NCBI GenBank assembly: GCA_051294905.1
Contig: CM119382.1
Coordinates: 22,940,001-23,004,000 of the forward strand
Length of the DNA: 64,000 nucleotides
Reading direction: 5' to 3'
Source of the DNA: Botryllus schlosseri
Lineage: Eukaryota
In this document: in pieces, positions 1-64,000 of the stretch
Layout: each line of letters starts with the position of its first letter
Numbering within the stretch: the first letter of the stretch is position 1
Made by a program: the position numbers and the translations under genes
The notes under the pieces: generated by a model
Databases searched by the model: none
What the model was told of the DNA's origin: nothing
The model's input: the letters and a program-made list of their open reading frames with translations, nothing else

Positions 1-230
1 AGCTTTGAAATAATAAAAGTCTACCAATTTCTACATAAATAGTATGATGTTATTTTCAAGAAAAGTCATTATTTTGCTGTTTATCACAAGCCTACAGTTC
101 GTATTTGCACAAGACAGATATGAAGGTTGCACCATAATAGAGCTAAAATTGAACTAAAACTTGAGGGGGTCCGCGAGAGTCCGTGACGGTCAAAAGGGGT
201 CCGCGAAGCGAAAAAGGTTGAGAACCACTG
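1..230. mobile_element. Right end of a non-autonomous hAT (Charlie/Buster-type) element, truncated by the window edge
   Basis: Ends in the terminal inverted repeat (TIR) GTTGAGAACCACTG at 230. The body is visibly homologous to 42160-42351 and, reversed, to 55126-55230. Confidence 0.6.
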
Positions 231-1551
231 TCCTAAGACCTACCCCGCAGTTGGCATCCCCGACCGATATAACTATGCGTTAATCATGAATCTTATAAAA
301 GTAATAAATAGTGAAGAAGGTGTAAGTGTTTGCTTTGACAACCACAAGGATACCACACGCTGTTCTGAAAGATATGTAGATTTGCGCATTGCATAGATAA
401 GGAGTGAATGAAGCCTAAGCCTATGCAATAACCGACATCAATTACTCGGATTGTGTGGGTTCGTATAGCATTCCTGTTTCAACACCCACCGTACTATCCA
501 ATCGGCTAACGCGTACATTAGTACGGTGAAACATCTTTGCGAATGTTGTCTGAAAATGAACCAAAGGTGCTAGTGTTATCCTATGATTCAAGTGCAGTTT
601 CGCTTTTTTGTGCGTTCTAAATGCGAACCCATTCACATCTCGATGACGTAACATGCGGATTCAGTGGAAAAGTGATATTGTTGCCAGTGAATATTGTTCT
701 TGGTTTCGTCCTTTAAGCTTCGAAGGAGATCACTGCACGATACCCCCGGGATAAGTAACGGACACCTTGAGAACAACGGGAGTGCTTTATCTGTGATTTT
801 TCTACTGCAGTGATTGTAGTACTTGATTAATCAATAATATACGATACGTTGAATGTAAAATAATGAAGCTCTGTAACTCCAAGAAGCTCATCGAATACAA
901 TAGTGATAAGTTTCTTCATATTTTTTGTGTAATAAATTCCGGCTGGCAGGTGCGAATGAAATTTTCAAAAAATGCGAATGTAGCTCAAAAAGGTTGAAAA
1001 GCACTGTCCTATTCCATACATACGCATTAGGCCAGGGGGTCGCCACTCAAAACTCGTCGCAAGCCACTTTTCAAATTTCGTAGAGGCCGCGGGCCGCAAT
1101 AATGCAATATTGAGACAAAATGCCACACAGTCTAATTACCACGTTTTTCACACTTCACGCCACTACAACACTGTGCTATCTAACGTTAGCGACTATCGTA
1201 GATATACCAAAAGAAGCAATACTCTGTAAAAGTATTACAAATATTTATACAACAAGAAATGTCATGATAATCAATTTCATTCTATTTTGAAGTGTGAGTT
1301 GCGCACGATTCCTCGCAACGCTTTTCATCGTCTAAGCGCCAAGGAATCAATATTGGTGCTGGCGAGACACGTTACTATAGCTGAAATACTGTCTTCTTCT
1401 ACAGCTTGATCGTGTGGATAAGTCCTAAGCAGTTTTCTGAGCGTCTTGGTCTTGGCATTTCCAAATGTGTTACTTATCGTTTTTCCGAAATCTCAAATCA
1501 GAGCGCGTACCGCATGTTGGTGACTCGTGCAATGTCGGTATGCATATTCAG

Positions 1552-3240
1552 GTTATCCTTACCATGCGATCAAGCGAAGACGAATGGTACGACAGTTACA
1601 AATATCAAGTCGACGCGCTACACAGTTCGAATCGATTTCTTGCTTACCACGCGTTCACGCCTACCGGCCGAAAAGCACGGGAGGTTATAACGCAGTTGGG
1701 TAAGTGCTGATGAATTCGTTCCTCCACCATATTAGCTGATCCAGCTGGTCACATTCACCTGCCATTAGTGAGTTATAGATATCCCACACAAATATTTATT
1801 TCATACCTTTAACCTCTAAAATATATTCATTATATGAGAAGCTGGAACGTAGTTAGTCGCTAAATGTATCTTAAACATGATGCGAAATTAACCAAAGAAT
1901 ATTGGACACTTTTCAAATACCTTTTCTGTTTGTACGTCGCCTTAAAATGCTGTGAACATAACAAAATACACGACATGCTCACATAAACGCTATGACACTG
2001 AGGATTTGCCACTACTTTATGCCGTAAATGCTAAGCTTTTTGAGATGCAATTTACTACATTTTAACAACCGTCACAATTTGCTGACAGGTTATGTTGTTT
2101 ATTCATGCCCACCACAACCCTTTCCAAAGTTCCTACAAAATCCAAATGTGCAAATTCAGAAGCGTCGTTACAGAGAGCATAATGACGGAGTGTTAAAGGT
2201 ATGTGATCATTTCAACTATGTGGTTAGACCTACGCCGATAGAATTAGGCGCCGGTACGCAATCTTTCGTATGCGGAGTGCCAACTGTAAAATAACAGCAG
2301 TCCGATCACAAAATATTCTCGTATATGTTTCGCATTGATTCGAATCCATATGTTGGGTTGTGTCCCGGGGCACGAAGACTTCGATTCGCTTCAGTTATTC
2401 CACATCTTACGCTTGCCATGATCTACATTGACTAATTTATAGTTCCCTATATGGGTAAAAATATCGTATGAAGTACTCAGAGGTGATAAAAGTAGTAATT
2501 CAAGTTACACAAGAAGTAAGGTCGTAAACTTCTACTCGAATATAACATAAATTGCTATTTATTTAAAAAATAATTGACAAGTTTTCCATGCATTCTAGTG
2601 ACTCGAATAAGTCTAGTGCCACATCATGCGAGACTTCTTGATTTTTGTGTAAGCTGGAAAGGGCAGTTTCTTCCATTCCGCTTTAATGTTTCCTCGAGAT
2701 TACTTTTAAAAAGTTATTTTGAATTTTCAAACTTTATGCCATTTTACGGAGCAAATTTACAACTTGCGTGATAAATCATTTAGCGTGCCATAATGAACTG
2801 AAAAATTTTATCTTGCGTGGCTGCGATAAAAAAATTGTCTGGTATTACTTCCTATCCATTTATTAGTAAAACAAAATCCATGTGAAGCAAATGGTGTTGT
2901 TATAAACATACATATTTCTCGAAATTCCCACGTCGCCCGATATGATCATCAGTGAGTTCCCCGAGTACAGCCGCCATAACTTCCGTGTTTTCATTGATCC
3001 CCTAAAGACCAGACACTGGTGTTCAACCTATCTGACGGATGGAAGCCAATCTGCGAATTTTTAGCGAAGGATATTCCAGACACTCCATTTCCTCACGAGA
3101 ACCAAAAAGGAGCTTTGTCCAAAACATTATCCGATCTACCACTATTCATCCAAATAGAAAAGGAATTTCGTCTTTTGACTGCATTGCTAGTGATATTGGC
3201 AGCGGGTATAGCCGCATTTCCGATGCTACACTTACTATGA
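1552..3240 (+). CDS. 3' exons of a sulfotransferase-like P-loop protein (Sulfotransfer_4-like) with a C-terminal transmembrane tail
   Basis: Exons 1552-1699 (VILTMRSSEDEWYDSY...), 2089-2198 (...QKRRYREHNDGVLK) and ~3013-3240 (TLVFNLSDGWKPICEFLAKDIPDTPFPHEN...LLTALLVILAAGIAAF). GT-AG sites join in phase (1, then 0). The 5' exons were not found in the window. AATAAA at 3379-3384. Confidence 0.8.
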
Positions 3241-3425
3241 TTCAAGGCCAAGACATGATAGCAGTCGTTATGTGAAATTAAAACATTTCATACTGTTATG
3301 CGAGTAATAATAGCCATAATTAGATCATCACAATACCATATTCTGACAAAATTGTTTGTGAATAACTTTGTGGAGCTGAATAAATCTGACACATGGAATG
3401 ATTTTTGTTTATGGTCTATTATGTT

Positions 3426-3734
3426 TGTCGTCTCCAAGTAGAGACTTATGAAGAATGTGATTGGAGTAGGCTGACTCTGGATCTCCTCTCTCAACTGGTA
3501 CGAAACAAGAACTCCAAATGGACGAATATCTTATTAAAATACCGTTGAAAAATTGCTGGTAATATCCTGGTAAGACCAAATACTCCAGTAAATAAAACAA
3601 TAAATGAACAGATCAACAACAGCAAAACAAAGCTGGCTACTCTCACCACGTCGCTCACGTAAATGAACACACGTGCGCTCCGAAGCAGTATAAGTGGCGA
3701 GTGAGCCATAAAGAAAATAATATCCACCGTGACA
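3426..3734 (-). repeat. 3' LTR (309 bp)
   Basis: Direct repeat of 6535-6842 with TG...CA ends. Confidence 0.92.
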
Positions 3735-3949
3735 TAGCCGGCCCTGTGACGAACTGTGAACTGCCAAAGCAAATACATAGAGTCACAATAACTGATGAGC
3801 GGTGGTAATGACAGTTAACAAAATGTAAAACTACACAGGGTGCTTGTACGAATATGAACTTACGAATATTATGTTCGTAGGTTCTACTTACAGTACAAAC
3901 CTCACTCTCCTGACCAAGACATTACAGTCAGGTAGCATGATTAGGATAC

Positions 3950-4538
3950 AATAAAGGGTTGCCTTATCGACATAAGTACGTCGCAGGCAATTATTTTGCG
4001 AACACAAAATTGTGCAATATCAGGAGTACAAGTGTCTCCAAAGATGTGAGAAGTCATCTGAAGTCAGATCTGCTGCCCATGGACGGACATCTAAGTAGTC
4101 GAAAATCGACATAACGCTCCAATGACCGATGAATTAGATATGAATTGACAATTAAGATTAGGAAAATTGGCATTAAATGCAGAAAATTAAAGTCTCATGA
4201 AACTTTCAGCAATAACAGAAGTCTTGTGATTGCAATTAAGGAAATTAACCTCAGTGGAATACACCTAATTTGTTCGAAGGGTTTTGTCACAACCCATAGA
4301 AGAGTGGCCAAGTTATCATGAAGTAACTGCTGACTTCGTAATCCAGGTAACGCATAAGAACTTGTTACCAATAATACAGTAAAAATCATTTACATCAATA
4401 ATTGGGTGGACATTGGACGCGTCCTTCAGGTATCATTGTGCATGTGCATTGTGCAACAATGTCTGCGCTTGGGGGTAGATTTTCAATAACAGGAAAGTGA
4501 CAAATAGCTAATACATCATTCAAGTTGATGCCTGTGCT
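3950..4538 (-). pseudogene. Decayed BEL/Pao pol remnant (post-protease region and RT fragment)
   Basis: Minus-strand LQMTSHIFGDTCTPDIAQFCVRK at ~3975-4065 resembles BEL RT 'MTVHLFGAASSPSCANFALRK'. A frameshifted TYVDK follows (YVDD remnant). Stops and frameshifts are present. No RNase H or integrase was seen. Confidence 0.7.
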
Positions 4539-6497
4539 TTACCCGATTCCTTCAACGGATATGGGCACAAATTTAGGCTGGCGGGGAAGGATGGCAGCGG
4601 TATTAATTAAACAAGTCAGCGTTTCACCACTGATAACCAATTGGTTTAGGAAAAAGAAAGTACACAGGCAGTTGGTAGCCCCAGAAATAAGGAATGCACA
4701 TGTAATAAAACCGGTAGAAGCTACCAGGCAGGTGATCATCACCAAAGGTGTGGACAGATGTACAGGACAACTTATCTCGGCAATTGCAGGAGATAGAGCT
4801 GTAACTGTGTTGTTGCTGGCAACAACAATCGATTTAGGATATAACGAACATTTATATGCGTCATGTAATAAAGTGCTTTGAGCACAGCCACATCCATGAA
4901 TTTTGCAATGACATGTGGATGGGTAATAATTGTGATCATGATCACAGAATGAACGATTACGGCGTACCAGACTCTCTTCTACAAGTCCATGACGTTGCCG
5001 AACTTGCATCTTTTGGATTTCTTCAAAGTTGAAGAGAAGATGAAGATCTTGACAGAGGATACATGGCGAACGTAGCTCCTTTTCAGAGGTACATCGACGC
5101 ATCGAGCCGGAATCCATAGATGTAGAATTTACCTCTATTGCAGTTTTGCGCGGATTCTTCGAGTACATCTTGTGAGGTATCTTTGGATCGATGTCTTCGG
5201 GTTCAAGTGAAAAATCAAATTCATTGTTGACCGGACCAAATGGTGACCGAGTCAATGCTATTTCCTTCTCGACAAATTCAACGAAATCGTTGGAATTTGG
5301 ATCAACATTGGCTTCATCCTGTTGACTTACAGGAGATGAAGATGGAATAACAGGATGTTGAGCAGACTGCAGCAGCTCACAATTGTGAGTATTATCTGTT
5401 GCGGGGTGCGTAGAACTATCAATGAACATTTCACAAGTGTGAAAGCCTTGATTGAAGTTGGTCGCATCAGCCGCCGCACTACGGGTGGCTGAGTATTGAC
5501 AATTAGAGGATATTTTAGGTTGCCCAGCCGGCCCATTATAGGCTTCTGAGTAACGGCAACTGAATATCAAATCTGGTTGCACAGCCGGCCCATTACAGGG
5601 GACTGAGAATAGGTAGTCGGATGAAATAACTGGTTTCACAGCCGGCCCATTACAGGGGACTGAGAATAGGTAGTCGGATGAAATAACTGGTTTCACGGCC
5701 GACCCATTACGTCGGGCTGAGAACTGGTAATTGGATATCTTCTCTGACAACAAACATCCTACAACAGGTGGAGTAGGGCAAGTCGCGAAAGTTTGACATT
5801 GAGTGGTAATGGCCCGAGTATCGAGAAAGTCTTCTGTGATAGGTTTATCATTAATAGCATTGCCAACTGGCAGTCCTTTGTTGTGGGTGTCATTACTATC
5901 CAAGCCGCAGCAACCTTTATGACTGGTTACAGAAGCTAATGATCCAAATTGTGACGAAACAATTGCTTTATACCGTTCAAGTTTCGACTGAGCATTGAAA
6001 AGTTCCCATTCCAACCTTTTCAAATTGTCTTCTGCATGCATCCACAATGTCCGTAAGTCGTCAAGTGGCGTACTTACCCTTTCAGCAGTAATAAGTTTAC
6101 GGAATGTGCCATCAGCAATATTCTTTGTATATAGACAAAGGTCATGAAATGACGAAATTCTTTCCAATATTGATTCGGCATAGACGCTGCCCTCGGTTAT
6201 CTTTTCCTTGATACCGGTAGTAAGATTGTTCAACTGGGTATTGACTCGATGGAATACCTCGTCAAGACTGTCTTTTGCAGCCAGAACAGTTCGAGGAGTA
6301 GCTCCACTCAAACATTTAGTAAAGTAGGCATCGGCAGCATGGAAGTCTCTTGCTAGACCGGCCAAAATATTGTCAGTGACTTGCATATCGAAGCCTTTGA
6401 CTGTAATCTCCTTATAGGCATTAGGGTCTCTTCTTGGACCAAAAGTAATATCATTGACTTGCGCATCGAAGTCTTTGACTGTAGATGGAGGATCCAT
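4539..6497 (-). CDS. Gag-derived ORF (~652 aa from the ATG at 6497) of the BEL/Pao element, ending in a degenerate aspartic protease region
   Basis: Uninterrupted ORF. Contains BEL-type knuckle remnants (PCILCQDLHLLFNF...CKIHGCGCAQSTLLHD) and CAFLISGATNCLCT, which resembles the FLDSG protease motif with the Asp lost. Confidence 0.75.
   Translation of the reverse strand: MDPPSTVKDFDAQVNDITFGPRRDPNAYKEITVKGFDMQVTDNILAGLARDFHAADAYFTKCLSGATPRTVLAAKDSLDEVFHRVNTQLNNLTTGIKEKITEGSVYAESILERISSFHDLCLYTKNIADGTFRKLITAERVSTPLDDLRTLWMHAEDNLKRLEWELFNAQSKLERYKAIVSSQFGSLASVTSHKGCCGLDSNDTHNKGLPVGNAINDKPITEDFLDTRAITTQCQTFATCPTPPVVGCLLSEKISNYQFSARRNGSAVKPVISSDYLFSVPCNGPAVKPVISSDYLFSVPCNGPAVQPDLIFSCRYSEAYNGPAGQPKISSNCQYSATRSAAADATNFNQGFHTCEMFIDSSTHPATDNTHNCELLQSAQHPVIPSSSPVSQQDEANVDPNSNDFVEFVEKEIALTRSPFGPVNNEFDFSLEPEDIDPKIPHKMYSKNPRKTAIEVNSTSMDSGSMRRCTSEKELRSPCILCQDLHLLFNFEEIQKMQVRQRHGLVEESLVRRNRSFCDHDHNYYPSTCHCKIHGCGCAQSTLLHDAYKCSLYPKSIVVASNNTVTALSPAIAEISCPVHLSTPLVMITCLVASTGFITCAFLISGATNCLCTFFFLNQLVISGETLTCLINTAAILPRQPKFVPISVEGIG
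5467..5750 (-). repeat. 57-bp (19-aa) in-frame tandem repeat inside the gag-derived ORF
   Basis: Two identical units at 5581-5637 and 5638-5694 (NGPAVKPVISSDYLFSVPC), with degenerate units on both sides. Confidence 0.85.
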
Positions 6498-6534
6498 AAC
6501 GAAGTTGATGGAATACACTCAATTTTTCAACCTT

Positions 6535-6842
6535 TGTCGTCTCCAAGTAGAGACTTATGAAGAATGTGATTGGAGTAGGCTGACTCTGGATCTCCTCCCC
6601 AACTGGTACGAAACAAGAACTCCAAATGGACGAATATCTTATTAAAATACCGTTGAAAAATTGCTGGTAATATCCTGGTAAGACCAAATACTCCAGTAAA
6701 TAAAACAATAAATGAACAGATCAACAACAGCAAAACAAAGCTGGCTACTCTCACCACGTCGCTCACGTAAATGAACACACGTGCGCTCCGAAGCAGTATA
6801 AGTGGCGAGTGAGCCATAAAGAAAATAATATCCACCGTGACA
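6535..6842 (-). repeat. 5' LTR (308 bp)
   Basis: Direct repeat of 3426-3734. No TGG-type tRNA primer-binding site follows it. Confidence 0.92.
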
Positions 6843-7071
6843 ATGTTATTTTATTTTTCATAATACCGCGACGTCGTAACTGTATTGACGCATATAAACA
6901 GGATTTTCTCACGTTGAGTCGAGTAACTTTGCAAAACTTCATCATTTGATCGGCAATATTGTGTGTCTCTATGGGAATTACAATTTAAAGTATAGCGCTA
7001 ATATGGTTTGTTCGGCGAAAAAAAGCCTCGAACCCGGGATTAGAGCTAACGTTACATAGACTAGTAGTTAT

Positions 7072-9128
7072 CAGGGCTGTGGAGTCGGTAAATTTTACCA
7101 CCGGCTCCGGCTCCGACTCCGACTCCACACATTTTCAATATACCGACTCCGACTCCTGAGTCTTTAAATGTACTGACTCCGACTCCGACTCCGACTCCGA
7201 CTCCTGGGTCTTTAAACGTACCGACTCCGACTCCGACTCCCGACTCCGACTCCAGCATTATTACCAATTTACTTCGAAAATTATATGCCACATTGTCGGT
7301 TGAATGACTATCATACAACCATTAAACATATGCAATCATATGATTAACTGTGGCATGCTAAATTGTTTCATTGTGGCACAGCTCGAATTATCCACTATGC
7401 AATTAACATGAAATAAAGATTTGCTAAATATCCTTCCTTATTCAAGTTTTTATAACATGGACTCTCTAGTATCCTGAAATGTATGAATCATTCAAATATG
7501 GCAGATATCCAATCCTGTATAATAAAAATGTAGATAAGAAATCCAAGTGTAGCTCTTGTGTATGACTCAGCAACTAATAAAGAAACTGAACTTACTAATT
7601 TTGTAATTGCACACTATCCTGATTAAAACACTCTTACTACTAATAATTGACATTGGTCATAAATGGAATTTAGTTAAGTAGTCAAAGACCATAGCCTATG
7701 TCTAGTCTACATGTACTTAATCAAGTATTCAAGGATTGGGACTTGCAGTCTTTCTTAATCATTTGTTCGACCCAAACAGCTAAGCTACACTACAAATATT
7801 TTTAATTTTGTCAAGTGGGAAGCACCGTTTGGTCATATTTACATCATTTTTACAATTTTACCAAACCAGCCGATGCATTTTCTTTGTCACACAGTATCAT
7901 GGTATAATTCCAAAAATTGCATCAATTTTGACTGCATCGCGAAAACGCATCTTGCGATTTCCTTCCCCTCTGCAACTGAGTTATAATTTGCAAGTAATGT
8001 CTAATTTAATCTATATCAGGGATGGGCAACTTTTTCAGCAAAAGAGACACCTGTGATTTACGAACCATTGCGCGGGCAACTGGAATTTTGATAACCTTTT
8101 TTTAGTCGTTGATAGGAGCGAACCGAATTAGGTAACATTGCAAAGAGGACTTATATTAATACGCTCTAAAATTGATACCAATATGTCATGCAACTGTGCA
8201 TTGCGCAATCACGCCCTGGTCGCGCGAGGCGCAAAATTTTTTTGCAAGATAACGACTGAATTCGGCTATAGCTATATCAATAAATATGTCGCTTACATAC
8301 ATTGGGGGTCGCATCTGTATACCACTGGGCTCATTTGGCGAGGACAGGATTATTCGACGTTTAGACATAGCAAAATCGACGGTATCAGTGAACATGTCTC
8401 TATCATTTTGTGCAAATGTTTTGTCGACGATCTCGCTGCGAGTGCACAAGCGAAGCCGTATCTCCTAATTGCGAATATAGTTAGACTCAATTCTGTGAAC
8501 AATATGTATTTATAATTTTCAAAAGGGGCTCCAATACTAAATGCAAGAAATCTAGTGACAATGAATCATGCGAAGTACCGAGAAAAATTTCAAGTCAATA
8601 AATCTGCTATGAAATATTCTACTTCATGGTCATATACGAAGATCTGGGATGAATGGGGCTGACCCCTGGATATACGCCAATGCGTCAGAACTGTTGTTTT
8701 AGTCGTCATCATCAAATTTCGCGGTCATGCTAATCAAATTTTGGTTGGCCTTGCAATTGTACCTGATGTCATGAATAATTTCGAGAATTACCTCGCAGGC
8801 CACACCTAACCTTCTCGTGTGCCAAATTTGGCCTGCGTGCCACGGGCTGGCCGCACCTGGTCTGTATGGTTAATATTAACAGTGATTGGTGGTACATTAA
8901 AATTCTATTGAAAATTCTTTGAAAGCAAATGTTTTCATGATAGCGAAGTTGGAGTCGGAGTCGAAGTCATAGTCATTCTCACAAACTCCGACTCCGACTC
9001 CAGTCAGTATTTTTTCACCGACTCCGACTCCGACTTCAGCTATTATAGTTTTCACGACTCCGACTCCGACTCCATCAAGCGAAAATTACCCCGACTCCAC
9101 CGACTCCGACTCCGACTCCACAGCCCTG
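7072..9128. mobile_element. Non-autonomous hAT-type DNA transposon with (CCGACT)n subterminal arrays
   Basis: Perfect 17-bp TIR CAGGGCTGTGGAGTCGG. Perfect 8-bp TSD GTAGTTAT at 7064-7071 and 9129-9136. CCGACT arrays at 7100-7250 and 8950-9120. Confidence 0.9.
8017..8859. mobile_element. Older hAT MITE nested inside the CCGACT element
   Basis: CAGGGATGGGCAAC start and GCCGCACCTG end. Flanks ATCTATAT and GTCTGTAT match at 6 of 8 positions. Confidence 0.45.
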
Positions 9129-9145
9129 GTAGTTATATCCACGGC

Positions 9146-9270
9146 AGTGAGAATTGACTCGAGAGAATTGACAATACAGAGAATTGACACCGCCAAAAAT
9201 GGACATTACCGAGAATGGACACCACCGAGAATGGACATTACCGAAAATAGACAATACCGGGAACATTACT
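9146..9270. repeat. Short tandem array of ~18-bp ACCGAGAATGGACA(T/C) units
   Basis: About six imperfect units read directly from the sequence. Confidence 0.6.
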
Positions 9271-9303
9271 GGCAGGATATTAACGATAATATGTAGGCTA
9301 GTA

Positions 9304-10134
9304 TAGGGTTACCATATTTTAGTGGGACAAATTCCGGACGCTCTTTAGCTCTCACTAGCGGATTTTAAAATGAGGTATGATCACATTGTCGATCAATATG
9401 ATGTCACACAAGCAAAGCTTTTTCTATCGACTCGAAGTGGTCACGATCCGGTTCAGGAGTATGTGGTTTTGTGTTATAAGTTGTAACTGGCGCGGAAGCA
9501 GCATTTTTTCAGCCCCCTTCCGCTCAAATAAACACTGATCTTGGGCCCACCGTACGGTCATCGATGCAACTTCCACGGCCTACTATATATGCATCTGGTC
9601 CGTGGCCCGGCTCAAAATTTGATGAGATGATTACTAATTTGAGGTCGGCACATTGCCCTACTCACGGCCTATTTTTGAAGCTGATTACGTTCAAACATAT
9701 TCGCGAACTCCAGAATATAGGCAAAATGCCTCCCGGTTTAGAACGATGCACTATCTTTGAATAAAGCATCCAAACGGTGTAAACCGACTCTATGAATATA
9801 GCGTTATCTTGTAATTGCGATCACAATTAGACTTATTTTTGTAAATGAATGTTATTTTTATTTATTCTTGATCGCATCTTTTGAGAGGGTAGTAGTCCCC
9901 ATATTAAAACCAATATATACTAAATCGCGTGCAGCGCAAAGAAAAATTTCATGCAGCATAAATCTGCCCTAAAATAATATTGTTTATGTAGATTTACGAA
10001 AATAAAATTAGCTTATTACTTCAAGTCTTCAAAATTCCGGACATTTAGGCATATTCTAAAAATTCCTCCTGGGCGCAGCTTTAACAGTGAAATTCCGGAC
10101 ATGTCTGGGAAATTCCGGACGTGTGGTAACCCTA
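9304..10134. mobile_element. Non-autonomous hAT element (Blackjack/Tip100-like TIR)
   Basis: TIR TAGGGTTACCA...TGGTAACCCTA. TSD GGCTAGTA and GGCCAGTA (7 of 8). Subterminal AAATTCCGGAC motifs at both ends. Confidence 0.8.
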
Positions 10135-11169
10135 GGCCAGTATAACTTTAACCGTATACTGAAAATGGGTAACTGCATCATTTGAAAATGCACGCCATGT
10201 TTCCCCTAAATATTTGTATATCCCTTGGCGAGCTTTATTAGTAAAGTCAAGATGAATTTTCAAAATACGAGGCCGCTGTCGCCTCTGTATAACAATGGGA
10301 TCATTTGGCAAGGACCTGATAATTTGGCGTTTTAGACGTAGCAATATCGACGGTTTCGCTGAACATAGCTCTTTATTTTGTGCAAATGTTTCATCGCCGA
10401 CGATCTCTCATCGAGCGCACAAGCGAATCATTGTGCCCAGCCCTAGTCACGAGTCAATCCGCATTTTTTGAAACGTCGAGAAGAGTCAAGTCCTTTTTTC
10501 AAAGTAACTCAAGTCAAGTCATATGGAAAAGTTGACTCGAGTCATCCCTACACTGCTCATAACCCCATTCGTGCTCGATGTAAAAGGCGATTAACTATAA
10601 CTTTATACGCGCATTCTCGATTGTAATCATCTGCTACCAGTATTTATACTTGTCTATACTTAATAGCTTACACTCGTATTCCCGAATTACCGCGTGTGCC
10701 TTAGAATATGCCTTGACAAGTGTAATGTATACTATAACTATAAACGTTTACTGAAAATGAGTAAGCCGCATCAAACAAAAAATAGGCTGTGATTCGCCTG
10801 AAAATTTGTTCATACCTTTGCCAGCTCTGAGAGAATTGATGCCTTCTCGCTGCCAACTAGACTAGACTATACTTTACTCTTGAGATACCAATCACCGCAA
10901 GTCGATGGGCTATTGAAGATATTCATGCCAGTGAAACGTACGAATTCGTTGTCGTGCTATAGTTTGCCTTCTCGCTTACAAACAAAATATACTTTTTTGA
11001 GATACGAATCATAGCTGGTTATTACAGATGTCCGCGCTAGTTATTTCGTAGTTGGTACGATCATTACACGAATCTGAAGCTGATAATTTTTGAAATTTTC
11101 GTGATAAAATTCGGCACCGAGCTTTTGTCTTGAAAAAATTCCTCTGATGTCATTAAATTTGTCTAGCAT

Positions 11170-12960
11170 TGATGTGTCTGGAGTTTAATGGTCGACCCTT
11201 TCCGTGGTGGGTCATCCGGAGACATCAACATTTGTCCAAACTAGAGCCGGGTCGGTGCCAAAAAAATCGGCGGCGATAAAACCTAATTGACACATAATGG
11301 CCATCACTGGTCGCTCGATATTTATATATGTCAGGTTATCGAAATGGTCCGCACCAAAAAGTCCTCTCCTTGAAATATGAGTGCAAATTTGCCCATGCTA
11401 CCCACAAAGAAAAATAATCCACCCGATTTGGCATCAACTGCGTCACACATGTTCCATACAATTGAGATGCATTCAACTGGTTTTCCGCACATTATGTATT
11501 TCATACATGCCCGTAAAATGTAGCATACTAATAGACAAAAAAGCATTCATTTCAATGTGTGAGGATTGAGTCGTGAAATGCCAATAATACTGATATTTGG
11601 GTCGCAGTATAAAATGTTCAGGACTCCACTAATCTGACATATCGACCTGGACTACCAAACAAGCCTCGTTCATTTCAATCGCCGGCTGTAAGTCAAGGTG
11701 AGCGTTTCATTTAAAGACTTGGCCTACTCCAAGTGTTGCACCGTCCCATCTTTTCATTGTATAGCAATCCTGTTTTCAATAAAATGATAGCGTGGTCGGG
11801 AAACTCAAATGCTACTTGAACCGAAGTATGACGCTCGAGAGACGTATAAACAAATCCATTACGTATATTATTGAAGTCCTATAAGTAGCAACTACAGTTC
11901 AATACTTTTATTTGTCAATAACGTCGACTTGACTCGAATGAAAACTATAAAAGTAAGATTGGCCCAGAACCTTGAGACTTGATTACAACCCTGAACAGCG
12001 GTGTAGCCTTGGGTGTTGTTTTTGGAAGGGGCCGGAATTCGTCTCATTGCGTTCACGTAACCCCGTTCTTTTGAAATGTCGAATTTATATTCAATATTCC
12101 ACAGATAATTCGCAATACAGTAATTCGTATTAGTTGCTTCAGAATTTTATCCAGTTTGTTGTGTTTCAGATATATTGTAGCGTTAGTTCTAGTTCTACTT
12201 CTACTTCTAATTGCCCCTTTTGACTGGCGAGATAGCGTAGTGGCATATTCAACAGCTGCAACATCTACGGGCTGCGGGTTCGATTACGACCGAAGTAGAC
12301 TTCAGAATTGCAACCTAAGTGTTGGACGTTTATCTAAGCTCCTTCTCGCCATTTCATCCGTTTAAGCGGTGTCTTATAAAAAGCCTACAAGTAGGACTTG
12401 CTAGAAGTCGGCAGATACAGAATAAAAATGAAGAGAATTGGCCTGGTGTAAATGACCATAGTAGTCGACAAGCATCATGTATACCACAAACAACAACTTT
12501 ATAACCGTCCTGAAAATCATGTGGTCTTCAAAGTCTTGTTACAACGTTTCTTCTTAATCTAGGACAGCTCGAGTTCAATACAAAATCTTATGCAGAAACG
12601 AAATATAATAAATATTCAACAACATACTGCTACGAAGCACTTGGGATAAAATCGGGTAAACTTTCTATTCACAGTAAACTTGGTGATAAAACACAATATA
12701 AGATGTCGAGGGTTTCGCAGGCTTCCAAAATGCTGACAATTTTGGTCTTCATCGTTCGTCCATGTCCAGTGTGTCGTCATACATCAAAAATCGAAGTCAT
12801 CAGGACCAGAGGTCGCGTACTGGACTCGATCTTGATGTGATTTTGAAAATGTCGCGCCCCCATTTCGTGAAGGTTCTCTGGAAAGGGCATCAAAATCACA
12901 TTTGGCTGATTTCGACGATGGTGAGATCCTAAACTCGAATATATTAGTTTGTAGCTGTCT
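11170..12960 (-). pseudogene. Possible highly decayed non-LTR retrotransposon RT fragments (R2/NeSL-like)
   Basis: Scattered minus-strand peptides TSGPDD (~12800), AKSGGL (~11420) and QMLMSPDD (~11220) occur in the expected order. Weak and interrupted by a SINE. Confidence 0.3.
12226..12497 (+). mobile_element. tRNA-derived SINE (family A)
   Basis: A box TAGCGTAGTGG and B box GGTTCGATT. Colinear homology over ~270 bp with the copy at 34283-34545. Confidence 0.75.
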
Positions 12961-13887
12961 GCGTTACGGTATATACTGGTGCAGGTGATTTGTTCCAACT
13001 CTTTCGATGCTCAGAATCCTCATTATATGTTCGCGAAATCGAGAAAATGTATTTCTATATGGGATATCTGCCATGCTATTTAAAGCTCATTTCAGAAGGG
13101 GCATGTGGTAATGAATTGCAAAATCAAGACTAGGTAAGCAATTTACTTTGATTAGCCTACCTGTGTGGAACAGTAGCTTATATTGTCGTGTAGTTAAACG
13201 ATTATCATCAATAGAGTAAGAGCGATGACGATGCACAATCCGCGACAGTGCACATACTGCGACAACTCAGACTTCACGCCAATATGTGAGTATTAAGTTA
13301 TTAAATTGGGTAATTTCAAGTTTTTCAGGCGTAAAATGGCATCAGAAATTGACAGGGATTCAATGGTGTCAAATGATGATGTTTATGTTCATATTGAGGC
13401 TTGTATTCGAACACAAACGGGCTTTATCGGTATATGACTGCGCCCAAATACTGAATTTGAGTACCGGCCGGTACGAGTACTAGTCAGAATTACGAGCCAT
13501 TAACGTCACAATGACTACCCAAACTCATTTATGACCTCATATGAATCACATGTGAAACTTACAACGCCACAGTCAACCTTTGAGTATCATGGAAACACCA
13601 GCCACAGGCATACCTTGGCTGCAGCGCGTCTGAAATCGTTAAACTTCAGGTCGTATTTTGTATCGACACGACAGCATCCCATCAATGAAGGTAAGTTGGA
13701 TAGCATCATTAGAATATAGATTGCTAACCTAGAAGTGATATCACCAGGATTTGGTGCGCACCAATCCCCGCCCCTGCTGCTATTTATGTTCGTCGCTTTA
13801 CACTAGATTATCGCGATGCGTATTTTGCACTATCTATTGATAATAATTTGCTTCCGAGAAATAAATAACATTCATTATACGTTAGAT

Positions 13888-15066
13888 CAGACCTGGGCAA
13901 AGTGCGGCCCGCGGGCCAAATGCGGCCCGCGAAGCCATTCTGTGCGGCCCGCGCGACGTTGCTTGGAATTTATAACATTAAAACTACTTTTTGAATGTTG
14001 ACGAGTATACTAAAACCATAGGCTGAATCAACTAAACAGGAAATACGTTGACTTTGAAGTCTGTTCAATCAGTTCTCGCGATTACTATATGCCTAATCAT
14101 ATAATACGCATAAAGGATGCATGGGCAATTGGGCATGTCAAAAAAAGAAAGCCGAGAGCTGAAATTCAAAGAAGGTTAGAGCGCTGAATATTCGTATACT
14201 GGAGTTAGGGGTAAACCCGTCCTTTTTAGTTTTTGCCGAGCATGTCATAGAGATTAAGGATTTCAATTATGGCAAAAACACGAAACACTCGGTCAAGGGA
14301 GGGCTAATTTCGGAAAAACTACAAGGTTTGCGTAACAACAAGGCGGGGCCTACGTATAGGGCCGCATCAAGGCTATTTGTGCTGCGCACTGCTCGGAAGA
14401 CAGCGATCGAGACAATAAACTCTGTACCATGCCATATACATTATGGCATTATGCCATATACATTGCAGTGGTTCTCGAACTGTGGGCGTGAAAGCATCGG
14501 AAGAGGGGCACAAAGCCGAAATTAAACGAGATTTTTTTCGCGCTCCGCGCGATTTACCCAAAGATAACGGTGTTATAGTTATGGCTCTGTGTATTGTCCG
14601 CCATTGATATTTCAGAATTCTCTCATCATCAGCCATAACCTTACTTGCCATCAAACCATCCGTTGGGATTGCTATGATTCTTGTTGCTCTTTTTACTGTT
14701 TGTGATATCGTGATAGGGGGTCGATTTTTTTCACTATCATAAAAGGAAGCGTGCCTAAAAAACTTTGAGACCCACTGTTTTAGTGTCTTAATAGAAGAAC
14801 GTGGATAGGGGTCTAAATAGAGGTAAAAATGTATCATGTTTAACATTGTTTCGAGTCATGACGACAAATATATCATTTTATAATTTACCGCCACTCGTCT
14901 CTCATTACCAAACATCAACACATTCACAGAGCAGCATTAATAACGATGCAATTTTGAGATAAAATTAAAAAACGCTAGAAAATATAGCTAATTTTTTTTC
15001 ACTCGGCCGCGAACGCATTTTCTACTTCTCGTTTGGCCCGCGGAGGAAAATAATTGCCCACCCCTG
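13888..15066. mobile_element. hAT (Charlie/Buster-type) non-autonomous element
   Basis: CAGACCTGGGCAA start and TTGCCCACCCCTG end. Perfect TSD CGTTAGAT. GCGGCCCGCG subterminal motifs. A further TIR-bounded piece probably sits at 14466-14777. Confidence 0.85.
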
Positions 15067-15375
15067 CGTTAGATAATACTTTTTTTATATATTCTATTAT
15101 GTGTATTTAGGACTAATGCGACTTGGTAATATTAATGCGTACACTTTCGAGAAACAAGGACGTTGGTATCATTCAGATTCTGCGCAAGTTTCACGTGATA
15201 AACACGATTTTTTTGTATTTCAGACTATGTATGTTCACGAAGACTGCGATATCGCATAGATATATGCATCATCACTAATTAATTACCGGAATGCGACTTG
15301 ATAATATTAATCCCTAATAACGTAGTTAAACGCTCTATGTTCGTGGATAATATAAGCTCTCAGATAACACTACAG

Positions 15376-16024
15376 CAGGGATGGGCAAACTTTTGAGCCG
15401 CATTCAATATCTGAATCCATTCCACTACATATAAAATTGGGATTATAAACCAAACTAAATATTGATATTTGACTATATAGTGACGACATGGAGATAAAAA
15501 ATATGCCTATTCAAAACAAAACAAACATTGCTATTGATGATATCGTACACGCGTCAAAAACAGTGGCGAGATTTCATAGGCTGGTGTAGCACAATAACCA
15601 ATTTGTCAAAACTATAGAGATGATTGTCAGTTGTCCCGTTGTTCCCCCTTATCGCCATATCACAATACGCAACCCGGAAGCTAGCAAGCCTAACGAATAG
15701 TTTGATGGCATGGAAGGTTACGACTGTTTTAGATATGAAATTCAGACTAAATACAGAGCAATAATCATCAATTGGATGTAAATCGCGCAATGCGCGAAAA
15801 AAATTCAATTGAGATCAGCTTCGCGCCTCCCTTCAGATGCTTTCACGCCCCTCAGTTTGAGAACCAGTGCCTTAAAATTATCATGGTGAAATATACTAAG
15901 AAAAAGTTTAACAAGTCCCTGCAATAATTCGACTTTTGGTACGCATTTTATCAATATTTTAATAAGATTCTTTAGACTCTTGCGGGCCGCATGCGGCCCG
16001 CGAGCAATAGTTCGCCCACCCCTG
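15376..16024. mobile_element. hAT (Charlie/Buster-type) MITE
   Basis: CAGGGATGGGCAAAC start and GTTCGCCCACCCCTG end. TSD CACTACAG and CACTAGAG (7 of 8). Confidence 0.8.
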
Positions 16025-17011
16025 CACTAGAGCAATACACTCATCAACGTTGAATGATAGGTTGTAGGATCATCATGACTATCGAGTTTTTGAGAATATG
16101 AATTCTCGCATATTTCACTTAACGTTGAACCAGGTTTCATGACGTCATCGCAGAGGAATTAGGCGACTATCTCGCTCTCGGTTATAGGTTCGATTCCCGT
16201 AGTCACCTTCACACGATTCAGTAGAGGGATCCAAGTTACGGTTTCTGCATTGTCCACATTTTACGACTTATTTTCATTAGACGTTGGCAAGCGATTCTCA
16301 AGCTCGGAGATATGGCACCAAATCAGTCGCATGTGCGCGTTCCGAAGTCGTAACAGCTTGGTAGCATATACTTGAATCCCAAGGCGAAAATAATCGAACG
16401 AACTGTAGCCGCAGGCGCGCGATTCTCATGGCTATAATTATACTAACACTTTCGCTGCATGTACGCGACCCCCAGCGTTATAACGATAAGGGCTAATAAG
16501 CGCGTTCTGTAGCTGTAAATTCAGTCTACTTCATTGAGATAGGCTTATATTAACGATGATAATCTCAATTTCGCGCACTCGTCAAGGTTATACAAACATA
16601 ACCTTGAACTACTCTTTACTTCACAAAATCTAAAGTTATAAAAGTAAGCAGATTTGTATGGAAAACAGTAAATAGAAGTAAACGTAGCCTACAAACATAA
16701 CTACTTACTGAAAAATCGTTGCGTACAAGTGGGGTTAGTCTACGAACATAACCACTTACTTATTCTGAAATATCTACTTGTACTTGTGTGCTAAATAGTG
16801 CTAAATACGCATCGCGATAATCTAGTGTTGAGCTACGAACATAAATAGCCTCATGAGCACGGATTGGTGCGCACCTAATCCAGGTGATATCAATACTTAA
16901 CCTACGCTAGAATATTAACCTGCGTAGCTTGGAAATCTTACAATCAGATATCTCTCGATTGCGGTAGCTACGCCGTTACCATAAGTTAGGATTCGGGGTA
17001 CTTTGCGAAAA

Positions 17012-20000
17012 TCACGGCATTTCGACAATTGTTGATTTTAGCTCGGCGCCAAAAAAGTTACGATCATGATGTCTAACTAAAACGCATGAGATTATAACCA
17101 CAGAAGAAATCTCGAAACTATTACTGTACAAATAAATTCGACGACTGTCTCACGCAATCGGAATAACCGATTATTCGGCAAACACCCGCTACAGAGAATG
17201 TTTCTTCCCGGAAAATAACAAAACAATATCTTACTCTTGTATCACGAAATTCTCCATCCCAGGATATTGAGGTCTCCCCAGTTTCTCTTCAGGCGATGAA
17301 ACTTTTATCGGAGCAGTCTAATCATGAAGAGAAAGGATTGAAATCGCGTTCCGTCCTCCAAATCTATATGACTCCATTTAAATGTTTCATCGGAATTTTG
17401 AGCCAATACCGATAGTACTGATCTATTTGGTAAGTAATCAAAAGCACCTGGTAAATAGCTTCGCACTTCTAAAATTACGCAGCCAGCAATTATTTGAAAA
17501 GCGTTACAGCGGTGGTTCCTAGACGGTGGGGATTTCCGGTGGCAAACGTACGCACTTGCGAAACAACTACAGTATTTACAAATGTACGGGGGCGGGACAC
17601 TACGATTATGATTACTCCACTGCTCAGGACTGAATATGTCGCTAATTTTTCGTGTGCCTACAGGTTAGGGCAAGTCGTCAAAAACTACTTGAGTACTCAC
17701 AGAATGACTCATGCGTGTTGTAAACGCGCATAAGCTAGATGCAGTATTTTTTTAATCGTATGAGTAGGCTATATCGGGGTTATCGGTGATAGATATCGGT
17801 TTTATCGGTATCTGTTCAAGTATAGCGGTGGCGGAACCAGTGTCCGAATTAAGCGGAGAATAGTCCAAATGAACGGGGGATTTATTAGGTGCAATCTTTA
17901 TCGATCTCGATCATTTTATATAAAGTGTCCGTGTCATCCGGTGTCATAATTAAGCGGATCCAAATATGTCGCTAATTATTTCCTTTATGGTTAAATAAGC
18001 GAATGGTGCATTCATAATTTATTGAAGCCGACAATTTTCGGCTGACACATTTCAGGTATAATCGACAGCAACTTCTAGAGTCTTAGAATAAACATTGTAT
18101 ACCATCAATTGTACCAGCTGCTTACGATTACCTGACTTCGGGTATATATCACTAGCGATACACTATTCAATTGCATAATGTAGTTACCTATCATACCTTC
18201 GAGAAGCAATTCAGCTTAAATATACGCAAAAAACATATTAAGATACCAACCTTGGCGTGGTGTTTTGACAGCGAGGTCTTTGCCATTAGATGCACGAAGG
18301 TGGACCAGCGATGCGCCAACATAGTGAAGAACTGGACGAATAGAATCACGAGAAAGAAGAGAAGGAAGAGAAACGAGAGAGGCTGGAGCTGTGAGAATCG
18401 GATGAGTGAGCGATTAGTTGTTTTTTTGCGTTGTTCTAGCTCTAGTGCAAGTTGCGGATTTGCAAGAGCGACTATAGCTCTAGTTCTAGTTGCGTAGTTT
18501 GGAAAGTGAGTAGTTTTAGCCCTATTTGCGGATCTTGAAAAGTGAACAATTCTAGTTCTAGTAGTGGATTTAGAGAAGTGAATACTTCTAGCTCTAACCA
18601 GACATTTTCAAAAGCCAGTAGTCTCTACATATCATGTCGAAGCATAACTCACCACGATCTCATTCCCGTTCCTGTCATAAAACGAGATGTTGATGTCGTC
18701 GATCGCGAGTGTGAGGGAGAACGTGAGCACGATCCACAGGCTGTTGATGAGGAAATAAGCGCCAGTCATCTTATTCTTAAGCGCCACCAGTTCCTCTTCC
18801 ACTTTCTTCTGGGCTTCCTGGAATGAAGAGCTCGAAATTTAGGGGGCATTTAGGTTTCATTTCGAAATGCTGACTACTTGGAATCACATCACGCGCTATA
18901 AGTCAGGGGGTAATAAGTCAGAGATTTATTTTCGTCTACTTATATGACTTCCTCTTCTACTCCGCTCTTTTTTGGGCTGAACTACCTACTTTTATTACTT
19001 TTTATTATGTAAAGTGCTTCTACTTTGCCAAAGAGATCAAGTAGCTTTTGCATTCCAGCACTTTACACATGGGCCTACTTCATTTGGACTGAATAGTTTT
19101 TCGGCTAAACTATTAACATTGGGCACGTAGGATTTTGAAAATATAGATTTTGGATATGCATGCATTGCTTTTGTGGACGAAATTGTCACGAGAATATTGT
19201 GTAACAGTTCCTGTATCAAAGTCGACTCAAGCATTCCTTGTCAAGTAGAGGAGGTGTATGTAGGCTCCTCCTCGCCTTAATCCGCGTAAACGGAGTCAAG
19301 TGGGCAGTGCTTCAAGTATGCATATTAGGGTTGCCCAAAATTTGGAAAGTCTTTGAAAATGCCCTATTTTAGTGTCTCATTCTATAGATTATTGATAAAA
19401 AACTACAATGAGCCTCAAAGAACTCACGGGAAAGCCGTTAAGATTTCGGGCAAAGAGCTTGAAAGTAACTGCCCAAGAATGGGTGTGTCACCGACCATAA
19501 AACGGCGAGAAGACTATTAATCACATAACCAGGGCTTTTCATTGGCTAGCCAGCTATGATTCGACGATCGCGACCTCTTTTCTGCAGCCGATTACCTTTC
19601 GAAAGTATGCTTTTGAAACCACTCGAATACTTTTCAGAAATTCATTCCGCTAGAATTAGTGTTGACATGCCTTCGAATTCGCTACATCTACCTAGTGAAA
19701 ATTTGATGCGGCGGTGGGGCTGTATCATTTTTCGCAAGAAATGACACTCAAATAAAGAAATGTTTAGCAATCACTCCGCCACTACGTAAATACGCCCCAT
19801 TTCCGCCGTCCAGTTTTGCTTTAACCCAGTGGTTCCCAACCTTTTTCGACTCATCGCCCCCTTTTGAAGCTCCACACCGATCATCGCCCCCCAAATATTG
19901 GTAACCGAAATACAGCACTTCGTCACCCCCTAAAACGTTGGTCTTTGTCCCCATAGTGTGATAAACCACCTCAGACCCCCTGTCAGCCAGTGAGCTTTTT

Positions 20001-23000
20001 TTCGCTACATATCAGCTATACCCTATTTCATGTACTGTTTGGTGAGTCACCGTATTTCGCCTAAACGCGCGAAGTGCCACAAATTTATATAATTCATGTT
20101 TGAATCGGTCAATATGGTCGGGAATTGCATATACATTGCTATCAATTTTTTCATCCTCTTTCTGCTCACGTAGTCAGATTTACCGGTAGAGCTGAGTGTG
20201 GTGTGTTGGAAAAGGTAGGACACCCCGAAATAATATTTAAACATCTTCAGGCGTATACCCGTTGGCAGGAACGAAACAACACTTCGTCAGGCCCCCAAAA
20301 TAAACGTTGGTCTTGGGCTCCCATTGGGTGATAAACCGACCCCCATCACGTTGTTCGCTTTGGCCACGAAATTAGGCGGAATCGTTCTTATATTGACTTC
20401 TTTACATGTTGCTATCTCGTGACTTCCTATATCTGCTATGTCAGAAGGTATGGAACTCGTCAAAACGTACCAAACTAAAAGACGCACATGATTTCAAATT
20501 GGTAAATAATATTTTTCTTTGCGGGATGGCATTTGTCCTGTAGGGTTAAGGTCGCCAGGGCAGGAACATTCGAAGCCAGCCATTGAGGCACCTATGGACA
20601 ATTAAACATATATGTATATATATCGAAGTTTTCGGTCAGCACAAGAATATTCCTTTTCGGCCAAGGTCTTCTCGCTGCTGATCGTTCTGGCACACTTCTC
20701 GGAGTCGCATGTTGCACGGCCTCTAACTTCATATGTCTTAGTGCGTCGTGGCGCAGTAATGTCTGACATCGAAGTCTCACATTTCCATAAATCCTGCGTA
20801 ATTTTGTTGGGGGACGGGTATCCCAGAGTCAAGATATATGAAAATATAAAATCGCGCGAATTTTTTTTGAAAAAGTTGCATGAATTACTAAGAAATTACT
20901 CTACAATTTATGTTAATTCACGAAGTAATTTAGGCCTCCCTCGAGTTTGGGCCCCCTACCCCCAATTGGGGGGTTTGGGGTGCGGTAGTTACGGTCCCGA
21001 CTACAATATAGCCGTCTTAACGCGCCATCGCCCCCCTAGACAGCCAAATCGCCCACGTTGGGAACCACTGCTTTAACCAATGCTCAGGATTCGAATTGAA
21101 CAAAGACAAAACTGAAACTACCTTATTCGCGATGATGGGTTCCAAATATTCTTTGATCATTTCCGTCCAGAAAACCCATTCGTCCATCTCTATGTCTCTG
21201 AAATTTCAAATGCACCACCAGCTTTTTCAAGTGAGGCTAGAATTAGCGGTAAATGTGGGCATTTCTTTACAAAATAGAGTAGAATAAGAATTATATCTAT
21301 ACAGAATTTTCCCAATTTGATTAGAATGAAAATTAGAGTAACACATTTTTGATTCAAATATGATTACAATTAGAATTACAACCACAGTTTCTTTTTCAAG
21401 TTAAAATAATATCAGAATTACTGAATTCAAATCCTAGCTATAAAGAAATACAGTAAAATCGAGTTAAGTTTGTATCAAAGCAGAGTTAATTCTCATAAGC
21501 ACTAGAATGAAGAATGTCGGCACACCGAGCGTGGCTCGCGTCGCACTGCACAGTTCTCCTGTAACATTTTCACGAAAGAATAAAATTAGATGAGAAATAC
21601 AATGAGGGCATAGGAACATTTCACAATTTAGATTAGAATTGATTTGTTGACTCTAATTGGTATAAAGGCAACTTGAATCATATAGTCGTCAAATTATATC
21701 TGAGTTGAAGCCAAAACAACTCAAACTCGATCACGAACCGCAGTTTTCCGTTTCCCAGTTTGCCGAGGGTTATCCAGCGCACGCTTTCCTCCTCTTCTGC
21801 ATGCCTCCGAACCTCCTCTAGCGTCATGCTGGACATAGCAAAAGCAAGCAGGTTTTGCGATGCAATGATTCACGGAAGATTGAAAATAGATAATCACCTT
21901 GTTTCCTCGGAATCGCCGGTGACCTGAATCAAAAGTATAGGTGCGAACAGTAGTGAAATGCTTATTTTTCCAGTTACTTCAGTCGGTTTTGCCTGCATTC
22001 ACTGGTTACCGAGCTGTCGCATTTATCAATTTGAACAGGTTTAGGCCGAGCTACATTCTACGTTTTGAAATCCAGAGGATAATTTAGTGGTGGTGTGACT
22101 TTACAATGACAGGATTCTGGCATTTAGCCAGGATTTAGTCACTTAGCTCATATACTTCAAACATTAGAGGAAAATGCAGAGAAAGTCAGAACTGATCTAT
22201 TTCGACTGTTTGCGAGTACTTGTAGTACTTAGTCAAGTGGTTATACTTTCAGAATACTTCCACTTCGAATAGTTTTACGCGTAAATACACCCGCTGTCAA
22301 GCGGGATTTTATAAGTAGTTAGTAATTGGGATAGGTTTGCTTCAGTTTAGTAAGTGATATTGTCACGACTAGACCTCTATCATGATAACTTAATTTTAAA
22401 TAATCAAAAGTCACACCTATTCGTGATTTGACTGATCCTTAGAGTCATGAAACCACTCGACCAAATATACTCTTCAAAAGTGCTTATTTCAGTAATTTTC
22501 AGGCCTTTCATTTTCTAGCAAAGTACTCGTACTAGTTTTTATATTTCTTTAAAATTGCTATTCCCACTTTTAAGTTTATAGGCTAGGTGTTACTTCTACT
22601 TCTACTTGGGCAGGACCTATGACTACTTCAACTTGAACCACCTCCAACCTGAAGTGATTGTCACCAAACAAAAGATTTGGATCCATCTATTACGACGCAC
22701 TTTTCCGAGTCTTTCTCTCAATCGATTCCCGACCAGATCCCCTCCTCTGAGAACAAATTTTTGTAAGTTTCTTTGCATTCCTGTTCCATTCCCTTCTAAA
22801 TGTGACTTACTGCATTCGCCGTAAGTCCCCAACAGTCTTCAAGTTTTTGTTCTGCTTCATTTTTTCTACAGATAGTTCATTCTCCGCGCCCCCTCGGGGA
22901 GCTACAAAGAAAGTGTCCGTCGTCAACGGAGTTGGAACCGAGTCACAAGTAAACCGTACTTTGTGGTTTTTTTTAATAGTAGTAGCGAAAATTAGATTCG

Positions 23001-26000
23001 CATGAGCAACTACTGCAAGTAGAGATTAAAACTACTTGGGTATTTCGAAAGTGAAGGTACTTCGCTACTGACCATCTCCGATGTCAAAGGGGGTCATTGC
23101 AGAGTTATAAACAAGTCACAAAATCACTCACAAGTCAATCTTACTTTTATAGTTTTGACTTGAGTCAGGTCTACTCGCCGAAAAAAGGTGGCTTGACTTC
23201 ATTCATACAAACTACTGAAAATTAGTTATAGTTGTAGTTCCAGTTGCGAGTGTTGAAAGTGGGTAGTTCTTGTTTTAGTTGCGGATTTAAAAACTGGGTA
23301 GTTCTGGTTCTGGTTGCGGATTTTGAAAAGTAAGTAGGTATAGTTCCAGTAGCTAGATTTGAAAATCCATCAGTAGTTCTGGTTCTAGTTCTAGTTCTAG
23401 TTGCGACTTCTTGAAGAGTGAGTAGTTTCACTTCTAGTGGACGATTTCAAGAAGTAAATAGTTCTACTTGCAGTTGTAGTTCTAGTTGTGGATTTCATAA
23501 AGTGGGTGGTTCTAGTTATTATTGCGAGTTCTTGAAGAGTGAGTAGTTCTACTTCTAGTTGATGATTTCAAGAAGTGGACAGTTCTACTTGTAGTTCTAG
23601 TTCTAGTTGCGGATTTCGAAAAGTGGGCAGGTCTAGTTATCGTTCTTGTCTCAGTGGTGGATTGCAATAAGTGAGTAGTTCCAGTTTTTGTTGCGGATTT
23701 TGAAAAAAGAGTAGTTTTAGCTCTAGCCCTAATTGTTAGTTTTGAATAGTGAGTATTTCTGGTTCTAGTTGCCGCTATCAAAAAGTGAGCCGTTCTGCTT
23801 TTACTTCTAGTTCTAGTTCTAGTTACGGATTTTTAAATGTGAGTAGTCCTACTTCTAGTTGTGGATTTTGAAAAGTGTTTAATTCTAGGTGTAGTTGCTA
23901 GTTTTGAAGAGTGAGTAGCTTTAATTGCAGAGTTCAGAAAATAAGCGGTTATGCTTCTATTTCTAGTTGTAGTTGTGGATTAGAAAAAATGAGTAATTTT
24001 AGTTCTAGCTGTGATTGCGTATTTTGAAAAGTGAGTTGTTCTAGTTTTATTTTTAGTTCTGGGTGCGGAATTTAAAACGTGAGTAGTTGGTGGTGTTTGG
24101 TGGGTATGGGGTATCATGGCGCTCAGCAACTGGGGCTTTGTGTGCCAAGCCTGGTTGGGATGGATGATAGTGGGTTATATTCCCCTTTCGATCAATATTA
24201 TAAGATCTATTAAAACGTGAGTAGTGCCAGTTCTATTTTTAATTTCGAGTTTGATAATTCGGTACTTAGTACGCACAAGTTGGGCGTCGTCTACCGCATA
24301 ATTTCAGGAATCTAACCAAAAGTGGTTTGTTTTCTGTGCCTGTGACGCTGATTGGCGTTCGTTGTCAGTTTGTCCGTTCTCTGTCTGAAGCAGCATGTGA
24401 TCTTGCAGAAATCGCCGCAACCGCACGAATATCCGTCTTCGCTGCTGGCGTGGATGTCCGAAGTATAGCGACGAATACCTTTGCCCTCTTCATTCTCTTT
24501 CTCCAACTTTTCGCGCTACGGGGATATAATAGCAGCCTAGGATCATCCTTACTATATAACGGAGTATGAACAACATCCACTGTAGCAGTCCTTACGCAGA
24601 TCGGGTTATTGTATTTTGACTAGAACCCATACCGATAAAACCGTAACAAAAGTTTTTAACGGCATTTTTAGCAAACCTAGCAGTTTTATAGACTAGCCAG
24701 ATATATTCGTTAAAAAACATAATTTTTGAACAACCCTACTGATACACGATGCAAAGGCTCTAGACTAGAGTATGCTATAAGTCGCGACCCCAGCGTTGGT
24801 AGCACAGGGTATAATTTTAGGAGCCAAATCATCCGACTGACATTTAAATAAGTGTGTAGTATATGCCGAATTTTTTCCACAAAAAAATCTTCGCACGCCC
24901 GGATAGTTTGCACGTTTGTGCACATAATGAAGGTAAGTTGTCTAAAATCATAAACACTCGAGTAATTGGTTCGAGTGGGCAAATCCTATTTTAGTACTCT
25001 GATTAAGTGGAAGTACTTCATTACTAACCAGTTATGCCTTATCTCGTCTAAATGAAACCTTCGCAGTTTAATTCGTGCCCAAGCATAGCGAGATCTGTAA
25101 CGTTGTTCTAATAAATAGCCGACAATGAAGTTTTGAGTGGGCGTCAAAAACTGTGCACTGTCTATTGAATATCGGCTAAACATATCGGATTTTATCGATT
25201 TAGATGCTAGACATCGGATTCTTCGGTATTGACTGTAAAATGCGATATCGGACTCTAATTAAAACAAGAAGAAACAGATGGTTCGTAGAATTGAAATTTT
25301 TCCTGAATCTGCTTGCATCTAGTTGTACCATTATGGATGCTTACAATAGGCGATGTAAGCGAGGATACCATCTAACCTTTTTCTTCTCTTTCTCTTCTTT
25401 TCTCCGCTCTTCTTCCTCCTTTTCTCTCCTGAGGTCTTCCTCGGTCTTGACTTCGCGCGTGCCCCACGACACGTTGTTCATGTTGCACAGACTGTACACC
25501 ATCAGCAGTATGAACGCGGAAGGCACGCAAAGGTAATACAAGACGCCATGTAGGAGACACGACACCTCCGTTGGGTGTATTAGTCCGGTAAACGCGTACA
25601 TTGACACCATCGCAATCATGAACATAGAGTTGGGATTCCACAGCGCTGCGCAAACAGGTCAGATATGAAAACGTCACAGCATGCCATGTATGTAAGCTAT
25701 GCTAAAAGAGGCACCCGAAAAGTCTTCGAGTTTAATAAATATACTGCTACATTGGATGTTGTATTGAAAGCTATATTCAAGTTCTGTACCACGAACCAGC
25801 TATGTAAGCTATGCATGTATAATTGAAAATTTTGCGGACAACTGCGAATAGCTTATTGCACCATGCCATTTCATTTGGCAAGTTTTATACTATACTAGGT
25901 AATGACTATAGTAATCCTAATTTTCTCTGCCAGATTTATTGGTGTACTGGTGTGTGGGTAAGAAAGTAACGTTACGATTTTCATAGCTGTATTTTGATGC

Positions 26001-29000
26001 TGGAAACTTTCATGCAATCGTTGCCGATGTCAATCGCATTTCTTAATATACATTCAAGTTGCCTGGGACACTAGGCAATTTTTTCATAGTACAATCATGG
26101 TGGTATAGATAGTCGGAGAACTAACGTCTCTGACGCCTGGTTGACTTGTTCATGCAACTGGGTTGCAACTAGACGCATAGAACTTATCACTAGGGCAAGT
26201 TTTTGTTGCAGTTAAATCCGTGGAAATTTGCATTTATTTTTGAAAAAAGTTGCAGAAGTTGCAGTTTGACCACATTTTGCTCGGTTGACTAAAAAAAAGG
26301 TCAACTTCCCAGATTGACTAAAAAAAAGGTCAATTTTCCGGCTCAGCTCCAGAAATACCCGTAAAAGCGTTACTTCGGTGCTGATTTTCGGTGTTTCAGT
26401 CGGATTTGGCCGTGTACTTCACCAAAATCGAAAATACTTTCATGAAAAATCGAGAAAGTTTCAAAATGTTGCAGAAAGTTGCATGAAAAAATGGACGAAA
26501 GTTGCACTATAAGATTCCTTCAAACAGCTTAAAACAGCATTCTACATATCTTACGAGTATTTCGGAAGCTGTAACAAAAATTGCAAAAGTTGCAAAAAGT
26601 TGCCCTACTTATCACTTTTCAAATCTCGCAAGTACAATAAGAAGTAGACCTACTCAAAAAGTCAATAGTTACCTGATCTTCAACTAATAAGGTTGGTAGT
26701 TTGTACAAGTCTAGTTTTTTATTAAAAACAAGTAGATCAAGTTGCAAATATAGATATAGTTTCCGAACAATGTTAAAATACATGTCGTGGTTTAGCGTGA
26801 ATCGAAATACCCGTTTACTGTTGTGTGATGTTCTTGCAGTGGTTGCTAGCTCAGAGACATTTCTACTAAAAAAAGGATCACCCAAGGGTGGATTGCTGGG
26901 GTCCATACCCCCATTATTTCAATCTTGTACTGATGTTCATGTGGTTCAAAATTGGATCTTTTTAATTATCTTTCAGTTAGTAAGTTGGCATTTTTAAAGA
27001 TCGTTAGTTCTAGTTGCTAGTTTTAAAAAGGGATTAGTTCAAGTTCTAGAAACGAGTTTTGAAACGGGATTATCTCTAGTTCTAGTTATATTCGCGAGTT
27101 TCGAAAAGTGAGTAGCTTTGGATATAGTTCGAATTGCGCACGTGGAAAATCCAGTGGTTTGTGCCAGTCTGACACGAATAAGTTAGATATTACTATGAAT
27201 TTTCGCGCACATAGCGCACACCAACTCACTGTCGCTCATCTGGCCGACAATTCCGACCAGAACAGCCATCATCACGAGCGCGTAGATGATCGTCAGTATC
27301 GCGGCCACCCCTACTTGGAAGTCCTGCTTTGTCGTGTAACAAAGGATGACGTAAACGAAGATAGGGACCACAGCCAACAGGAGGGAGCCGAAAGGGTCCA
27401 TCCGAAAAACGTATTGAAATGCGCCTTGTATCACCAGGACAACCGTGGCCGGTCCAAGAAGAGATGACATCATAAGTCCTCCCTGTCAACAGAGGTAGTC
27501 AGGCGGTCAGAGCTGGTGCTCAGGTTGAAGTAGAGCTAACGCCGTAAATATTACGGATTCAAATGTAAAAATATTGATTTAAAGGCATGTGAGCAGTGAG
27601 CGCTACGTGGCATGATAACTACTCAATACTACAATACTTGATACTACAAGTCACGATAACAACTCAAGTAAGTACATAAAAAATTGATGGGGCCAAGAGG
27701 CCGGATTCTCTTGACAGTTATTCGGTGGTGGCAATTCCCGATGTCACAAGCTCTAGTTATTTAATGCAGATGTTCGCAACCTTTGTGACCTATTGACACG
27801 CTTTGGAAGGGGAAATATTTCGCGACACTCTAGCACAGTGGTTCCCAACGTGGGCGATATCGCCCCCCAGGGGGCGATTTGGCGGTCCAGGGGGGCGAAA
27901 ATGACGAAGGGGCGACAGGGGGGCGAAAATGGACCAAGGGGGCGACGGGGGGCGAAAATAGCGAAGGGGGCGATAGGGGGGCGATGACGCGTCAAAACGG
28001 CTGACCTTTTTTTTTTTTTTGTCAACCCACGGAAATTTAATTACAAAGGTGTGTCAAATTAGACATCGAGCCGCAAATTTGACCTTTTTTATTTTTTATT
28101 TTCTAGTCAACCCGCCGGTGATTACAGTTTGTATGCCCAATTTTCGGTACACAAAATTTGTGGGGCGATGATCGGTGTTGACCTTGAAAAGGGGGCGATG
28201 GGTCGAAAAAGGTTGGGAACCACTGCTCTAGCACTACCCAGGACAGAAACTAAACATTGCCAGGCCTCAATATTGGTCCTGAACGCCTATAGGATGTTCA
28301 ACACAATTCTGATAGTTAGTGAATGAACAATTCGGTCAATAATATTGGGACTTGTATGTATTAAAATCAATCTTCTATCCTATCTCAGTTCAAGTGAATA
28401 TATTTACTGGTGGAACTGAAGACTTCGATAATTTAGGGACCGTAACTGTACAGTGTACATTTCAAACCATGCTGAAGTCACACGGTGTAGATCACCCGTA
28501 CACTGAAATGCCCATTAATTACGGTCCCGCACAAGCAGGCATTTAAAAAAATCTATTGATTTTATTGTATCGTGGCATCCCATGCGTATAATCCAATCGG
28601 CACCCCTGTGTTTCGGGGGACAGCGGTTGATAACCACTGATCTCAATATACAAGAAATAAGTTGATTATTTGAAAATATCTTCCGTACCGTGTTGCAGAT
28701 GCTATTACACGCAAAAGTATCCTATATATACTTTGCACTTGTAAAAATACATAGTGATAAAGTAAATTAGTTTGTAATAATCAGGTTTTATGTAGATGTG
28801 GTAGTAGCCAGTAAAGATACGCACTTGAGTGAGCAATGCAGGTTGGCAAAACTACACGCGCTCTCCTGAATTGTACAAGTAATGCGTTACAGACCACCTC
28901 CGCATGTGAAACTACTCAGTAACAAGATACTCGGTCTCAGGCTAGTGTGCTCACCTGATAAGCGATGTATCCCAGCGAAATGTATTTGTTGTGTTTCCTA

Positions 29001-32000
29001 GCGAGTGACGCGTTCTCCAAGATCTCAAAAATGTTCGCCATAGTAGACGGGACCCACCGCCTGTAACAAATGTGACGTCACACATGAATCTAGGGTGGCC
29101 CGTATATCACCAAGTCTGACCAGACATAATCGAACAAAATTTTACATTTTAGATTACAGACGGCCTGTACTTAAAATCTCATTTTTAGTCAAAACTAGGT
29201 CAATAGAATACTTTTATTTTCGCATAGGCTACTTGAAAAGCGCTACTTCAACTTTACGACGTTACTTATACTTCTAGTTTAGTACCAGCGATGACTCTGA
29301 TCATCTTCTCTAAACGGGCCAGACACTATCTTTATCTGTTTTAATAAACATGTTTAGAATGAGAAAAATCAGTATATTGTGAATCCGAGGTCTTCGATAT
29401 CGCCCAAGAGTTTCACGTAACAGTCAAGTGATTTTACTTCGTCGAAGTACTAGAGTAGGCCTATAGGCCACGTTTGGCCTGCTTGCACTACTAACCCAAC
29501 GAGTTATGTTTATCGACTACCTCCCTTCCACTCAACATTATATAAGGTATATCTAGGCCGAAATTACTTACACTTTTACTTGAAAAACGATAGGCCTACT
29601 TCGATTTGTAATTGATTGCGAACAGTGACTACGTCGGCCTCCTCCGCTAACAATATCATATATTTCCAACTTGATATAGGTGGTTGTGTTTTCAAATTTC
29701 GAAAGAGAAAAAATAAGGCTGCTTCCAATTACCTTCGTTGATTGTAAAACTCTTTGAATTCTTCCGGGCAAAACGTAAATGAGTCTGAAAGCGCGCAGTA
29801 TTCGATCTTGTAGCCTTTTTTCAATAGAAGAGTGCAAAGCCAACGGTCTTCACCTGAACGGGAAGCACGGCTTGTAATATATCAGCTATACTAATTCAGG
29901 TTTTAATCAACTATGAGAACAACTGGCAATGACGTTTACATTTCATTCCTTTTCACTTTATTAATTTAATTGATTGTGTACCTTGATTGCATATCCGCAA
30001 ATGACTAAGCTTAATGCAATCGAATACTCCAATCTATACCTTGATCCCATTGAATGTGATGCCTAGCTTGCTTGGCTTCAGACGTGTATCTTTTCATGAT
30101 GTTATCATCCATTAATGCTTGCCCGCTGAACAAGCTGAAACATCCGGGACTACACAGAACGCACCCGAGGACGTGCTCCGCAGTTTTCTGCAGCCAATGT
30201 CCGACCGCGTATTCGAATTTCTGAAACCACGCCACCGGTCCGCTGCCTGATAAAAGAGATGCAGGGGAGACCGGGGACAATTGTAACAGTTTTTGTATTT
30301 TCGAACATTACCTGTTTTCTCGTGGATATTTCATTTCCAAACTTTTATATAAAAGAAGCCAACAACTCGATAGTTGATTAAAAAAAAAATGGAACTCAAT
30401 CAATAATCAATCATGGAAATTTTGGGTCGCGAAAATCGTCGCTCAAATGTTACAATCGCCCCGTACCCCTGGGCAATTGTAACGCCCATGCGGGGCAATT
30501 GTAACAGTGTTATTTATAACTAAAAACAAACGAAATGAACAACGATAACGGGAGCACAAATTGTACTATTGAATTAAACTAAAAAAGAGAAGTTTGAACG
30601 CTTCCAGGCTACGCCTTCGTGCCTTCTGCATGAGCTCAAAGTGTACACGAAACACATTCATTCCATCATCTCCCTACACATATTCGGCCTCTTCTAACAA
30701 GGTGCTGTAGTTCAGAGTGGATAATTGGTTGGGCATTCGGTCACCAGTGAAGGTGCAAAACCGACCTGGCTAAAATATCTTTGTTGAATGGGCCGATGAT
30801 AGTGTAGCAAAACGAGGACACAATATTGTGTGGCATCAAAGCTAATGGTATTCTTCTGTTCCGTACAAAATTAAAATAAATTGTTCACACCAGACGACAA
30901 AATGTAAGTGGGCCATGCTCAAAGTCAGGGGATGAGGATTCAGTCACGGGCAAGTTCTTAAGTGACCATTGAAGGTCGACACAACAAAAGTCGATCAACA
31001 CGAGATAGGGTAGTAGAATCACGGAAATAACCCGACCCTAAGATTCGCATCACCACTTCTGTATGGCCGTTCCGACAGAGTATCATGGTAGAATTGGTAT
31101 GACCAAGTATAGAGTCTGTTGTGATATTTAACTTCTAGCTGTTGCAAGATTTATCTGCAGTAGATAAATGGTTATACCAACGTATGAACACATATATTCA
31201 GCATTGAAAAGATATTGTAAGGGGTCAAAAGTAACAGAGTGTTACAATTGCCCCTGACACGCTCGACCATGATTAATGTCTCAGGATGGTGCATTCCCGG
31301 CGACGCGAGTCCTAGTTTCCCTATCATCACGGCAGACTATGGTAACATTGTTCCAGCTACATGTATTGCATTGCAACCCATTGAGGTTTTATTATTCAGA
31401 ACAAATTATTTCAAATCAGAAAATATTTACTCAAGGGTCCAAAATTTCGTTTTTTTGAAATAATTCCGGGGTTTCGCGTCTTAGCTCAACGTATAACTTC
31501 AGGTATATTAGAAAACATAACTACCACATGTGCACTTAAAATATGAAGGCGATTTCTTCATCCTACTAGCGGTGATGACGATTGTTACAGTTGCTCCGTA
31601 TTACATTTGTCCCCGGTCTCCCCTACAGGTTTAAGATTTTAACCTGACGGGAATCGGGTAAGTTTTCTCGAAACAGTTTCGGATTCTCATTGTTCGCCGG
31701 ACTGAACGACGAAATACCAATTTTGTGGCGACATTCATATTCCTCGAAGTTACAACGAAGTGTATGTCTTGGCCGTCCTAGTCTCGAGTCATATCACTTG
31801 GTTCGAGTCATGCAGAATGACTCGACTACAAGTCGAGTAATCGCACAAATTGACTACAGTACTGTAGAGCTTATTTTACGCATTTTACGCACTGTGTTTG
31901 ATGACTTTTTCATGCCTGCTAAAAATGTCCACTCCCATTACACGAGATCCTCGTCTAAAGGAAATATCTACTTACCCCCACCCAATAGCAACTTAACTAA

Positions 32001-35000
32001 GAGGTCCATAGACTACTCGGGACCTATCATCTGGAATGCATTACCACCACATATCCGTGAATTGCCCTATAATAGATTCAAAAAAGCCCTACGTGATCAC
32101 CTCTTATCGTTACACTAACACTGTTGCCCTGCCTCGCCCAAACATTGCTTCATTGATCATTTGCTACCATAGTTTGATTTTTCTTCTATTTTTTTTTAAC
32201 TACTGTTACATTTTTTACAGCCAGACTGTTTAGAGCAGGGGTTCTCAGCCCGCGGCCCGCAGACGATTATTTTGCGGCCCGCGACATCTTTCAATGTGAA
32301 CGCAATAACTATTGACACGGTATTATTATGGAAGACCGATGTGTCACATTTGTCGACGAACAGTTGTTGTAACGAAGCGTAGAAGCTTGAAATGACAGCA
32401 CGATAGTTTCTGCTGGAGTTATACATATCGCCTGATCGTAGAGCAAACGTTGCTAGCCATAGGTTTCAAGCCCAGCAATCCATATTTCGATGTATTTTTA
32501 CAATTGCCGACGACGTGACAGACGCATTGTTCAAAATTGCTTGGAATATAGCTAAACCCAAGAATCTGCTAGAGGAGGTGTGACTTCAATAAAACTTTAA
32601 CGTACTCTGCGAATATTCGCTGTTTCCGGAACTTAGCAGCAAGTCCAACATTAGCTGACAAACTTCGAAGCTACAGTTGTCTGATTCAACAGTCACCAAA
32701 AGAATAACTGCGATCTCAGTCGATCTTTTACCGCATGTTCTGAAACACGTTGCCACGTAGACTACTTCAGCCTTGCATTGGACGAATCCACCGACTACAC
32801 ACACATTGCATAGCTAATTATCCAGGTGCGTTTCATTAGAGTGGGCATATTTCAGAGGAAATGTTGATGGGGCAAACGTGGGAAGGGGACCAGTGAAAAG
32901 CATCAACTTGACAAATCTGACTTCTGTGACTATTAGTGTAAGGCTCCAGCCAAGGAAGGAAAGAAGAGTTGATTGGTTTGGTTTGGTTTGTTGATTGTTT
33001 TGACCTCTATGACGAAAAAGTTACCGTAATTATATACTCGCTCACACATTGAAACAGAGAGCTCGGTTCTCTGGTGGTAGGATTTGAAGGGCGCATAACT
33101 GCATACACCGACTTGGCAACGAATGCAATGTACGCTCCATGAAGGGATTTACTTGCGCCACTTGAAGATAGATATTCTCACACAAAAAAGAAAACTGCAA
33201 ACTTACGAACGCTCTCCATTAATTCATAACAATGTACTAAATACCCGTATAAGACTGGTAAATAGGCTACAGTAGCCTGAATTTAATAGTAGCCCACAAA
33301 TACATGGCGATAATGTTCTGCGGCCCGCAGCGTCTTTTGGTGTTAAAATGCGGCCCGTTATACGAGGGAAGTTGAGAACCCCTGGTTTAGAGTCAAGTGT
33401 ACCTGTTTGATGCTGGTGTGATCAGACTAGATGACCTTCACGGTCTTATCGATCATTCCTATCTAATACCGAATACTGTGCATGCATATTTTCTGTACCA
33501 CCACCACTGTCGTGTGTTATGTATTTTGGTTTGATGAAAATAAATACTCTCTCTCTCTCTCATTTGAAAAAATGACCCGAGTCAATTCGAGTCACCAAAA
33601 ATTCGTTCCTTAAGTCGGACTCTAGTCGATTCATTACAACCCTAGTTCCGAGTCAAAAGTCTATTCTGCATTTACAATTTTGACTCGAGTCAAGTCGAGT
33701 CAATGTCAATTCACTGCGGAGTCAAGTCCGAGTTGTAACAATTAACAAACGTTCGAGCCCGAGTCATAGTGTTGAGACCCGAGCCCAAGTCACAGTGTTT
33801 ACAGTTCGTATTCGACTTCAAATCAGGTTAAAGTCATTTTTATGAAGCTCTTGAGGGAAATCGATATCGTTGCATTTATAATATAGCCTACTTATGTTTA
33901 TTCATACTGATAAAGGCATTATCTCGGGGTATTTTCAGGTATCCGTCCTGATACACGTTGATTCAATCAAATCACACCGAATGTCTCGAGTGATATGACT
34001 CGGTCTAGTGATATGACTCGGTCTAGTACTGCGCAATGACTCGAGTACAAGTCGAATCAATGCACCAAGTGACTCAAGTCGAGTCGACCCATTCTCTAAT
34101 TTTAAGAAAATCGCACGAGTCAAGTCGAGTAAACGAAAAATTGCGACTCCCTTCATTGCCACTCGGCATAAGTGACTTGGTATTTGTTTAAGTTATTATC
34201 TACTTGAACTCGACTATGATCTCTGCATTGCATCACAATTTCAAAGAGTACTTGATAACAAAGTTCAATGCATTACTGGAGGCTGGTTGGCTTTGGGGTA
34301 TTCATGGTGTTTGTCGACTACTATGGTCATTTACACCAGGCCGATATTCTTTTTATCTTCGTAACTGCCGACTTAAAGCACGGCCCACCTCTAGGCTTTT
34401 GTAAGACACCGCTGACGCGGATGAGGACGCGAGGAGGAGCCTAGGTAAACCTCATACACTTAGATATCGAAATTCGGAAGTCGGACTCAAACCCGCACCC
34501 ATTGGTGTTGCAGCCGCGGATTATGCCACTGCGCTATCCCGCCACTGCATTACTGGAGGTATTAGAAATTTGTTGACGACGTGAAATGGTCAAGTAGAAT
34601 GTTGCTCAAGTGGAAGTAACGTCGTAAATTCATGCTCAAGTACAAGTGCTTTCAAGTAAATGAATACGCGAGTGTTCTAGGCTTATTATTATGCCTACCC
34701 AAAAACTGAAAACTGGTGAGGTGAAGTTGTTGTCGAAAAGGATAAGAACTGTGCAAATTGGCAAAATCCTTGCTTTCCGTTGGGCAGGTTTTATCACATT
34801 AAACACGGACAGAATTCAGTCTGATCTAACTGGATACAGACCTCGAATCATCATGATCCATAGTTATCTACGGCGCCTGATAGTCAAACATTAGTGGAGT
34901 CGCATAAATCTTGTCAACCAATCAACTCACCCACGGGGTGGATTCTGCCGCACGCCGCTCCCACGCGTTCCGGGTTTCGATCCATTCTGTCCAGGAGAGT

Positions 35001-38000
35001 GAGGAGAGATTCCGGTTGAAAATCTACATCTCCGTCAAGAGCCAGAATATAAACAGGGTCGGATGGATGCCGCTGCCTTTGTTTCGTCAAGAACCCGAGG
35101 ATGTAATACATGTACATGCATTGTGACCACCTTTTCCTGTGCCTACACACATGTAATATTAGCTATATTATATTAATATCCTTGATCGGTGGATAATCCA
35201 AGAATTATCATAAAAAAACTCAAATAACTCCGCTTCTACGGGTTGGAATTGAGTCAAATTTGTTTTGCATCGTTTTTGAAGACAGCGCAACAATTTCATG
35301 GGGTTGACCAAAAAAATTTGATTTTTTTTTTGTTTTCGTTTTTGGGTAAATTCAAAATTTTCAAACTGCGCGAAATTCACGATTACCGGTTGGAAAGAAT
35401 TCAAGTTTGGTGTGCGTCGTTTTTAACGCAACCTAAAGATCTAATCACATAGCCAGCAAGATTCAGGAAAAAAACAGCCCTAATACACAGATTTACCCAA
35501 GTCGAGAGGAATCATTTTCAATTAATAAAGTGACTCGGGTCAAGTCGAGTCAGCTACAAATTGCAACTCAAGTCCGACTCATGCCGATTAATGATTACAA
35601 GCCTGCAGTTACCCACCTTATTCTAGACTTGTCCTTGAGATGCACAACAAAGTTGTTACCGCAAGGCAGAGAGAATTCTACTCTACCGCCATACGGGGTC
35701 GTATAAAGGAGCGGCTCCTCGATATCGTAAAGTTTTTTCACCAACGGATCTAATTCTTCATCGTCCGAATTTTTCTTTTTCTTGACTTTATGAACTTTCC
35801 TGAACAAGGCTTGAATTGATGCAGTGGATAGATGTGTGACTCAGTAGCCGATGTACCACATTGACTGCTCATATTCACCATAGTGCGAACAATGCGGTAC
35901 ATTGTTTTTACTTTATAAGCTTTGGACTATGTAAGTAGTGGTTTTAGATGGGTCTGCATCACCTTTATGTATACAAAAAAGCAAAACGGGCGAAATAACC
36001 CATTATCACCGTAACTGAATATATTTTCCCACAGTCACACCTCTTGGCGGTGAAAATACGTCTTGCAATTTCAAAAGTATTCATTACCGATAAATTAAAT
36101 GCATGCGAACTGGCGACAGGATATGGTAAATGTGGTCACCATCTGTACTCAAGGAGAAGTAAAAGTAGAAATCTTTATTACCGAGTAAATAAAAATTTCA
36201 ATATTCTTAGTCTATTTTATAGTTCCGTTTGAACTAGATTTGACATGGTTCAGGAATCACCATTTCTACTTTGAGATACAGTAGAACTGCTTGAGTACCA
36301 GCACTAACTACTTTATAAGCCTCTGGCGTATCATACTTCGCGGCCACCGAGATCAGGTCGAAAAGCAGGTCGACATATTGGTTCGGCTTTTTTTCCTTCT
36401 CGTCCATCGCGTCGTCGAATATGATGTGAGCCTGTGATTAAAACCGAACTCGGAAGCGAACCGAACTGTATCAAAGGGGGCCTATTCTTACCTCGAACCG
36501 ATAGAATTCTCTTTCGTTTTCAAAACGTTGACTCTGGTCTTTGTCGAGTCTAAAAGGAGGGATAATATCATGACAAAGATAAGGTCTTGATTTACTAAGT
36601 CTCAATTTTAGCGGCACTGTAGATAGCTAAACTACGGATCGACAGTGCAGTCAGGTGTTCCTCATTTCTCTATCAGAATTGAACAAGTGCGTAATTCTGG
36701 TTGTTTAACTAGACTAATTACATCTAAATGCCTGTAATCATATTCTAATTCCTATTTGTAAAATGTTACAATGCTCTCATTTGAATTATAGGCTTATTTC
36801 CGGTTTTCCTGAAATTGCTACAGAAAAACTGTATAGGCAGAAACGAATTAAGCTTAGTGTATAGACATTTGCCATTCTCGTGCTCACGAGAATAAACTCT
36901 TTTTTGATACGAACCGAACTTTATTTGTCGTATTTCTTTATAATTCTAAGTTGCTATTTTGCGAATTCAGTAAATGGAATGATAATATAATAATAAAAAA
37001 AAATACTGCGATCTATAATTCAAATGTAATTCGGAATTGCTGAAAAATTCCCAGTTGTCCAACTCGGATCCCTGTAGGTTAGTTATCCATAGTGACACAC
37101 ATCATTACCATACTATTTACCTCATAATGCTGGTGAGCAGCTGCGTCATTTCCAACTCGGTCTCGTGCCACATAGTCGCGCACAGATACACAAACGGTTT
37201 CGTCTCACTATTTCTTCGTTTCTCATTTCTGTAAATAAAAGCCGCAGATGCCGAAATCGTTTGAAACCAGTTCTTTCAAGATACAAACTCTTTCTGCAGA
37301 CTGAGAGGTATCTGGTATTGTCGTTTGTTGAGAAGCATGTCTTGACTGATCAGTATCCCTCCAAATATTGGCTTCACGAAGATATCCATCGTTCTGAGAA
37401 AAATATGCATCCATATAGTTCGATGGTTCCCAAAGTGGGCGCCAGCGCCCCCTCGGGTTGCTAGCTACACACTGGGCAATCAGAGAGTCGCTGAGAGCAA
37501 AAATGTCGAAAATCCACTCATTAACATCTACACCTGTGCACTAATAACAGGTACATCGATATCTCGTCATGCCAATACCTGTTGTAGGCTACAAGGATCA
37601 TTCAATTTGAAATCGTCACCAACGCCCTCCATAGATATTAATTGGCATGCGACATTGAGTTTTCTTGCCAATCAATGATAACGAACGGAATTCTTAGCCT
37701 CCGAGGCTTATTGTACACTAGGGCTGTTAAAAAATTTTCAGATTTCATTGGCTATGTTAAAAATTGTCAGGTTGGTTAAAACAACGCTGCACACCAAATT
37801 GGGCTCAATTCCAACCGGTTGAAGCGATATTATTGCAGTAGAAAGTTTTTAAACTATCATTAAAAAATAAAAAAATAGAAATTTCAAAATTTTCCTGTCA
37901 ACTACATAGAATTGTTAGGCCGTTAGTAGAGATGATGCACACTAAATTTGGCTCAATCTCAACCACTAAAAGCGAAGTTATTTCAGTAGAAAAACTTCTA

Positions 38001-41000
38001 ATTCTATGATTTTATTCGAATCCGAGTTTTTCTACTACAATAACGTCGCTTCAAGTGGTTGGAATTGAGCCAAATTTGGTTAGCATCATCTCTACTGACA
38101 TATTACGAATTTTATGAATTTGACTGAAAAGTTTTGAAATTATTCATTTTTTTAATGATAAATTAATAACTTTCTACTACAAGATTCTCGCTTCAACCGG
38201 TTGGAATTGAGCCCAATTTGGTGTGCAGCGTTGTTTTAACCAACCTAACAATTTTTATCATAGGCAATGAAATCTGAAAAACTTTTCTTCTAGTGGTTGG
38301 CATTGAGTCAAAGTTGTTGTGCAGCTTTGTTTTAACCAAACTAAGAATTTTATCACATAGGCAGCGAGACTACCATGCGCATGTACAACACGCATGGTAG
38401 TTCTTTAAGACTTTAATCCACGACTATGAAATTTTGTGTCTGTATCATCGGCCTAGGGGACGTTGTGTAAAAAAAAGTTTGTCGAAAATATGTCTAGTTA
38501 AACTCGCATATAGATAAAATACTCCACTCCAATTTAGCTTGCTATTCAAAAGCCCCTACACGACTCCATCCCTGATCGAATTTGTTATGATGTCCATTAT
38601 GAGGGCACATAGTTTTGGGGCAGAATGGGTTACTAAAGAAATACTTTGTCAAAATCCGAAAGTAGGTCTTGCCTGATTTCACTAATTCCACCAGTGTTTT
38701 TCATTTTGGACAGTACTTCTACATCACAGATTTCATTATTTTTGGCACAATTTTTCCTGGAATACTTACTTTTTACGTACTTGCAAATGACCACTTCTAC
38801 TTGTACTTGAGTGTGAATATGCGTCGATACGTCTACTACCAACGATGCCTACTTTCGCCATCTCTACTCGCAGAATATTGAATGAAACGTTGATTTTACC
38901 CTACTGTGGCCGCATACCGGAATTTATTTGAAGTCAGAACTGTGATGCAATACATTGAATATTTTAGAAACCACAAACTTGGGCAATCGGACGCTATTCC
39001 TCCACCAAACGTGAATCGTAAGCAGGGTGATTGCTATCCATCCAAAAATGAAACCACAGAAAATCATGAGCATCCCAGGCATATCGAAGCCATCGTATCC
39101 TGAAGTCCAGCCGATGTATTTGTAAACTGGATTCATGGAGCTCGGGTGTTCTGAAGAAAAGTCGCCTTTTCAATAACACTTCAGGGTCAGCGCACATTGA
39201 GACCAGCTCCGGAATTTTAAAGCTCGGAAATCTTCAATTTTTTTTAAATGAGATTAGAATGAGAATTATAGCTAAACATTGATTTTTTTTTTCAAAAAGA
39301 TTAGAATTAGACTCACCGAATTCACAAAAACTTGTAAATTGAATTCATATTCCAAATTATCAAGAAATACATCAAATATCAGGATAATTTCATATCAAAT
39401 CAGTGGTACCAACGAATTCAGCACTTGATGTCCCATAATTCCTTACCATAACCAACCCCTACGTTAACGCTGAACTCTAACCCCAACCTAAGCTCTAACC
39501 GGCATACATAAATACATAGGCTACATTTATACATACATACATAGTATGTGAGGAGTGTCGAATATGCAAAGTTTCGAATATAAACAATCTAAAAATATAT
39601 CGAAACATTTTCGAATTTATTAATACCACAATATATCGCTCTCATGTGATATCACCAATATCAGATAGGCCTATTAATTTTCTATGTCATATGTACCAAC
39701 TACCGAATTCACTGGTAACTGTATGAATGGCAAGTGTCCGTACACCAAATTGATTCGTTTCGCGCTTTAGAGTTCTCTTGCAACATTTTCTGGAAATCAT
39801 GAACAAATTTGATCAGAATTAAATTACCGTCATTTTGATCCAATTATTATAATTAGACCATTTGAATTAACTATGACTTGTCCACGTCTGACTCACGCCA
39901 TTGAGACCAGTCCGGGAAGAAAAATGCCACCAGTAAATGCAATCCGTTCTGGCGGCTTCCCTCGGGCAGAATGTAGATAGAGTTCACGAGGGTGAGGGAG
40001 AACACGAATGGGGTGGCGAGCAGGAAAGGTATGTTCGAAGACTGTGACTGGATCACGCGCGCCGTTTTCCCGAAATAGAAAACTCCAAACCCGCAGAGAC
40101 AGTGAGTTATTCCACCGACCCACAAATCGTTCACGAACCTGAATGCGGTAATTGTAAGAAAATGTGCATCTATTTCTTCAAAGTGCTTAAGTTATTTTCG
40201 GGGTACTTTCTCTATTGTGCTGAGAGGTTATGATTTATAGCAGTGCTTTTCAGCCTGTTTCAGCACCATCCGCACTTTTTCAACAAAAATAACTAATCGA
40301 ACAAGCAAATTATTTTTCGACAAAATAAGTTGTTGGATTGTGTATAAGAGCCTCGAGTGCTTGGATGGCCAGGTTTATATATAGGCTATATATATATAAA
40401 CTTCAATATTGCAGCAAACAATACGTTCATATTGTTAAATTTATTCCAGTGGAAGCTTTTCGACTGGCTCTTTTCAGCAGTGAGAGAAGGTGCCCAGTTT
40501 ATTTGCATCTCCCGTGGATAGGCACATCTTGGAACAGGTTTGAAAAACAAGTAACATAATTTACCAATATACGTGCCGATGTGACAGTCGGTATGTGGGT
40601 CGCACATCTCAACGCTTGCAACAAAGAATTCGTCAACACGTCCCACGTCAAATTAGGAATTCGCAGGGTGATGACATGTCTGCTTCATCATCACAGTCCC
40701 TAGTTACCATGCGTGATTATGACCAAATAACAGCATGTAATTCTGCCCTCGGACAGCACCTATTGAAACACCCAGAGTGTGCAAAACATTACAATATCAA
40801 TCAGTTTTCCATAGTTGCTCGTGGTCGTTCTCTTTTTCATTTAAAGGTCCTTGAATCAACCATTAAAAAGCTGCAAAAGCCGATCGTCTGCCGCCAGAAG
40901 GAACATCTCTACACGCTGGGAATCTTCCATCAGTGTTGTTTTATCATTCAACTATTGTACGGCTGATTTTGTGTGTGCTGTACCGTAACCGTGCGCTGTT

Positions 41001-44000
41001 TACTGCCGTTCGCGACTTGTGTACTTGTCATTATTACGTCACAACGACAAAATTCTTTCTATATATCGAACTTTGTTAACCTCATATACTAGCGTTCACT
41101 GCTGAAGAGAGCCAGTCGAAAAGCTTCCAGTGGAATAAATTTAACAATATGAACGTATTGTTTGCTGCAATATTGAAGTTCTGTACTTCGAAAAGCCTAT
41201 ATATAAAAACATCCAGCAATCTAATCCAAGATACATCGTATTTTCGGAAGTGACGAATGCTTGCTGGCAAAAATCGTTTTTTAAGAGTAATGATACTACG
41301 GTTGTCGAACCTCCCTACATCTTGAAACTAATCTTGAGTACTTTCACGCATTTCATATGACCACTTGAAGTACTTTTGACACCCGTCAGTATTTCCCACT
41401 TTACTGGTATTAGAGCAGTGGTTCTTATTCCGGCGGGGGCGGGGGGATAGGGGCCCGAAACCTCTAAAGTTATAAAATGATTATTAACCTAATTTGTATT
41501 TTTTTAATTAGGCAAGGCATATGGGACAATTTCGCTTCGTAAGTGCGAAAACTTTGGGACTCACGTCATTGAAATGGTTGTCTCAGATGAAGTATCCGAC
41601 TGTGCAAACTGATTTTAATGGTCAAATTGCCAATACCCTGTCAATGCAAACATATCCCTGTTTTTGTGGTTTGTGTAAAAAATGAGAAATTGGATGGATA
41701 GGAAGGTCCAACAAAGTCAACAATGTTTGCAAAACATTTTGGATATTGAGTTGTCAGTCTCACCAAATTAGTAAACAATCGGTTGAAATATAAATTCCTG
41801 AATTTTTTTCCTAATCTGTCCGAATGAAGGAATTGAAAACTCGCCACGAAATCCGTTTTCTCCTGTGGTATAACCAATAAATAACTTCGAAATGAGATGC
41901 TAGATAGAATTGACTAGACTGGACGACGTGATACGCTCATCAAAAACTTACACCAAAAGCTACCGTTGGAAGCGTTACTCGTTAATATTACATTCCCACC
42001 ACCTATCTTTGTGACATGGATTTGTACAAGTTTTCAAGAAAGAGTACATGGAACTATAAACGGATTATATATCAGAAAGGAGATCTCAATTCGGAATACC
42101 GGTTTTCATTTCAAATCTAAGATGCGTATTTCCAAGACAATATATACAGCCTCAAAATTCGCATGGGAATAATAAAAGTCTACCCAATTTCTACATACAA
42201 AGTGGTGTAATTTACAAGAAAAGTCATTTCGTTGCCGTTTATCACTAGCCTATATTGACCGATGACCGTTGCACGATAATTGAGATAGTTTTGAACGAAA
42301 ACTTGACCGTCCATAAGGTGACCGCGAAGACAAAAAGTTTCGGAGCCACTGTACTAGATCATGGATTTTCCGCGTCACTTCTACTTCAACCTGGATATCG
42401 ACGTTGGCCACTTTTACCTCCTCGAGTTAAGATAGCAGAAACTCACCCCTGACAAGTAGCCCCCGGATTGTACTCAGTGAAAGTTTTCCCTGTTTCCGTG
42501 ACTACATTGGTATTCCCCTGAAATCCGAAAAATATCGTCACAGATGCGGAACCTGAAAAACCCGAATCCGTTCAGACCCGTGTCGATTTTTTTTTCTGCG
42601 AAACCAGGACTCACAAATTACCGACAGTCTCAGCAAACCGTTCAAAAATCCCGTCTTATATCTGACACAGTCCAAATCATTTCTTACGGCGCAGAGAGAC
42701 CGCAAGACTACACTTTCTACGTTGAAGTAGCCCACGAAATTTTCCCAATGCCTGACAGATATCAGCAGTAAACCTTAAAAAGTATAGACAGAATCCATGT
42801 CTATATTTTATTAGTTGACCACGCAGGATTTCGTTCATTGCGTTTGTTTCGAGCACTCTTCTTCCAGCTCGCATATTATGAAGCACATCGAAACTAAAAC
42901 TTGAGGAGCATGTAAATAAGGGAACTGAAAAGACTTGGGCAGCTTTCCAGTTGTCCAATTATATACTAATCATGCTAATTATAGCGAAATGCCGGTAATG
43001 TAGGCTAATTCTAATCAAATTTGTTAATTTGTTGCGATGCTCTAGTTTTAATTAGAATCTAATTTACCCCTGATGAAAGTGCTACAGGAGAACAGTAGCG
43101 TGCGAGACGATCCAAGCCTGCTGTAGCTGCCATTCTCACCGTTATGAGCATGAACTCTGATTTGTTACGAACTGGGTTTGGTTCGATCTCCGAGTTTTCG
43201 GAAATTAGGGAATTAAAATTATAATCCAATTTGAAAAATAAAACTCTTTAGCTATATTGCTAATTCTAATTTAATTTGGAAAAGTGCTAAAAATTTTCTA
43301 GTTGTCCAGATCATATAGCAGTGGTTCTTACGATTTTCAGCCCGCGACCCAAATCTGACTCTTGACGGCATCTCGCGACCAAGCCTCACACATGAAAAAT
43401 AATACATTGTTTATGTCAGTATGTCACGTTTCCTATATGCGTGTATGACACATCGACAGCGCTACTCTGTGAAACATATTTGACACACGTGGTTTCAAAT
43501 TGGTGTGCATTATTTTCTGTTCGGTTAACAATTGTAATTCATTGCTACCGCTGTCTTCTCTACTCAAATTGCAAGAACGTGACTATTCAATTGCCGACCA
43601 TTTCGACGAGCTGACATATCAATTCCGATGGTTTTGAAAATCAGCGGCGGCCACGGAGAATTTTGACCAAGGTTTTATCGTCCCCGATTATTCTGGCACC
43701 ACAGTTTGCCCAGCCGCATGTTGACCAAAACATCATATCTTCATGTTACCCTGCGCAGGTAGGGTTGCACTTGAAATAACTGAGCAGGCCTATATCATAG
43801 TCCCGCACACGGTCTTTGCACACCCCTACGATAAAACATCCCCACGGTACCCGACGGTGTTTTCCAGAGAAAGCAATGTCGGGCAAATCCTATCATCAAT
43901 TCAAGCCGATTTGTGAAATACAAAAATACACATTTTCGTGATGAAACCGTATTGCAGTAATAACTTTCTGAGTTTCTCGCTTATTGGCCATAGTACCCAA

Positions 44001-47000
44001 TACAGTGACCTTGAATGTTTACAAACTAACCACAGAAAATCTGGTAGAAGAAATAATTTTGTTGCAAGAAATTTGTTATATATTACATTCATATTGAAAG
44101 ATATGTCTGGTGCCGTCGTCACCCAAAACTATACCCTTCATGATTCTGTGGTTGCGATTCGTACTTTAAGAACCCCTGGCATACGGGGACTGGAAGATTG
44201 AAAATTTGAAAAAAGTTAAACAACATAGATTTTTCTGGTTGAAAATATGAACATGGTACCACTTCTCGCACCCCATGCCGTTTTCTCACCCCAATAATAT
44301 GTAAAAAGTAATATATTATTCAAGTACTTATTTTTATCTCATCCCAGCAGAGGGAGAATAGGATGCAATGTGAAATTGTTTCGTTGGTTGTATATTGTAC
44401 TAGTATTGTTATATAATATTAGCATAGGGAGTTGACTTTTGTTGACAAGCGGCGACTGCGACCTTAAATTGGTGTGAACTTTAGTTAGTCATTAAATAGC
44501 TTTCATATCTGTAAACCAGTGAACAATATTGACAGCGTGTCAATGGTAGGCCTTTATAGGTAGGAAGTGTGATTACAAGCAAGGTAGGATTCCGACGGAG
44601 ATGCCAAACTTCCTGACTAGACAAACTTTATGTGGCCTATTATCCAATCAAAATGTAGCGTATGGTCGTTTGACTATGTCAAGTCTAAACTTACGTTACA
44701 TTGATAATGAGGTAGGCTATTTCCCCAGAAAACAACGGTTTGGCTTTGGGGGTGACATGATGGAATCTTTTGTTTGGTTTGACCGTCTTGTTTTAGAATC
44801 TTGCCGTCGATATCATGCTGTGATTTCTGATCTTGGGATATTTGAGACAAACAGTTTAAACAAGAGGTTCCAAGTCACTCACTCGACATTGCTGATACGG
44901 ACAACCGCAGGGCAGAAGGAGGATGTACTCGGCCTGCCGTCGACGTGTCGTGCGTGGCGAGAATTTGCAGAAACAGAGTAGCAGCGGCCACAACGTGGAG
45001 AACCTTTTGTTAAGCAAATTCAAAGTCATCAGTTTTTGACACACTCCATTGTACGTTCTAGATGTCGGAACTAATTATCGACGACAATCCATTGCGGATT
45101 GTGTTTTAAAATTGGAATGACTTTCGCGAATGTCAGAAATATATTTTACGAAAGTTCGATGAGTGTGATGCGAAATATTTGACATATGTTCGACGAATAT
45201 TATACGAAAGTTCCACAACTGATCGACTATCGTTATGTGAAGGTTCTATAATGCTTCACTAACGTGCGTAGCTTTGCACTACATGTTTCGTAGATTTGAT
45301 ATGACCAATAGAGATTCATAGTCTTCTGCAGTGAAAAACAGTATCGAACCATAATTCTCATTGACAAATTACCTCGTAACGGTAAAGAACGTATATGATT
45401 TCAGTACTCAAAAATCTCATATCTCACTACTCGACTCGAATCATTAAAATTTATAGTAAATTCAGACTCGAGTACTTGAATTACTGTGCCCAGCCCTACA
45501 TTTACGGCCAGAGCTGTAATGAGTCGAGAAGTTCTTTATTACTTAAGTCAAGTCTCATATGTCAGGAATGATGACTTGCTAAAAGTATGTTAATAAGTAT
45601 AGTATTCCGTTCAATATCACCCAAATAGATTTAGAGACAGGAGAGGAACGTGATTTCGAATCGAGCTCATAATTTAATTGGTGGTGAATTGAATGGGATT
45701 GGACTTGAGTGGAGTCAAAATATTAAAATTAAAATGTGCTTGCGATTCGGAACCTTGTGACTTGTTTGCAACCGACGACCGCAGAACTCACCAAAGCAGC
45801 GATGCTGGATAGAAATGTGAACTTCCGCTTGCAAAACCCCGAAGCTTCTTTCGCCCTTCCTTTCTTGAACTTGAACGGGATGTCGACTATCCCCGAAAGG
45901 ATTCCCGTCAACGAGAAGAGAAGCAGAGAGATTGAGGCGTCCAAGTACGGGAGGACAGAAAACGCGAGAATGGCCGAACCCAGAGCGTGGAAAAGTTCTG
46001 GAATCAAACCCTGCGAACAATCAACGAGTTTGTCTGTTTGCTAATGGGTCAGAATTCTGGAAATTTGCCTGCGTTCACTACTAACACTGGCGGTTATGAT
46101 GTTAGGCTACTAAAGGTACTTGAAATTGTCATTTCACTACCACTGTAGATCTAACTATGGGCGAAACCAGACCCAGACTTCGCGACAGAAACGAAGTACT
46201 CTTTAGAAAATCGTCACGTTAACTTCTATTTCATTAAAATTTACTTCTACTTCCATTGAAGCTCCAACTGTGACCACACTGACCACCTCTGTATTGCAGA
46301 TATCATCGGATTTAAAATTTATAATTCTGTACAAGGAATAAAAAGCATAATGTGTGCCAAAGAACATGAAGTAACTTTGTTAGGACGAAAAACATTGTTG
46401 ACATTCGCCACAGGACATCAGACTAACCGAAAATCGGTAAATCCATTCCTAATCCCAATCCATTTGAAAAAAAAGTCCGAAATCCGAAGCCAATCCTGAT
46501 CCGACTAAATTTCACAAATCCGGTTTTCCCAAATCCTAATCCTAATCCTCGTTGTATAGGTAACTTTGCTCACCCAAGCGAAAGACTTCCATTTACTCTT
46601 AGTCATTTTCGTTTGATCTCTCTTCGCGTTGTACAGGCAAGACAGCACCGAGAGTGCTTCTGGGAAAGTGAGACACGTCATCAGTATCAGCATTGCGTGC
46701 AATCGCACGTATCGCCCGTCAAAATCGATGCAGCGCGTGTCGCGTGTCGAGTATTCGCGACTGTACGCGTTGGTGGTCACCAACAGGGTCGCCTGGAACG
46801 CATGAGTTGAACAACATAGAAATTTCCAAATTACAACTATACCCACACAGCTTTTGGAATCAATTATGATTAGAACTATAACTACACTTGTTATTTATAA
46901 ATTAAATTACGTTTCGAATTACAGCTAAACAGTTTTACTTCCAATTATAATATTTTTGGAATTATAGCAACGCAGTTTTCTTCTAAATTTTATTAGGATT

Positions 47001-48147
47001 GGAATTATATCTGCACATTTTTATCTACAGATTATATCACATATAGAACTATAGCAATACACTTTTTTTTCGAAATTAGATTAAAATCGGAATGATAATA
47101 AACATTTTTTCCAAGTAATATTTCGCTTAGAATTATAGCTACACAGTTTTTTAATTAGATTAGAATCAATATTATAGATGCACATGTTTCTACAAATAAA
47201 ATTCGATTCGAATTAATGACTTTTAAAATTGAATTTGATTTCGCATTGGAAAACAAATACAAAAAAAATCAAATTCAGTTCATATCAAATCACAGTTTTT
47301 CTACACAAAATTCCATGCAAGAAAATGTCACAGAACCTCTCAAATAGTCCAATTATCTATAGCTGTCCAAGTGTGCCCCAATCTCGGAACGTTTATCACA
47401 CGACAAAGCTCACCATAGACACAACAGCTCCCAGAAACACGCCGGTCGCCAACAGGATGACCATAAAAAACTTTGCGATAACCGCAGCTCGAGCAACCCA
47501 ATTTCCGTGGTTCGTCACATCATCATCCGGGTCGTCTCGAAACTTGTTCCAAATCTTTTCCGTGCTGATGAACAGCAAATGAGATTTGTCGCATTTAGAA
47601 TTTCAATTTTAGTCAGACTTGATCAAAGCAGTTAGCGTTGCTACTCAAGTAAAAATAACGCATTGAATATTATCTCAGATATATATCGTCGCGGAATCGG
47701 GTTGTTCAGAAATAACTATTTTTCCATATCCCGGGATTCACTTTTGAAATTATTGGGTTGCCTAAAAAGACGCTAAAAACCAACTTTGGCTCATTTTCAA
47801 CTGGTAGATGTGAATACACAGGAGTTTGAAAATTTTGATTTTTTTTTTAATTCAAAAATTTACTGTCCACCCCATGAAAATGTTAAATTGATTCAGTTCG
47901 GTATCGAAACCATGTCCGAAGTACAAACGAATACGAATCGAATTCAAGTCTAGGGTGGCATTCAAACTCAATTCCAAATCCAAGACCAGATCCAGATATA
48001 GATTAATAGTAGGCCAATAGAAATGATACTTTTGTTTTGTATAAAATTCGTCGATGGCGGCTTGACATTCGTTGTGACTTTTCTCAGATTCTTCTCGCTC
48101 TTTCTCAGACAGACGATCTCTCATCGCATCCGTGGGATCTGCGTTTT
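17012..48147 (-). CDS. CHS: Chitin synthase (GT2, metazoan type), multi-exon, ~1400 aa; N-terminus probably continues into the OTU exons
   Basis: Exons 5' to 3': 48147-48030, 47564-47414, 46792-46574, 46010-45792, 45003-44883, 42773-42615, 42552-42447, 40138-39897, 39150-38979, 37393-37289, 37228-37121, 36549-36492, 36431-36337, 35799-35617, 35142-34931, 30246-30040, 29853-29733, 29060-28955, 27482-27230, 25645-25377, 24515-24317, 22901-22811, ~22746-22665 (uncertain), 21923-21898 (uncertain), 21828-21739, 21197-21122, 18817-18653, 18388-18251, 17317-17235, 17123-17012 (tentative). All have GT-AG sites with matching phases. Motifs: HWENF, CATMWHET, HIIFDDA, TPYGGR, HLKDK, KRWSQ, LALDGDVDF, GAACGRIHP, QKFEYA, CSPGCFSL, QGEDRW, QRRRW, SWGTRE. 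Confidence 0.95.
18415..18600. repeat. TAGTTC-based minisatellite, copy 1 (CHS intron)
   Basis: Units of the form (TAGTTC)n-TAGTTGCGGATTTTGAAAAGTGAG. Confidence 0.7.
19827..21070. mobile_element. hAT Charlie/Buster-type non-autonomous element
   Basis: TIR CAGTGGTTCCCAAC...GTTGGGAACCACTG. Perfect TSD CTTTAACC. TCGCCCCC subterminal motifs. Confidence 0.9.
23222..24235. repeat. ~1-kb TAGTTC-based minisatellite (CHS intron)
   Basis: More than 20 imperfect ~30-45-bp units of (TAGTTC)n + GCGGATTTTGAAAAGTGAG. Confidence 0.85.
25377..25645 (-). CDS. CHS: Chitin synthase exon (SWGTRE and charged coiled-coil)
   Basis: ...YSLCNMNNVSWGTREVKTEEDLRREKEEEERRKEEKEKKK. Confidence 0.95.
27000..27130. repeat. 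TAGTTC-based minisatellite, copy 3 (CHS intron)
   Basis: Same unit and same strand as the arrays at 18415 and 23222. Confidence 0.65.
27230..27482 (-). CDS. CHS: Chitin synthase transmembrane exon (SLLGPAT)
   Basis: GGLMMSSLLGPATVVLVIQGAF... GTGAGT donor. Confidence 0.93.
27836..28225. mobile_element. hAT Charlie/Buster-type MITE (390 bp), same family as 19827-21070 in reverse orientation
   Basis: TIR CAGTGGTTCCCAAC. Perfect TSD CTCTAGCA. Many GGGGGCGA subterminal motifs. Confidence 0.92.
28955..29060 (-). CDS. CHS: Chitin synthase exon completing QRRRW
   Basis: RWVPSTMANIFEILENASLARKHNKYISLGYIAYQ. GTGAGC donor. Confidence 0.93.
29733..29853 (-). CDS. CHS: Chitin synthase catalytic exon (GEDRW...NQRR), absent from the ORF track
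   Basis: GEDRWLCTLLLKKGYKIEYCALSDSFTFCPEEFKEFYNQRR, joined in phase 2 to RWVPSTMAN at 29060. Confidence 0.95.
30040..30246 (-). CDS. CHS: Chitin synthase exon (QKFEY / CSPGCFSL / QWDQG)
   Basis: GSGPVAWFQKFEYAVGHWLQKTAEHVLGCVLCSPGCFSLF...HIQWDQG. Confidence 0.95.
30264..31623. mobile_element. Tc1/mariner-superfamily (pogo-like) non-autonomous element
   Basis: 17-bp TIR GGGGAGACCGGGGACAA at both ends. TA on the right and CA on the left (a mutated TA TSD). CAATTGTAAC subterminal repeats. Confidence 0.7.
31885..33561 (+). mobile_element. 5'-truncated CR1/L2-clade LINE 3' end, interrupted by a Charlie element
   Basis: ORF2 C-terminus FDDFFMPAKNVHSHYTR...KRSIDYSGPIIWNALPPHIRE...FKKALRDHLL, stop at 32118. 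The putative 3' UTR resumes after 33392 and ends in AATAAA plus a (CT)n tail. Confidence 0.7.
32236..33384 (+). mobile_element. Internally deleted hAT Charlie (GTF2IRD2/ZBED8-type) transposon with a transposase remnant
   Basis: TIR CAGGGGTTCTCA...TGAGAACCCCTG. Perfect TSD GTTTAGAG. Peptides LQLSDSTVTKRITAIS and YFSLALDESTDYTHIA*LIIQVRF at 32670-32835 include the first catalytic Asp region with an in-frame stop. Confidence 0.9.
34283..34545 (-). mobile_element. tRNA-derived SINE (family A) with a 14-bp TSD
   Basis: A box TAGCGCAGTGG and B-box-like GGTTTGAGTCC. Flanked by TGCATTACTGGAGG at 34269-34282 and 34546-34559. Homologous to 12226-12497. Confidence 0.85.
34931..35142 (-). CDS. CHS: Chitin synthase exon (KRWSQ / LALDGDVDF / GAACGRIHP)
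   Basis: Translation RHRKRWSQCMYMYYILG...YILALDGDVDFQPE...GAACGRIHPVG. TAG acceptor and GTGAGT donor. Confidence 0.95.
37730..38285. repeat. Foldback element, ~550-bp near-perfect palindrome (CHS intron)
   Basis: Arms ~37735-37990 and ~38020-38285 are reverse complements, sharing for example GGTTGGTTAAAACAACGCTGCACACCAAATTGGGCTCAATTCCAACCGGTTGAAGCGA. Related fragments lie at 35170-35470 and 58630-58830. Confidence 0.85.
40447..40482 (-). ncRNA. Degenerate hammerhead ribozyme copy in the inverted pseudo-LTR
   Basis: Reverse complement CACTG-CTGAAAA-GAGCCAGTC-GAA-AAGCTT-C-CACTG carries a G8A core change and a stem I mismatch. Confidence 0.65.
40490..40925 (+). pseudogene. PLE GIY-YIG endonuclease fragment
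   Basis: PVYLHLPWIG...; frameshifted NIIYQYTCRCDSRYVGRTSQRLQQRIRQH...SALGQHLLKHPECAKHY...LKVLES...CRQKEHLYTL. Confidence 0.85.
41097..41132 (+). ncRNA. Minimal type I hammerhead ribozyme
   Basis: CACTG-CTGAAGA-GA(GCCAG)TC-GAA-AAGCTT-C-CAGTG: stem I CACTG/CAGTG, full CUGANGA and GAAA core, short stem II, palindromic stem III AAGCTT, UUC cleavage triplet (predicted cut after 41127). Confidence 0.85.
41416..42351. mobile_element. Older hAT Charlie-type element (family of 1-230)
   Basis: CAGTGGTTCTT start and GGAGCCACTG end. Flanks TATTAGAG and TACTAGAT (6 of 8). Homologous to 1-230. Confidence 0.6.
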
Positions 48148-49087
48148 CTGGGGAGATAAATCGTCATTGTATTTACTGTATGTAGATAAATATTTGTATG
48201 TTATTGTATTGAGCTTATGAAGTTGAGTAATCTTGAGCCTAATACTTGAATAAGGCATGAGTTTTGCGTGTGGTGTAATTATCGCACCGCTGATACTGCT
48301 ACAGGGTTGTGATGATTACAGTCAATATCAAAGTCTGCTGCTCAATTAAAATCTCAATAATATACCGAAATTTGAACAAATTATGCAAGTGACTTTGTCT
48401 TTCTTGTTGCATTTACGGTGGTGGGATGCATTTACGTTGGATAAGCGTGTGGGCAAGTCAATATTAATTTCAATTCTTTTGGACGCGTTCAATAAATCAC
48501 AAACCACAGTCTTGCTACGGGATAACCAGTATTTGGATTTTGGAAGTGGAACCTTAGTCTATTCTGGTTAAGTAAATATGCAAGTGGCTATTTCAAAGTA
48601 AGTATGCATTCTGGACGAGGGAAACTGCCAATAAGTAGAAGTATAAGTAGTATGATATCATAACCACGTGAATAAATACCACTGCGTACCAAAATCGGAT
48701 GGAATTTTAATTAAAATTTATATTACATTGTTTTGTTGTTGTTGTTTTTTTTTTTTTTTTTGGGGGGGGCGAAAATTTCAAAAATGTCATTATTCGGACT
48801 CGACTTGAGTCACTTTGTGTGATTACCCGACCAGGCCATGACTGAGGAATAGTATATGACTTGACTAAAAACTCGTCTATCGATGCTTCGTAAATAGGCC
48901 CAGAAAATGTCTTATATCCGTTTGAGTGGGGAAGGGACTTAGGAAAATGAGTGTGTTACACTCCGTAACAGATAAGCCTATATTTTGGTTTATAGGGGCA
49001 CTGCACTCTAAAAATGATGTGGTCTCAAATTGAAGGGCAAAACGAAAGAAAAATTTTGGCCGCAGCCGTTTTCTTCAGAACGCCAAC

Positions 49088-49385
49088 GTAATGGAGCTGT
49101 AATGTATTGAAATTTCCACAGATGCATCGCGCTCCAGCAGTCACGAAGAGATCGAACTTTACTTTGTCAGTTGATGTTATGAAGGAAATAGAATACACTA
49201 GGCCCGATTTTGACATAAATCTCCTGACTGGACATCTTCGGTTGAACGCGGTATCTAAACCAGCTTGGCGTGTACGACATATTTCCTTCATAACATCGGC
49301 TGACAACTATATAAAGTTCGATCTCTGCGTGACTGCTGGAGCGTGATGCATCTGTGGAAATTTTAATACATTACAGCTCCATTAC
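49088..49385. repeat. ~300-bp foldback (arms ~105 bp)
   Basis: 49088-49195 is the reverse complement of 49280-49385 with few mismatches. Confidence 0.85.
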
Positions 49386-50171
49386 TCGGCAAGCAGATCA
49401 AAAATGTCCATAAAATTGTCTTGGGTCGAATAGAAAGTGTTACGTAAACCGAATGCAGTGGGCCGTTTAATCTAGCAGTTTTCACACCATTTAGTACACT
49501 GTGTTGTTTTGCTCAACATATCGCAATATCTTAATTGAAGCGAGACTGCGGTTCTTATATTAAGAAGCGCATGAGGAAAAACATTGTCATCATGAAGTAG
49601 ACAACATTGTCAGAATGAAATAACACGGTGTGTCACCAGCAGTGTATTCAGCATTGCCAGCCAACAACTGCTACTGTTGAACGCTCTTTCTCCATTCTTG
49701 GCAGAATATTAAGTAACTACAGACACTTTCTACCCGAGAATGTAGAAAAGTAGAAATTTCAAATATTCCTACCATAATTATAATGTTGTATTCTTCATAA
49801 GTCGGTCTAGGTTTCGTTAAAATAAAGTTTTTTCATGTAAAAATTTGTCAGTTTTGAAGTCCTAATTTTTTTAAACTTCGTAAGGACGGACAGTTACAAC
49901 CGGAAATGAGGATAATTAGTACAATTCTAACATTATGTGCGATAAAACGTAATAATTTACATACATGAGGGCAAAATTTAGTCAAATGTAAGTTTTAAAG
50001 GTAAAAAAATGTCAAAATTATGATTTTTTCAGGCAAAATCTTACGTTTTTTAGGTAAAAGAAATCGCCCTAATGATCAGCGAACCGATTAATCAATAATC
50101 ATTACTAGTACTTGAAAAATAAGACTACAAAATGTTCGAATTAAAATGTTAACAGTGAAAAAATGACTGTA

Positions 50172-50830
50172 CAGTCGTCTCTGCTCAATTCTAATACAAT
50201 TTCACAATTATTTCTGTTAGTTTGACACAATCAAGAAAACGTCGTTCGCTTTAACACAAGATGCAATTACGGTATTAGTGGCTTTGGTGAACCAATGACA
50301 ATAGATGCAGCAACTATCGACCATGTACAAATGTAGCTTTTACTTCGGTACAATTGCGTCCATCTTCTAGAACAGAATGGTACTGAAAATTTCAGCAGAA
50401 AACGTTAAATTGGTCAATGAAGTAAACAATACAGAGGTAAAGGCGTTTCCTGGATAGTTCGTTGCTAACTTTTCCATCAATGATTTTTTGTCAAGTTAAA
50501 ATATTGTTTGCTTTTTAATAACTACTGTTTTTGGTGTACTTTTATGTGAAATTGCCAATTCAGACCTTGCTGTATAGCTTACTACTGTATTTGAAGTATT
50601 ACACTAATAATTTACCTTTTATCCGTCTATTACACAGTAATTTACAGTATTTGTTGAATCGCGTGGTATCGAAATACATTACTATACAATACAACTTTAC
50701 TGAAGGTATAATTTTTGTGCTATATGCGATTATTGCCAATAACTGCAGTATAGTGAACCTGCAAACATCGATTTTCAATTCGGCCATAAGTGAGAGGAAA
50801 CATAGTGTCCGAATTAAGCGGAGTCGACTA
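50172..50830. mobile_element. Tigger/pogo-like non-autonomous element
   Basis: Imperfect TIR CAGTCGTCTCTGCTCAATTC versus (reverse complement) TAGTCGACTCCGCTTAATTC. TA on both flanks. Confidence 0.55.
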
Positions 50831-51324
50831 TATTATATGAATGGCAGTAGAATACTGGATTCGAAATCGAATCAATCACAGGCCTCTGTTTATTTGGGCG
50901 CGACACTGTATACTTGGAAGTCGGTATAATTACGAGGTAGCGTATATATTTGCGCGACCCGGCCAGTCAACAATGATTCACACGTCTGTTATTATTTGCT
51001 AAACAACAGTACAGTTCAGTTGAGTTTTTTAATAGTTCCATCATCACAAGATTGCGATATATCACCGATATCATATTTTCAATATTTGAATTGTATATTG
51101 TTACATTGTACAATTGTATTTTTGTCTTCTCCTTTCTGAAGAATCGCATGAGCTCTATTGCTATAACACAAATATGCCACTGATACAAGTAATATGGCAC
51201 AATGTTATTATTTTACAATATCTACAGTTTCGTCAGAAGGTATTCGGTGATCTCCCAACGCATTGGGATCTATCGGCAGATATCTTAGCCTAAATTACCG
51301 CTTAAAAGAAGTGCTACAGAATCA

Positions 51325-51475
51325 GACTCGAAGTCGTGGACTCCGAGTCGGAGTCAAGGAAATGTTTTAGCACTCATTGGAGAAGGAGTTGAAGTCAGAG
51401 TCGTGAAAAAGATACTGACTAAGTTCTGGCTCGGAGTTTGTAAAAATTCTCTGTACTCTGACTCCCAATTCGACC
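51325..51475. repeat. Degenerate fragment of the CCGACT/GGAGTC element family
   Basis: Reverse-complement similarity to 8960-9060 (GTGAAAAA-ATACTGACT...CGGAGTTTGT). Confidence 0.55.
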
Positions 51476-53272
51476 GTACTTCATATATGAAACCGAGTGA
51501 TTTCAAAGGTATCTGAAGATTGTCAACAGTAACTAAAAATGCGATTTGTATGTACCAACTATATGAGCAGTAAAACAATACAACTGTTGTTATAATTATT
51601 ATTATAGTAACATTATTGATAATCATTCACATATTATTTGCAATTCGCAATTCAGCTGCATAGAGAAAGATAATTGTGGGATGCTTCTTCAAGACTAACA
51701 CAAAATTACAAATGGAGTCACAAATTTTTACGTTTCGGAATTATACTTCGTTACCATGAAAGAGTAAAGGCATCGTCCAGTTATTTAAGTGACAGCATCG
51801 CTTATAAAATTAATGCAGATATCGTCGCAGTGGAATCAAAGTAGCATATGTCCAGTTTTCAAATTTTGAAAGTTAACTTTTTTTAACTTGAAGAAAAAAT
51901 CCACTTTTCGAAATTTTTTGAAATTTATTCGGTCATATCTTGGCCATGGTTATATCTGTCTCAGTTTTTCATAGTTCATCTGGGACAATATATGGATGAA
52001 AGAAGATGAAAACTTTACGTGCAGTTAATTCTCTCAAAGTGTGCAAAACGGACATGAGATATTTTGAGTACACTGTGGCGATATAACAAAATATTTTTTC
52101 CGACTTTACAAAACCAAAAATATTTCTAGTAAGGATCTCGGCCGCCTTGATTGAGCGAATGTTGAAAAAATCGTTCCAGTAGTCGACGAGTAGGCCTACT
52201 TGTTTAGGTGCATGTAGACAAAAGCTATTTGGCCACTCTCTAAGTTTCGTTCCTGACCACCGCTTAACAGTAGTCATGTGTGTGTGTTCTTACAATTAGT
52301 GTCCCTATAGTGTGTAGTGTGGGAATTTGTACACCTCGTATTAGTCGCCAACTCGTACACAAGAGCTAAGCTACTCTTCTACTGTTTTTACAATATTGCG
52401 GCAAGCGCGAAGAAATTTTTGTAGTTGCAAGAAATTCAGCAAATGTTACATATTCAATGCTCGATCTGGAGGGGTCACTACTCAACTGTAAACCTTCGCG
52501 ACCCATACTTCAAGAAAACCCTGATCTATACTATCATGTTTGCCAATCATGACACGGTATATGTGCAGAGGTAGTCAAAGTTGTCACCGTCGGCACTCAA
52601 GTGAAAGTAGACGTTAAGATTTCCAAGTAAGTTAGAAGTAGTAAAGTAAGTTAAAAAATCGAAAACTGTCTAATAGAAGTACAAGTGGACTAAAACAAAG
52701 CTACAGTTGTAGGTAGTGCGAGTGGGCATTTTTTGATTGATGGTTCATTGATTATTAAACTATAGATACCGCAGATAAGATGTATAGGATCGTTATCTGA
52801 GAAATCGAGATTCACAGATATAGCCTAAGCGGGGTGCAATAAGACTTTGATTGGTGTTTGTAGGTATGCATGTATGAGGGGTTTTATGGTGCGCGACTAC
52901 TAAGGTCTTGTGCACCAGGTCTGAGCGAGCTATGGTTCAATCAGATACGTCTACACAATATAACAAATTCAACGACCGGAATAACCATGCGCGGATCAGT
53001 TAGCAGACATTCAAAGTTAGAGCTCACACTGCTACGTTGAGCTACATTTTTTAAATATTGTCTCTGTTTGATTGGGATTATTATTATGTAGGGACGAAAC
53101 AGATTTACGGTTCTCAGTTGGTTGTATGTGATGAGAAATGGGTTTAAACAGTTGTTTGTTTTCTGTCTCCCTGGTTTAGCAGCTCAATATGCCGAGCGTC
53201 GCAGACTGCATCACTCCATGAAATACGAGATATTTCAGAATTATTTTAAATAATTACATTAAACCAACTCAC

Positions 53273-54229
53273 GATCAACAGCAAATCTTGTTTTCTTCTT
53301 CAGTGTGAGGGCGCAATCCCTCGCTTCCCACGTGGTTCGGATTTCGCGTCCCCGGATCGGATCCGGGTACGAGTCCCCCGCCTTTGTGGCGAAATAATGC
53401 CTTCCCGCTAGATGTCCAAGTGTGACGAAAGACTCGGTCGCTTTTTGAGGAAACACGCTTAACACGCAGTCATCCTCTGGACCGGAAGTTGTGACGACAT
53501 TGATTACGCGGCCGATGACGTTGGCGGTCGCCTGTACAAAATGTATTTATTGATGTCAGTGAAAATTAAATTAAATATAGAACAGTATCATTATGTTATT
53601 ATTTCCAGAATTATCAGTCGCAGGAGAGAAGAGTTGTTCTGCTGATCATGGCGCATTTAAACTTGCTTCGGCCTCGGATTAACATTATCGGTGACGCATT
53701 ACCCGAAACGCAGTCTGGTAATCGTCACTTAACTAATCCTTACCTTTTTGCGACCACGGAATAAAAATGTGCGCCGTCTTTGTCCACACTTACCGCATAT
53801 TTGAGAAGCTCATTCCTAAAAATAGGTTGTGCACCTCGGGAAATGGTGCGGCTCCTTCGTCCAGACTTACTCGCGGCATAATTGGAAGCTTATAAGTAAA
53901 TCAACTTTTCTCTCGATTACCTGAACGACGATATGATCTGCGAAGTGTCCACTCCTAGCCATCTGTTGCAGATATTCCTCTCGACCTTGGTCGAGTTGTG
54001 CGAACCAATTCTCGAAGGGATCCGACCCGATCGATTCGTTCTGCCGCAAATGTTCAACGCATTCCGACCGCAGACCTTTATGGGAGGTTGTGACATCACC
54101 GAGCTGTTTGGCAACGGCCCGAAAGAAACTGTCTCCGTCCACCTTCACTTCGTCGCGACATAATTTAAGATTATTTAACCGAGAATCGAGAACCGATATC
54201 TCCGATTTTGGGATCGCGTAGACTGACAT
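53273..54229 (-). CDS. Two exons encoding an OTU (ovarian tumour deubiquitinase-like) domain with Cys replaced by Ser; probable 5' exons of the chitin synthase gene
   Basis: Exon 54230-53921: MSVYAIPK...LDSRLNNLKLCRDEVKVDGDSFFRAVAKQL...HKGLRSECVEHLRQN...EEYLQQMARSGHFADHIVVQ. It joins in phase 0 to exon 53531-53273: ATANVIGRVINVV...VTLGHLAGRHYFAT...AVD, ending at a GTGAGT donor in phase 1. A possible short first coding exon lies at 54407-54360. Confidence 0.85.
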
Positions 54230-54561
54230 ACTGCAGAATAGACGATATATTTTCCTCACTACATCGGCCACTAATTAAGCAATTTCTGCTGGGTTTAAAA
54301 CAATAGCTATACTTCAAGCAGATCATCTCCTAGAACTACCAACATATCATCATAGTCACGTATTTGTAGTAATGCAGTTGTTGTTTTGGTGCATATGGTC
54401 AGACATCCTGCGAAATGAAGAATACTCCGGTGCACTACCATTGCGTCCGACACAGTGGTTCACAACATTTACTAATCTGGCGTACCCGTGCGCTAGGAAC
54501 CTCGGATTTTTGCTGGATACAAAATCTATATACCATACTGCACGTCTGATATACATTAGGC

Positions 54562-56127
54562 CAGGGGTGTCAAACTAAAATTACGTCACGGGCCGGATTT
54601 AATACTTAAAATCGCTCGTGGGCCACACCAGTCAACTGATTCTAAAATGTTTCCTCATGCCCCTGCTTTCCACTTGAATACTTCATTGTGTAGCACATAC
54701 AAACAATGTTACATCGCATCACGGACCATAGTGGCTTATTCGCGAACGATGGAATTGTTAAAAAATACGATTATTGGCCAGTTGCATACATTTATGAACC
54801 GCTAAAGCAGTGACGGTAACGACCATGTGAGTTGTAATATTCTTATGCTGCTTTTGCTTTAGTCGTAAACTGGCATCAGCCATGTGTGTACGTTGTGAGG
54901 ACTAAAAGATATTCCACGCTGTAGACACGGACGTTGGAGTTTGGTTGATTATTATTAAATTGCGATTCGGATTTCTCTGGATTCCGAGTTGGAAGTGACA
55001 CGGCGGTGCGACCACAGATATTTCGATGATATTTTTGTGTAACTCATAAACTGCATACAACAGTTCCGCTTTGCGTTTTCGCCTGAATAACTACTTATTT
55101 CTCCATTTTCCATAAAACTCTAAACTGGTGATTCTCAATCTTTTTGTCTTCGCGGACCTCTTTCGAATCGTCACGGACCTCCGCGGACCCCCGAAGTTTT
55201 CGGACAAATCTAGCTCAATTATCGTGCAACCGCCATGTGCCTTATGCAAATATTGACTGTAGGCTAGTGATAAACAGCAGCGAAATGTATTTTCTTTGAA
55301 AAGATATCATACTATTTATAAAGAAATTGAGTAGACTTTTATTTGGGAACGCTTTCTGTAGTAATGTAGCTCCATTTCTCGAAAATACGCGCTTCAATTT
55401 GATATGAACGAGTGCCGTAAATCCATATACGTATATGCTAATATTGGTGACTGTGAATATAATAATAACGCGTAACGCCTCCGATGAGACATATGGGTTT
55501 GATCGCACCATATATGGCACCAAAATTGAGAAACATATTTTTAATCAACACATAACGTCCAGCCTAGTCGTATCTCAAAAAGATCATCTTTATAAGTTAT
55601 ATTCTGGAATACTGGTTATATAGGCCTGTACCAAAGAAGAAAATGGATTTTTGCAAGCATTTCGAAATCCCCCTGATTGACCACTTTAATTTTTATATTT
55701 TACCATAAACCCAACAAAACGTCCATTCTATTGATGTAAGCTCCATTTTGCAAATTTAGAGGGTTGCGTACCCAATGAAAATGTTTCGCGGTCCCCCGTT
55801 TGAGAACCATTGCTCTAAACTTGATGTACCATTCTGTCTTCTCGACTAGGGTGTCAATGTGATCGACTTGTTCCTAGTGGTAACTAGAACTGGAGTGAAT
55901 AACCACAACACCGCAGTCGGGTGGTTATAATGTGGTCTATGAACATAATCAACATTTGCTTTCTTGAGGGATTATTTAATGGAAGTGTTTCCTTCAAAAT
56001 ATCCCGCACTGGTTGCAAATGTGCATGTACTGGATATATAATAACCACTTTTCGATCTACTCGGAATTGCTTCACGGACCGGATGAAATCGTCTGGCGGG
56101 ATGGATGCGGCCCGCGGGCCGTATGTT
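54562..56127. mobile_element. hAT Charlie-type element with a truncated right end, hosting a nested element
   Basis: CAGGGGTGTCAAAC start. GATGCGGCCCGCGGGCCGTATGTTT subterminal end, but the final TIR bases are missing. Confidence 0.5.
55126..55812. mobile_element. hAT Charlie-type element (family of 1-230, reverse orientation)
   Basis: Perfect TSD CTCTAAAC at 55118-55125 and 55813-55820. TIR-like TGGTGATTCTCAA and TTGAGAACCATTG. Confidence 0.75.
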
Positions 56128-56162
56128 TAAAGGAAAGGACGTAGTTTATTTTTGTCCTTGAT

Positions 56163-56456
56163 GTTTTTTGCGGCATATACACCGACTCATGATACACATA
56201 CACACGATCTGCGCATATGCATACCATGAGTGCATGATGTGCATATGCCGCTGGACAAGGAAGTGCAGATATAGCCTTTACAGCTTTCTAAGTCATGCAC
56301 CACCCCTCCATGCTATCCCAGTAATGCATGAGCGCCAAGCAGGGAAGCCATGGATACCAGTGTTACTAATAAGGTCTTTGGTCTGACCCGGCCGGGAATC
56401 GAACCCACGACCTACCGATCAAGAAGCCGGACGCTTAACCATTACGCTATCTTGTC
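56163..56456 (-). mobile_element. tRNA-derived SINE (family B) with a Meta-SINE-like core
   Basis: A box TAGCGTAATGG and B box GGTTCGATTCC, followed by GGTCAGACCAAAGAC...CTTCCCTGCTTGGCGCTCA. Confidence 0.7.
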
Positions 56457-59400
56457 GGTCTGCTATCTTGTCGGTCGGTTTGACAACGTTGCATTACGCC
56501 TACTACAAATTACACAGAGCATCAACGTCGTGTTAAAATATTATTATTAGATTTCCATACAACGCATTGTCACGAAATCTCCAGCCTCATCTAAACTCAT
56601 AGCTACACATATTCGGTCCTGACTGCAGCGAGCATTCATCTTTCATAGCATTCTAACTGCTTGTCGCAAGCAGCGTATTTCAGCGTCAAGTCAACATTAG
56701 AACCCTAAATCTCGCCGCACCTTGTATAATTCGGCTCGCGTGACAGAATGCAATCATATCAGACAAACTAATAAAGGTAAACACTTGAGATTCGACGGAC
56801 CAACCTAAGTCAATACGATGTGTTTGCGCGTGTCAATACGATTCACAGTTCTAATGGAATTGATGCAACTCAACCGGCGTCAAATAACTCGATAGCACGA
56901 AGTGCTGACCACGGGAAGTCGAACAGTATTGCAATTTTATCTAATATGTCAAGACATTATTTCTGACGTCAATCAAGCGATAGATATAGGTAAGCAACAA
57001 AAAGTAGCCTATGATATGGACAAAGTAATCATTGTTGGCAATCAAAACGACTTCGCGTCGAAAATTCCGACTTAAAGTTATTATTATTATTATAGATGGT
57101 AAAAAAGAGAAGTGGCGCATATCACCGATAAAGGTCTGGTGCACCACGTGCAAGGTTAATCGTAAAGAATAGTCAATTCAGGACAAATACACATGAAAAG
57201 GTTGAGAAAATCATAGCAATACGTTACAAGAATCCACGAATTCGATGACAGCCGTAAAAAGTAACGGGTTAACTAAAAGATTATAAGTACAATCCGACTT
57301 AAAGTACACAACTATTGATTGCCAAATAAGTAAACTAGGCCTATGGTTTTCCAAGTATTTTTTAGATCAGCAGTTGACAAAGTTGTACATTGTGGATGAA
57401 ATTTCTTCAGGACAATGAAGGATGGGAGTACTTGATTACGGAACGCATCTGTCCAGTAAAAATAGAAATTGACGATTACAAGGACAAGAATTCTCAGACC
57501 AGTTCTTCTCAGATTTATAAGTGGACGTAGCCTAAAGACATGACCACTTCACCAAGTACTGCAAGTATGCAAAACCTACTTGACTACTCGATAAGGTAGC
57601 ACATAGTACAAGCAAGGCATGATAAGGTATCGACGGTATGGTATCATGTGGATCGGAATATTCCCATATTTTCTACCCGTGTAATCGTTCCATTGTCATT
57701 CATACAATTTTCCATACCATAGCTACATTCTTTCATAGCCTATTTATTGCATTTGATACGTTTACCTTACATTCCCGGTTGTCCAATATCTGTAATACTA
57801 TTTATTATACTTGGAAATTTTCAGGCGTTAACACACTAATTATCAGGGCGAGTTTTTGTTGTGCTAATATCGCGAGAAAGTTGAACTTACTTTGAACAAA
57901 ATGTTGGAGTAAAAGTTTGTATTTATAATTATTTAGAATTATTAGGGTATATCTAAGATATGGGAACAGTTCCGTTGTTTAATCCAACAGATATATCATT
58001 TGCATGGTATCTGCTTGTTTCGTTTCTTTCTTCGCCATTCGATCGATAATGCACACACGTTTATATTCTTTATGCTTGAAAGGTACACAGCAGCATTTCG
58101 CAGTCAGCTCCAGCAGAGATATCAACCTATGGTGCTTTCCCATGCGATGTCCCACAAAACTATTCAAATAACACACCCCCAACCCCCTAGACCTGCATTC
58201 GTAAGGGTTTTCCATAATTGGGGGTTTTAAAAAGAGGACAATTTTCAGAAATTATGTAAGGTGTAGTACCGGACTCCCGATTCACCAATTACCCGCATTG
58301 TACGTTACTTTTGTGATGTTGTCAGAAAAAGGTTATCTTTCCCATCTCTACTCCAGCCATATTTTTCGTAGATTGTCTTGTCAACTCTTGCGTTCGCTGC
58401 GTCGGAGCCGAGTTTGCAATCGCATTTTAATACTTTTTAAAGAACAAATCAGCAAAGAGAGGACATTCAGGTGTCCTCTGAGGACACCTTCAATTTAGTG
58501 ACAAAAGAAGACAAATTCTCTCCACACACATGGTAAACCTAGAAAACGTTACCTAACGAATTGCAGAAAAAGTAGGTGTTGCCGAGTTTAACAAAATCCA
58601 AATTTTGAAATAGTTCAGCAGCAATGCTCCCTAGGGGTGTTCAAGAATTAATTTTTTCTCAAATTGTACTGGTTAGTTGATAGCATTGTTAGGTTACATA
58701 ATTAGACGCTGCACGCCAAAATTGGTTCAATTCCAACCAGTATCCGCATTGCTACAGGAGAAAAAAGTTATTTTATGGCAGACGGCAAATCTATTGTTTT
58801 TTTTTAACGAATCCCGAGTGGCAACACTCATACTTCGGTGGAAGCTAGGACACATTACCAGCTTTTCCCTGACTTGCATGCTCACACTTAACCAACGCGA
58901 CTGTAGAAAGTATCAACACCCGCCATCAGCAGCGCGACTTGTCTCTGGAGCCCTACACAACAAGCGGGCTAAGCCAAGCGATATAAGTCGGACTTATCCA
59001 ATGTCTATAGCTACATAGACGAAAAGATCTCTATAAGCTGAAGGAGAATGCGCGAAAAGTCGTGGGGCCCTAATGCATTCTGTGTGCCCATTTCTACCCT
59101 CACAAGTCAAGGAAAGGCTGGTAATGTGTGTTCGCTTCTATCGAAGCGCCTATAGTAAGAATCAACATCGCAACGTTGCTCTGCCACGCGATTGTACTTC
59201 GAAACACGATATCATTGCCCATTGCTGCGACGCCAGTTGAACACACTCGTTCTCGCCACGCAGCCATTTATTTGCTCTGGAGCTGCGGTCTCGTTTAGCC
59301 AGACAGCATTGCTGTGCCACAAAGCCAATTTCCATACCAAGACAGAATTAAAGGCTAATTCTTGGGGGTTCCAGGGCCATGAACGGAATAAAATGTATAT

Positions 59401-62238
59401 TTTCGTAATCAGTGCAGCAGCAGCTTTTGATCGATAGCCATTTTATCAAATTTAATGCTCGGCAAGCCGGGGAAAAATTACATTCAAATTCCCTTTAGCG
59501 AAATGGAAAGTGTGACGTAGACCAATCGCAGTGAGCCGTAAGATTGGCTGTGTCCACACGATATGGGACAGTAAGGACTCAATGGTAAGATTTTACGCGG
59601 GAATTTAGCCACCATCAGCGAGAACTAAGATCGACAATTGGTTGATTTCACGGGAATATCCGGTCCGCACTACATCGCCTGCGTTTTTTAACGGCTGATT
59701 ATCCGTCACAATGCCGTTTTTTCCTCTGTTCGTTGATCTTCTGCCGAAGATCAAGAGTTTTATCGTAACCAATGCTCATCATCATCAATTTATTAAAATT
59801 TTATTCAGATCAATACACCAAAAGATTGCGATATAACGAAAAGATTGAATTAAAAAAATTAAAAATATACCAAAATACGGAGTTAGCTGCAAGCTATATT
59901 TTACGAATATCGTACTCCTAATACTGTTACCTTATTTGTGACACGATGAAAAATTACACAGAATAACATACAAGTCGACTTCTGATGATCTGGCAGAATT
60001 TTTGACTGTATTTCCCACTCGGAAAATATCTGGAAATTTTAGGTGATAACCACTTTTCTGCATGCGTATTTTCGGCCAAACTCCTCATGTAAAATCGTCG
60101 GTGCTCGAAAATTGTCACGCCTTATGCCTTCGAATTAGGTATCATATAAATCAGAAGATTGCTAGATTTTCGTTCAAATCAAAATGAGGCCGTTAAGACG
60201 TCTATAAGTGAAGTATTACGAGATGAAGTTGACTGATGTCACCAGTGGCCTCCGATTTTAAAAGGGATAAAACGGCGCCCGGAAGGAATTTCTGAAATAT
60301 GCCTAAATGTCCGGAATATTAAAGGCTTGAAGTAAGCTCATTATTCTTCCTATATCAACATTAACAATATTATTTTTGGGCAGATTTATGCTACATGACA
60401 TTTTTCATCGGGCTGCACGTCATTTAGTGTCACATATATTGGTTTTAATATGGAGACTGCCACTTCCGCAAAAACTGCGATCTGAAAAAATACATTCATT
60501 TACAGAAATAAATATAATTGTAATCGCAATTATAAGACAACGGTTTATTCCTTGAGTCGGTTTAGGCCGTTTGGATGCTTTATTCAAAGATAGTGGTAGG
60601 CTACTAAACCTAGGGGTAGTTTGCCTTTATTTTGGGGTTCGCCAAGATGTTGTGTAATCAGCTTCCAAAATATACCGTGAGTAAATCTGGGCAAATGTTC
60701 CATCCTTTAATTACAATGAATAGTAATCAGCTTATTAATTTTTGAGCTTGGCCACGGAACATTTTCAAGTTGGAAAAGAAGTTGAGACCATAAAAGGTTG
60801 GAAACTACCGGATGTGCGGTATTTACATAGCCTCGTCGTGTTGTGCGCTCTGGCAATAAGCTAGGGTTAGCCAACTCAAAACGGGTCGCAGGCCTTTTTT
60901 CAAATTCGGAGAGGCTGCGGGCCGCATGATTTCCATATGAAGACAAAATAGGCAATACAGGTAAGGTAACCATAGTCGTTTACTACTATAACTGCGGTTT
61001 AACAGCCACGTTTTGATAGCTCTACATCAGTATAACGCTGTGTATCTAGCATGGACGATGGGCATATTTATCACAAAGAAAATAATATTTTATTGAGGAA
61101 ATACATATACAACAAAAATCATGACAAGCACTTTCATTCTATTTTGAACTATGAGCTGCCCACGATCCCTGGCACACACTTCAGCAACTGGAGCAGATGT
61201 GGACAACCTTTTTTCTATTCGAGGCCGCATTTCCATTACTTGTGTAGCCCATACGGCTGCAGTCCAGTGTATAGTCGTAATGAACGAACGGTAGGCCAAA
61301 TATCCGCGTTAAACCGTCCATGTTCGTGGCTTACTATGCGCACCGAAATCGTGAGTAGTCGTGTTATGAATAGCAACAGCGATTAGGTTCCTAGTCGCGC
61401 CAAGCTCGAAAAATTTTCGTATTTTTGAGTGAATTTCGTCACTATTATTATAGTTTCTTTAGTTACTATAGAATATTTATCATTTCTCGGCCAATAGGAT
61501 CAAATTCACCGTGAAGTAACACTCATACCAGCAAATTATTTCTCCATGGAATGACAATACCATCGCCGAAACCGTATCAGCTAGTGATATTAGGCAGATG
61601 AGATTAGCATACTCTGATCAACAACAACAATATGTTGAAACTGAAATCTATATCAGCACGGGGCCTACGATATTTACGGCCTTGTCTGGTACATTTCACT
61701 TGCAAGAGCTAACAGGCCGATGCTCACGAAACAGAAATTCGCTTTTACTCTTGACGTAATAATGGGCGAAAGTTTTGATAGGACGATTACTCTCAACATG
61801 ACAATCGGCGATTGTCTCGATTTCGCTTCTCATACCGGACTCTTCGCATCTTGAAGCGAGTTTTCGAGTTGAAGGTTGATAGCTATGTTTTAAGATGTCA
61901 ATTTACCGTCTTATACTATTAGACAGGCTACAGTAATGCGATTTAAATACTCTGTAGCTGACCCCTCAAGTTTGAGTTGATGTTTTTGTGCTTTGAGCTA
62001 AATAAATGCTCCAGGGACGATATTCCGTATATAATGGAAAACGTTTAGCTGTTGTTTTGACCGGCTTACAGCGTGACGTAGGATACCGCTATGCAGTGGT
62101 TTAATAATTCTTTATGGTGCGTATTATGTATATAATGAAGAATTGGTGGTGAGCTTCATGTGGCCTTTCTTCCAGTTAATTTTGACTGGTTGTATATACT
62201 TGATGACTCAGGTTTAGGGTAAGGTAAAATAATTGATA

Positions 62239-63700
62239 ATGGTCAATAAATGCTGTGCTTATGGTTGCATGGCTGGATATTTGATAACTAAACAAAACGT
62301 TTCAATTTCCATTTGAGGATTTGGAGTTACAAAAAATGGATATCTTTCGTGAATGGACGTGATTGGAAGCCAACGAAGAATTATGTGATTTGTGCGTTGC
62401 ACTTCGAAGCAAAGTACATTAAAGACTGTGGCTTTCGAAAAAATAACTGCTCTTGGATAGAAAACCAGTTCATACCATCCGATCGGATCATGACCTGCAA
62501 CGGCCTTCATTGATTCCGACTATGACCCCTTGCAGAAAACCACCGAAGAGAAGGATCTTTCAGAATGATCAGTTAAAAGATTTTGAGCTGTCTGATAAAA
62601 TGAGCAGTTTATAAGATTTGACCGAGTCCCACACTACAGAAAGCTATGCCATGTACAAAAGAGGGTAATCAATGTGTAATTTTCCACGGTATGGAATTCA
62701 ATGATGACTAGGTGCATGTGACGTGGCGCATTATTCAACTTCCCGAAATATCTCAAAAATGTATGAGACAAATCCGAGCGAGACAATCCGAGCACGATTT
62801 ACTGGAAGAACTTTTCGAGCCAGGAAATTTGTCTTTCCTCCATTCTCATTCGCCGTTGATTGTTCAGGTGTATCATCACCCAGCGGATTTATTGCATGGA
62901 GCAATCTTCACAAAATCAGGGAATGTCATGATAATGATTCAAATTTGTGGAAAGCGCCAAAAGTGATATGCCTCGTTACTACATCCAAGCAGAATGTCAA
63001 CTTAGCTCTTGCTCCATTCTATGAGTCGACTATTGAAGCTTGCAAAAGTTACTTGCCTCTCACGGAAGATATATGGCTTCATTCTTGAACCTGATTAATG
63101 CTTGGTTGACGATTCTCATGCTATAGGCAAATGTGTGGGGGGAGGTTTCTGGTTAGTTCAACAGAAGTTACCGATTCTGAAAAGATAATTCTGCTCTGTT
63201 CCATCCTAAAATATGACATCAAGCTCAACTAATTTTTACCATTTCAAAAAAGTCATTGAAGAAGTGGCTATTGAAATTACCGAATCATTTCTATCTCCTT
63301 ACAGTGAGAAGGTGTCTGTAGTTGACTGGGTAACTTGGAAAGCAAGTTCACGCTATTTCGACTTACTCGAGATCGTGGGGGACTGCTTACTCCCTCAGAA
63401 CCACTTGTCGAGTTTGTTTCATACAGATTTTTGATCCTAGACTGTTCTGATAAAATCATCTGCCCTCACCTTAAGTCGCAGTGAATAAGTTTTGCGTCGT
63501 TTCGTTTTTATTTTTTATTTTTTTGGTGGGGGGATGGGGGGCTTTGCACTTTGCATGTTATGATCATCGAGATCAAGCTTTGAAATTGGCGACAAAATCA
63601 TTGCGAATATATATATTTCAATAACAAGCAGAAGCTAGTTATTGCCTCTGTCAGAAAAATGCTTTAAAAACGGACTTTAAAACAACGACAGTTGAGCAAG
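62239..63700 (+). pseudogene. Decayed THAP-domain P-element-type (THAP9-like) transposase
   Basis: MVNKCCAYGC / FQFPFED / KKWISFVNGRDWKPTKNYVICALHFEAKYI forms a C2CH THAP signature across two frameshifts. It is followed by RKPPKRRIFQNDQ, LWKAPKV...SKQNVNLALAPFYESTIEA and RDRGGLLTPS, with many disruptions. Confidence 0.8.
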
Positions 63701-64000
63701 ACGCAGCTGGCATACTTCGGTGATGCATTTCGTTCTCATTACCGGTACTTGTGGTCGTAGCTTGTATGCTGCAAGTTTGTTTTTGATACAAGTTGGTTAT
63801 TGCAAGGAGTTTCTAATATGACATGTGTACCAATCCTTCTTCACGTGCTTGACTTGATTTTACCATGCAATAAAATGGTTTACATGAGTATGTCGGTGTT
63901 TTCTCACTACTTAGCCTACTTCTGCAATCGGTGGATAACTGCGTCTCTTGTCACTTTCTGACGGTAAGGTACTAATTTGACCTGTTGTACGAATACATAC

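What the first reader, a model, noticed from the sequence alone, without database searches (positions are those of the whole stretch)
47414..54407. Candidate OTU-domain / chitin synthase fusion gene
Seen in sequence: the OTU exon 53531-53273 ends at a canonical GTGAGT donor in phase 1, and without splicing it stops a few codons later. Exon 48147-48030 has a CCCCAG acceptor in phase 1, and its end phase 2 leads into the first conserved chitin synthase exon (NTEKIWNKFRDDP). All are on the same strand. The spliced junction reads ...RFAVD-Q-NADPTDAMRD... in frame, giving a ~1600-aa protein. Established knowledge: animal and fungal chitin synthases accept accessory domains such as myosin motor and SAM domains, and their abundance and trafficking are regulated by ubiquitination (best known for yeast Chs3). 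Inference: a cytosolic N-terminal OTU domain could link ubiquitin sensing to chitin synthase trafficking or stability. I do not recall this architecture being described, but I cannot search.
Basis: partly seen in the sequence, partly recalled or inferred. Interest (0 to 1): 0.88.

Follow-up and report, generated by a model that had tools for sequence, protein, structure and literature searches.

The report
Chitin synthase with dead OTU head
This is a real single gene in which a chitin-making membrane enzyme carries an N-terminal OTU (deubiquitinase-like) domain that has lost its catalytic cysteine; the same domain pairing was already noted in 2012 in predicted sea-squirt and amphioxus proteins, so it is a confirmed further example, not a new kind of protein.

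Summary
On the minus strand, OTU exons 54229-53921 and 53531-53273, linker exon 48147-48030 and the first chitin synthase (CHS) exon 47564-47414 have the stated splice sites and phases and read in frame.

The fusion is supported three ways:
- Transcript contigs of run X1 stop exactly at the 53273 donor. Depth arithmetic places their next 51 bases on 48147-48097, continuing into 47564.
- Five other loci, from four other assemblies, have an OTU ORF followed on the same strand by collinear CHS exons. Four have a strong phase-1 donor at the OTU end; all five have a phase-2 acceptor at the first CHS exon.
- Between two of those loci the OTU evolves as slowly as the CHS exons (pN 0.23, synonymous sites saturated).

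The OTU is probably not an active protease. The window has Ser for the catalytic Cys. The relatives lose Cys, His or both, yet one relative models as an OTUD3-like fold.

The architecture is not new. Guerriero 2012 (PMC4937987) lists an OTU domain in predicted CHS of Ciona intestinalis and Branchiostoma floridae.

A CHS-only mRNA made by spliced-leader addition at 48147 could not be tested. The scan has no earlier finding of this on other DNA.

The parts
53921..54229 (-). OTU exon 1. ATG at 54229-54227, 103 codons, phase 0 end. It holds the Cys-loop motif DGDSFF, with Ser in place of the catalytic Cys. A good acceptor (tctattctgcag) ends at 54231, two bases upstream of the ATG (one base, T at 54230, lies between); it is a possible spliced-leader or 5'UTR acceptor.
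   Evidence: (Pfam OTU E 5.5e-4)
53273..53531 (-). OTU exon 2. 86 codons plus 1 nt, with the His motif GRHYFAT. It ends at the GTGAGT donor in phase 1. If unspliced, a stop follows after four codons.
   Evidence: X1 contig record 8 covers 53431-53273 and leaves the genome exactly at 53273.
48148..53272 (-). Intron of 5,125 nt between the OTU and the linker exon. It has no AATAAA or ATTAAA in its first 1 kb. It holds high-copy repeats at about 48900-50100, including an inverted repeat 49088-49161 / 49312-49385.
48030..48147 (-). Linker exon, 118 nt, phase 1 in and phase 2 out. It is acidic (QNADPTDAMRDRLSEKEREESEK...) and contains an in-frame ATG at 48124.
   Evidence: X1 records 1 and 2 cover 48126-48030. 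Depth arithmetic places record 8 on 48147-48097.
47414..47564 (-). First conserved chitin synthase exon, with the WNKF/acidic motif and transmembrane helix 1.
   Evidence: X1 record 1 continues from 48030 into 47564. The equivalents in L001, L002, L004, L005 and L006 carry P(A/P)YDQ(F/Y)IC with a phase-2 acceptor.
38972..46792 (-). N-terminal multi-pass membrane domain of the chitin synthase. Exons lie at about 46792-46574, 46010-45754, 42773-42578, 40138-39897 and 39150-38972. Some borders are approximate, and one or two small exons may be missing.
   Evidence: Exon-chaining model. Collinear tblastn matches to L001-L006. Pfam ChitinSynthase_IV_N.
25377..37464 (-). Catalytic GT2 domain and the transmembrane cluster after it. 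Exons lie at about 37464-37289, 37228-37121 (CATMWHE), 36549-36492, 36431-36337, 35799-35617, 35142-34931 (LALDGDVDF), 30246-30040, 29853-29733 (GEDRW...QRR), 29060-28955 (RW...), 27482-27230 and 25645-25377 (SWGTRE).
   Evidence: 65-80% identity to L003
18251..21828 (-). Probable C-terminal exons: a coiled/acidic stretch, the FW..YLEP motif and the last transmembrane helices. The true 3' end is not resolved.
   Evidence: model only; no cross-species or RNA check

Best explanation
One gene on the minus strand, from about 54230 to about 18000, encodes a multi-pass GT2 chitin synthase. Its first ~190 residues form an OTU-fold domain. An acidic ~40-residue linker exon joins that domain to the first transmembrane helix.

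Shown here:
- The OTU exon 2 donor (53273) is spliced to the linker acceptor (48147), and that exon to the first chitin synthase exon, in transcript contigs.
- The reading frame stays open through all chitin synthase motifs.
- The same OTU-linker-CHS order is kept in five other loci, and the intron phases (1, then 2) are the same where they could be read.

Inferred:
- The OTU head sits in the cytosol. It has no signal peptide, and Lys/Arg residues flank the N-terminal side of helix 1.
- It is not a working cysteine protease. The nucleophile is Ser here; in relatives the His is Asn, Phe or Leu, and the Cys is Ser or Thr in several.

The most likely role is a non-catalytic docking module, either for ubiquitin or a ubiquitin-like modifier on a partner, or for another protein. 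Such a module could control sorting, surface residence or turnover of the synthase, much as myosin-motor or MIT heads do in other chitin synthases.

I put the fusion itself at about 0.9. I put the non-catalytic regulatory role at about 0.4. The confidence given for this field (0.8) is for the structural claim: one fusion gene with a catalytically impaired OTU head.
For: 1. RNA.
- X1 record 8 is 210 nt at depth 4.51. It lies on 53431-53273 for 159 nt, and its remaining 51 nt leave the genome at the donor.
- X1 depth in bin 48100-48299 is 2.42. That equals [27 nt x (6+3.9) from records 1 and 2, plus 48 nt x 4.51]/200 = 2.419.
- Bin 47900-48099 is 3.12, which needs 3 more nt of record 8. The 51 nt therefore lie on 48147-48097.
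- Record 1 (251 nt) covers 48126-48030 and then 47564 onward; bin 47500-47699 = 65 x 6/200 = 1.95.
- The contig breaks at 48097 and 48126 flank the C/T difference at 48096 by 30 nt. That is a k=31 assembly bubble, not a transcript end.
- Record 8 accounts for all X1 depth in the bin just past the donor (53100-53299); the next bin (52900-53099) has none.

2. Conservation.
- L001/L003, L002, L004, L005 and L006 each have an OTU ORF followed by collinear chitin synthase exons on the same strand.
- L001, L004, L005 and L006 have strong phase-1 donors at the OTU end (T|GTGAGT, G|GTAAGA); L002 has G|GTAAAA after a putative extra intron inside the OTU.
- All five have a phase-2 acceptor before the P(A/P)YDQ(F/Y)IC exon. 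The full OTU-linker-CHS frame was traced by hand in L001, L002 and L004.
- The L002 linker has no in-frame ATG, so it must be read from the OTU exon.
- In L004 the OTU and linker exons lie at most about 150 nt apart, in one ORF.

3. Selection.
- L001 and L002 align at DNA level only at exons, the OTU included.
- OTU pN is 0.23 against pS 0.92, like the adjacent chitin synthase exons.

4. Intact enzyme. The open model carries CATMWHE, DGD, GEDRW, QRRRW and SWGTRE.

5. OTU fold and lost triad.
- The AlphaFold model of relative P0006 has pLDDT 82 and matches OTUD3 4bou at TM 0.81, then DUBA, OTUD1 and Otu2.
- Alignments A1 and A4 show the catalytic residue states.

6. No AATAAA or ATTAAA within 1 kb after the donor.

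7. The same domain pair was reported in predicted proteins of Ciona and Branchiostoma.
Against: - The joint 53273>48147 was not printed in the joints table, which showed only the 15 deepest of 30. It rests on contig lengths and depth arithmetic.
- X1 is labelled 'RNA?' and its depth is low (4-10).
- Two bulk RNA runs, X8 and X9, gave no reads on any exon.
- No single molecule was shown to span from the OTU ATG to the catalytic exons.
- Depth on exon 2 (4.5) is about half that on exons 3-4 (9.9). This would also fit an additional CHS-only mRNA.
- Exon 2 alone has no Pfam hit, and exon 1 is just under the Pfam cut-off.
- The transmembrane count before the catalytic domain (8-9 by hydropathy) is too uncertain to prove the topology.
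- The known OTU pseudo-enzyme OTULINL does not bind ubiquitin, so ubiquitin binding here is only a guess.
Confidence: 0.8

Rival explanations
1. Two mRNA forms share the locus. One is the OTU-CHS fusion. The other is a CHS-only mRNA made by spliced-leader trans-splicing (or an intronic promoter) at the 48147 acceptor, translated from the in-frame ATG at 48124. This adds to the best explanation and does not replace it.
For: - Other agents' notes describe this genome as a sea squirt with spliced-leader trans-splicing and operons (not checked here).
- The ATG at 48124 lies 23 nt after the acceptor.
- X1 depth on exons 3-4 (6+3.9) is about twice that on exon 2 (4.51).
- A 16-nt leader would form a short dead end in the assembly graph. 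Assemblers clip such ends, so contigs cannot exclude it.
Against: - The X1 contig runs unbranched from exon 2 for 51 nt into exon 3. A second well-covered upstream sequence would have broken it 30 nt after the joint.
- The in-frame ATG in the linker is not conserved: none in L002, and different places in L001 and L004.
- The depth difference rests on roughly 12 against 22 reads.
Confidence: 0.3
2. There are two separate neighbouring genes: a small OTU protein ending ...FAVDRELV, and a chitin synthase starting at 48124. The joined contig is then a rare read-through (conjoined) transcript without function.
For: - The unspliced exon 2 stops four codons after the donor.
- The intron is long, at 5.1 kb.
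- Expression is low, and the RNA label of run X1 is uncertain.
Against: - The arrangement, strand and order are kept in five other loci. A strong phase-1 donor is seen at the OTU end in four, and a phase-2 acceptor before the first CHS exon in all five.
- One of those loci has only about 150 nt between the OTU and the linker.
- The L002 linker and the conserved PPYDQYIC motif have no start codon of their own.
- There is no poly(A) signal within 1 kb.
- X1 gives no coverage of the intron beyond the donor.
- The OTU is as constrained as the chitin synthase exons.
Confidence: 0.05
3. The OTU head is still an enzyme in this species. It would be a hydrolase using Ser (with the retained His and Asp) as nucleophile, removing ubiquitin or a ubiquitin-like modifier from the synthase itself.
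For: The window copy keeps DGD, the ADH motif and the His of GRHYFAT. Only the Cys is changed, and it is changed to the isosteric Ser.
Against: - From established knowledge: Cys-to-Ser versions of OTU enzymes are the standard inactive mutants.
- All ten related OTU sequences that extend to the His position have lost it (Asn, Phe or Leu). At the Cys position six of the thirteen relatives keep it; the others have Ser or Thr. Yet the domain stays under constraint.
- Together these point to a function that does not need catalysis.
Confidence: 0.07
4. The OTU exons are a recent capture from a transposon. OTU domains sit in Mutator-type and other elements of this genome. They would be spliced in by accident.
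For: First-stage notes list several transposon-borne OTU domains elsewhere in this genome (not checked).
Against: - The OTU head is shared, at the same place and with the same intron phase, by loci in four other assemblies at 33-39% identity to the window's exon 1. The join is therefore old.
- No transposase ORF was seen in the ORF lists on either side of the OTU exons.
Confidence: 0.02

Closest known systems
Predicted OTU-containing chitin synthases of Ciona intestinalis (XP_002119921) and Branchiostoma floridae (XP_002590824, XP_002590818), noted by Guerriero 2012 (PMC4937987)
   Same: Both have an OTU (pfam02338) domain and a GT2 chitin synthase in one predicted polypeptide of an invertebrate chordate.
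   Different: Those were automatic gene models, listed in a table and one sentence. They had no transcript check, no intron-phase comparison and no look at the catalytic residues. The amphioxus models also carry discoidin, SAM or other domains; Pfam scans of ten ORF pieces found none here, but not every exon was scanned. I could not fetch those sequences, so orthology is not tested.
Chitin synthases with other N-terminal cytosolic accessory domains: myosin motor heads in fungi and lophotrochozoans, MIT domains in oomycetes (Zakrzewski et al. 2014, PMC3942024)
   Same: The logic is the same: a soluble N-terminal module fused to the multi-pass synthase, thought to couple it to trafficking or the cytoskeleton.
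   Different: The module here has a papain-like OTU fold, not a motor or MIT domain. No function has been shown.
OTUD-type OTU deubiquitinases (OTUD3, OTUD5/DUBA, OTUD1, yeast Otu2)
   Same: The fold matches: the model of relative P0006 matches OTUD3 4bou at TM 0.81 with rmsd 2.3 A. The motifs DG(D/N)xFF and ADH/ADD are recognisable.
   Different: The catalytic Cys is Ser in the window. The His is lost in the related loci. The domain is covalently tied to a membrane enzyme.
OTULINL/FAM105A, the membrane-localised OTU-class pseudo-deubiquitinase of vertebrates (reviewed in PMC7862380)
   Same: It has an OTU fold with a disrupted triad and is held at a membrane, where it is thought to mediate protein-protein contacts.
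   Different: It belongs to another OTU subfamily (OTULIN-like). It is anchored by its own short membrane motif and is not fused to an enzyme. It does not bind ubiquitin, which warns against assuming ubiquitin binding here.

Membership tests
OTU-chitin synthase fusion architecture (Guerriero 2012) | OTU domain and Chitin_synth_2 domain encoded in one reading frame of one transcript | tested here: met
   The frame is open across e2/e3/e4. Phases and order are conserved in five other loci. A full-length single molecule was not shown.
OTU-chitin synthase fusion architecture (Guerriero 2012) | Orthology to the published Ciona or Branchiostoma proteins | not testable with these tools
   Those accessions could not be fetched. 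The representative search with exon 1 returned no long protein with an N-terminal OTU.
Metazoan GT2 chitin synthase | Catalytic motifs CATMWHE, DxD (LALDGDVDF), GEDR, QRRRW and SWGTRE, in order and in frame | tested here: met
   QRRRW is split over exons 29853-29733 and 29060-28955. Pfam Chitin_synth_2 hits.
Metazoan GT2 chitin synthase | Multi-pass membrane domains on both sides of the catalytic domain | tested here: met
   The hydropathy scan of the rough model gives 8-9 segments before the catalytic domain and 6 or more after it. Pfam ChitinSynthase_IV_N hit.
Metazoan GT2 chitin synthase | Chitin-polymerising activity | not testable with these tools
   Needs an enzyme assay or a genetic test.
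Active OTU cysteine deubiquitinase | Catalytic Cys in the DG(N/D)C(L/F)F loop | tested here: not met
   The window reads DGDSFF (codon AGT). Ser also appears in P0002, P0006, P0007, P0028, P0029 and P0032, and Thr in P0037.
Active OTU cysteine deubiquitinase | Catalytic His in the C-terminal HY motif | tested here: met
   The window has GRHYFAT. The ten related OTU sequences that reach this position have Asn, Phe or Leu there.
Active OTU cysteine deubiquitinase | OTU fold | tested here: met
   Tested on relative P0006 (39% identical to exon 1), not on the window protein itself, because a spliced protein has no reference. pLDDT 82; OTUD3 TM 0.81.
OTU-class pseudo-deubiquitinase | OTU fold with an incomplete triad that is kept under purifying selection | tested here: met
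   pN 0.23 against pS 0.92 between L001 and L002, like the neighbouring chitin synthase exons.
OTU-class pseudo-deubiquitinase | Lack of isopeptidase activity | not testable with these tools
   Needs a biochemical assay.

The most novel reading that the evidence does not exclude
The N-terminal OTU head is an old, obligatory, catalytically dead module of this chitin synthase lineage. It would read ubiquitin or a ubiquitin-like mark, or dock a specific partner, to set where and how long the synthase stays at the membrane. That would make it a pseudo-deubiquitinase hard-wired to a polysaccharide synthase, which has not been studied in any organism.
Probability: 0.35. Interest if true: 0.65.

Novelty: new member of a known kind. 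Interest (0 to 1): 0.45.

Why it matters
Little is known about how animal chitin synthases are sorted and switched off outside insects. In sea squirts chitin has been linked to gut barrier structures (from my own knowledge, not checked here).

Here the same N-terminal OTU head recurs in six loci. It sits at the same intron phase where that could be read, and it evolves as slowly as the membrane exons. So the head is part of how the enzyme works, not an annotation accident.

Its degenerate catalytic site makes one clean question testable: what does a dead OTU domain do on a synthase?

For genome annotation, the OTU exons and the chitin synthase should be modelled as one gene. That is not obvious across a 5-kb repeat-filled intron with a stop codon just past the donor.

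Tried and rejected
- Read laying was allowed once. Raw RNA runs X8 and X9 gave zero depth on the exons.
- The search for homologous proteins with exon 2 found nothing.
- The same tool with the 658-aa retroelement ORF, tried to learn the species from paralogous copies, found nothing.
- The representative search with exon 1 gave only 27 hits. None was a long protein with an N-terminal OTU. The long hits were OTU domains inside kinase, Mab-21, Schlafen or TNFR architectures of other invertebrates.
- The contigs of the two closest relatives, P0001 and P0002, could not be fetched.
- The atlas search only said 'OTU'.
- The PDB sequence search with two catalytic exons found no solved close relative, so topology could not be borrowed.
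- Rfam found nothing in the window.
- Motif and Pfam scans of downstream ORF pieces found no SAM or discoidin domain.
- The first exon-chaining model missed conserved exons and added doubtful ones. The second, with a conservation bonus, is better but still has weak donors at 45754, 38972 and 37289 and a doubtful exon at 43156-43068.
- dS between loci is saturated, so no dN/dS ratio is given for the OTU.
This says nothing either way.
- A spliced protein has no reference in these tools, so the full-length protein could not be sent to Pfam, AlphaFold or the protein searches.

Full report
**Observation.** I read 54500-47400 on the minus strand and translated the exons.
- OTU exon 1 starts at the ATG at 54229 and ends at 53921 (phase 0, donor GTAATC).
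- OTU exon 2 is 53531-53273. It ends ...GAT C|GTGAGT in phase 1. Unspliced it reads RELV and stops.
- The linker exon is 48147-48030. It follows ...tctccccag and ends in phase 2 before GTATCA.
- Exon 4 is 47564-47414. It gives (N)TEKIWNKFRDDP and the first transmembrane helix.
- The spliced junction reads ...RFAVD-Q-NADPTDAMRD.

Pfam sees OTU in exon 1 (E 5.5e-4, 20.9 bits, cut-off 23.3). It sees Chitin_synth_2 and ChitinSynthase_IV_N in downstream exons.

**Transcript evidence.** The raw bulk RNA runs X8 and X9 had no reads on the exons. X1 ('RNA?', Logan contigs, 2015) covers only exons and high-copy repeats.

- X1 record 8 is 210 nt at depth 4.51. It lies on 53431-53273 for 159 nt and then leaves the genome exactly at the donor, with 51 nt placed elsewhere.
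- The joints table printed only the 15 deepest of 30 joints, all of them repeat joints of X2. I therefore placed the 51 nt by arithmetic on the binned depths.
- Bin 48100-48299 is 2.42. That equals [27 x (6+3.9) + 48 x 4.51]/200 = 2.419.
- Bin 47900-48099 is 3.12. That equals [70 x 6 + 49 x 3.9 + 3 x 4.51]/200 = 3.12.
- Bins 53100-53299 (0.61) and 53300-53499 (2.98) are fully explained by record 8.
- The 51 nt therefore lie on 48147-48097.
- Record 1 (251 nt, depth 6) covers 48126-48030 and then continues at 47564; bin 47500-47699 = 65 x 6/200 = 1.95.
- The contig ends at 48097 and 48126 sit 30 nt on either side of the C/T difference at 48096. That is the signature of a k=31 bubble, not of a transcript start.

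So the assembly graph of X1 holds a continuous path: exon 2, exon 3, exon 4. There was no X1 coverage of the intron next to the donor. No AATAAA or ATTAAA lies within 1 kb after it.

**Relatives.** A full HMMER scan with exon 1 gave only 27 hits.
- The best were short ORFs at 39-45% identity (P0001, P0002, P0006, P0007).
- The long hits carry OTU domains inside unrelated invertebrate architectures.
- Fetching the contigs of P0006 and P0007 and searching them with all minus-strand ORF pieces of the window showed the same layout in both. The OTU ORF is followed on the same strand by collinear chitin synthase exons. In L003 these run through to the catalytic domain at 65-80% identity.
- A profile search gave ten more OTU ORFs. 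The three contigs I fetched (L004, L005, L006) show the same arrangement.
- L004 comes from the same assembly as L001 but from another contig, so that organism has two such genes.

**Conserved exon structure.**
- In L001 the OTU ORF ends ...AAC T|GTGAGT (phase 1, stop five codons later). The linker exon starts after ttttacag and ends ...CCA TT|GTGAGT (phase 2). The next exon starts after tatttag with ...PAYDQFICEPPEDD and helix 1.
- L002 has G|GTAAAA, then ttatcag|AAAATGACG...GCG TT|GTAAGT, then tcatag|GTTGGAG...PPYDQYIC. Its linker has no in-frame ATG, so it can only be translated from the OTU exon.
- In L004 the donor is AAC G|GTAAGA and the linker follows within about 150 nt, in the same ORF.
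- L005 and L006 have G|GTAAGA phase-1 donors and phase-2 acceptors before PPYDQFIC.

The phases (1, then 2) are those of the window.

**Selection.** L001 and L002 align at DNA level only at exons, including the OTU. By Nei-Gojobori counting the OTU has pN 0.23 and pS 0.92. The two neighbouring chitin synthase exons have pN 0.20-0.25 and pS about 0.75. Synonymous sites are saturated, so I give no ratio. The OTU is clearly constrained as much as the membrane exons.

**The chitin synthase.** Motif scans and a home-made exon-chaining model helped by cross-locus conservation give an open frame of about 1455 aa.
- DGDSFF at 31, RHYFAT at 147, WNKF at about 233, helix 1 at 261-279.
- CATMWHE at 748, LALDGDV at 913, GEDRW at 1020.
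- QRRRW at 1058 (split between two exons), SWGTRE at 1239.

Several exon borders in the N-terminal membrane domain are approximate, and the 3' end is not resolved. No SAM or discoidin domain was found in the ten ORF pieces scanned. Hydropathy gives 8-9 segments before the catalytic domain, too uncertain to settle the topology by parity. In L001 and L002 three Lys residues precede helix 1 and an acidic stretch follows it. Together with the lack of a signal peptide, this points to a cytosolic N-terminus. That is an inference.

**The OTU domain.** Alignments A1 and A4 show the window has Ser (AGT) where OTU enzymes have the catalytic Cys (DGDSFF). It keeps the His (GRHYFAT). Among the relatives:
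- Cys position: Ser in P0002, P0006, P0007, P0028, P0029 and P0032; Thr in P0037; Cys in P0001, P0030, P0031, P0033, P0034, P0035 and P0036.
- His position: Asn, Phe or Leu in all ten related OTU sequences that extend to it (P0006 and P0028-P0037).

An AlphaFold model of P0006 (pLDDT 82, pTM 0.77) matches OTUD3 (4bou, TM 0.81), DUBA, OTUD1 and yeast Otu2. So the fold is kept and the chemistry is not: a pseudo-enzyme. This agrees with the first-stage note s1-244058 on this window.

**What is known.** A full-text search found one paper linking the two domains. [quoted passage not shown] It also lists OTU among the domains of B. floridae XP_002590818 and XP_002590824. That paper gives no validation or discussion. 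Zakrzewski 2014 (PMC3942024) reviews myosin, SAM, MIT and other accessory domains of chitin synthases and does not mention OTU. OTULINL/FAM105A is a membrane-localised OTU pseudo-enzyme that does not bind ubiquitin (PMC7862380).

**Context from the scan.** Other agents' notes call this genome a sea squirt with spliced-leader trans-splicing. They treat Ciona and Styela as other species; I did not check this. It raises a rival I could not test. The 48147 acceptor might also receive the spliced leader and give a CHS-only mRNA translated from the ATG at 48124. The twofold higher X1 depth on exons 3-4 would fit this, but it rests on few reads. It would add an isoform, not remove the fusion. The strong acceptor that ends two bases upstream of the OTU ATG may likewise be a leader acceptor.

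**Verdict.** The fusion gene is real (about 0.9) and old. The architecture was already noted in 2012, so this is a new member of a known kind. New here are the transcript and intron-phase support, the spread over six loci, and the degenerate catalytic site. The function of the OTU head is inferred. I favour a non-catalytic docking or regulatory module for trafficking or stability (about 0.4) over residual enzyme activity (below 0.1).

Noticed in passing
window 49088-49161 and 49312-49385 (within 48900-50100): An inverted repeat sits inside the OTU-linker intron, with 74-nt arms 96% complementary and 150 nt apart. The surrounding ~1.2 kb has summed contig depth in the thousands in the RNA-type run X1, and above 100,000 in X2. 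It is therefore a very high-copy element that is also present in RNA.
   Followed up: partly
window 47786-47953, 35171-35422, 38196-38404: Similar short ORF translations (…FQPV…/…EFENFDF…/…TQCQPLEEKFF…) recur in three chitin synthase introns. This suggests a short interspersed element family scattered through the gene.
   Followed up: no
window about 23200-24200, minus strand: A long run of imperfect repeats translates as …SKSATRTRTTHF… units, so it is a minisatellite of about 30-36 nt. It lies in the intron after the SWGTRE exon.
   Followed up: no
window 62313-62513, plus strand: A short ORF has a THAP-like signature (…WKPTKNYVICALHFEAKYIKD…). It is probably a transposon relic upstream of the gene.
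   Followed up: no
window 54231-54229, minus strand: A strong acceptor (tctattctgcag) ends two bases upstream of the OTU start codon (one base, T, lies between). No upstream coding ORF was found in the next 10 kb. In a trans-splicing organism this would fit spliced-leader addition just upstream of the ATG.
   Followed up: no
L004 (ERZ22157276 ctg13820l) versus L001/L003 (ERZ22157276 ctg13638l): One assembly holds two OTU-chitin synthase loci on different contigs. In P0037 (L004) the catalytic position is Thr, and the OTU ORF reads through a ~150-nt intron into the linker exon.
   Followed up: partly
L003 10671-13204: A reverse-transcriptase element (RVT_1, HTH_animal) sits on the opposite strand inside an intron of the related chitin synthase.
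   Followed up: no
hits P0003, P0011, P0013: The OTU domains nearest to this one outside the chitin synthase group sit in kinase-OTU, Mab-21-OTU and TNFR-OTU-Schlafen proteins (P0003 is from the brittle star Amphiura filiformis; the sources of the other two were not looked up). This hints at a promiscuous OTU module in lineage-specific, immune-type architectures.
   Followed up: partly
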